Origin: Marivita cryptomonadis
Lineage (GTDB): Bacteria > Pseudomonadota > Alphaproteobacteria > Rhodobacterales > Rhodobacteraceae
Length of the DNA: 32,000 bases
Direction: 5' to 3'
NCBI RefSeq assembly: GCF_002115725.1
Contig: NZ_JFKD01000024.1
Span: 1-32,000 of the forward strand
The translations under genes and the position numbers were made by a program. This document shows, piece after piece, positions 1 to 32,000 of the stretch. The notes beneath the pieces are model-generated. The model worked only from the letters and a program-made list of their open reading frames with translations, had not been told where the DNA came from and ran no database searches. Position 1 is the stretch's first letter, and the number at the start of each line of letters is the position of its first letter.

Positions 1-3000
1 AGCATAGCGGTTCTCTTCCAGTTTCTCAGCCTGGCCCAGTGCAGCCAAGCTATCCAGCAGCGGTTGCACGCTCGTTGTGCGGGCTCGCATGAAGCGGCGG
101 GCGATTTGGTCGGGGGTGGCTTCGCCCATTTCGGACAGGGCCTCGCGGACGGCGGCGATTTGGTCGGGGAGGGTTTTGGGCCATGGAGCCTTTTCGATCT
201 TGGCGACCGCGCCCAGGTCCATCTCTGTGGTCTTGCCCTTGGCGGCCTGTGCGCCGGTAGGGTTCTGGTATTCGGGGCGGAGCCAGCGGATATGGCCGCG
301 TGCCTCTTCTTCGGCGCGTTCTTTGTTGAGCGCGACGAGGCGGAGGAGGATGTCTTCGTCGCTCATGTCCACAGGCCAACCATAGGCTTCGGCCACGGCG
401 GCGTCGATCTGGTCATGCAGGTCACGAAGGATACTGACCAAGCCTTGGTCATAGATTTCTTTGTCCTTCCCCTCGATGGTTTCCCCCGCGCGTAGCTTTT
501 CCAGTACGTTGTACATTTGGGTTAGGGTCAGCTTGGGATGAGCGGCTTGTTGGCGCTTGCGGTGCGCGTCGAGGTCTTCGCCCAGTTGGCAGAGGTGAGT
601 TTTCTGGCCCTCGGTGAGCTCGGGGAAGGGGAACGGATCGAAGCATCTTGTCTTTGCGTAAACTGGATCGTTTCCCACACCTAACCAACTTCCGGCGGCG
701 AGCGACCAACAAACATGAAGGCGAGAAGAAAGTATAGCCAAACGCTCAGGTTCTGACACGCAAAGCACTATCAACTTATTGTCTGGCAACACTGAAGCAT
801 CCAAGAACTGAAAAATCCGATGCTTCATGGTTTCAACTGTTGCAGTGTATCGTGGCAATCCTTCTAGGGCTGGTCTTAAGTCTCTACGTGGCTCGCCGTG
901 TATCCACCAATTCTTTCGATAGCTTGCGCGATTGTTTTGCTCTCGTTCCGGCTTCACGTTGTCAGTTAAATGTTGGTAAATCGCAGGAAATCGACTTCTC
1001 ACTTCGGACTCTGAAAGTCCAAAAAGATCGATTGCCATAACTCCGCGTGGATTTGCCGTAAGGTCACGACCGTTGCGGTACTCTCGGATATGATTTTCTG
1101 CCTTATCGACTGCTCCGAGCCCAAGAGACTTGGCGATCTCAGGAGTTACAATAAAGCCCGATCCGATGAGCTGGACGCCGCGATAAGCCAAGCCCTCATT
1201 TGCAAAGAGCGGTTTTGATCCAGCAACATTTGCTCCAATCTGAAGATTGGAAAACACCTTACCGATCTGATGATCAAATGTCACGGTGCGTCCGTCAGCT
1301 TCACTCTTTTCCTTGCTCTCTGTCGCGACGGTCAGCAGCCGCCCAACCCGATTGCCCGCCGCTCCCACGGTCATGGCGATCCGCACCGCAGCCCCATAGA
1401 GCGTATCGACCCAAGGATGGTCAGGAATGGCGAAGAGTAGCGAGAGCGGCTTTTTCGGGTCGTTCAAATGTGGCTCCAGCACACGCCGGTTGAACGTTTG
1501 GCGCAAGCTATTCGTGGTGATCAGGCCAAAGCGGCGGGTGCCTTTGCTGGTCTTGGCGTTCCAAGCCCGCGCAGCTAGCGCTGCCTTTTCCCACCAGAAC
1601 ATCACAAGATCTGCGCTTTGCGGCATCTTGGGATAGGCCTTCCACAGTGCCTCGACATAGCCATCGCCCAGCGAGTCGCGCAGGCGCGAGGCTCCGATGA
1701 AGGGCGGGTTGCCGACGATGAACTCTGCCTCGGGCCATTTGGTCGCCTTCGGCTTGGCATAGTCATAGACCTGCACGCGGGCGTCGGGGTCTGGCACTTC
1801 CTCGCCTGTCACGTTGTGGCAGACCGTGGTTACGCCGTCCCAGCGGGTGACTGGTGCGCCGGTGTCGTCCATGCGCGGAGTACGTTCTGACCATTCGAGC
1901 ACAGCGTCGGCGTTGCGGATGTTCTTGAAGTCGCGCAGTACGGGTTCTGAAGGAGCGGCCTTGCCATAGGTGCGGAAGTGCCATTGTAGATAGCCGATCC
2001 ACAGCACCAGCTCGGCCACATTCGCGGCCCATGGGTTCAGCTCGATCCCAAGAAATTGGTGCGGGTCAACGGTGATGAAACTAGTTTGGGTCTCGCCCAG
2101 CTCGGACAGCAGCGCGGTCACCTCGCCCTCAAGGCGTTTCATCATCTCAAGCGCGACATAAAGGAAGTTGCCGGAGCCGCAGGCGGGATCAAGCACGCGG
2201 ATTTCGCAGAGCCTGCTATGAAAGTCCCTGACGAGTTGCAGGGCGTCGTCGGATTTGTCGTCTTCGGTCAAGCGCTGTACGGCGGTTTGCACGTCGCGCC
2301 AATCTTCGCGCAGCGGTTCCATGATCGTGGGCGTGACCAGCCGTTCCACATAAGCGCGCGGCGTGTAGTGCGCGCCAAGCTTGTGACGCTGGCGTTTGTC
2401 GAGGGCGCGCTCGAGGAGCGTGCCGAAGATCGCGGGTTCGACTTGTTTCCAATCCGCCTCTGCCGCTTCGATCAACAGGCCCAATTGCATGGTGTTGAGC
2501 GGCAGTGCGTCGGCATCCTTGAACAGACCGCCGTTAAAGCGCTTGAGGTCCTGCATCAGAACGGGAGAGAAGCCCCCGGTGTTCATCACCTCCCACAGGC
2601 TTTTAAGCGTGGGTTCAGCGTGTTCGGGGTGGCCGCGCAATTCCTTGAGCTTGGCGGTGAAACTGCCCAGTGGGATCAGCTCCACGTCCTCAGCAAACAT
2701 GGAGAACAGGCAACGCATTAAGAAGCGGGCAACGGTTTCGCTGTTGTGGCCTTGGCTTTCAAAGCTATTGCCCAGTTCGGCAAGGTGCTCGGCGATATCA
2801 CGGGTGACTTCGGCAGATTTGAGCGAGGGGTCGAGGCTGTAGGGATCGGTCCAGATGGTGCGTAGCAGGTCGCGGGTGTCTTCGTTGTGCAGCTCATCAA
2901 GGAAGATGCGGTATCGGTTGCCATCTGGAAACTGGTTGTAACCTTGGCCTTGGCGCGAGAAGTCAGCGTAGAGCTCGATCACGTGACCAACGTCGACGAC

Positions 3001-3447
3001 CATGAGGAAAGGTGGCCAGCCATCGTCTTTGGCTACCGCGCGGGCGTAGTTGTCAGCCTGATTGCGCGCCTTGAGCATTGTGTCGTCCCAGGCGGCGGTT
3101 CCCCGCACGCCGTGGCCGGTCCGCTTTTGTTTGCGGTCGGGCGTGCCTTTAGTCAGGTCGCCTTGCCGGTTCTTCTTCTGGGTTACGCCTTGCTTGGTTT
3201 CCAAGATGAAATGACCACCGCGGTAGACGTCCACAAAACCGGTGCTGCGCTTGTGAGTATGTGCAAAGGTCACAGGCCGCTCAAAGCGGTAGTGATCATT
3301 CGCATCGTCGTCAGTCGCCGGGAAGGGGCGTTCGAGGCCAAGCAGCTCAGTCAGTTCGATGATAAACAGCTGGTAATTCGCATGTTCGCTGCCGCCAGAC
3401 GGCTTCCAGCGCGCGATAAACTCGCTGATCTGCTCTTTGGTGGTCAT
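1..3447 (-). CDS. Type IIG/IIL (MmeI-family-like) fused restriction endonuclease / N6-adenine DNA methyltransferase; C-terminus runs off the window (>1149 aa)
   Basis: Absent from the ORF track because no stop lies inside the window. My reverse-strand translation from ATG 3447..3445 stays open to position 1, and no track ORF uses this frame. N-terminus is MTTKEQISEFIARWKPSGGSEHANYQ. PD-(D/E)xK-like VDVYRGGHFILETKQG at 3187..3234. SAM motif I VLDPACGSGNFLY at ~2158..2196. Motif IV FIVGNPPFIG at 1693..1722. Downstream TRD-like strings GVQLIGSGFIV and YRNGRDL. Confidence 0.8.
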   Translation of the reverse strand, partial: MTTKEQISEFIARWKPSGGSEHANYQLFIIELTELLGLERPFPATDDDANDHYRFERPVTFAHTHKRSTGFVDVYRGGHFILETKQGVTQKKNRQGDLTKGTPDRKQKRTGHGVRGTAAWDDTMLKARNQADNYARAVAKDDGWPPFLMVVDVGHVIELYADFSRQGQGYNQFPDGNRYRIFLDELHNEDTRDLLRTIWTDPYSLDPSLKSAEVTRDIAEHLAELGNSFESQGHNSETVARFLMRCLFSMFAEDVELIPLGSFTAKLKELRGHPEHAEPTLKSLWEVMNTGGFSPVLMQDLKRFNGGLFKDADALPLNTMQLGLLIEAAEADWKQVEPAIFGTLLERALDKRQRHKLGAHYTPRAYVERLVTPTIMEPLREDWRDVQTAVQRLTEDDKSDDALQLVRDFHSRLCEIRVLDPACGSGNFLYVALEMMKRLEGEVTALLSELGETQTSFITVDPHQFLGIELNPWAANVAELVLWIGYLQWHFRTYGKAAPSEPVLRDFKNIRNADAVLEWSERTPRMDDTGAPVTRWDGVTTVCHNVTGEEVPDPDARVQVYDYAKPKATKWPEAEFIVGNPPFIGASRLRDSLGDGYVEALWKAYPKMPQSADLVMFWWEKAALAARAWNAKTSKGTRRFGLITTNSLRQTFNRRVLEPHLNDPKKPLSLLFAIPDHPWVDTLYGAAVRIAMTVGAAGNRVGRLLTVATESKEKSEADGRTVTFDHQIGKVFSNLQIGANVAGSKPLFANEGLAYRGVQLIGSGFIVTPEIAKSLGLGAVDKAENHIREYRNGRDLTANPRGVMAIDLFGLSESEVRSRFPAIYQHLTDNVKPEREQNNRASYRKNWWIHGEPRRDLRPALEGLPRYTATVETMKHRIFQFLDASVLPDNKLIVLCVSEPERLAILSSRLHVCWSLAAGSWLGVGNDPVYAKTRCFDPFPFPELTEGQKTHLCQLGEDLDAHRKRQQAAHPKLTLTQMYNVLEKLRAGETIEGKDKEIYDQGLVSILRDLHDQIDAAVAEAYGWPVDMSDEDILLRLVALNKERAEEEARGHIRWLRPEYQNPTGAQAAKGKTTEMDLGAVAKIEKAPWPKTLPDQIAAVREALSEMGEATPDQIARRFMRARTTSVQPLLDSLAALGQAEKLEENRYA

Positions 3448-4029
3448 TTACTGGTCAATCACTTTCAGCTGAAAAAATCTTTGGTCAATAAAAGTCTCAA
3501 TGGAATAGGTGTTTAGGAAATGAGCGCTCGCTTCCAGAGGGCGCGTGAGAACCTTTTCAGTCAGCGCCACGATGCCACTAATCAAGATGCCCGGTGCCAT
3601 CCATAGCAACGGATAAAGTGTGAAGCTATCCGCCCAGAAATTCAGGTAGAGCATAGGCCCAACAAGAAATGGCAAGCCAATGGCGAAGAGATAGCGCAGC
3701 GGCTTTATTTTCAGCGCTATCGCATCGGCAAGTTTGTTGTGGTCATCATACACTTGGTTTTCCCAAGCGAGGTATTCGTCCTCCAATTGCCCGCGAAGGT
3801 AATGGCCGCAACGGCAATAGTCGCGGGTCAGATACTCCGCTTCACCACAGGACGCGCAGACCAACGCATTTCCGTTTATGCTCTTCGGGCGGGAGGGGTC
3901 AGGCTGCTTTGCCGCTTCCTTGAGATCGAGCCCATGTTCGTCGAGGAAAAGGTCAAGCTTCTCAGATAATGAGACTTTCCGTGGCCTTAGGACGTGAACA
4001 TTAGCGGGTAAATCAGTGTTAGACATCAT
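3448..4029 (-). CDS. Hypothetical zinc-ribbon membrane protein (193 aa)
   Basis: Track ORF. CASCGEAEYLTRDYCRCGH gives a CxxC...CxC zinc-ribbon pattern. Two hydrophobic helices follow (LRYLFAIGLPFLVGPMLYLNFW, LYPLLWMAPGILISGIVALT). Its TAA stop (3450..3448) directly abuts the methyltransferase ATG, and its ATG overlaps the upstream XRE stop (ATGA at 4026..4029). Confidence 0.6.
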   Translation of the reverse strand: MMSNTDLPANVHVLRPRKVSLSEKLDLFLDEHGLDLKEAAKQPDPSRPKSINGNALVCASCGEAEYLTRDYCRCGHYLRGQLEDEYLAWENQVYDDHNKLADAIALKIKPLRYLFAIGLPFLVGPMLYLNFWADSFTLYPLLWMAPGILISGIVALTEKVLTRPLEASAHFLNTYSIETFIDQRFFQLKVIDQ

Positions 4030-4460
4030 GCCACCAACCCCAAAATGCTGTCTATGCGTTGTGTATTGGGGGCGCTTTCGGTGCTGCTAAAGGCATCGGA
4101 ACCGAGAAATTCAGCAAAGAGAAAATCAATGGCGTCCCATTTCTTTTCTGGTGTCACGCTCAAACCGCGTTCACCAATACGATGCTCAACCGCGAGGCCA
4201 ATCTTGCGGTAGGCCTGCGTGACCTCTTCGTGTCGCCTGCTCTTACCGCTTTCTGTATCGCCTTCCAGTATCCAGAGCGGGTCAACATCGAACTCTTGGA
4301 ATATCTTCAGGAGCAGCGAGCCCGTCAGGTCCCTTTGGCCTCGTTCGTAGTATTGATAAGCGCTACGACTGATCTCGAGTCGCTGCGCCATCTCCTCCTG
4401 AGAGAGGTGCGCTTGGCTTCTTACCGCCGAAAGACGATTTCCTAGGCCCATAATAGTCAT
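4026..4460 (-). CDS. XRE-family helix-turn-helix transcriptional regulator (possible controller of the RM operon)
   Basis: HTH_3-like LSQEEMAQRLEISRSAYQYYERGQRDLTGSLLLKIF. I prefer the ATG at 4460 (MTIMGLGNRL) because AAGAGAG lies about 7 nt upstream. The track ORF extends to 4493. Confidence 0.8.
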   Translation of the reverse strand: MTIMGLGNRLSAVRSQAHLSQEEMAQRLEISRSAYQYYERGQRDLTGSLLLKIFQEFDVDPLWILEGDTESGKSRRHEEVTQAYRKIGLAVEHRIGERGLSVTPEKKWDAIDFLFAEFLGSDAFSSTESAPNTQRIDSILGLVA

Positions 4461-4497
4461 GAACAACTCTCTTACTAGTTGCGCCGACCACAAAGCT

Positions 4498-4520
4498 GGT
4501 TATATATGCTAAATATAACC
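4498..4520. promoter_or_regulatory. Inverted repeat GGTTATAT-N7-ATATAACC in the divergent XRE / excisionase intergenic region; candidate operator
   Basis: Perfect 8-bp arms read directly from the sequence, about 40 bp upstream of the XRE start. Confidence 0.35.
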
Positions 4521-4635
4521 ACAATTGGTGGCGATGCGGCTGTTTGATCCAACTTCAGCGTACTTTTGTTTGATCCTGAAGGCAAAACAGAATCTTTCGC
4601 TTCGTTTTGTGGTCAACTTGAACATGAGGTGAAGC

Positions 4636-4869
4636 ATGACCAAACTTCTCGAAACACCCAAGGAATTGGCGGACCGAATTGGAATTCCGGTGACAAACGT
4701 CCGATATCTGATCCGTGAAGATATGTTGGACCATATCTTCACCGCACCTGGACAACGCAACCCGAAGATTCCGAGCGGCGCTTGGGAAAAGTATGTGTCT
4801 CAATTCACCGTCAAAGCACAAAAGGGTGCGCCGCGAAGTGCGGGCCAAGAAATGGGGGCTGAGAAATGA
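4636..4869 (+). CDS. Excisionase/AlpA-like small HTH DNA-binding protein
   Basis: 77 aa with TPKELADRIGIPVTNVRYLIREDML, an HTH_17-like pattern. Lies just upstream of an integrase. Confidence 0.6.
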   Translation: MTKLLETPKELADRIGIPVTNVRYLIREDMLDHIFTAPGQRNPKIPSGAWEKYVSQFTVKAQKGAPRSAGQEMGAEK

Positions 4870-5075
4870 CGCGGCACACACCCATCATGGCCAGCGAGAC
4901 GACCGCCGCGCGGTTGCTCGATTTACGGACGAACGAGTTCAAGGCTTTGGTCGATGAAGGTCACTTGCCACCGGGGCATGAAATTGCGCCCGGTGTTGTT
5001 CGTTGGGATACTGAGGTTCTGAAACGAATTTCAGCAGGGGATGTGACAGAGCTATGGGATCAAATTCAGTGGTAG
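4866..5075 (+). CDS. Second small excisionase-like / hypothetical protein
   Basis: 69 aa with TAARLLDLRTNEFKALVDEGHLPP...RWD. ATGA overlap with the preceding gene, and its 3' end overlaps the integrase start. Confidence 0.5.
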   Translation: MTRHTPIMASETTAARLLDLRTNEFKALVDEGHLPPGHEIAPGVVRWDTEVLKRISAGDVTELWDQIQW

Positions 5076-6088
5076 GCCGACGCAAGAAATACCTTTGGCG
5101 GCATCCGTCTGGCCGTTGGTATGTGCGCAAGAGCGTCAACGGGAAGATGATTTATCTTGGACGTATCACTGCTGAAGAGGGCACGGCTGAATTCGACCGC
5201 CAATACTGGGAGATTTTAAGTGGCAAAAAGGCTAATGTGAAAACGTCATGGACTGCGCTCATCGGCGCAATGCGAGAAACAGATAAGTGGGCCGGGTTTT
5301 CCCCCCGTTACCGACGTGACCTTGATAATGCCTTCGAGTATCTGACAGAAAAAATCGGTCACATGGATGTGTCTCGGCTGACCGAAGCCGATATTTACGA
5401 GGCGATGGACCAAAATCGCCATCGGGTCAGGTTTGCCAATTACCTTCCCACAGCGATCAGCATGTTATGCAAGTTGGCGATCCGAAAGCGTTGGCGCGAC
5501 AACAATCCAGCAACCGAAATAGAACAGCTCAAAGTTCCAGAAGGTCGCAAGAAGCCACACCTGCCGTGGACCGATTGGGCTGTCGAGAAGATGCGGGAAG
5601 AGGGCGCGCCTTTGCCCCGCCTGATTTTTGAGATTGGTGTGGGGAGCGTGCAGCGCCCCGGTGACTGGGTGGATTTTCAATGGGGCGACTATGACGGCGA
5701 TACCCTCAAGCTGCGCCAGAATAAGACAGATACGGTCCTTTCACTGCCCTGCACGATTGCACTCAAGGCGGCACTCGATAGTGCGAAAGCTGATCTTGGG
5801 TTTGCGCCCCATCCATCGCGCCACATCCTGACGCGGGCTGATGGTTCCAAAATGGACTATCACGCGATGGCGCGTGTGATGGTGCGTGACCGTAAGCGAT
5901 TGGGCCTTATGGCCCATGACCAACACGCCTTGCGGTATCGCGGCGTGATGGAATTGGCGTGGGCGGGCTGCACTGACGATGAAATCGCCAGCTATAGCGG
6001 CCACACATCCAAAGAGATGATCATCAAATATGCAGGGGAGGCTCGGCAAATCATGCGTGCGAGACAGGCGGTAGCAAAGCGCAAATGA
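5054..6088 (+). CDS. int: Tyrosine-type site-specific integrase (element A)
   Basis: 344 aa. Catalytic pattern visible: VQRPGD (Arg), HALRYRG (HxxR), SGHTSKEMIIKYAG (His...Tyr). Ends 86 nt before the tRNA-Cys 3' fragment. Confidence 0.85.
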   Translation: MGSNSVVGRRKKYLWRHPSGRWYVRKSVNGKMIYLGRITAEEGTAEFDRQYWEILSGKKANVKTSWTALIGAMRETDKWAGFSPRYRRDLDNAFEYLTEKIGHMDVSRLTEADIYEAMDQNRHRVRFANYLPTAISMLCKLAIRKRWRDNNPATEIEQLKVPEGRKKPHLPWTDWAVEKMREEGAPLPRLIFEIGVGSVQRPGDWVDFQWGDYDGDTLKLRQNKTDTVLSLPCTIALKAALDSAKADLGFAPHPSRHILTRADGSKMDYHAMARVMVRDRKRLGLMAHDQHALRYRGVMELAWAGCTDDEIASYSGHTSKEMIIKYAGEARQIMRARQAVAKRK

Positions 6089-6174
6089 CCCCGAACAGAA
6101 CAGGCACAGAACGTGAAACTGATACCAGAGGTGATACCCAATGAGCAGAGAAATTCGTAACCCATTGATTTTAT

Positions 6175-6218
6175 TGGAGGCGAGTACCGGAATCGAACCG
6201 GTGTACACGGATTTGCAA
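6175..6218 (-). repeat. Displaced 3' half of tRNA-Cys (att direct repeat, distal copy)
   Basis: TGGAGGCGAGTACCGGAATCGAACCGGTGTACACGGATTTGCAA matches 15653..15696 at 42 of 44 positions. Both mismatches fall in the T-loop. Identity stops at the anticodon loop, so this is not a complete tRNA. Confidence 0.85.
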
Positions 6219-6379
6219 AAGGTATACATCTAATAAAGTCGTTTATCATCAGAGGAGTAAAAGCATAATTAGAACATGTGCACAATTTTGTGTACATGCC
6301 ATAAATGCATACATTTTATCCGTGCACATGCGATTTTGGTTCTGATCATCAATACTGAGTGCACTCAGGTAACCACACG

Positions 6380-6400
6380 TTACTTCAAAGTTTGAAGTAA
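6380..6400. repeat. Island palindrome copy 1: TTACTTCAAAGTTTGAAGTAA (centre G)
   Basis: Read directly. Followed by GGCGAGCTTC then ATG at 6411, which opens only a 2-codon ORF. Confidence 0.9.
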
Positions 6401-6812
6401 GGCGAGCTTCATGCGATGATTGTGTGGGGAAGTGCCAGTTGAGAAAAAATGCTGCTTGTGGCTGGTGCATTAAACTTAAGTGCTTGTGTCTGAGAGCTGA
6501 CACACAGCTGTGTCGCTGCTACAGGTAACACTGAACGTGAACGTGCACAGCGGCAGCTGTCGGCTATGCGTGAGGCTGCGAAGCGGTACGAACGCTTTCA
6601 ACATATCTTCAAAGCCTGCAATGCAAGGATTAATGTCGGCTGTATGGCGGCCAAAATTGACAATAACGTAGTAATATTGCTTGTCTTCACCTGCTAAGGT
6701 TGTCAATTTGCCTCTCAAACTCGCTGAAATGGTGGATCGAATGCAAGGTGACTTACCGGTAGCATATTAATCGATCTGTAACAGTGAATAAAATTTAGGC
6801 GCGAAGGGTTAA

Positions 6813-8027
6813 ATGCAAATGCGGTGTGTTTTACATATTGGACTTGAGAAAACTGGCACCACTTACATTCAAAATTCATTGTATGAGAATGCATCAGAAC
6901 TTTATGCTGATGGAGTTTATTTGCCGGAGCGCTTAGGCATTTCGAACAATTGGAAAGTGCCGTCTTACTTTAAAAGCGGTTATGAGGGCTATAATTTAAA
7001 AAAAATCGGCGTTGAGTCGAATGAAGAAAAAAAAGAATATTTCAAAGATTTTTTTGATGACTTTATGTATGAAGTTAAAAATGCGCGAAACTGTGATAAT
7101 TTTCTTATAACTTCAGAACATTTCCACAGTAGCCTGCGCACTCAGATTGAGATAGATGCGTTGAAATCGTTTCTTGACCAATTCTTTTCGGATTATTTGG
7201 TTATTTGCTATTTTAGGGAGCAATCTGCACTGGCAAAATCTCTGTATAGCACACATTTGAAAAGTGGAGCAACGAACACTTTCGACAGCTTCTTAGAAAC
7301 CGTTGTGCCAGAAAATTACTATTACAATTTTTTGCAGATTGCAAAGCAATGGGCGCAAGCGTTTGGGGCAGACAACTGCTGCTTTCGTGTATATGATCAC
7401 TCTGCCTTTATTGGTAAAGATATTTTTGCTGATTTTCTGCACGCTATTGGCGTAGCTAGCTTTAAGTCTATAACTCCAATTCAGGCGCGAGTTAATCATT
7501 CTTTATCGCCAATGCAGTGCATACTGCTTCGTAAATTAAACGAAATTATTCCACATTGGAATGACAAGAGGGGAATTTCTGAAGTAAACAAAAATTTAAA
7601 GGAGCAATTACTGAATTTGGATTTTGCGAAAAAGGCGCATTTGGATTTGTTTGATACAAAGCCCGTTTATCAAAAATTTGAAAAAATAAATACAGAATTT
7701 GAGCAAAAATATTTACCTGACGCCAGGCTGCCTCTGCTTGAGAGGGCTATTACACAGCCCGAAACGAAATATGCAAGTGGCGAAGTTGTTTCAATGTTGT
7801 TGGAAATTGAGGAAATGTTTTTGCTCGAAGTGAAAAAGCACGAACGTGTAAAGGTTGAAGAGCGCCCAGCAGCACTAAAAAAAATAATTGATGTACTAGA
7901 CTACAAAGTTCATAAGTGGATATCTGAAACAAGTTTAGCGCCGGCTGCAACTAGAAAGAAGTTTCAGCCAATTACAGAACGGCGGCGGGCAAAATTGATG
8001 CGAAAATATAATAGTATAGATTTCTAA
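6813..8027 (+). CDS. Sulfotransferase-fold P-loop protein (putative), 404 aa
   Basis: N-terminal LHIGLEKTGTTYIQ resembles the PAPS 5'-phosphosulfate-binding loop. FLITSEHF and ICYFREQSALAKSLYS resemble the 3'-phosphate-binding region. This is the most AT-rich gene in the window. Confidence 0.5.
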   Translation: MQMRCVLHIGLEKTGTTYIQNSLYENASELYADGVYLPERLGISNNWKVPSYFKSGYEGYNLKKIGVESNEEKKEYFKDFFDDFMYEVKNARNCDNFLITSEHFHSSLRTQIEIDALKSFLDQFFSDYLVICYFREQSALAKSLYSTHLKSGATNTFDSFLETVVPENYYYNFLQIAKQWAQAFGADNCCFRVYDHSAFIGKDIFADFLHAIGVASFKSITPIQARVNHSLSPMQCILLRKLNEIIPHWNDKRGISEVNKNLKEQLLNLDFAKKAHLDLFDTKPVYQKFEKINTEFEQKYLPDARLPLLERAITQPETKYASGEVVSMLLEIEEMFLLEVKKHERVKVEERPAALKKIIDVLDYKVHKWISETSLAPAATRKKFQPITERRRAKLMRKYNSIDF

Positions 8028-8224
8028 GCCATCACTGAAATTAATGATTGCTGCGATTGAGGCTTCAACGCTTTCAATAGTTTGGCTCAGTGTCAATTTT
8101 GGATTTATAATTATTTTTGTATTTCTCTTATGTATCAAGGTGTAATACACCCAACTCATGGATATATTTGCTAAGCGGCTGTCGCGCAGCCTTAAGCTGG
8201 TCGGCGTGAAAACTTGCATAGCTT

Positions 8225-8253
8225 CTCGTTACTTCAAAGTTTGAAGTAACGAG
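8225..8253. repeat. Island palindrome copy 2, extended: CTCGTTACTTCAAAGTTTGAAGTAACGAG (core 8229..8249, centre G)
   Basis: 29-nt perfect palindrome around a single central base. Lies between convergent genes, 9 nt after the stop of the TGT-like gene. Confidence 0.9.
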
Positions 8254-8261
8254 CAGTTGCG

Positions 8262-9542
8262 TCAATTAAAAGCTTGCTCGATTTGTAGCAAACCTTCTGC
8301 AATTTCGAAGGGTATGCGACTTTGATCTCCTAGTTTTGGGTCAAACACCAAGTCACATGCGTCAGTGAAGGTTTTGTGGTAAATGTACTGATTGTGATTT
8401 GCCAGAAGCTGCTCGCTAAAGTTATCCAAATATTCCTGCGCCATTACATCCTTTTCAACCATCATCTCCTCTATACTCACCCGCTGTAAGGCAGGAGAGT
8501 TGCTGTCTGGCAAAAGGTATGTGCGAGATGTTGCATTGACGTATTTGGGGTTTTGGACCAGTCCCTCAGTTTTTATTCGCCATGTTGCAATTGCGTCTTC
8601 CAGTGTGGGCATTTGGCAAAGTTGACGGAATTCTCCAGCAGTTCGGAATGGGCTGCTACTGTCAAAACTTATTTTCAAACCAGCATTGCCAGTTACTCGG
8701 CGCAGTTCGTTTTGGATTGCGGTAAAATATACAGCTTCTTCCGCTGAGCTGGTGCCCAGTATATGTATCCATTCTGTTTCGTCCAAAAGCTTGTCATTCA
8801 GCAACTTTGTTAGCCAGTATAGCACACTGGTTAAGTCTTTCTTTGTATCGCTGCCCAATGCCCACCCACGTGTAAAGGTGAATGGCGTTACTGCTTTGTA
8901 CCAAGCGTTGCCAGTATCATCGCCAATGTCTTGTAAGACGTTCAGATACTTGGCACGTGCTCCTGTGTCTTTGCCTGAATTTTTCTCAAAATACCGAAGA
9001 TTGTGAACGCTTAAATCAATGAGTTGATCCACACTCAATTTTCTGAGTGCTGATTTTCGGTCTCTGGTAGCCCAAATCGGCATGTCCAATGTCATTGCAT
9101 AATCGCAATATACATCGAGCCAACGTAAATATTGCGCTTTCAAATCCGAGTTTTGCATCCATTTTCTGCAAAACTCATCATTTTTGAGATTTTGCCAATT
9201 TTTCGAGCCTGCAAATTTGAACTTGGCTATCTGGTATCCGCCGCTGTCTCCAATCACCGTTGTGCGTTTGGGATCACGTGTGCTTACAATATCGGCGGTA
9301 GAGAGGTGGGAACTGCTAAACAAGCCTGCGCTGTATAGGGCGTATTTGCTGTGCCAAAGGGCACTCTGGTCGTTGAAGTAATTCAAATCGTTGAGTGTAA
9401 GGTTGCCTGGTAGTTTTCCACCCCTTACTGCTTGACTAGGCATGCAAGCCAGCTGTGCATATTTTTTCTGCAAGCTGGGTAAATATACGGCATATTTGTC
9501 ATATTTTTCGGAAAAATTCACACCGGGCAAATTGCTGTTCAT
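8262..9542 (-). CDS. tRNA-guanine transglycosylase (TGT)/DpdA-superfamily base-exchange enzyme homologue, 426 aa
   Basis: VIGDSGGYQIAKF (DSGGYQ at 9231..9248) matches the TGT catalytic Asp / stacking Tyr motif. MTLDMP resembles the FDEC Asp, RGWALGS resembles GYAVGGL, and HILGTSS...ISFDSSSPFRTAGEF resembles YLMGVG...DMFDCVLPTRSGRNG. No CxCxxC...H zinc motif is evident. Confidence 0.7.
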   Translation of the reverse strand: MNSNLPGVNFSEKYDKYAVYLPSLQKKYAQLACMPSQAVRGGKLPGNLTLNDLNYFNDQSALWHSKYALYSAGLFSSSHLSTADIVSTRDPKRTTVIGDSGGYQIAKFKFAGSKNWQNLKNDEFCRKWMQNSDLKAQYLRWLDVYCDYAMTLDMPIWATRDRKSALRKLSVDQLIDLSVHNLRYFEKNSGKDTGARAKYLNVLQDIGDDTGNAWYKAVTPFTFTRGWALGSDTKKDLTSVLYWLTKLLNDKLLDETEWIHILGTSSAEEAVYFTAIQNELRRVTGNAGLKISFDSSSPFRTAGEFRQLCQMPTLEDAIATWRIKTEGLVQNPKYVNATSRTYLLPDSNSPALQRVSIEEMMVEKDVMAQEYLDNFSEQLLANHNQYIYHKTFTDACDLVFDPKLGDQSRIPFEIAEGLLQIEQAFN

Positions 9543-11230
9543 TCGCTGGCCTCCTGTGTTTTGAGCGTGTTTGAAAACACAGTTTCATCACGTTTGCCAT
9601 TGGTGTCAGCTGCTGGAATAAAGTGCTGATAGTCAGCGATGGACGTGCTGTAGTTGATGTTCATCACATGTGAATTTGCTTGAATTGTAATTTTATCCGT
9701 ATCCAATACGATGTTGGGCAAACTACTGAACAACAGAACGAAGTCTTTTGCTGCGCATTGGAAGGAAGCGCTGGCGTCTTGTTTGAAGCTTGGAGTGATA
9801 CCAGCAAGCGCTACTGAATAGCTGAGTTGGTACTGCTGAGCTTTTTCATCCCACCAAGCATGCAACACAAGCTCGTCTTCAGTCAGCATCACCATTACTG
9901 TGCGATTTTCCGGTTTGTTGTGTTTACCGGCAATTTTGTTAATCCAAGCCGTTAAACACACGGCATCAAACGTTGCTAGCCACTGCTTGCTGACTTGCAT
10001 TGTCCAATCGTACTCAATCTGACTGGGATTAGAGACGAATGGTTGTTGGATAGCGCTTTGATCCGACAGCTTTGTTACATCGTAAAAATGAAGACGTCGG
10101 TTTTTGGAACTGGCAGTGTCGGTGAGCGTGATGTTGTAGTCGGCAACACGTGTGCTGGTGTCGGGTGTATAGCCTGCACTTGGCTCGGCTGTGTAAAGCG
10201 TGAGTTTGTTTTTTCCCAGCAACTCAGCTTCGATCCACTGCCTGTCTTTTCCAAACAAAGTGGCTTCGGTGGCAAAATCGAAGTCTTGTTTGCGTTTGAT
10301 TTGGGATACAACACTGACAGTTGTGGGACTTTTGCTGACAAGGATGTCGCTGTGCTCAGGCCGTGTGCGTAATGTGGTGTTCACTTTGATCTTTTCAGGC
10401 TTTTGTCCCTGCTTTTTGCGTACAATAGTGCTCTCTGCAAAATATCGTTTGCGATGTTTTTCCAGCTTTTTGGGTAAGGCGTGTGGCTCCAAAGCCTCTG
10501 CGATCAATCGCAGATTGGGTGCCACTGAAGTTCGATCAATATTGGTGCAGTAATCTAAAGCCAGCGCAAGAGCAGCTTCGCTGTAGTCAGTGCCAACAAT
10601 GTCGATGGTGCCATGTTCTGTGCGGCGGCCTAGCATGACAATTAGCCCGTTGTCGTTTGTGACTGCATTGGGAAAATTATTGAGTGTAGCCAATGGCTGT
10701 GAGTTCGATGCGGCTTCAATGCGTTGCGTGCTAAGAGCTTGCGCAACTGGCGTTTTCTTCGCAGGTGCAGGCGCAGTTTCACTGTCTTCGTTGGTATCCA
10801 CTTCGTCGGCATACAGCTCTTTTTCGCCTCGTAAGCCACCAAGCCCACCACTGGCATGAATAAAATTGAGTAAGTGAGCGCGAGGATCATTTTGGTAAGC
10901 TTGAAGATTATCAGAATACTGCTCATCAATCCGTTGCATGCTTTTTGCCCAATTACTGATGGCGCTGGCACGTGTGCTTGCATCAACATTCCAAACCAAA
11001 CGTAAGAGGGCGAAAAAATTTGGCTGATTACTTTGTGGTTTACGGACTGTAATGCCGGCGTCTTTGTATTTAGTGGCCAAATATTCCGGATCTTCATGCG
11101 CCTCTCGCCACCACAAATACGCATCAACAATGCCTTCGTATAGTTGCTGTCTGCTGTTCTTATACGTTTCGGTTTGCGTTTCAGCCGCTGCCTTCAGTGC
11201 GTCCAGTTTCTGATCCAATGCGTGCGTCAT
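9539..11230 (-). CDS. Hypothetical protein, 563 aa, translationally coupled partner of the TGT-like gene
   Basis: Long track ORF. GGAG lies 7 nt before its ATG. Its TGA stop overlaps the ATG of the next gene (ATGA at 9539..9542). I recognise no Walker, ParB or DGQHR motif. Confidence 0.75.
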   Translation of the reverse strand: MTHALDQKLDALKAAAETQTETYKNSRQQLYEGIVDAYLWWREAHEDPEYLATKYKDAGITVRKPQSNQPNFFALLRLVWNVDASTRASAISNWAKSMQRIDEQYSDNLQAYQNDPRAHLLNFIHASGGLGGLRGEKELYADEVDTNEDSETAPAPAKKTPVAQALSTQRIEAASNSQPLATLNNFPNAVTNDNGLIVMLGRRTEHGTIDIVGTDYSEAALALALDYCTNIDRTSVAPNLRLIAEALEPHALPKKLEKHRKRYFAESTIVRKKQGQKPEKIKVNTTLRTRPEHSDILVSKSPTTVSVVSQIKRKQDFDFATEATLFGKDRQWIEAELLGKNKLTLYTAEPSAGYTPDTSTRVADYNITLTDTASSKNRRLHFYDVTKLSDQSAIQQPFVSNPSQIEYDWTMQVSKQWLATFDAVCLTAWINKIAGKHNKPENRTVMVMLTEDELVLHAWWDEKAQQYQLSYSVALAGITPSFKQDASASFQCAAKDFVLLFSSLPNIVLDTDKITIQANSHVMNINYSTSIADYQHFIPAADTNGKRDETVFSNTLKTQEASE

Positions 11231-11240
11231 CCCAAGCTCC

Positions 11241-11261
11241 TTACTTCAAACTTTGAAGTAA
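11241..11261. repeat. Island palindrome copy 3: TTACTTCAAACTTTGAAGTAA (centre C, opposite polarity to copies 1 and 2)
   Basis: On the minus strand it reads TTACTTCAAAGTTTGAAGTAA-GGAG-CTTGGG-ATG. It therefore abuts the Shine-Dalgarno sequence of the 563-aa gene. Confidence 0.9.
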
Positions 11262-11381
11262 CGTGATGCTGTGAAAAATTTTCTCAATGATAAATATTGT
11301 GCGAACGCCCATTTAACAGGCAAGATCAGCGAGCGGCAGTTGACGCAGCACCAGTACTTATGGATTTGGCAGGGGAGTTTG

Positions 11382-11537
11382 ATGCGCATACAAGAGATTG
11401 AACGCAAACCAAAAAAACGCAAAGCGGGCAAAGCCAGCGATAAGACGGATTGGGAACGGAATTTGACAAAGCTGCGCAGTAAAAAAAGACAGCTGAAACC
11501 ACAAAGCCCAGTTAAGCCGGTGAGCTTGGTGCGCTGA
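11382..11537 (+). CDS. Possible small, very basic protein (51 aa)
   Basis: GGGGAG lies 5 nt before the ATG. Sequence is MRIQEIERKPKKRKAGKASDKTDWERNLTKLRSKKRQLKPQ. The track ORF begins at 11271. Support is weak. Confidence 0.3.
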   Translation: MRIQEIERKPKKRKAGKASDKTDWERNLTKLRSKKRQLKPQSPVKPVSLVR

Positions 11538-11646
11538 AGATGTAATATCTTGCAAAATTACATGGTTTGAGTGACGCGGAACAAACACCGCTGTAAAATA
11601 ACGCTCCAAGCAATTGCACACATAGTCGAAACAACGAGAACGAAGA

Positions 11647-12225
11647 TCAGTAATCCACCAGCTCTACAGCGCTGCGCAGCTTGTTCTCATTCAAATCAAT
11701 ATAGCGCATGGTGGTGTTGAGATGACTATGACGGGCAAGCGCTTGGATCACACGTGCGTTGATGCCTTTATCCGCAAGCTCCGTCACAAACTGACGACGC
11801 CCACTGTGCGAACTCGCACCAGTGATACCAGCAATCTTGTACAAGTGCTGAAACAAGTTCACCATCGTCTGCGCTGTAAATCCCCCACCCTGCGCACTGA
11901 AGATCAATGGCGAGCTGGGTTGGGCGATGCGCTGCGGATAGGCGTCTGCATATTTTTGCAACGCCTTGCGCAATTTGCCGTTCACAAGCGCCGTGCTGCT
12001 GGCGTTCCCTTTGGTCTGTTGGGCGGACATGTAAATGGTATCCAGCACATTGCCTGCCGCATCAAAAACATCGCCAACACGCAGCGCAGCAATCTCGCAG
12101 GCGCGTAACCCTGCATAAAAACTCAACGCCACTGCTGTGTGATTTCGAACTGCATGACGCTGTGAATTGATCACACTGTGCAAACGACGACGCTCAACTT
12201 GCGTCAACAAACGGGCTTGCTTCAT
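11647..12225 (-). CDS. Short catalytic-domain-only tyrosine recombinase, FimB/FimE-like in size and layout (~192 aa)
   Basis: LTQVERRRL...VRNHTAVALSFYAGLRACEIAALRVGD (Arg I), SSHSGRRQF (HxxR), LARHSHLNTTMRYID (His...Tyr). GGAGAGA lies 6 nt before the ATG at 12225. The track ORF starts at 12291. Confidence 0.75.
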   Translation of the reverse strand: MKQARLLTQVERRRLHSVINSQRHAVRNHTAVALSFYAGLRACEIAALRVGDVFDAAGNVLDTIYMSAQQTKGNASSTALVNGKLRKALQKYADAYPQRIAQPSSPLIFSAQGGGFTAQTMVNLFQHLYKIAGITGASSHSGRRQFVTELADKGINARVIQALARHSHLNTTMRYIDLNENKLRSAVELVDY

Positions 12226-12378
12226 TTGCTGTCTCTCCAAAAAGATGTGGCTGTGTACACGCACAGCATAAATCCTAATCTTTGGTGGCACGATGGTTTT
12301 TGTAAAATCTGCTAAAGCACTGACGTCATTGATTTTATGAGCAAATGATTAAGGAATATGTATTGTATAATCTTTCGC

Positions 12379-12681
12379 TCAACACACCTCTGCAATGTGA
12401 TGCTGTGTTCGCAAATACTGCATCAGCTGCGCTTCAACGTCTGCCAATACCTGCTGCTGTTGGGTTGTGAGCTGAGGGCGGAAATGACAACGGCGTAATG
12501 CACGCACGCACTGTATGGCGGTTAGTATGGTGAAATCTTTGTTTTGATACTTGCGCAGCGAATACGTACTTCTGCTTCTGTTCAAAAACTGCTCGCTGAA
12601 CTCTTCACCGCTTAAAACCAAATCCACCGCTTTAAGCTGAGTGTATACCTGCTGCATGAGGGGGGCTGTGTTTGCGTCCAT
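12379..12681 (-). CDS. Hypothetical protein (~100 aa)
   Basis: Track ORF. AGGAG lies 6 nt before the internal ATG at 12681 (MDANTAPLMQQ). Confidence 0.5.
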   Translation of the reverse strand: MDANTAPLMQQVYTQLKAVDLVLSGEEFSEQFLNRSRSTYSLRKYQNKDFTILTAIQCVRALRRCHFRPQLTTQQQQVLADVEAQLMQYLRTQHHIAEVC

Positions 12682-12720
12682 GTCGTCTCCTGTTCGTTCT
12701 TCCACCGTGTATTCATCTTG

Positions 12721-12744
12721 TCAGTGTCAGTGTCAGTGTCAGTG
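12721..12744. repeat. Hexanucleotide tandem repeat (TCAGTG)x4
   Basis: Four perfect units read directly, about 40 nt upstream of the 12681 start on the minus strand. Confidence 0.9.
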
Positions 12745-12897
12745 GTTGTTTGGGTGTTGGTGTTAATTGGGTATAGTAAAGATTGGCGTTGACTGCGCAG
12801 CCCAACACCAATCTCCCACACCAAATTGTCCTGCGCCTTTACCTTGCTGTATGCCAAGCACTTCAGCAATCTGCCTAAATTGAGAATTGTCGATGCC

Positions 12898-13506
12898 TTA
12901 GCGTTGCTGCCTTGCACGTGCCCGTTGTTGGAGTTGTTCAATTTGCCAGTCCAATGCCTGTAATGCGCCGTTGAGTTGAGAACTTGAGATTTTGTTGCAT
13001 ATGCGTGTGACGAGTTTTGTGTTGTGAATATCTGCCTGTAAATTTGGTGTTAAGGGCTGAAATGACGTCAGCTCTGCGATGGTGTCGGTTTGCTGCTGCT
13101 GCACACTTTTGGATGTGTATGCTGCTGCATTGCTGGCATCACTAACCGGTGTGATCCAATTGTATTTTGTCCCCGCAGTGCGCACATGAATGTCGCTCCA
13201 AACTGCATTGAGAATGGCACAAAGCGGTTTGGTGGCGATGGGCGCTGTACACATGAAATGCAGGTGAATGTTTTGACCACATGCGCCGAATTCCGTAAAG
13301 CACCAGCGCTGTATTCCCATGCCTTTGCGTGCTGCATGTCCAAACAGCATCACGTCCATCCTGTGCCAAAATGTTTTGAAGATGGGCAGAGCTTGATTGG
13401 CGTGAACAAAACGTCCGTTGTCAAACTTTAAGACACCAACGATCTTGTAGTGTGGCTTCTCAAGCTCTGCGATCCAACCACCATGTGTGCGCTTGTTCCA
13501 ATTCAT
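12898..13506 (-). CDS. HUH-endonuclease-like (Rep / inovirus Gp2-like) protein, 202 aa
   Basis: Motifs appear in Rep order: WCFTEF, then NIHLHFM (HUH), then AAAYTSKS (YxxK). Motif spacing is atypical, so the call is tentative. Confidence 0.4.
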   Translation of the reverse strand: MNWNKRTHGGWIAELEKPHYKIVGVLKFDNGRFVHANQALPIFKTFWHRMDVMLFGHAARKGMGIQRWCFTEFGACGQNIHLHFMCTAPIATKPLCAILNAVWSDIHVRTAGTKYNWITPVSDASNAAAYTSKSVQQQQTDTIAELTSFQPLTPNLQADIHNTKLVTRICNKISSSQLNGALQALDWQIEQLQQRARARQQR

Positions 13507-13626
13507 AACTGCGTTTCCTTCACAGTTATTTATCCTTTGTAAGCAAAGGCAGGTTATTTTCCGGCTCGTTCCTGTTTTGTACCGGCGTTAGTTTTGCAAT
13601 GACCGTCACACAAGGAGCATTTTTCC

Positions 13627-14052
13627 ATGTCACATCTTGCCAAACTAAACCTAAAATCCGTTCAACGCAGTGTGCAAAAGGATCCTGCCATACAACGCAG
13701 GGAAAAGCTTTGTTTGGCGTTGGAACGGCAGCTGCTGGTAGTGGAAGCTGCGCTGACGGGTTCACAATACACAGTTACAGAAAAACGCTGGCGTGAGAAC
13801 GAGTTGGGCGAACGAGTGCTTGTGGATGTACAGCGAACGGTAAGGCGCTGGTTTTTTGAGCAAGATGGTGGGTGGTACGTGCAATGCAAATATGGCAGCC
13901 GTGTTCTGAACATCTACGGCAAAAGCAACGCTGTATTCGTCAACGAGCTTGCTGATGTGCGTCCTGTGCTGGAAGCCTTTTATGCAGCAGCTGCTGCTGG
14001 TGAATTGGACAAGGCGATTGCTGAATTGGGCCGTAAAAAGGGCAACAGCTAA
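13627..14052 (+). CDS. Hypothetical protein, 141 aa
   Basis: Track ORF with AAGGAG 9 nt upstream. Divergent from the Rep-like gene. Its TAA stop lies inside palindrome copy 4. Confidence 0.6.
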   Translation: MSHLAKLNLKSVQRSVQKDPAIQRREKLCLALERQLLVVEAALTGSQYTVTEKRWRENELGERVLVDVQRTVRRWFFEQDGGWYVQCKYGSRVLNIYGKSNAVFVNELADVRPVLEAFYAAAAAGELDKAIAELGRKKGNS

Positions 14053-14070
14053 CTTCAAACTTTGAAGTAA
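14050..14070. repeat. Island palindrome copy 4: TAACTTCAAACTTTGAAGTAA (centre C, one arm mismatch that creates the TAA stop)
   Basis: Read directly. Lies between convergent genes. Confidence 0.85.
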
Positions 14071-14078
14071 GGCGCTGA

Positions 14079-14108
14079 GCAAGGCTTGGCGTCTTGCCTG
14101 TTTATTTG
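14079..14108 (+). terminator. Weak hairpin (GCAAG...CTTGC) followed by CTGTTTATTT
   Basis: Short stem plus a T-rich tail after the 141-aa gene. Confidence 0.3.
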
Positions 14109-15517
14109 AGTATTTTCAACAAGCTGTGCTGGTCTATCAAGTCAGCGTTCATTGCCTCCAATGCCAACATCCGAATATCAGCTGTGGGTTCATAACCGTC
14201 CGCATGTACGCCCAACGCTGCCAAAAAGGCTGACTGGTCTATTTTGCCGGATTTCAACATCTCAAAAGCAAGTGCAGCAGGATCGGTGGAGGTGTTGGGC
14301 TTGGCCTTTTTTCCATCTCTGCCGCTGTGTTGATCTGCGTTGATGAGAGGACTGTATTTACTGTAGTGCCGGTCCAGCATCAAAGTGCTGTTTCCCATTT
14401 GCTTGCTCAGCGCATGTGTGCTCATGCCACGTTCCAAGTCTTGCGTCGCATAAAAATGCCGCCAGCTGTACAGTGTTCGATCCAACCCATCTGCGCCAGT
14501 CTTCAAATTCAACTCTTGCAGTAATGTGTTAAAAGCACGATTAACGTTGGCAACTCGGATCACTTCGCCCAAGCGTGTCGTCCAAATTGGCTCATTGCTT
14601 TTTGCAGTAACAAGCTGATCGAAAGTTGTGTGAGTAAGGCGAGGGTTGAGCTGGCTTTGGCGGTCCAAAAAATCAACGACGCGATCACGTGCAATGATTT
14701 TGCGTTTTTTGGTTTTGCCATCCACGTTGATAGCCAAATAGCGCTCACCATCTTTTGTGTGCCATTCGATGTGTTGCCAACATAGCGCTAACGCTTCTTT
14801 GCCGTGTCGTATGCCAGTGTTCGCTAAAAACAGAACATAGTTGCGCAGCGTTTCTCGTGTTGCCGCTGCTTTAGCGTCTTTGGTTTTTTGGTGAAAGCTG
14901 CGCAGCGCTGTGTAAATAGTTTTGTATTCGTCCAGCGTGTAGCTACCCCTGCCTTGCGTCTCCACGCCTTTGTTGAGCAGGGTAGGGCGCAAAGATTTGT
15001 TCAGCCAGCCACGCAGCTCTGCTTCATCAAAAACGCGATTAAGCGCAGCGTTGTGGTTATTGATGGTGCTTTGCGCAAGCTTGCGTCCTGCTTGCCGTTC
15101 TCGCCACGTGTCGAACTGCATCAGCGCTGCCAAATCAATTTTGGCAACATCGGTTTTTTCGAAGTAGGGGATCAAGTACCTTTGCAAAGCAGAAATGTAA
15201 TCTTTGTAAGCAATTTTGCCGGTGCCAGCATCCAGTTCGTCTTGCATGCGCTTTATGGCGAATTCAGCGACATGCTTAAACTTGCGAGTATTTGCGGGCA
15301 GCTTGTTTTTAAGGCGAGCCTGTGTTTCATAATACAGCTCTAAGGCTATCTCTTTCGCCTCCTCTACATCGTCTGTTCCTGTGCTTTTTACGTCACGTTT
15401 GCTGTTGGGCAAAGTTATGCGAGCGTACCAATTGTTGCTGCCTTTGCGCTTGTCCAAACGCAGCTTTTTGTGCACCTGCACAGTTTTTGCACCGTAGCTC
15501 ATCGCATCAAAATCCAA
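14102..15517 (-). CDS. int: Tyrosine-type site-specific integrase of island B, 471 aa
   Basis: FLANTGIRHGKEAL (Arg), YSWRHFYATQDL, MGNSTLMLDRHYSKY (His...Tyr). Adjacent to intact tRNA-Cys. The start is either TTG 15517 or ATG 15502. Confidence 0.85.
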   Translation of the reverse strand: MDFDAMSYGAKTVQVHKKLRLDKRKGSNNWYARITLPNSKRDVKSTGTDDVEEAKEIALELYYETQARLKNKLPANTRKFKHVAEFAIKRMQDELDAGTGKIAYKDYISALQRYLIPYFEKTDVAKIDLAALMQFDTWRERQAGRKLAQSTINNHNAALNRVFDEAELRGWLNKSLRPTLLNKGVETQGRGSYTLDEYKTIYTALRSFHQKTKDAKAAATRETLRNYVLFLANTGIRHGKEALALCWQHIEWHTKDGERYLAINVDGKTKKRKIIARDRVVDFLDRQSQLNPRLTHTTFDQLVTAKSNEPIWTTRLGEVIRVANVNRAFNTLLQELNLKTGADGLDRTLYSWRHFYATQDLERGMSTHALSKQMGNSTLMLDRHYSKYSPLINADQHSGRDGKKAKPNTSTDPAALAFEMLKSGKIDQSAFLAALGVHADGYEPTADIRMLALEAMNADLIDQHSLLKILK

Positions 15518-15613
15518 GCTTTTGATTTTATGGAACTATAGCGCAAAAGGCCCAGCGTCGCACGTCAAAACTGTGTACGGGTTGTGTACAAGACCTGCTG
15601 GACTATATGTTGT

Positions 15614-15642
15614 GGTAATTTGCACAAAATACGCAAATTACC
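15614..15642 (-). terminator. Hairpin GGTAATTTGC-N9-GCAAATTACC immediately 3' of tRNA-Cys, flanked by ACTATATGT direct repeats
   Basis: 10-bp perfect stem read directly, with no U-tract. Could act as a tRNA 3' processing or termination structure, or as an att-arm protein-binding site. Confidence 0.3.
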
Positions 15643-15652
15643 ACTATATGTA

Positions 15653-15726
15653 TGGAGGCGAGTACCGGATTTGAACCGGTGTACACGGATTTGCAATCCG
15701 CTGCGTCACCACTCCGCCAACTCGCC
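15653..15726 (-). tRNA. tRNA-Cys (anticodon GCA), 74 nt with encoded CCA
   Basis: Folded by hand. Acceptor GGCGAGU/ACUCGCC, anticodon stem GCGGA/UCCGU, loop UUGCAAA, T arm ACCGG-UUCAAAU-CCGGU, discriminator U, then CCA. Confidence 0.92.
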
Positions 15727-15738
15727 AGAGTGGAGGTC

Positions 15739-15767
15739 TGATTAGGCGGTCGCGGGGGGCGCGTCAA
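15739..15767 (-). promoter_or_regulatory. Sigma70-like promoter for tRNA-Cys: TTGACG-N17-TAATCA
   Basis: Hexamers and the 17-nt spacer read directly. The -10 element ends 12 nt before the tRNA 5' end. Confidence 0.5.
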
Positions 15768-15888
15768 GCGGATATCGGATGTGCAATTCAACACAGCATG
15801 TGGCAGTATTTCGCGCGATCTGCGCATTGCTGAAATTGGTCAGCTGTGGCAGAACGCCAGCAGCGAACTGAACGGATGAGTTTAGCCC

Positions 15889-16542
15889 ATGACAGACTTT
15901 GCCGCCCGCCGGACCATGATGGTCGACACGCAGGTACGTCCCTCCGATGTGACCAAATTTCCGATCATCGACGCTATGCTGTCGGTCCCACGGGAACTTT
16001 TTGTGCCGCGCGAACAGGCAGAGGCGGCTTACATCAGCGAGAACGTGCCGATTGCGCCCGGCCGGGTCGTGCTTGAACCGCGCACTCTGGGAAAGCTCTT
16101 GGATGCGCTCAACATTGAGAGCGATGAGCTCGTGCTCGATATCGGGGCGGGGTACGGCTATTCCTCGGCACTGGTCGCGCGGATGGCCGAAGCGGTGATC
16201 GCGGTCGAAGAGGATGAAGCCTTGGCCAGCGAAGCGCAGGTCATCCTTTCGGAGCAGGGTGCCGATAATGTCGTTTTGCATACCGGGCTGCTCACCGAAG
16301 GGGCCGCACAACATGGTCCGTATGACGCGATGCTGATCGAAGGCGGAGTCGAGCAGGTGCCCGACGCGCTGCTCGAACAGCTCAAGGATGGTGGTCGGAT
16401 CGGCTGTGTCTTCATGGAAGGTGCACTGGGCGTTGTCAGAATCGGCTATAAGATTGATGGTAACGTCACGTGGCGTTTTGCGTTCAACGCATCCGCGCCG
16501 GTTCTACTGGGCTTTGCGAAAAAAGCTGCGTTCACATTGTAA
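15889..16542 (+). CDS. pcm: Protein-L-isoaspartate O-methyltransferase family protein
   Basis: [18 protein letters not shown] motif. A pcm-like gene followed by tolC is the usual alphaproteobacterial arrangement. Confidence 0.85.
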
Positions 16543-16594
16543 TTGCGCCGTTTAAAACAAATAAATACAGACAGATCAACAAGGGGCAGCAGGT

Positions 16595-18004
16595 ATGGTG
16601 AAGCGGTTGAAACTGACGGGTCTGGCTGTCGCTCTAGGTCTTGTGATTGCGGCTCCAATGGCGCGGGCCGAAACTCTGGCCGATGCGATGATCGGGGCCT
16701 ACAACACCAGCGGTCTTCTTGAACAAAACCGCGCTGTCTTGCGTGCTGCCGATGAAGATGTCGCGCAGGCTGTTTCATCTTTGCGCCCGGTGATCTCTTG
16801 GTCTGCGGATGCCACCCGCCAATTCGGCACCACCCGCAGCGCATCGACCAGCAATTTTATCGTACCGACGGTGTCGAACACCGTGTCGGCAAGCCTGATC
16901 GCGGAACTGACGCTGATCGACAACGGCCAAAACAAACTCGCCATCGAAACCGCCAAGGAAGCCGTGCTGGCCACACGCCAGCAGCTTGTCTCGATCGAGC
17001 AGCAGGTTCTGTTGTCGGCGGTTGAGGCACATCTCGAGGTGCGCCGCGCGATTGAAAACGTCGCCCTGCGGGAAAACAACGTGCGCCTGATCACCCAAGA
17101 ACTGCGCGCCGCTCAAGAGCGGTTCGAAGTGGGGGAAGTCACCCGCACCGACACCTCTTTGGCCGAGGCGCGCCTTGCAGCCGCTCGCAGCCAGTTGGCC
17201 GCCGCACAAGGCGCGTTGACCGTGGCCCGAGAGCAATACCTCGCCATCGTTGGCCGCACGCCCGGTGCGTTGCAGCCGCTGCGCAGCCTGCCGCAATTCC
17301 CGACATCCGTGGACGAGGCCAAGGCGATTGCTGTGCGCAGCCATCCGCAGGTCAAATCCGTTCAGCACCAGGTTGCCGCCTCGGAACTCAACATCCTGCG
17401 CGCCGAAGCGGCGATGAAACCGACAGTGCGCTTGTCTGGTCGGCTGACCGTGACTGAAGGTCTCGACTCCGACCGGTTCACGCGTGGCGGATCGATCGGG
17501 CTCGAAGCTGGCGGTCCCATCTATCAGGGCGGGCGTCTGACTTCGCTGGTTCGGCAATCCATGGCCAACCGCGATTCGGCGCGCGGCCAGTTGCATCAGG
17601 TGATTGATCAGGTGTCGCAGAATGTCGGCAACGCCTATGCGCAGTTCCGCATTGCTCAGGCCAGCCTCGAATCGTCAGACCGTCAGGTGCGCGCGGCCAC
17701 CGTCGCATTTCGTGGTGTTCGCGAGGAAGCAGCGCTTGGCGCACGCACCACGCTGGACGTGCTGAACGCCGAACAGGAACTGCTGAATGCGCGGTCCGCC
17801 CGAATTTCTGCGCAAGTGGACGAAGGGATTGCGGCCTATCGCGTGTTGTCCACGCTGGGACGTCTCACCGCGACCGATTTGAAGTTGAACGTGCAGCAAT
17901 ACGACCCCGTAAGCTATTACAATCTGGTCAAAGATGGCCCGATTCAGAAAAGCCAGCAGGGCCAGCAGCTTGACCGTGTTCTCAAGGCCCTAGGAAAAAA
18001 CTAA
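16595..18004 (+). CDS. tolC: TolC-family outer membrane efflux protein
   Basis: Signal peptide LVIAAPMARAETL. Repeated coiled/beta halves with a typical TolC N-terminus (LADAMIGAYNTSGLLEQNRA). Confidence 0.9.
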   Translation: MVKRLKLTGLAVALGLVIAAPMARAETLADAMIGAYNTSGLLEQNRAVLRAADEDVAQAVSSLRPVISWSADATRQFGTTRSASTSNFIVPTVSNTVSASLIAELTLIDNGQNKLAIETAKEAVLATRQQLVSIEQQVLLSAVEAHLEVRRAIENVALRENNVRLITQELRAAQERFEVGEVTRTDTSLAEARLAAARSQLAAAQGALTVAREQYLAIVGRTPGALQPLRSLPQFPTSVDEAKAIAVRSHPQVKSVQHQVAASELNILRAEAAMKPTVRLSGRLTVTEGLDSDRFTRGGSIGLEAGGPIYQGGRLTSLVRQSMANRDSARGQLHQVIDQVSQNVGNAYAQFRIAQASLESSDRQVRAATVAFRGVREEAALGARTTLDVLNAEQELLNARSARISAQVDEGIAAYRVLSTLGRLTATDLKLNVQQYDPVSYYNLVKDGPIQKSQQGQQLDRVLKALGKN

Positions 18005-18073
18005 GTTTTTGCTCATCTGTTGTGTGAAACGCTGCACCAAGCTACTTTGTCGTCGAGGTAGTAGTGGTGAACC

Positions 18074-19279
18074 ATGTCTAATCCCGTGACAAATGTGGAA
18101 ATCGAGGATGTTCTGTCATCCATTCGCAAGCTCGTCGCGGAAGAGGTGCGTGCAACGCCGGTTGCGCGCAAGCCTGAAAAAACCAGTCGTTTGATCCTGA
18201 CTGCGGCGCAACGGGTGCGGGACGACACTCCCGAACCATCCCCCGCGCCAGAGCCGGTTCTTCTGACGCAGCCCATCCTCCCGCAGGACGACCCCGCCGA
18301 AGAGCTCGCGATTGACGATATTCCCGGAGATGCCCGGCTTGCTGATTTTGGCGCGGTTGAAGGCGCGTTTCCCGACATCGACGAGGTTGAGATGCGGGAC
18401 ACACAAGACGACACGTCCGAGCAGCCCTCAGACGTATGGGACGACGCGCAAAGCGACGAGGACGTGGTCGCGCAGGATACGGCGCATGACGCGTCTGGCA
18501 GCATGGACCCGCGCAGCGAACTCAGTCGTCTGATCGAAGAAGAAGTATCTGCCGCCTTGGCGCTGTCTCAGGACGAGGACGACGACAGCTCCAATGCCGA
18601 GGAACCGCAAGGCTGGCAAGACGACTCAGATGAAAAATGGTCAATCGAAGAGGACGGGCCCAGCGATCATGACGATGCGGTAACGCCCCATGATGATGCA
18701 GCGCTCCAAGCCGACGACCCTGAGGCATGGGAAGACGACGCGGCGTGGCACAACATTGAAGAAGTCGCCCGTGTTGACGGCGGCGACTCGGCCCCTGCCT
18801 CCGAAGAGGGGCACGCATCACCTGCGCTTCTGACACTGGAAGACAAAGTTGCGGCTTTGGGTCGTCTGGTCGCCCGCGACAGCCAGGAATTCGAGGAAGA
18901 GCGTGACCGCCCCGATGCGGACGAACTTTCCGCGATTGCCGAACCAATGACATGGCCTGACGCGCCGTTCGAAGAGGTGGAGGAAGAACCTGCCTCGCAC
19001 GAGTCGAACGTCTTGCACGCACAGGATGCGTGGCCGCAGCAGAACAGCTATGACGCCCCCGATCCTGTTGCTGAGCAGGTGGATACAGCGGCTTTGCAAA
19101 CCGTCGACATGGACGACCATGCAGCGCTTGAAATCGACGAGGAAACGCTGCGCCTAATGGTGGTCGAGATTGTCCGGCAGGAATTGCAGGGCGCGTTGGG
19201 CGAACGGATCACGCGGAATGTGCGCAAACTGGTACGCCGCGAGATCCACCGCATGCTGATTTCGCAAGAGCTTGACTGA
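18074..19279 (+). CDS. DUF2497-like, highly acidic protein
   Basis: N-terminal EDVLSSIRKLV and a C-terminal basic helix (RNVRKLVRREIHRML). Positioned after tolC. Long Asp/Glu-rich low-complexity core. Confidence 0.7.
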   Translation: MSNPVTNVEIEDVLSSIRKLVAEEVRATPVARKPEKTSRLILTAAQRVRDDTPEPSPAPEPVLLTQPILPQDDPAEELAIDDIPGDARLADFGAVEGAFPDIDEVEMRDTQDDTSEQPSDVWDDAQSDEDVVAQDTAHDASGSMDPRSELSRLIEEEVSAALALSQDEDDDSSNAEEPQGWQDDSDEKWSIEEDGPSDHDDAVTPHDDAALQADDPEAWEDDAAWHNIEEVARVDGGDSAPASEEGHASPALLTLEDKVAALGRLVARDSQEFEEERDRPDADELSAIAEPMTWPDAPFEEVEEEPASHESNVLHAQDAWPQQNSYDAPDPVAEQVDTAALQTVDMDDHAALEIDEETLRLMVVEIVRQELQGALGERITRNVRKLVRREIHRMLISQELD

Positions 19280-19333
19280 GCGCGTTGTATGTTCGGGGCC
19301 AGCCCGATCAAAGAATAGCGCCAGTGTCCAAAC

Positions 19334-19366
19334 AAAAAAACGCGCCCAATAAAGGGCGCGCTTTTA
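19334..19366. terminator. Bidirectional intrinsic terminator
   Basis: AAAAAAA-CGCGCCC-aataaa-GGGCGCG-CTTTT between convergent genes. Confidence 0.8.
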
Positions 19367-19383
19367 CAAATAAGTTCAGTAGT

Positions 19384-19704
19384 TTATGCAGCTTCGGCTT
19401 GCTGGGCAGCATTGCGGCGTTCGCTTTCTTCGCGCGACAGCGCAACCGAGGTGCGGACACCCTTGCCGACAAATTCCATCAATCCCGAGACAACGCGTTC
19501 GTTCGGGTCAATGCCCGCGCAGCTTAGCACTTCACGGCCGTCGCGGGACCGCGCCCAACGGGCGATCTGCTCGGGGCCATTGCCATATTTTTTGTCATCT
19601 GCGATCGCGTCATCCAATGCGGCAAGAACCACGGCAGCAAAAAGCTTGCGCGCGCGATTACCTTGCTCAGCGTTGAAGGCGGTACCGTCAACGAAATCTT
19701 TCAT
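19384..19704 (-). CDS. Hypothetical protein (~106 aa)
   Basis: Track ORF trimmed to the ATG at 19704 (MKDFVDGTAF), which has AGGA upstream. Confidence 0.5.
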   Translation of the reverse strand: MKDFVDGTAFNAEQGNRARKLFAAVVLAALDDAIADDKKYGNGPEQIARWARSRDGREVLSCAGIDPNERVVSGLMEFVGKGVRTSVALSREESERRNAAQQAEAA

Positions 19705-19919
19705 GATCCGTCCTGTGATTATTGCTCTTGTGTTTTCCGGCGTGGAGTTGCTTATGGCGCATTCCAAACGATTCGGATACCCTAGTTTTGCATACCTTTT
19801 ATGCGAAAACTGCATGGCTTGCCGCGGATGCGGAACGAAATCTGGTTGTCTGGACAGCGTATCATCACCCAGATATAGGGGCAGCCAAAGTTGGATCAAC
19901 CTTTTGACAAAGTTTAGCC

Positions 19920-20483
19920 ATGCCCAAAATCAACGGTAACGAAATCCGCCCCGGTAACGTATTGGAACATAACGGTGGTCTCTGGGCCGCTGTGAAGGTC
20001 GACCATGTGAAACCCGGCAAAGGTGGTGCCTTCGCACAGGTGGAAATGAAAAACCTGCGCAACGGTTCCAAGCTCAACGAGCGCTTCCGCTCTGCCGATA
20101 AGGTGGAACGCGTGCGGCTTGAGCAGAAGGACATGCAGTTCCTTTACGAAACTGACGGCAATCTGGTGTTCATGGACACCGACACCTACGACCAAGTCGA
20201 ACTGCCTGCTGACATTCTGGGCGAACGCCGTCCGTTCCTGCAAGACGGCATGACCATCCTCGTGGAATTCCACGAGGCGGAGGCGCTCAACGCGACGCTG
20301 CCGCAGAAGGTCACCTGCAAGATCGAAGAGACCGAGCCGGTCGTCAAAGGTCAGACCGCTGCCAACAGCTTCAAACCTGCGATCCTCGATAATGGGGTCA
20401 AAGTCATGGTGCCGCCGTTTGTGGGGCAGGACGAGATGATCATCGTCAACACCGAAACCATGGAATATTCCGAGCGCGCCTGA
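19920..20483 (+). CDS. efp: Elongation factor P
   Basis: 187 aa with [17 protein letters not shown] and KVMVPPFV signatures. Confidence 0.95.
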
Positions 20484-20536
20484 TCTCGGGACTCGCGCGC
20501 ATATCCCCCGAAATCGCCGGGGGATGATAAAAGATC

Positions 20537-20572
20537 AAAAGGCCTCCGGCATCAGTCAGGAGGCCTTTTCTT
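20537..20572 (+). terminator. Intrinsic terminator after efp
   Basis: AAAAGGCCTCC-loop-GGAGGCCTTTTCTT. Confidence 0.8.
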
Positions 20573-21046
20573 ATGCAAGTTCTCACCAAAGACGACATTC
20601 CCGACATGGTGCCGCTGTTTCGTGCGTTGCACCGCCATCACGTGGCGGCCTTGCCCGACGTGTTTCATGATGAGGGAACCGACGACGAATTCGCCGACCA
20701 TCTGGCGCATCTGTTCGACGATTGCGGCGCAGCGGTTGGTGTCCGGCATAGCGGACGGCTGATGGGCTACGCACTGTACCTTATTCAAGAGCGTCCTGCG
20801 GATGCGTTCCGCCGCCCTGTGAGGCGCGCGTATCTCGATCATCTCTTTGTCGCAGAACCCCATCGCGGGGCGGGGCATGCCACCGCGATGATCGCAGCAA
20901 TGGAGACGCGGTTTGCGGCGCAGGGGATCGGGGCGTGGACCGCGTCACATTATGCGTTCAACGCGGATGTTGCGCGCACGTTTGCGGCTGTGGGCGCGCA
21001 TCCCGATCTTGTGCGGGTGGCAAAGCCGGCTACGGGCGCAAGGTAA
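20573..21046 (+). CDS. GNAT-family N-acetyltransferase
   Basis: 157 aa. Acetyl-CoA motif A-like LFVAEPHRGAGHATAMI. Confidence 0.75.
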   Translation: MQVLTKDDIPDMVPLFRALHRHHVAALPDVFHDEGTDDEFADHLAHLFDDCGAAVGVRHSGRLMGYALYLIQERPADAFRRPVRRAYLDHLFVAEPHRGAGHATAMIAAMETRFAAQGIGAWTASHYAFNADVARTFAAVGAHPDLVRVAKPATGAR

Positions 21047-21384
21047 GTCGAAAACGCCAAGCGCGTCTGAACGCGCGTCCAAGACCTTTGCAAAGGTCTT
21101 GGCACCGAACGCTTCGTTTTCCTGTGATTAACCCACGCTGCGCCATACCCGTTCGCACGGTGCGCACCGAGCGGGAAGGGTCACTCCCATGCCGCGACAC
21201 AGACATCTGACCAACGTGACGCGTGACGGCGTCGACCAACCAGAGATATATCTTGCCGGGGCATCGCCCCACAGGTCGCGGGGGTAACCTCGACACGAAA
21301 AACCCAGTTGTCGACCTCCGGGGCGGCGCCGCTTCCACGACACATCAAACCTGAACCCCTGCCGGGACACACCCGCGCGGGGTT

Positions 21385-22134
21385 TCAGGCGTGGGGTGCG
21401 TCGGGCGTGAACCGCACGGTGGCGCCAGCTGCCCGCATGTCGTCATTGGCCCTGTCAAAGCGCAGATAGGCCAATCCCTGCCCAGCGGCTTGGGTGAAAA
21501 GCGTGCCAGCCGCCTTTTCCCCGGCAACGATGTCTGACCCGACAGGGGCCATGCCATCGACAGTGACCCTCGCCAATCCCTTGCGCAGCTCGGTCTTGTG
21601 TTTCATCCGCGCCGTGACTTCCTGTCCGACATAACAGCCCTTGCGAAAATCGACGCCGTTCAGACGTTCAAACCCCATCTCAAGGATGAAACTGTCTGTG
21701 GTCAGCTCGATACCGCTTTGCGGCACACAGGCCGCCACGCGCACGGCATCCCAATCGACGCCTGCATCCCCCGGCTGTCCGTCATAGCCGCGCCAGCCCA
21801 TCGCCGGATCGCGCGGGTCGGCAAAGGCTCCCTCCGGTGCATCGCCCAAGCCCCGTGTCACAACGCGATCTGTCTCTTCGATCTCGACCGCGGACCGCAA
21901 TTTGTACATGGTCAATGCCTGCTTAAGACCAGGGGCCAAGCCATTGTCCACATCCAGCAGAATTGCATCGCCCATCGGCACGAGAAAGAAGTCGGCCCGG
22001 TACTTGCCCTGCGGCGTCAGCATCGCTGCATAGACCAGACCCTGATCCAGCCGGTCGACATCATTCGTGACCAGCCCTTGCAGGAAATGCCGTGCATCCG
22101 CGCCGCTGATCTTGAGAACCGTTCGATCCGACAT
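21385..22134 (-). CDS. ygfZ: YgfZ/CAF17-family folate-binding protein
   Basis: KGCYVGQE signature. GGGGG lies upstream of the ATG at 22134. The track ORF is extended to 22254. Confidence 0.85.
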   Translation of the reverse strand: MSDRTVLKISGADARHFLQGLVTNDVDRLDQGLVYAAMLTPQGKYRADFFLVPMGDAILLDVDNGLAPGLKQALTMYKLRSAVEIEETDRVVTRGLGDAPEGAFADPRDPAMGWRGYDGQPGDAGVDWDAVRVAACVPQSGIELTTDSFILEMGFERLNGVDFRKGCYVGQEVTARMKHKTELRKGLARVTVDGMAPVGSDIVAGEKAAGTLFTQAAGQGLAYLRFDRANDDMRAAGATVRFTPDAPHA

Positions 22135-22192
22135 ATCGCCCCCTGACTGTGTTCTCGTCAGAGATAACCGCCCTGTAGTCGGGTGCAAGGGG

Positions 22193-22765
22193 TCAGGCAG
22201 TGGCGGGCGCCCCAAGAACTTGCCGCGACAGGATGCGGTCCAGCGACAGCGCACCTGCGCCCTTGATCACCAGTGTGACAAGGATCAGCATCCAGAACGC
22301 CCGTTGATCCAGGATCACGCTGTCCGGCACTCTGTCGAACCACGCCCCCAGCGTTTCCGCATGTTCGATGCCGCCATGCCCGTAGAGGTCTGTCAGGGAT
22401 TGCACGACCACGAATCCGATCATCCCCAGCGCTGCCAAACGCGTGAACAGCCCGATCACTATCAGCAAGGGAAGGATGAATTCGGCCCAGGTGCCTGCCA
22501 GGACAACGGCCCAGTGAAAAACCCCAAGCTGCGACACATCATAGACCACCGCCTCCATCTGTTTTGGAAAGACTTGCGCGTAAGCCCCTGTAGAGGGGAT
22601 GAAAATTCCCATGATCCCGTCACCCAGTTTGGTCATGGCGGAAGACCAGAAATACATCAGCAGCGTGGCTGCAAATACGAACCGTGCCAGAAGCGGGACC
22701 AGACTGTCGAACAGGCGTTCGATTGGCGCAAAGATGGATGTGTGCAGGAAGATCAGGCGGTCCAT
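22193..22765 (-). CDS. DoxX-family membrane protein (last gene of the bufferin-type operon)
   Basis: 190 aa with four hydrophobic helices. Positioned after the DUF2063 gene. Confidence 0.75.
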   Translation of the reverse strand: MDRLIFLHTSIFAPIERLFDSLVPLLARFVFAATLLMYFWSSAMTKLGDGIMGIFIPSTGAYAQVFPKQMEAVVYDVSQLGVFHWAVVLAGTWAEFILPLLIVIGLFTRLAALGMIGFVVVQSLTDLYGHGGIEHAETLGAWFDRVPDSVILDQRAFWMLILVTLVIKGAGALSLDRILSRQVLGAPATA

Positions 22766-22791
22766 GGTGGCGGCCTTTCGTTTGGAAAATG

Positions 22792-23526
22792 TCAGCTTTT
22801 CAAGTCGGTTATCGCGTGGTTCGAAAGCAGGATGTTAAGCAGCGCGGCAAGATCGAACCCATCGCCGCCCTGTTCGATGGCAGGGCCGAACGGAGTACCG
22901 GAGCGCAATGCAAGCAGCACATCGCCCGCGCCGGGACCCAGCACAAACGGCTCTGGATCGTATTCCGCGCGCAGGATCAGAACGTCCTCCGCGTGGCCTG
23001 TCGGTTTGTGGCCGCCGCGCAAGGTATAGTGCCAGATCGATCCGATGGGCCAAGGTGACCGGATCAGGATCATGGATGGCGCAAAGCTGAAGCGGGTGGC
23101 CAGCAGCGTGTCCTCATCCAGCGCCTGCAAGGCGGTGGGAGCGATGCCGGTGCTGTCCGCGGCGTGGTAGCTTTGGCGCATCGCAACGTCGATCCGGGCC
23201 ACGTCTGCGAGGTAGGGCAGATGCGCAAGCTGATCGAGCGAGGCCACGAATTCGGGGAAACCTGCCCCGTAATGCATCATCAGTGGCGACGTGGGCGGTG
23301 ATTGGCGTAAATAGGCGCGGGCGACATGGTCGAAATTTTCGCGTCCGATCAGGCCGACAAGGGACGGGAAGCCTTCGGCGAGTGCCTCGCGCAGGGACAC
23401 GGTGACGTTGTTGCGATAGACGCCGTACCGTCGTCCGGCTGGGCGGGCCTGGGCATCGGTCAGCCCGTCGGGCACGGGCGTGGACGGGTTCAGGAGCCCC
23501 GCGTGAAAGGCCGTCTGGTTGGTCAT
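22792..23526 (-). CDS. DUF2063-family protein (BufC/HvfC-like RiPP partner)
   Basis: YGVYRNNV and [10 protein letters not shown] strings. The ATG at 23526 overlaps the upstream stop (ATGA). The track ORF extends to 23607. Confidence 0.75.
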
Positions 23527-24380
23527 GACGACACGCGTGTCAACGCGGATGCCGCGCGCCGGGCCTCGTCGGCCAGAATGGGCCAGTCGGGTACATCGGT
23601 GTCCCACTCGACCAGCAGCGGCTTGGGGCCGGATTGCGCCAGCGTGTAATCCAAAAGCGCCCAGACAGGGTCCACAACCTCGCGCCCGTGGCTGTCGATC
23701 AACAGGGGCGCGCCGTGGTCGTCTTCGTCTTCGTCATGACCGCCAAGGTGAATTTCCCCAACGGCGTCAAGCGGATAGGCGTCGATATAACCTTGCGGGG
23801 AATAGTCGAGATTGGTTGCGGACACGAACACGTTGTTCACATCCAAGAGCAGGCCACAGCCAGTGCGGCGCACGATCTCGGCCAGAAAATCGGTCTCGGA
23901 ATAGGTGCTTTCCGCAAAGGCCAGATAAGAAGACGGGTTCTCGAGAAGCATCCGACGGCCCAACACGGTCTGCACGTCGTCGATGTGCTCTGCAACGCGC
24001 GTCAGCGTGTCCGACGTGTAGGGCAGCGGCAGCAAGTCGTTCAGGAAATGGCTGTCATGGGTCGACCATGCCAGATGTTCGGAGAAACTGGCCGGGTTAA
24101 GCCAGTCACACAGGTGTTTCAGCCGCCCGAGGTGATCCGGATCCAACCGGCCTTCGCCGCCGATCGACAGGCCGACACCATGCACGGAAATCGGGAAGCG
24201 TTCGGACAGAACACGCAATTGCGCCAAGGGTCGTCCGCCATCGCCCATGTAATTCTCGGCATGCACTTCTAACCAGCCAACCGGGTTCGGATCGTTCAGA
24301 ATGTCGGTGAAGTGCTGCGCTTTGTAGCCAACGCCGGGTAGGGCGGGCAGGTGTGGGAAACTGTGTGACGCATCGGGCAT
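23523..24380 (-). CDS. DUF692 / MNIO (multinuclear non-heme iron oxidative) enzyme, BufB/HvfB-like
   Basis: GVGYKAQHF...WLEVHAENY...[10 protein letters not shown]...SEHLAW...LLENPSSY...EIHLGGH, a UPF0276 pattern. AAGGA lies before the ATG at 24380. The track start at 24401 is a TTG. Confidence 0.85.
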
Positions 24381-24464
24381 GGTGATGTCCTTGTGGTGCA
24401 AGCCGGACAGGCGCCCGGCTTGCGTATTGTGCTTGGGGGGACCGTCTTGCCCCCCGCAAAGCGA

Positions 24465-24767
24465 TCAGCCCGGCAGGTCGCGGTTCAGCTCTTCGAGCGA
24501 ACCCATGCGTGCGGAGCCATCGGCCATCGCGGGCAGTTCGATTTCGCCGCAGGTGCCCGCGTCGACCAGTGTCCATGCGTTGCCCTGGTAGTCAACAGTG
24601 GAGGAGCCAGCGCAGGTTGTGCCCGGGCCAGCGGCACAGTCGTTCTGACCGGCGAGGGACACACCAAAGCACTTTTCCTTGGCTTGGGCGGTGGCGGTTG
24701 TTGTGTGCGCGGCGAGGCTTGCTGCGACTGCACCAACGATCGCAACGGTTTTAAGAGCTTTCGACAT
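24465..24767 (-). CDS. DUF2282-family Sec-exported Cys-containing RiPP precursor (bufferin/HvfA-like)
   Basis: Signal peptide ending ATAQA, then [27 protein letters not shown]...GTCGE with 4 Cys. Lies first in the operon with the MNIO gene. Confidence 0.8.
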
Positions 24768-24939
24768 GAGGATGGTCCTTTTGGTTACTTAACAAGTTGA
24801 ACTGGGTCGACAGAGCCTGTGCAACGTCGATGAACCAACCATGCCCCGCGGCAGGCTGTCGCGCTATTCACGGCGGTGTGTTTCACGCGGGCGTGACGTA
24901 GGGTGAACTTCTTGAGCCGAGTTTTCACTGCGTTTTCAA

Positions 24940-24975
24940 TAAAATAAAAAAGGCCCCGTAACAAAACGGGGCCTT
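24940..24975 (-). terminator. Intrinsic terminator of thrS
   Basis: On the minus strand: AGGCCCCG-ttttgtta-CGGGGCCT followed by TTTTTTATTTTATT. Confidence 0.85.
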
Positions 24976-25000
24976 TGTGAAAGTTTCCTGCGCGGGAATG

Positions 25001-26980
25001 TTACAGAAGATCCGGCGGAGTCGCGTCTTTGCCAAGGCTGCTCACGATATCGGTCAGCGATGTTACAGAGGTTTGCTTCTCTCCAAGGCGGCGCACGGTG
25101 ACCGTGCGTTCCTCGACCTCGCGGTGGCCGATGGCAAGGATCACCGGGACCTTGCCGACCGAGTGTTCGCGGACCTTGTAATTGATCTTCTCGTTGCGGA
25201 TGTCGGCCTCGGCGCGAACGCCCGCTTTGGTCAGTTCGGCCACGACCTCGCGCACATAATCATCTGCTTCCGACACGATGGAGGCGACAACCACCTGACG
25301 CGGGGCCAGCCAGAAGGGCAGTTTGCCTTCCCAGTTCTCGATCAGGATGCCGATGAAGCGTTCGAACGACCCAAGGCAGGCGCGGTGCAGCATGAACGGG
25401 CGGTGCCGTTCTCCGTTCTGACCGATATAGCTGGCGCCAAGGCGTTCCGGCAGGTTCGGGTCAACCTGGAAGGTGCCGCACTGCCAGACACGGCCAATCG
25501 CGTCAGTCAGGTAGAAATCAAGCTTGGGGCCATAGAATGCGCCGTCACCGGGTTCGAGAGTGTAATCCCGGCCAACCGCCTTGATCGCGTTCTCCAGCGC
25601 GCCCTCGACGTAATCCCAGCTTTCATCGCTGCCGACGCGCTTTTCCGGGCGTGTGGCAAAGCGGATTTCGAACTCTGGGAAGCCCAGCTCGCGGTACACA
25701 CCAGCAAGAAAGTCGATGAACTTGGCGCATTCCTGCTGGATTTGGTCTTCGGTGCAGAAGATATGCGCGTCGTCCTGGGTGAAGCCGCGCACCCGCATGA
25801 TGCCGTGCAACGCGCCTGATGGCTCGAACCGGGCGCACGACCCGAACTCGGCCAGCCGCAGCGGCAAGTCGCGGTAAGACTTCAGGCCTTGGTTGAACAC
25901 CTGCACGTGGCAGGGGCAGTTCATCGGCTTGAGCGCGTTGATCCGTGTGTGATCCTTGTTCTTGGCACTGGCATCGTCGTTTTCACCATCGCGGCTTTCG
26001 TCGACTTCGACGACGAACATGTGGTGCTGGTACTTTTCCCAGTGCCCCGACGCTTCCCACAGCTTGCGGTCCACAACTTGCGGCGTGTTGATCTCGAGAT
26101 ACCCACCGGCGCGCTGCTTGCGGCGCATGTAGTCCTGCAACGCGGTGTAGACTGTCCAGCCATTGGGATGCCAGAACACCTGACCGGGGGCCTCTTCCTG
26201 CATGTGGAACAGGTTCATCTCGCGGCCGAGTTTGCGGTGGTCGCGCTTTTCGGCCTCTTCGAGGAAGGTCAGGTACTTTTTCAGATCATCGCGGTTCTTG
26301 AACGCCACGCCATAGATGCGTTGCAGCATCGGGCGGGTGTTGTCGCCAAGGAAATAGGCGGCGGACACGTTCATCAGTTTGAACGCGTCGGCAGGAACCT
26401 GACCCGTGTGTTGCAGGTGCGGGCCGCGGCAGAGATCCATCCATTCGCCATGCCAATACATGCGAATGTCCTCGCCCTCGGGGATCTTGTCGAGGATCTC
26501 GACCTTATAGGGCTCGTTGTTGTCAGTGTAATACTGGCGCACCTGATCGCGGGTCCACAGTTCGGTGCGGACCGCATCGCGGGCGTTGATGATCTCTTTC
26601 ATCCGCTTTTCGATGGCACCAAGGTCTTCGGGCGTGAACGGTTCTTTACGGTCGAAATCGTAGAACCAGCCATTGTCGCGGACCGGGCCGATGGTGACTT
26701 TGACGTCGGGCCAGATCTCTTGAACCGCACGCGCCATGATATGCGCAAGGTCATGCCGGATCAGTTCAAGCGCGGGCGCGTCGTCCTGCAGAGTGTTGAT
26801 CGCGATCTGCGCATCGCTTTGAATCGGCCACTGCAAATCCCAATGCGCACCGTTCACGGTGGCAGAGATGGCTTTCTTGGAGAGGGACTTGGAAATGCTC
26901 TCGGCCACTTCGGCAGGGGTCACACCTGCATCGAACTCGCGCGCATTGCCATCGGGGAAGGTCAGGGAAATCTGGCTCAT
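25001..26980 (-). CDS. thrS: Threonine--tRNA ligase
   Basis: 659 aa. TGS-domain N-terminus ([13 protein letters not shown]), class II core ([31 protein letters not shown]) and an anticodon-binding C-terminus. Confidence 0.95.
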
Positions 26981-27288
26981 TGGCCTAGCTCCTCGTCAGT
27001 TTGGCGCCCACGGAACGCCCGGTTGCGGGTTATGTATCGTGCGCGGCTTTTGGCAGGGGGGCGGCGGCGCGTCAAGACAGGGTGGGTCGGAAACGACCCG
27101 GTGAGTCGGCGCTTTTGCGGTTGGTCGCGAAAGATTCTTGCGCGGTATACAAATGTATTATTGAAAAGTGTTTGCAAACAATGGGTTAATCTTTGCTTTC
27201 GCTATGGACGAAAGCGACGCAATTGCTATGTATAACGACATTCCACTATCGGAAACCTTTAGCGTCATACGACACGGGAGAGCAGACA

Positions 27289-27534
27289 ATGCCCGGCTAC
27301 AACAAGAATTTCGAACTGACCGTCGAAGACATGGAGCTGATCGAGGATGCGCTGCGGACCACCAAGCGGTCTTTGAACTCTGAAGTTCTGAGCCAGGACG
27401 CAGACCCGCTGCGCCCCTGTGAAAACACCCGTGAGGTCGATGTGTCGATGAAGCGGATCAATGACCTTCTGGGTCGTTTGCACAATCAGAAGAACTTTTA
27501 CCGCCCTAAAAGCGGCGCCTATATCGGCGGATAA
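27289..27534 (+). CDS. Hypothetical small protein (81 aa)
   Basis: GGGAGAG lies before the ATG at 27289 (MPGYNKNFELT). The track ORF starts at 27193. Confidence 0.5.
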   Translation: MPGYNKNFELTVEDMELIEDALRTTKRSLNSEVLSQDADPLRPCENTREVDVSMKRINDLLGRLHNQKNFYRPKSGAYIGG

Positions 27535-27540
27535 AAGGAA

Positions 27541-27560
27541 GGTGCGTGCAAGCACGCACC
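27541..27560. terminator. Hairpin GGTGCGTG-caag-CACGCACC between convergent genes
   Basis: 8-bp GC-rich stem. CCTTTTC lies 7 nt downstream on the plus strand. Confidence 0.5.
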
Positions 27561-27570
27561 CGACGCCTTT

Positions 27571-27984
27571 TCAAAATTGCGCGGCGAACACCGCGTAACC
27601 CATCATCAGGCAGCACGCCCAGCCGATCAGGAAAAGCAGCGGCCGCAGCGGCATCTTGGCAAAGCCCGAGATCATTCCGACCGCGTGGATCGCACGGACC
27701 CAAAAGAACACGATGGCGGTCCAGTAGGTCAGTGCCGAAAAGCCGTCAATCGCATTCAGGATAAGCACAAGCACCGAAAACGGCAGCGCCTGTTCCAGCA
27801 GGTTCAGGTGCGCCCTGTGCGCGCGGTGGACCCATGCAGGATACTGATCCAGCGGGGTTGGGCGCTCGAACGGATCCGTCCCGGCGACCGCGTGTTTGTT
27901 GACGCCGACGATGTAGGGAATCCACAGGCTCGCGGCGAGGATCATCAGGCAGGTGAGGATGCCAAGTTCGGTGGAAAAGGTCAT
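27571..27984 (-). CDS. MAPEG-family membrane protein
   Basis: 137 aa with four hydrophobic helices and HRAHLNLLE. ATGA overlap with the upstream gene. Confidence 0.7.
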   Translation of the reverse strand: MTFSTELGILTCLMILAASLWIPYIVGVNKHAVAGTDPFERPTPLDQYPAWVHRAHRAHLNLLEQALPFSVLVLILNAIDGFSALTYWTAIVFFWVRAIHAVGMISGFAKMPLRPLLFLIGWACCLMMGYAVFAAQF

Positions 27985-28439
27985 GGCGCCTCTCCCTCGT
28001 GCTCAGCCCACAGGTGGTCTCCGCCGAAATGCATCGGTTGACCGGTTTCCAGCCACGTTTTGAGACCTGACAGGGTTCGCACCCATCCATCGGCTGTGCC
28101 GCCACTGGGATCATGCGCCAAACCACGGTGTTCGACCGTCAGCTTGCAGTAGTCGCCTTCAACAGCAATCAGGTATGTCACCTCGCTGGTCTTGGCGTCG
28201 GGTTCCCATTTCGGTTCGAATGTCGTGACAATGCGGGTTTTGGGGTCAAGCGTGATCTCGCGGCTGTGCAAGGTCTCGAACCCATCGGGCGTCATGTAGA
28301 TCAGGGTGTCGCCGTCGCGCCGAGCGCTTTGGCCGAGGAAGTCGTAATTCACCACTGCCTCTGCTGAGGTCAGCGCGTCCCAGAGCGCATCTTGCGTGCA
28401 GCGAATATAGGTTTCCATCATGAAGTCTGGTTTGGTCAT
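27981..28439 (-). CDS. SRPBCC (AHSA1/START-like) domain protein
   Basis: FIRCTQDALWDALT... is clearly paralogous to the C-terminal half of the upstream ArsR fusion protein. Confidence 0.75.
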   Translation of the reverse strand: MTKPDFMMETYIRCTQDALWDALTSAEAVVNYDFLGQSARRDGDTLIYMTPDGFETLHSREITLDPKTRIVTTFEPKWEPDAKTSEVTYLIAVEGDYCKLTVEHRGLAHDPSGGTADGWVRTLSGLKTWLETGQPMHFGGDHLWAEHEGEAP

Positions 28440-28451
28440 GGTGACGTTCCT

Positions 28452-29195
28452 TCAGCTTGCCATTTTGAGTGCGGTGCCCGTTTCCAGATACGACTTGAGC
28501 GATGCCGCCAGTCGCGCCCAGCCTTCGGCAAAGCCTTCCTGACCCGGTGCAATGTCATAGTGTTCGATGGTCAGTTTGCAGGTCTCGCCCTGCGGCTCGA
28601 TCAGGTAGACCATGTGTGAGGCAGGCGCATTAGGCCCCATAAAGAGCGGCTCGAACGTCATGGCGATGCGGGTTTTCGGGTCCATTTCGGTCGTGACCTG
28701 CCGCAGCATCGGATCGCCATCGGGTTTGATGAACTCGGTCACGTTGTCAGGCCGCGCGTCGCCGCGCACCTCGTTGCACATGAAGTGATAGGCGGCCATC
28801 TGGTCGGCCTTTGTCAGCGCGTCCCAAAGCGCATCCTGCGAGCAGCGGATGAAGGTTTGCATCATGAAATCGGGTTTTCCCATGCGGGTCTCTCTTTCCA
28901 GTCGGGATTTCAAATCGCTCATCATCTGTGCTTGCGGTCGCAGGAAGGGCGCGACCCAGCGGTCAAGCATATCCTGCAGGGGTAGGGCGTTCAGGTAGTG
29001 GTATTTGAACCGCCCCTGTTTGCGCGAGATGACAAGATGGGCGTCTTCGAGAACCTTGAGGTGCTTCATCACGCCGAACCGGCTCATATCGAGCTGCTCT
29101 TCCAGTTCGCTGAGTGACTGCCCGTCCTTGCGCCGCAAACTGTCAAGCAGCGCGCGGCGGGCGGGATCGTTGAGGGCTTTGAAGATCATATCCAT
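28452..29195 (-). CDS. ArsR-family HTH regulator fused to an SRPBCC domain
   Basis: IFKALNDPARRALLDSL...LSELEEQLDMSRFGVMKHLKVLEDAHLV is a winged HTH. FIRCSQDALWDALT begins the SRPBCC part. The start is ATG 29195 or 29189. The track ORF extends to 29309. Confidence 0.8.
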   Translation of the reverse strand: MDMIFKALNDPARRALLDSLRRKDGQSLSELEEQLDMSRFGVMKHLKVLEDAHLVISRKQGRFKYHYLNALPLQDMLDRWVAPFLRPQAQMMSDLKSRLERETRMGKPDFMMQTFIRCSQDALWDALTKADQMAAYHFMCNEVRGDARPDNVTEFIKPDGDPMLRQVTTEMDPKTRIAMTFEPLFMGPNAPASHMVYLIEPQGETCKLTIEHYDIAPGQEGFAEGWARLAASLKSYLETGTALKMAS

Positions 29196-29201
29196 GTTGA
29201 T

Positions 29202-29223
29202 GACTATAGGTGATTCTATAGTC
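29202..29223. promoter_or_regulatory. Palindrome GACTATAG-N6-CTATAGTC; candidate ArsR operator
   Basis: Perfect 8-bp arms starting 7 nt upstream of the ArsR-fusion start, in the divergent region facing the MFS gene. Confidence 0.45.
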
Positions 29224-29362
29224 ACGTGACAATGAGGTAACATATTGCCATGGATTTTTGTGCCAAGCCTTTGATGGTATTCGCGGTTTTGGAGGATGAC
29301 GGGAACCAATCACGCGTTGGCGCGTTTGCCCGCAGTCGTCCACAGCCACAGGATTCGCCCCA

Positions 29363-30610
29363 ATGTCCCATCCCGTCACCGACGCCTACGAAGAGATCAC
29401 AGGGGCGGATGAGGCGGTAAGGGACCGTGAGGCGCGCAACGGGTTGCGCCACATGGTCAGCCTGTCGATGACCAAGGTGGCGGATGGGCTGATTGACCCC
29501 AAACTGGTTTTGAGCTGGCTGGCGGGTGCGCTGGGTGCGCCTGCCGCGTTGACCGGGTTGCTGGTGCCGATCCGCGAGGCGGGGGCTTTGCTGCCCCAGA
29601 TCGTGTTTGCGGGGTGGGTGCAATCCTTGCAGCACCGCAAGTGGGCCTGGGTGATCGGGTCTGCCGGGCAGGGGATCGCTGCGCTTGCCATCGCGTTCAT
29701 TGCTTTGACGCTAGAAGGATTGGCCGCCGGGTTGGCGCTGTGTGCAGCATTGGCGGTGTTGGCCGTCGCACGGGCGGCCTGTTCGGTGAGCTATAAGGAT
29801 ATTCTGGGCAAGACGGTTGGGAAGACCCGTCGCGGTGCAGTGACGGGTGTGGCCGGATCGGTTGCCTCGATCGCGGTGCTGGTCTTTGCCGGGTTGTTGC
29901 TGTCGGGCCTCTTGCGCGACGTGATGCCGGTTGTGATGGCGATCACGTTGGCGGCGGCGCTTTGGGGTGCTGCGGCATTGGTGTTTTCGTGGGTCGAGGA
30001 ATCGGCTTCGGAAGACACCGAAGACACATCGGTCGATTTCACACCTCTGAAGGAAGACCGCCAATTCCGGCTGTTCATCGCGGTGCGCGGTTTGCTTACG
30101 GTGACCGCACTGGCGCCGCCCTATTTCGTGCTTTTGGGCGGGGGGCAGTCTGCATTGCAGGGCTTGGGTGCGTTGCTTCTGGCGTCGGCTGCGGCGGCGT
30201 TTGCGGGGTCTTACGTCTGGGGTCGTCTGTCCGACAAATCTTCGCGCAAGGTGTTGTTTCTGTCGGGGATGCTGGCCGCCGGGTTTGCCACGCTTGCCGT
30301 CTTGGCTGAGGTGAGTGGCTGGGCCGCGACGGCATGGGTGATCCCGGTGGTCCTGTTTTTCTTCATGCTGTCCTATCAGGGCGTCCGGTCGGCGCGGTCG
30401 GTCTATCTGGTGGACATGTCGCCCGAGGACGCGCGGTCCTCCTATGCCGCCTTGGCAAATACGGCGATTGGTGTGCTGCTGCTGATCACCGGGGCGTTCG
30501 GCGGGCTGCTGGCACTGGCGGGACCGGTGGCGTCGCTCACGGGCTTTGCCGTGCTGTCGCTGGCCGGGGGATTGCTGGCGCTGCGGCTGGATGAGGTGGA
30601 AAACGCCTGA
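29363..30610 (+). CDS. MFS-type transporter
   Basis: 415 aa with about 12 hydrophobic segments and an Ala/Leu/Gly-rich composition. Confidence 0.75.
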   Translation: MSHPVTDAYEEITGADEAVRDREARNGLRHMVSLSMTKVADGLIDPKLVLSWLAGALGAPAALTGLLVPIREAGALLPQIVFAGWVQSLQHRKWAWVIGSAGQGIAALAIAFIALTLEGLAAGLALCAALAVLAVARAACSVSYKDILGKTVGKTRRGAVTGVAGSVASIAVLVFAGLLLSGLLRDVMPVVMAITLAAALWGAAALVFSWVEESASEDTEDTSVDFTPLKEDRQFRLFIAVRGLLTVTALAPPYFVLLGGGQSALQGLGALLLASAAAAFAGSYVWGRLSDKSSRKVLFLSGMLAAGFATLAVLAEVSGWAATAWVIPVVLFFFMLSYQGVRSARSVYLVDMSPEDARSSYAALANTAIGVLLLITGAFGGLLALAGPVASLTGFAVLSLAGGLLALRLDEVENA

Positions 30611-30670
30611 CGCCTCTTGGGTTCCGGTGCGCTTTGCGTAAAGTCGTGCCAAACCGGAACGGAGGCAGGC

Positions 30671-31411
30671 ATGACCGCAATCAAACATATCGACGGGCCG
30701 AACGGGCATCAGTTGGCTTATGCCAAGACCGAGGGCTCGGGGCCGGTGATCGTGTTCTTGTCGGGCTATAAGTCGGACATGGAGGGCACCAAGGCGGTGC
30801 ATCTGGAGGCATGGGCCAAGCTGACCGGCCGTGCGTTTCTGCGGTTCGACTATTCGGGGCATGGCGTGTCGGGCGGAGTGTTCGAAGAGGGGTGCATTGG
30901 CGACTGGGCGCGCGACTCGCAGGCGGTGATCGAGGCCACGTGTGAGGGGCCGGTGGTGCTGGTCGGGTCAAGCATGGGTGGTTGGATCGCATCTCTGATG
31001 ACGCAGCGGCTCAAGCATGTGGTTGGCTTTGTCGGCATCGCCGCAGCGCCCGATTTCACCGAGGACGGCTTCTGGGCCGGGTTTTCCGAAGAAGACCGGC
31101 GCAAGGTGATGGAGGACGGGCAGGTCGCTTTGCCCTCGGATTATGGCGACCCGTACATCGTGACCCGCCGATTGATCGAAGACGGGCGCAAGAACCTTGT
31201 TCTCCGCTCGCCACTGCACATGCCGTATCCGGTGCGGCTGGTGCAGGGGACCGAGGACACCGCTGTCCGCCGGGAAACGGCCTTGCGGTTGCTGGATCAC
31301 ATCGACAGTCCAGACCTGCGGCTGACGTTGGTCAAGGGCACTGATCACCGGTTTTCCGAACCGCAGAACCTGCGCCATATCGAAGACGCGATTATTGAGG
31401 TGCTTGCCTGA
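30671..31411 (+). CDS. Alpha/beta-fold hydrolase
   Basis: GSSMGG nucleophile elbow. GGAGG lies before the ATG at 30671. The track ORF starts at 30617. Confidence 0.8.
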   Translation: MTAIKHIDGPNGHQLAYAKTEGSGPVIVFLSGYKSDMEGTKAVHLEAWAKLTGRAFLRFDYSGHGVSGGVFEEGCIGDWARDSQAVIEATCEGPVVLVGSSMGGWIASLMTQRLKHVVGFVGIAAAPDFTEDGFWAGFSEEDRRKVMEDGQVALPSDYGDPYIVTRRLIEDGRKNLVLRSPLHMPYPVRLVQGTEDTAVRRETALRLLDHIDSPDLRLTLVKGTDHRFSEPQNLRHIEDAIIEVLA

Positions 31412-31502
31412 TCGAATGTTTTTGCAATCGTATGCAAAATTCACTTGAGAGGGCCGTGCGCCCCGTTATGCTGATCCGGACATTTGATCCGGGGAGGTGG
31501 AT

Positions 31503-32000
31503 ATGGCCGAATATCTCAAGCGGGGGAAACCCGAAACCGAACGTGCTGAAGACGATGCCAAGACCCGCGCGGTGGTCGAGGCGACGCTGGCCGATATCGA
31601 AGTGCGCGGGGACGCGGCGGTGCGCGATCTGGCAGCAAAGTTCGACAATTACACGCCCGACAGCTTTCGTCTGACCCAAGGCGAGATCGACGCGCTGATC
31701 GCAGAGCTTTCACCTCGCGAGCTGGCGGATATCAAGTTTGCCCAGGAGCAGGTCCGCAATTTCGCGCAGGCGCAGCGCGACTCGATGCTGGATATCGAAG
31801 TGGAAACGATGCCCGGCGTGATCCTGGGTCACAAGAACATCCCCGTGCAGTCGGTGGGCTGCTACGTGCCGGGGGGCAAGTTCCCGATGGTCGCGTCTGC
31901 CCATATGTCGGTTGCAACGGCCAGCGTGGCGGGGGTGCCGCGCATCATCGCCTGCACGCCGCCATGGCAGGGCAAACCGAACCCTGCCGTGATCGCCGCG
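31503..32000 (+). CDS. Histidinol dehydrogenase-family protein (HisD/HpsN-like), 5' partial; continues beyond the window
   Basis: Not in the track because no stop lies in the window. GGGAGG lies before the ATG at 31503. Sequence is [13 protein letters not shown]...[32 protein letters not shown]. Confidence 0.8.

Follow-up and report, generated by a model that had tools for sequence, protein, structure and literature searches.

A 21-bp palindrome at the module joints of an integrative island family in marine Rhodobacterales: a possible recombination-type site

What is the role of a 21-nt palindrome that recurs within a single genomic island? The palindrome, TTACTTCAAA[G/C]TTTGAAGTAA (the bracketed base being its centre on the plus strand), has four copies and no others in the window, the whole 32-kb stretch of Marivita cryptomonadis DNA analysed here, and all of them sit in a 9.5-kb low-GC island integrated at tRNA-Cys, which extends from a 44-nt att repeat to the tRNA gene (Table 1). 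A search allowing up to three mismatches returned these four matches, relaxation to five mismatches added no further copy in the window, and 100 shuffles of the sequence gave 0 matches. The original prediction of four 21-nt copies, found nowhere else in the window, was borne out in number, although copy 4 is inexact, with one mismatch, and reads TAACTTC... (TAAC at its start). The description of every copy as intergenic or at a gene end also held: all are non-coding, save a 3-nt overlap of copy 4 with the DUF6641 stop codon, genes converge on copies 2 and 4, and copy 3 separates two divergent starts. Outside the 21-mer the sequence common to the copies amounts to 4–13 nt only, and the symmetry of copy 2 reaches 29 nt (CTCG...CGAG).

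Table 1. Island features and palindrome copies, in positions of the 32-kb window
Feature	Position	Strand	Remarks
attL	6175..6218	-	44-nt copy of 3′ part of tRNA-Cys, 95% identical to 15653-15696; left island end
Palindrome copy 1	6380..6400	.	centre G; ~160 nt inside attL; 413 nt upstream of 404-aa gene
404-aa sulfotransferase-like protein	6813..8027	+	cargo module 1
Palindrome copy 2	8229..8249	.	centre G; between convergent 3′ ends of 404-aa and 426-aa genes
426-aa protein	8262..9542	-	second gene of cargo module 2; invariant GDSGGYQ motif
563-aa protein, no assigned function	9539..11230	-	first gene of cargo module 2
Palindrome copy 3	11241..11261	.	centre C on + strand; divergent from small basic protein gene
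ORF with conserved small basic protein	11271..11537	+	~55 aa conserved part, start uncertain; convergent to recombinase
Small Xer/FimB-like tyrosine recombinase, 192 aa	11647..12225	-	catalytic domain only
11-6-11 inverted repeat, separate from 21-mer	12347..12372	-	147 nt upstream of small recombinase ATG
DUF6626 protein, 108 aa	12379..12705	-	always directly upstream of small recombinase
HUH Rep-like protein, 202 aa	12898..13506	-	HLH motif then Y-T-S-K; weak PF23343 match
DUF6641 protein, 141 aa	13627..14052	+	accessory core gene
Palindrome copy 4	14050..14070	.	centre C; overlaps DUF6641 stop; 31 nt past integrase stop codon
Large tyrosine integrase, 471 aa	14102..15517	-	integration module together with att
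tRNA-Cys (GCA), contains attR	15653..15726	-	right island end

The palindromes partition the island, as had been proposed, and cut it into four modules: the sulfotransferase-like cargo, the 563-aa/426-aa pair, a conserved core (DUF6641, the HUH Rep-like protein, DUF6626, the small Xer-like recombinase and the small basic protein), and the integrase with att. The HUH Rep-like protein comes in two unrelated types across the island family. The large integrase is 62–65% identical in three relatives (L011, L012 and L026; related loci carry the prefix L) and is replaced in other members by unrelated integrases (22–32% identical), the conserved core being joined to at least four unrelated integrase families. 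The cargo found in related islands comprises Type I, Type ISP, NotI-like and Alw26I-like restriction systems and the 563/426-aa pair. The earlier label 'TGT-like' was not confirmed by Pfam and PDB searches; the invariant motif of the 426-aa protein is the only feature that recalls TGT/DpdA. An AF2 model of the DUF6641 protein (pLDDT 78) had no fold match in the PDB, and a literature search found no paper on the palindrome motif or DUF6641.

The palindrome is specific to this island family. A scan of 185,579 reference genomes gave 3 chance-level matches to the motif, all in AT-rich unrelated genomes, and a scan of viral contigs gave 1, set against four copies in the window where 0 were expected; the motif is far beyond chance and is not a generic repeat. 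The thought that it might turn out to be a generic REP-like element, entertained in the original prediction, is contradicted by these counts. In related islands of marine Rhodobacterales, either this 21-mer or a variant with matching geometry is present. The 21-mer itself is kept at 20–21 of 21 bases in L009, L012, L013, L015, L094, L107 and L108, where the flanking proteins are just 47–60% identical. A second site type, TTACATCG-N5-CGATGTAA, has 21 occurrences in L020-L028 and three per locus in L091/L092; its arms are nearly perfect, and a single island can have as many as 5 copies. In L053 the core is flanked by a third type. When palindromes recurring within one locus were sought without bias, these families were recovered, together with one more in the distant relative L087 and a few chance pairs. 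Each island has one site type; L013 and L108, with window-type sites, also hold a decayed relic of the second type, and L031 and L107 have hybrid arms, site type and recombinase clade not always being matched. Sixteen arm positions are identical across distant islands, and at the two positions where arm types differ, the opposite arm has a compensating change. Against perfectly conserved arms, the A/T-rich centre is variable and flips in orientation, and it differs even inside one island, L028 (GGAAAAC, GGAAACC, GGAAATC), which has two inversely oriented site pairs with identical centres.

In the window and in related islands alike, the palindrome always sits at module joints. Sites lie 5–12 nt past the stop codons of the integrase, small recombinase and 426-aa genes, 10–28 nt before cargo start codons, and also around the Rep-DUF6626-recombinase block. 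The arrangement at copy 1 (site, about 170–200 nt, att) recurs in L012 and L026, the position of copy 3 is matched by sites in L013, L015, L094, L108, L020 and L028, and integrase-proximal sites such as copy 4 occur in L005, L094, L107, L091 and L053. Comparison shows the related islands to be mosaics with joints falling at sites. L091 has the DUF6641 module at another place and in another orientation. Two sites enclose a Sel1-repeat gene in L012; their outer half-arms are perfect and their inner ones degenerate, and the sequence flanking the single sites of L009 and L107 is matched by the outer right flank, a pattern that reads as a putative insertion signature. In L011, L012 and L027, only a left half-site occupies the copy 3 position and homology stops at the palindrome centre, and the homology (91%) of L020/L022/L024 with L025 has its start precisely at the site edge. 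In the family as a whole, many mosaic breakpoints are located away from sites, and some second copies belong to larger duplications (205 nt in L013 and L108, 125 nt in L012, ~45 nt in L028), which homologous recombination could have made.

Among the roles originally suggested for the palindrome, that of a cassette boundary or recombination site is the best fit to these comparative data. We put at roughly 45% the probability that the 21-bp palindrome is a family-specific joint of a modular integrative island, of a 7+7+7 recombination type resembling pdif and attC sites, and it probably marks where modules are swapped. The site can be read as a 7-bp arm, a 7-bp centre and a 7-bp arm, the geometry of a tyrosine-recombinase core site, and the four copies would split the circularised island into its four modules. 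We infer both recombination at the 21-mer and the enzyme responsible: circular DNA with a compatible site would be inserted, excised or inverted through crossover in the site centre. Each acquisition would leave a site on either side of the new module, and sites within an island would stay alike, following the logic of the pdif modules of Acinetobacter plasmids and of integron attC sites.

Perfect arms around a varying, flipping A/T-rich centre are also typical of a symmetric dimer site, and the palindrome might instead bind a dimeric, non-recombining protein of the island or host, serving to silence modules or to keep them apart, whether as operator, roadblock or insulator, in the way of the KorB operators found across IncP plasmids. 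Some copies do lie in promoter regions, before the 563-aa gene, between DUF6641 and the Rep-like gene in L026, and, in L020 and L091, 60–80 nt upstream of where the Rep-like gene starts; in L028 the site is flanked by TTGCTT and TAAGCT, which could serve as −35 and −10 boxes. However, a promoter scan found nothing at the four window copies, and copies 2 and 4, like the copies after the recombinase stop elsewhere, lie between convergent 3′ ends, without a promoter to control. No island protein tracks the site type, no regulator was found among the island proteins, and no DNA-binding fold was seen in DUF6641. Protein binding of this kind, which we consider unlikely, would moreover leave unexplained the half-site with its homology break at the centre and the L012 insertion pattern.

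The closeness of sites to stop and start codons bears also on a function in RNA. The palindrome could form a hairpin at the ends of module transcripts, acting as a 3′ decay barrier or an intercistronic stabiliser, or, where it abuts a Shine-Dalgarno sequence, as a translational operator recognised by some RNA-binding protein, for example the small basic one; we judge these two forms, taken together, to be improbable. On the minus strand, copy 3 is followed by GGAG and, 10 nt past the palindrome's end, by the ATG of the 563-aa gene, and GGAG likewise directly follows the site in L015 and L094. The ATGs noted earlier after three of the copies do exist, but only that at 11230 (-) starts a real gene; the ATG at 6411 opens a two-codon ORF (ATG CGA TGA), and that at 8219 begins a 94-aa ORF, called in 0 of 5 related contigs, part of which coincides with the 3′ end of the 404-aa gene. 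The proposed link of Shine-Dalgarno sequence and ATG applies to copy 3 alone. The compensated differences between arm types are consistent with a hairpin, as is the strong fold of copy 2 (−23 kcal/mol, z = −5.9), whereas RNA hairpins are weak at every other copy, with centroid energies of −6.3 and −4.5 kcal/mol (z = −1.9 and −0.3) at copies 1 and 4. Sixteen identical arm positions exceed what structure requires, copy 1 is far from any gene, and Rfam and alignment folding gave no support for the palindrome as an RNA structure. The loop base, furthermore, is not constant with respect to the gene: upstream of the 563-aa gene it is G in the window and L015 and C in L013, L094 and L108, and the centre base does not follow gene direction. 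That the copies are not canonical terminators was confirmed, since none of the four has a U-tract and their stems are AT-rich with no T run, in place of the GC-rich stem and U-tract of an intrinsic terminator; a distinct terminator-like hairpin already adjoins copy 4 (14067-14097), and it is this hairpin that a terminator scan picks.

Every island encodes an HUH protein with a Y-x-x-K motif, and the palindromes might be single-stranded DNA hairpin signals for this Rep-like protein, such that rolling-circle copying from site to site would free single modules, as at the hairpin ends of IS200/IS605 and IS91. The second and third site types flank the block holding the HUH protein, and centre flipping, seen also in the 11-6-11 repeat, would be expected from template switching across a hairpin. 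Nevertheless, identical sites occur with Rep-like proteins that are just 22–29% identical, minimal cargo-less islands have the Rep-like gene and no 21-mer, the loop of 1–5 nt is small for a nick site, and no conserved cleavage motif lies outside the stem; we regard a signal of this kind as quite improbable.

Copies 2 and 3 enclose the 563/426 operon with opposite centre bases, which had suggested that they are the inverted repeats of a phase-variable 3-kb segment flipped by the FimB-like recombinase. The small recombinase does align at full length with FimB/FimE-type invertases (NF007370, E = 8e-13), at 48 bits against a cut-off of 221. Comparison nonetheless makes such inversion highly improbable. 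In 15 contigs of the same island from other samples (five places shown, consensus assemblies), the window's order and site polarity were kept throughout, with no rearrangement and only one of the two orientations of a Fim- or shufflon-type switch, a result that agrees with the operator as well; assemblies of the same island break at att and not at sites. L013 and L108 flank the same operon with directly repeated sites, and the promoter side is not changed so as to switch expression. The recombinase also has a probable cognate repeat of a different kind: essentially every relative has the 11-6-11 inverted repeat 146–147 nt ahead of the recombinase ATG, including minimal islands that carry neither cargo nor the 21-mer, and a third half-site lies nearby in the window (12269-12283). 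Its half-sites are unlike the 21-mer, distant recombinase homologues on Piscirickettsia plasmids have similar repeats, and the repeat is probably the small recombinase's own site.

If the small recombinase has this site of its own, a recombination-type joint at the 21-mer would call for dual specificity in that protein or for a different enzyme. The small recombinase is still the most evident candidate, yet its own site fits it better, and host XerCD or some other factor may be involved; the large integrase is an unlikely partner, since the same 21-mer occurs with unrelated large integrases. Legitimate crossover alone cannot produce the variable orientation of the centre base, which is not fixed relative to a flank. 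As a tentative extension of the joint, we propose that small defence-carrying islands of marine Rhodobacterales may run their own cassette system, in which the 21-bp near-symmetric core site would be a universal joint for capturing, excising and reshuffling integration, replication and defence modules. The enzyme would then be either host Xer or a Xer-like recombinase that consists of a catalytic domain only and recognises two kinds of site, and the near-loss of site polarity, confined to the centre base, would be a built-in feature.

If the joints recombine, these islands would be a self-contained means of assembling and exchanging defence genes in abundant marine bacteria. Alongside integrons and pdif modules they would constitute a third natural system for shuffling modules, distinguished by its integrative-island carrier and by a far simpler site. 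Searching for the site would then offer an automatic way to find the limits of cargo modules in metagenomes, and the site might also serve as a compact tool for recombination. Should the site prove to be regulatory, it still defines an undescribed island family, and more than 1,700 homologues of the recombinase were found.

Several known systems resemble the island in part. REP/BIME-RAYT elements share intergenic palindromes of ~20–35 nt with an HUH enzyme encoded nearby, but occur in tens to hundreds of copies per chromosome, whereas all four copies here lie inside the island, with none in the 22 kb of host DNA around it. As with integron attC sites, the palindrome lies near the stop codon of a gene and the start codon of the gene that follows, any one element has uniform sites, and the cassettes of L012 and L028 each carry their own site and flank. 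In contrast to integrons, no IntI is encoded beside the sites (the integron-integrase model TIGR02249 matches residues 154–200 only of the small recombinase, at 29.8 bits against a cut-off of 265), island genes point both ways rather than forming one-way cassettes downstream of attI and Pc, and core genes too are bounded by sites. The attC sites are 57–141-nt imperfect palindromes with extrahelical bases and R″/L″/L′/R′ boxes, whereas the island sites are perfect TTAC...GTAA 21-mers without a GTTRRRY core.

In pdif modules, recombination takes place between sites with identical spacers (PMC13141974; PMC6449649). The island family resembles pdif/dif modules in that short sites bound a conserved backbone module and discrete accessory modules, the content and order of modules vary between related elements, and L028 has site pairs with identical centres. 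A pdif site, however, is 28 bp long, with distinct 11-bp XerC/XerD arms and a 6-bp spacer, an arm design that orients sites and forces modules to alternate, whereas the island site has 21 bp, identical 7–8-bp arms and a 5–7-bp centre from which alone its polarity derives; its carrier is an integrative island rather than a Rep_3 plasmid, and no rearrangement was observed here. The arm ATGTAA/AAGTAA presumably resembles the XerD arm only in part. Recombinase genes with adjacent sites also form compact modules, as in xerS-difSL and Tn4430 TnpI with its IRS, and it is the 11-6-11 repeat with its extra half-site upstream of the small recombinase, not the 21-mer, that resembles these. Lambda-type core sites (C-O-C′) consist of two inverted 7-bp arms around a 7-bp overlap; although the island's own att core lies in the 3′ end of tRNA-Cys, this 7+7+7-bp design has the length and layout of the 21-mer.

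The palindrome TTACTTCAAASTTTGAAGTAA has exactly four matches in the 32-kb window with up to three mismatches allowed, and five mismatches add none, which bears out the original prediction that no further copies are present; shuffled window sequence gave no match. Outside the 21-mer the copies are similar over 4-13 nt only, while copies 1 and 3 are perfect inverse complements over 27 nt and the symmetry of copy 2 reaches 29 nt. Convergent gene ends surround copies 2 and 4, divergent starts lie on either side of copy 3, and attL is ~160 nt away from copy 1. A linked Shine-Dalgarno sequence and ATG, also predicted, stands for copy 3, where a GGAG abuts the palindrome at the 563-aa start, and falls for the other two: the ATG at 6411 reads ATG-CGA-TGA, and that at 8219 begins a 94-aa ORF of doubtful status, which no gene caller reported in related contigs. 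That the palindrome is an RNA hairpin or translational operator, a reading for which the arrangement at copy 3 is relevant, is rather improbable, as Rfam finds only tRNA, hence no known RNA family, and a conserved ~125-nt flank found beside the site in related islands shows no covariation indicative of RNA structure. In agreement with what had been stated, the copies are not canonical terminators, given the absence of a U-tract, the weak stems and the presence nearby of a separate terminator-like hairpin (14067-14097, plus strand; 14 pairs, then a T run), which begins within copy 4 and at which the DUF6641 transcript would end.

The window belongs to Marivita cryptomonadis, and its proteins exactly match OSQ56652-56655. 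The 3′ part of tRNA-Cys, present as a direct repeat of 44 nt (6175-6218 and 15653-15696), marks the two ends of a 9.5-kb island with a GC content of 38-50% versus ~60% for the genome, and the four palindromes split the circularised island into exactly four parts: two cargo segments (1 and 2), the core, and the integrase with att. The 404-aa module was rejected as a mobile unit, since identity to its homologues does not exceed 40% and these occupy ordinary chromosomal contexts (polysaccharide or ABC-transporter loci) without sites. The same tRNA-Cys att carries a second island in tandem (window 1-6174; L096 9907-16773); none of the four palindromes falls within it, and its L096 version also encodes a 1150-aa MmeI-family restriction-modification enzyme. 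Contig Ga0306871_1000345 (18,251 bp; L012/L014) spans an 11,506-bp island unit, att and integrase included, 1.6 times, and represents either a concatemer of the circle or an array of tandem copies at tRNA-Cys.

Features of the window island, the second island and related loci (L-numbers, each in its own coordinates)
Feature	Locus	Position	Strand	Remark
Second-island 193-aa gene	window	3448-4029	-	
Second-island HTH gene	window	4026-4493	-	
Second-island small ORFs	window	4636-5075		
Second-island integrase	window	5054-6088	+	344 aa
Palindrome copy 1	window	6380		centre G
Sulfotransferase-like gene	window	6813-8027	+	404 aa
Palindrome copy 2	window	8229		centre G
563-aa + 426-aa pair (cargo)	window	8262-11230	-	
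Palindrome copy 3	window	11241		centre C
Small basic protein	window	within 11271-11537	+	conserved, convergent to recombinase
Xer/FimB-like recombinase	window	11647-12225	-	192 aa, catalytic domain only
Third half-site	window	12269-12283	-	
11-6-11 repeat	window	12347-12372	-	
DUF6626	window	12379-12705	-	
HUH Rep-like protein	window	12898-13506	-	
DUF6641	window	13627-14052	+	
Palindrome copy 4	window	14050		centre C; first arm TAAC, one mismatch
Integrase	window	14102-15517	-	471 aa
tRNA-Cys	window	15653-15726	-	
11-6-11 repeat	~60 loci, e.g. L012; L102	5854-5885; ~1654-1681		
563-aa + 426-aa pair (cargo)	L013; L020; L028	6256-9236; 3109-5562; 1451-4471		
563-aa + 426-aa pair (cargo)	L094; L108	5083-8066; 3730-6710		
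Small basic protein	L012; L028; L102	~6700-6870; 1126-1329; 2488-2898	-	
~125-nt flank	L005; L009	14089-14213; 15803-15928		
~125-nt flank	L012	1010-1137, 1905-2032		
~125-nt flank	L027; L107	5438-5564; 18450-18574		
Type I restriction-modification cargo	L091			
Type ISP cargo	L090			
NotI-like cargo	L094			
Alw26I-like cargo	L107			

A scan of one genome per species (185,579 species) returned three single matches to the 21-mer, all in AT-rich, unrelated organisms, where about one was expected by chance, and IMG/VR contained one. The genome-wide and viral scans rule out a generic REP or uptake sequence, and with it the REP-like element that the original prediction had set against itself. For the small recombinase, more than 1,700 homologues were found; the 120 matches listed are 70-79% identical (one 97%) and come mostly from marine metagenomes, the few that bear a species name being Rhodobacterales. 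Its conserved neighbourhood comprises DUF6641, the Rep-like gene, DUF6626, the recombinase and the small basic protein, followed by variable cargo, mostly defence in the relatives, and a large integrase. The window form of the 21-mer recurs with 20-21 of 21 bases in L009, L012, L013, L015, L016, L094, L107 and L108, loci whose neighbouring proteins are only 47-60% identical to those of the window. We found no description of the motif, DUF6641 or the island family in the literature. Minimal, cargo-less islands of ~4.4 kb adjoin secA (L101-L106, e.g. L102 1-4489) and encode a 60-aa H-NS-like ORF, the Rep-like gene, DUF6626, the recombinase, a long form of the small basic protein and an integrase.

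Each island carries one site type. A second type, TTACATCG-N5-CGATGTAA, repeats the geometry of the first and is found in L020-L028 and L091-L093 with nearly perfect arms throughout, L028 having five copies; the arms of this type differ from those of the first type at one of seven positions, and the centre differs as well. A third, CAAACTA-A-AAACTTT-A-TAGTTTG, forms an inverted pair around the core of L053 and shares the centre of the first type with different arms. Scanning for palindromes that recur within a locus yielded these families, a few chance pairs and one in the distant relative L087, where two copies of the perfect 22-bp palindrome ATAATGCTGATATCAGCATTAT (594-615 and 4824-4845) accompany a gene (826-1395) for a small recombinase relative of 29% identity. 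Two first-type islands contain a decayed second-type relic, TTGCAT(T/G)GGTTTC(C/T)(C/G)ATGTAA (L013 10296-10316, L108 7172-7192), at the end of a 205-nt duplication of flank, site and the first 90 nt of the 563-aa gene. In several islands the ~125-nt non-coding flank, with the invariant motifs GCTGAC, CGCTGTA and TTGACGCC, abuts one side of the site; an extended accessory arm was rejected for the window copies, from which the flank seen in L005, L009, L012, L027 and L107 is absent.

The sites mark joints between exchangeable modules, as judged from their positions, from the unrelated integrases joined to one core and from the displaced DUF6641 module. They lie 5-12 nt past the stop codon of the recombinase (L024-L028, L091), the integrase (L005, L094, L091) or the 426-aa gene (window), overlap the integrase stop codon (L107, L053), or precede cargo start codons by 10-28 nt, always so for the 563-aa gene and also for three L028 cassettes; others are 60-80 nt before the Rep-like gene (L020, L026, L091) or ~170-200 nt from att (window, L012, L026). 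At least four mutually unrelated integrase families, with target neighbourhoods at tRNA-Cys, rpsI, secA or clpS, are combined with the conserved core, and the DUF6641 module of L091 has another place and orientation. The difference between the window and L005 is one of module replacement and not of an inversion across copies 1 and 4, since the two integrases share 26% identity and are unrelated.

We give a probability of about 0.45 to the best-supported reading, in which the 21-bp palindrome serves this modular island family as a recombination-type joint. Its 7+7+7 layout is the core arrangement of tyrosine recombinases. Two sites with perfect outer and degenerate inner half-arms enclose a Sel1-repeat gene in L012, and what follows the second site on its right corresponds to the right flank of the single sites of L009 and L107, a pattern expected if the insertion had occurred by crossover at the centre of a site already present. 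At the place of copy 3, L011, L012 and L027 retain only the left half, TTGCTTCAAAA, and homology stops at the centre; between L020/L022/L024 and L025, 91% homology begins at the site edge.

Other observations weigh against recombination. Among the 15 contigs read that represent this island in other samples (five places shown), order and polarity are uniform, with no structural variants between copies, and breaks in the assemblies fall at att rather than at the sites. The centre flips against a fixed flank (C in L013, G in L015, in a 97.6% identical context), with a ~25-nt divergent patch adjoining the site. The second copies in L013 and L108 are part of the 205-nt duplication, and flank is likewise duplicated in L012 (125 nt) and L028 (~45 nt); centres within one island are not all identical, many mosaic joints of the family have no site, and the minimal islands L101-L106 possess the recombinase and lack both the palindrome and DUF6641. 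A rival reading of the palindrome, as a protein-binding boundary or operator without recombination, we consider unlikely. DUF6641 was rejected as a regulator: its fair AF2 model (pLDDT 78) has no PDB fold match, and a profile search was empty. The invertible switch of the original prediction, suggested by the opposite centres, is highly improbable in view of the uniform order and polarity of the 15 contigs.

As to the protein that acts on the site, the small recombinase follows site type loosely: islands with the second type form one recombinase clade (at least 83% identical mutually, 72-77% to the rest), while L031 combines a recombinase of the other clade with a hybrid-arm site, and L107 too has a hybrid arm. 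No such tracking was seen for DUF6626, DUF6641, the integrase or the Rep-like protein. A single-stranded hairpin signal for this last, HUH-type protein is decidedly improbable. The single-sequence model of DUF6626 was too poor in quality for use.

Essentially every family member, the minimal islands included, has a separate inverted repeat, ATGTTATAGAA-TNNNNA-ATCTATAACAT (the 11-6-11 repeat), 146-147 nt before the recombinase ATG, and with it a third half-site that overlies an extended -10 box; the window's half-sites have changed together, all three to GATTA. The central 3-4 nt are hypervariable (ACT, TAG, AGT, ATG) among contigs with identical recombinase, the spacers occur in reverse-complement pairs (TATGTA/TACATA, TTACTA/TAGTAA, TACTTA/TAAGTA, TACACA/TGTGTA), and the sequence is variable to the left and nearly invariant to the right. 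On Piscirickettsia plasmids without DUF6626, repeats of a similar kind stand before the genes of distant homologues (36-39% identical). The 11-6-11 repeat is the better candidate for the small recombinase's own site, in which case the 21-mer might be acted upon through dual specificity, by host XerCD or by something else. Recombinase homologues also occur on Acinetobacter (156 records) and Legionella (25) plasmids, and the P. salmonis plasmid NZ_CP038970.1 encodes three, together with four copies of the 24-nt palindrome AATAGGGGGCTATAGCCCCCTATT (25208, 25282, 27281 and 27355) as two pairs that enclose a 2-kb module.

At least six island lineages have the 563-aa and 426-aa proteins as a conserved pair, in every case immediately following a site and adjoining defence genes. 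Neither has a match in Pfam, PADLOC or PDB. An invariant motif of the 426-aa protein, GDSGGYQ, recalls the motif with the catalytic Asp in tRNA-guanine transglycosylases and DpdA; the 'TGT-like' label previously attached to the operon found no confirmation in Pfam (E up to 10) or a PDB profile search. The small, very basic protein, present in all islands convergent to the recombinase, has the C-terminal motif ...DF(E/D)KN..L(K/R)SK.R.L.P..PVKPV, its long forms in the minimal islands being 133-136 aa.

As a recombination-type joint, the palindrome would work like pdif or attC sites. It is a member of neither family, as tests of site length, arm structure and integrase all fail. Identical centres are nevertheless a reported condition for pdif recombination (PMC13141974), and this is matched by L028, whose two inversely oriented site pairs have identical 7-nt centres.

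What the first reader, a model, noticed from the sequence alone, without database searches (positions are those of the whole stretch)
8262..11230. Orphan TGT/DpdA-like base-exchange enzyme coupled to a 563-aa unknown protein: candidate new nucleic-acid modification or defence module
The 426-aa protein keeps the TGT hallmark strings in the right order: DSGGYQ, LDMP, GWALGS, HILGTSS and FDSSSPFRTAGEF. I see no CxCxxC...H zinc site. Its ATG overlaps the stop of a 563-aa protein in which I recognise no Walker, ParB or DGQHR motif. Known DNA transglycosylase systems (dpd clusters, phage DpdA) sit beside a ParB-like DpdB and/or preQ0 synthesis genes, and none of these are present here. The pair is cargo of a foreign AT-rich island next to recombinases, which is typical defence-island context. 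The operon is bracketed by two copies of the island palindrome. I suggest a minimal two-gene base-swapping system acting on DNA or tRNA, possibly using host preQ0/preQ1.
Basis: partly seen in the sequence, partly recalled or inferred. Interest (0 to 1): 0.85.

Follow-up and report, generated by a model that had tools for sequence, protein, structure and literature searches.

The report
Clamp-partnered DpdA-like DNA base-exchange enzyme
A small mobile island in a marine bacterium carries, as its core genes, a distant relative of the enzymes that swap guanine for 7-deazaguanine in DNA, coupled to a partner protein predicted to have the fold of a DNA sliding clamp; this pairing has not been described and probably marks a new way of writing this DNA modification.

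Summary
Two overlapping genes (ATGA) encode a 563-aa and a 426-aa protein, and all five quoted motifs are present. No profile library recognises either protein. The 426-aa protein still belongs to the TGT/DpdA superfamily: its confident TIM-barrel model matches significantly only TGT and DpdA in PDB. Profile alignment to E. coli Tgt (89%) and to the validated DNA preQ0 insertase nt-1 DpdA2 (94%) places invariant D99, D153 and D294 on the three catalytic aspartates. Homologues sit beside 7-deazaguanine synthesis genes in jumbo phages and in one bacterial operon (partner, enzyme, QueF, QueC, YhhQ-like). The "unknown" partner has an N-terminal helical module, a poorly modelled linker and a PCNA-type clamp fold; it is not DpdB-like. 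The pair is not cargo. It is the conserved backbone of 9-13 kb tRNA-integrating elements in Alpha- and Betaproteobacteria. It travels with an integrase, a short tyrosine recombinase and DUF6641 (in Rhodobacterales also DUF6626 and an HUH Rep-like protein). My best reading is a clamp-tethered DNA guanine/7-deazaguanine transglycosylase that uses host-made preQ0 or preQ1. I class it as a new variant of a known kind. Biochemistry is untested.

The parts
8262..9542 (-). 426-aa TGT/DpdA-superfamily TIM-barrel enzyme, predicted DNA guanine/7-deazaguanine transglycosylase. Predicted catalytic residues: D99 (DSGG), D153 (TLD) and D294 (FDSS).
   Evidence: Model pLDDT 92. The only significant PDB fold hits are TGT and DpdA. 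hhalign gives 89% to Tgt and 94% to nt-1 DpdA2. The residues are invariant or near-invariant in the family alignment.
9539..10540 (-). C-terminal part of the 563-aa partner (aa 231-563): two-domain PCNA-type sliding-clamp fold.
   Evidence: Block-mean pLDDT mostly 80-96 here, lower at 260-280 and the C-terminal tail. Foldseek finds 329 PDB hits at E<=1e-3; the 50 listed are all PCNA-type clamps, TM to target 0.42-0.60. A conserved basic helix lies at residues 254-263.
10541..10825 (-). Linker of the partner (aa 136-230). It is modelled with low confidence but contains a conserved segment (LVVMLGRRN..G.IEIVG).
   Evidence: pLDDT <50. V198 and R202 are invariant; M199, R203, N204, E210 and G213 are conserved in at least 90% of sequences.
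10826..11230 (-). N-terminal helical module of the partner (aa 1-135). This is the most widely conserved companion of the enzyme gene.
   Evidence: jackhmmer finds it adjacent to the enzyme gene in 61 of 80 genomic loci, in three different architectures.
11241..11261 (.). Island palindrome copy 3. Its right arm abuts the Shine-Dalgarno of the partner gene.
   Evidence: The position is conserved, with symmetric sequence variants, in related elements.
8229..8249 (.). Island palindrome copy 2, 13 nt beyond the stop of the enzyme gene.
6380..6400 (.). Island palindrome copy 1.
14050..14070 (.). Island palindrome copy 4 (1 mismatch), between the DUF6641 gene and the integrase gene.
11647..12291 (-). 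Short (214-aa) tyrosine recombinase, a backbone gene.
   Evidence: PF00589 at 2.4e-22. Present in 41 of 80 related loci.
12379..12705 (-). DUF6626 protein (108 aa), a backbone gene in Rhodobacterales elements.
12898..13506 (-). 202-aa HUH Rep- or relaxase-like protein.
   Evidence: Weak PF23343 hit. H81, H83 and Y130 are invariant in the family.
13627..14052 (+). DUF6641 protein (141 aa; phrog_31551), a backbone gene.
   Evidence: Present in 46 of 80 loci.
14102..15517 (-). 471-aa tyrosine integrase next to tRNA-Cys.
   Evidence: PF00589 and SAM-like domains. Collinear in L016, L018 and L020.
15653..15726 (-). tRNA-Cys(GCA), the integration site. Its 3' 44 nt (15653-15696) form attR.
6175..6218 (.). 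attL: a 44-nt copy (95% identical) of the tRNA-Cys 3' end.
6813..8027 (+). 404-aa ORF of unknown function, GC 0.37. This is the element's only variable cargo.
   Evidence: No family hits. Absent from all 80 related loci. GC.

Best explanation
The two genes encode a two-component DNA base-exchange machine. Together they form the core payload of a ~9.5-kb element integrated at tRNA-Cys.

Enzyme. The 426-aa protein is a divergent DpdA-type transglycosylase. D294 attacks C1' of a deoxyguanosine in DNA and forms a covalent enzyme-DNA intermediate. D99 acts as general acid/base, and D153 reads the base. A 7-deazaguanine made by the host queuosine pathway (preQ0 or preQ1) is then inserted.

Partner. 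The 563-aa protein supplies the DNA handling that the ParB-like ATPase DpdB supplies in Dpd systems. Its PCNA-like C-terminal half binds or encircles DNA. Its N-terminal helical module holds the enzyme. No NTPase is involved.

Outcome. The element's DNA, and possibly the host's, becomes marked with 7-deazaguanine. The most likely role is protection against restriction when the element moves.

Shown: fold, conserved catalytic residues, translational coupling, conserved synteny, backbone status, and association of relatives with Que genes.

Inferred: the substrate base, DNA rather than tRNA as target, clamp-like DNA binding, physical contact between the two proteins, and the biological role.
For: Fold: model pLDDT 92, pTM 0.93. 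The only PDB hits below E 1e-3 are TGT 4leq (5e-6) and DpdA 7ui4 (1.7e-5). Viral hits include nt-1 DpdA2 and annotated phage TGTs.

Residues: D99, S100, G102, H260 and D294 are invariant and D153 near-invariant over 83 sequences down to ~21% identity. They align with the Tgt and DpdA2 catalytic motifs. The three aspartates are the ones defined as invariant in TGT and DpdA (PMC10164549).

Substrate context: in Vibrio phage 2.275.O the homologue sits in one gene run with QueF, YhhQ, QueC, a GATase and FolE, separated from QueF by one gene. PA5oct has QueE nearby. L052, L057, L075 and L078 carry FolE, and L078 also QueE. L037 has the operon partner, enzyme, QueF, QueC, Vut_1.

DNA target: the closest characterised relative is a DNA enzyme (with Table 3 of PMC10516641). 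The partner has a clamp fold. Phage homologues lie among DNA polymerase, primase and helicase genes.

Pairing: ATGA overlap. The clamp partner lies directly upstream in 46-55 loci, and its N-terminal module is adjacent in 67 of the ~90 loci scanned, 61 of the 80 genomic ones.

Precedent for using host precursors: phages that encode only a DpdA (PMC6884629).
Against: No biochemical data exist for any member. Pfam, NCBIfam, PADLOC and PHROGs give no hit, and TM-scores to TGT and DpdA are low (0.34-0.46). The window has no Que genes, and I could not check the host's pathway. The clamp assignment rests on a model with no sequence-level support. Ring formation and contact with the enzyme are untested. 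The enzyme gene in L037, my key Que-linked locus, has one in-frame TGA. Nothing in the element explains how modification would be directed to particular DNA.
Confidence: 0.6

Rival explanations
1. The enzyme is an element-encoded tRNA-guanine transglycosylase that alters host tRNA (Q34-like or another position). The partner would have an unrelated role.
For: The best PDB fold hit is a tRNA enzyme (4leq). With the broad profile, 38 of 39 PDB sequence hits are tRNA TGTs.
Against: The zinc subdomain ligands of TGT are absent. The profile match is better to the DNA enzyme DpdA2, which shares the HxLG and S(F/Y)DSS motifs that TGT lacks. The obligate partner has a DNA-clamp fold. Phage relatives sit in DNA replication and modification modules.
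Confidence: 0.12
2. The pair is a defence or counter-defence effector. A TGT-fold enzyme would act mainly as a DNA glycosylase, excising guanine or modified bases from invading DNA without inserting a new base, and the clamp partner would scan DNA.
For: The pair is on a mobile island. The first step of the TGT mechanism is base excision. DNA glycosylases are established defence proteins (bioRxiv 10.1101/2025.10.29.685425).
Against: PADLOC gives no hit. The pair is a fixed backbone gene set, not variable cargo. Relatives are linked with Que biosynthesis and a transporter, which implies an incoming base. Lytic jumbo phages carry the same family.
Confidence: 0.1
3. The pair belongs to the element's replication or maintenance machinery. 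The clamp-fold protein would be a processivity or recruitment factor for rolling-circle replication started by the HUH protein, and the TIM barrel would do something other than 7-deazaguanine exchange.
For: An HUH Rep-like gene and a short recombinase travel with the pair. Phage homologues lie next to PolB, primase and helicase genes.
Against: The complete transglycosylase catalytic set is conserved. L037 has the pair in an operon with QueF, QueC and a transporter, outside any mobile element. The HUH gene was detected in only 7 of 80 loci.
Confidence: 0.08
4. The enzyme attaches a 7-deazaguanine to a protein or small molecule, as in the QueC-family deazaguanylation of type IV CBASS and QatABCD, rather than to nucleic acid.
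For: Such non-canonical uses of queuosine-pathway folds in defence are documented (abstract of PMC13279940).
Against: No CBASS or Qat components or PADLOC hits are present. The partner has a DNA-clamp fold. The closest relative is a DNA enzyme.
Confidence: 0.03

Closest known systems
DpdA2 (phage DNA 7-deazaguanine transglycosylase, e.g. Vibrio phage nt-1 VPFG_00171; Hutinet 2019, Cui 2023)
   Same: TIM-barrel TGT-superfamily fold. DSGG, (L/F)D, H-x-L-G and S-(F/Y)-D-S-S motifs align (hhalign 94%, E 1.4e-7). Structural hit at E 9e-8. Not found by Pfam TGT or by BLAST from other DpdAs. Relatives lie beside preQ0/preQ1 genes.
   Different: tblastn with the window enzyme, its jumbo-phage homologue or DpdA2 did not connect the two families. 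DpdA2 works alone in E. coli assays, whereas this family has an obligate upstream partner. This family is mostly on integrative elements of Alpha- and Betaproteobacteria rather than in T4-like phages.
Bacterial Dpd system (DpdA + DpdB + DpdC, with restriction genes dpdD-K; PMC10164549)
   Same: A TGT-like transglycosylase carried on a genomic island and working with a DNA-handling partner. It uses host preQ0. The three active-site aspartates are conserved.
   Different: The partner is not a ParB-like ATPase: it has no DGQQR motif and no NTPase motif, and its model has a PCNA fold. No DpdC and no restriction module are present. No PADLOC or NCBIfam DpdA hit. The island is ~9.5 kb and consists mainly of mobility genes.
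Bacterial tRNA-guanine transglycosylase (Tgt, PF01702)
   Same: Same fold and catalytic triad of aspartates, the Q of the IIQG motif, and the G-x-A-x-G loop.
   Different: Below the Pfam threshold. No zinc site. ~12% identity. Different partner and genomic context. The predicted substrate is DNA.
PCNA / sliding clamps, including viral clamps such as ASFV PCNA
   Same: The two-domain clamp fold of partner residues ~231-556. The protein ends in Y-x-x-(F/Y)-I-P-A-A, reminiscent of the PCNA C-terminal strand (my own observation).
   Different: No detectable sequence similarity. It is fused to a 135-aa helical module and a ~95-residue linker. No clamp-loader gene was recognised in the island. It is coupled to a base-exchange enzyme rather than a polymerase.

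Membership tests
TGT/DpdA transglycosylase superfamily | (beta/alpha)8 barrel whose closest structural relatives are TGT and DpdA | tested here: met
   Model pLDDT 92. TGT 4leq and DpdA 7ui4 are the only PDB hits below E 1e-3. Phage DpdA and TGT proteins are among the viral hits.
TGT/DpdA transglycosylase superfamily | General acid/base Asp in the DSGG(F/Y)Q motif (DpdA D95) | tested here: met
   D99 is invariant and aligns with Tgt D89 and the DSGG motif of DpdA2.
TGT/DpdA transglycosylase superfamily | Base-recognition Asp (DpdA D130, Tgt FDEC) | tested here: met
   D153 is near-invariant and aligned.
TGT/DpdA transglycosylase superfamily | Nucleophile Asp (DpdA D256, Tgt MFDC) | tested here: met
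   D294 is invariant. It aligns with the MFDC aspartate of Tgt and the YDSS aspartate of DpdA2.
TGT/DpdA transglycosylase superfamily | Passes the curated sequence model (Pfam PF01702 gathering score) | tested here: not met
   No hit even at E<=1. Only 1 of 83 family members reaches E 0.007. DpdA2, DpdA3 and DpdA4 were likewise found only by HHpred.
TGT/DpdA transglycosylase superfamily | Zinc site CxCxxC...H of TGT | tested here: not met
   No CxCxxC, and no conserved Cys. Only the H-N of the TGT 'EHN' motif is kept, as the invariant H383-N384; a weak non-significant profile stretch aligns that region to TGT.
TGT/DpdA transglycosylase superfamily | Guanine/7-deazaguanine exchange activity | not testable with these tools
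   Needs an enzyme assay or LC-MS of nucleosides.
DpdA2 subfamily | Retrievable from DpdA2 by BLAST or PSI-BLAST-level similarity | tested here: not met
   tblastn with the window enzyme, its jumbo-phage homologue or DpdA2 does not connect the families. Only the profile comparison does.
DpdA2 subfamily | Gene adjacent to preQ0/G+ synthesis genes | tested here: not met
   None in the window. It is met in relatives: L011, L037, L052, L057, L075 and L078.
Bacterial Dpd system | ParB-like ATPase DpdB (DGQQR motif) next to dpdA | tested here: not met
   The partner has no Pfam, PADLOC or NCBIfam hit and no DGQxR or Walker motif. Its model has a PCNA fold.
Bacterial Dpd system | DpdC and restriction genes dpdD-K in the cluster | tested here: not met
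   The island holds only recombinases, DUF6641, DUF6626, an HUH-like gene and one unknown ORF.
Sliding clamp (PCNA-like) fold, for the 563-aa partner | Two tandem clamp domains | tested here: met
   Model residues ~231-556 have block-mean pLDDT mostly 80-96, lower at 260-280. There are 329 Foldseek hits at E<=1e-3; the 50 listed are all PCNA-type clamps, TM to target up to 0.60.
Sliding clamp (PCNA-like) fold, for the 563-aa partner | Sequence relationship to PCNA, beta clamp or gp45 | tested here: not met
   No Pfam hit. No PDB hit with the family profile even at E<=10.
Sliding clamp (PCNA-like) fold, for the 563-aa partner | Closed ring around DNA (trimer) and a loading mechanism | not testable with these tools
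   No multimer prediction was available. No clamp-loader gene was recognised in the island.
tRNA-integrating genomic island / integrative element | Direct repeats derived from the tRNA 3' end, an integrase beside the tRNA, and deviant composition | tested here: met
   The same holds in L018, L020, L031 and L038.

The most novel reading that the evidence does not exclude
A widespread family of ~9-13 kb tRNA-integrating elements in aquatic and soil Proteobacteria (roseobacters, Sphingomonadales, Rhizobiales, Polynucleobacter, Limnohabitans) exists chiefly to write 7-deazaguanine into DNA. It would do so with a previously unrecognised DpdA subfamily that a PCNA-like clamp protein tethers to DNA. 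That would be the first clamp-coupled, NTPase-independent base-exchange enzyme. The conserved palindromes could act as loading or control sites. The same enzyme family would be the missing DNA insertase of PA5oct-like and other jumbo phages.
Probability: 0.35. Interest if true: 0.8.

Novelty: new variant of a known kind. Interest (0 to 1): 0.66.

Why it matters
DpdA-type enzymes are treated as the signature of 7-deazaguanine DNA modification (PMC10516641). A subfamily invisible to all the standard profile libraries I tested has at least 873 clusters at 50% identity, so current surveys of this modification, which rely on curated HMMs, would miss it. This includes abundant freshwater and marine bacteria and a group of therapeutic-candidate Pseudomonas jumbo phages. 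The clamp-fold partner suggests a different answer to how a base-flipping transglycosylase is delivered along DNA: a clamp instead of the ParB-like ATPase DpdB. The fact that the pair forms the backbone of a minimal integrative element raises a further question: is DNA hypermodification the element's own transfer or survival strategy?

Tried and rejected
Searches that found nothing:
- Single-sequence and 63-sequence profile searches of PDB sequences. Only the broadened 83-sequence profile reached TGTs, and only sub-threshold.
- Pfam, NCBIfam, PADLOC and PHROGs scans of both proteins.
- The partner family profile against PDB sequences.
- Pfam scans of the alternative, divergently transcribed partners.
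- Literature searches for DUF6641/DUF6626 and for a clamp-plus-DpdA pairing. Paper supplements were not held.
- The homologue search for the 202-aa protein, which returned only 5 unannotated hits.

Ideas tested and not supported:
- That the ~245-aa ORF upstream of the phage-type enzymes is a sliding clamp. hhalign to the partner gives 1% probability and aligns only the last strand. hhalign to nt-1 gp45 gives 0.7%. A PDB profile search gave no clamp hit. No structure jobs remained, so this stays open.
- Circular (excised) contigs: no terminal repeats in 14 whole-contig loci.
- The palindromes as intrinsic terminators: rejected, because the stems are AT-rich, there is no T-tract, and the scan does not call them.
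- A third att copy marking a tandem island: not found in the window.

Other:
- The viral-contig scan with the broad alignment failed because no stretch was conserved enough.
Full report
**Observation**

The partner's stop and the enzyme's start overlap as ATGA, and an AGGAGG Shine-Dalgarno lies 8 nt upstream. The five quoted strings are at residues 99, 152, 226, 260 and 293. There is no CxCxxC, Walker A or DGQxR motif.

The window matches Marivita cryptomonadis; the enzyme is 100% identical to MCRY_19295. The surrounding island is real. A 44-nt copy of the 3' end of tRNA-Cys(GCA) (15653-15726, minus strand) recurs at 6175-6218, which delimits about 9.5 kb. GC is 0.455 inside against 0.56-0.60 in the flanks.

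**What the 426-aa protein is**

Pfam, NCBIfam, PADLOC and PHROGs give no hit even at E<=1. PDB sequence searches with the protein or a 63-sequence profile also find nothing. The family is nonetheless large: at least 280 clusters at 90% identity and 873 clusters at 50% identity at E<=1e-3.

- **Fold.** An AlphaFold2 model built on the alignment is confident (pLDDT 92.2, pTM 0.93) and is an alpha/beta barrel. In PDB only two structures match below E 1e-3: tRNA-guanine transglycosylase 4leq (5e-6) and the DNA preQ0 insertase DpdA 7ui4 (1.7e-5). Everything after them is a generic TIM barrel, and TM-scores are low (0.34-0.46), so the relationship is distant. Among viral models, the best hit is a Vibrio jumbo-phage protein (TM 0.75). 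Further down come an annotated phage TGT (Motura), the nt-1 protein R9TGF0, and actinophage "queuine tRNA-ribosyltransferases".
- **Conserved residues.** In an 83-sequence alignment reaching ~21% identity and including the jumbo phages, D99, S100, G102, H260 and D294 are invariant. G101, Q104 and D153 are nearly invariant.
- **Sequence link to TGT.** With this broader profile, 38 of the 39 PDB sequences reached are TGTs. Each is sub-threshold, but DSGGFQ, (T)LD, LNVLQG and GWA align in register.
- **Profile alignments.** hhalign of the profile against E. coli Tgt gives 89% probability (E 2.3e-6). D153 falls on the FDEC aspartate, Q204 on IIQG, GWALG on GYAVGG, and D294 on the MFDC nucleophile. 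D99 aligns with the DSGG aspartate. Against nt-1 DpdA2, which inserts preQ0 into DNA in E. coli (Table 3 of PMC10516641), the probability is 94% (E 1.4e-7) over 202 columns. The two also share H-x-L-G and S-(F/Y)-D-S-S motifs.
- **Why these residues matter.** These three aspartates are the general acid/base, the base-recognition residue and the nucleophile, described as invariant in both TGT and DpdA (PMC10164549).

The protein is therefore a catalytically intact member of the TGT/DpdA superfamily. It is closest to DpdA2, but tblastn with the window enzyme, its jumbo-phage homologue or DpdA2 did not connect the two families.

**Evidence for the substrate**

Isolated phages carrying the family are 11 PA5oct-like Pseudomonas jumbo phages, Sinorhizobium phage Phosso and Vibrio phage 2.275.O. 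All copies are annotated as hypothetical.

- **Vibrio phage 2.275.O.** After one intervening gene, the homologue is followed by QueF, a YhhQ-type transporter, QueC, an amidotransferase and GTP cyclohydrolase I.
- **PA5oct.** A QueE-like gene lies six genes downstream. Iyer et al. state that this phage has a deazaguanine synthesis/incorporation system (PMC7824862).
- **No other candidate in the PA5oct group.** Neither E. coli Tgt nor DpdA2 finds another candidate insertase there.
- **Phage-like MAG contigs.** L052, L057, L075 and L078 carry FolE near the gene, and L078 also carries QueE.
- **L037, the most direct link.** This alphaproteobacterial MAG has a tight operon: clamp partner, enzyme, QueF (PF14489, 2.6e-29), QueC (PF06508, 1.4e-69) and a Vut_1/YhhQ-like transporter. 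It is flanked by TetR and MFS genes and has no mobile-element markers.
- **Caveat on L037.** The enzyme gene there has a single in-frame TGA eight codons before DSGGYQ and is otherwise intact.

**The partner**

No library recognises the 563-aa protein. Its model (mean pLDDT 77) has three parts:
- a helical N-terminal module, residues 1-135;
- a poorly modelled linker, residues 137-230, which still contains a conserved segment;
- a mostly well-modelled alpha/beta C-terminal half (block-mean pLDDT mostly 80-96).

Foldseek returns 329 PDB hits at E<=1e-3. The listed top 50 are all PCNA-type sliding clamps, led by S. pombe PCNA at 1.5e-8, with TM normalised to the target of 0.42-0.60. A helix at 254-263 has five conserved basic columns. 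The partner is therefore not DpdB-like. It has no ParB fold and no DGQQR or NTPase motif. It is a clamp-fold protein fused to a novel helical module.

**Synteny and the nature of the island**

I analysed 80 genomic loci, which are mainly from Rhodobacterales, Sphingomonadales, Rhizobiales, Caulobacterales and Burkholderiales, including Polynucleobacter and Limnohabitans.
- The N-terminal module of the partner is encoded next to the enzyme gene in 61 loci.
- The clamp domain is present in 41.
- The short tyrosine recombinase is present in 41, DUF6641 in 46, and any mobile-element marker in 54.
- The window's 404-aa gene is present in none.

The N-terminal module appears in three architectures: fused to the clamp and co-directional, as here; as a stand-alone ~250-aa protein; or as the N-terminus of a divergently transcribed 510-900-aa protein with no known domains.

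Rhodobacterales elements share the same order: tRNA, integrase, DUF6641, HUH-like protein, DUF6626, short recombinase, clamp partner, enzyme. Four further elements have att repeats derived from tRNA-Cys, tRNA-Phe or tRNA-Met and measure 8.8-13 kb. In L031 the att repeat lies 135 nt after the enzyme gene.

The pair is thus backbone, not cargo, and no nuclease or effector is conserved with it. The 202-aa protein keeps an invariant H-x-H and an invariant Tyr, the signature of HUH Rep or relaxase proteins.

**The palindromes**

TTACTTCAAA-N-TTTGAAGTAA occurs four times against zero expected by chance. Two copies bracket the pair. The upstream copy runs directly into the partner's Shine-Dalgarno. 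The same core brackets the pair in L001-L004, whose proteins are only ~50% identical to the window's.

Other Rhodobacterales elements have symmetric variants 32-49 nt upstream of the partner gene, for example TTACATCGG/CCGATGTAA. Sphingomonadales elements have a different palindrome there. These sequences are not terminator-like. They are a conserved cis-element, either an operator or an RNA hairpin. I did not identify what binds them.

**Mechanism**

I commit to this reading at about 0.6 confidence. The 426-aa enzyme exchanges guanine in DNA for a host-made 7-deazaguanine (preQ0 or preQ1) through a covalent D294-DNA intermediate. The clamp-fold partner takes the DNA-handling role that DpdB has in Dpd systems. 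Its N-terminal module holds the enzyme.

- **Shown:** fold, catalytic residues, gene coupling, synteny, backbone status, and the Que association in relatives.
- **Inferred:** the identity of the base, DNA as the target, clamp behaviour, protein-protein contact, and the biological role. The most likely role is protection of the element's DNA from restriction on transfer, by analogy with phage DpdAs and "singleton DpdA" phages that use host precursors (PMC6884629).
- **Rivals:** a tRNA target (0.12), a glycosylase-type defence effector (0.10), a replication module (0.08) and protein deazaguanylation (0.03).

**Novelty**

The recognised DpdA subfamilies are bDpdA and DpdA1 to DpdA4 (PMC10516641). 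I found no paper describing this family's bacterial members, a clamp-fold partner for any DpdA, or this element family.

The phage members may have been recognised implicitly by Iyer et al.. I class the finding as a new variant of a known kind: a new DpdA-like subfamily with a new type of partner and a new genomic niche.

Noticed in passing
window 6380-6400, 8229-8249, 11241-11261, 14050-14070; L001 8263-8279 and 11628-11644; upstream of the partner gene in L016-L020 and L039; L023, L025-L027: An element-specific perfect palindrome is conserved in position, just upstream of the partner gene's ribosome-binding site. Changes between elements occur symmetrically in both arms. It is not terminator-like. 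It could be an operator or a loading site, but the binding factor is unknown.
   Followed up: partly
window 12898-13506 (-): The 202-aa backbone protein has an invariant HxH and an invariant Tyr (AYTxK), the signature of an HUH rolling-circle Rep or relaxase. This suggests that the excised element replicates or is mobilised as a circle.
   Followed up: partly
window 6813-8027 (+): This 404-aa ORF has very low GC (0.37) and an N-terminal HIGLEKTGTTYIQ string, which resembles a P-loop or sulfotransferase motif (my own reading). It has no family hits and is absent from all 80 related loci. It appears to be the only variable cargo of this element.
   Followed up: partly
window 5054-6088 (+), with an HTH_3 gene at 4026-4493 (-): A second tyrosine integrase ends 87 nt before attL, in a region of intermediate GC (0.51-0.55). 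It may be the remnant or edge of another island integrated in tandem at the same tRNA-Cys site. No third att copy lies in the window.
   Followed up: partly
L009 4912-5658 (PA5oct gp170), L011 4322-5041, L052 9255-9974, L078 9228-9944, L060, L075, L080: A conserved ~245-aa ORF lies upstream of the long, phage-type enzyme: adjacent in the MAG loci, with one small gene between in PA5oct and two in the Vibrio phage. It follows PolB directly in L078 and PA5oct. It ends in Y(I/V)LPAQ(S/T)K, which resembles the partner's C-terminal YxxFIPAA.
   Followed up: partly
L009 7617-8678 (PA5oct gp167); L050, L052, L055, L057, L075, L077, L078, L080, L094: A ~350-420-aa protein with a weak glycosyltransferase-1 hit recurs near the enzyme gene in phage-type and Rhizobiales-type loci. 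This hints at further decoration of the inserted base in those lineages.
   Followed up: no
L037 8358-13125: A non-mobile operon encodes the clamp partner, the enzyme (with one in-frame TGA at 10229-10231), QueF, QueC and a Vut_1/YhhQ-like transporter. It is flanked by TetR and MFS genes.
   Followed up: yes
L050, L053, L055, L056, L058, L059, L081 (about 7200-9950, minus strand): In Rhizobiales the partner's N-terminal module heads a divergently transcribed 860-900-aa protein with no recognisable domains. This may be an alternative DNA-handling partner.
   Followed up: no
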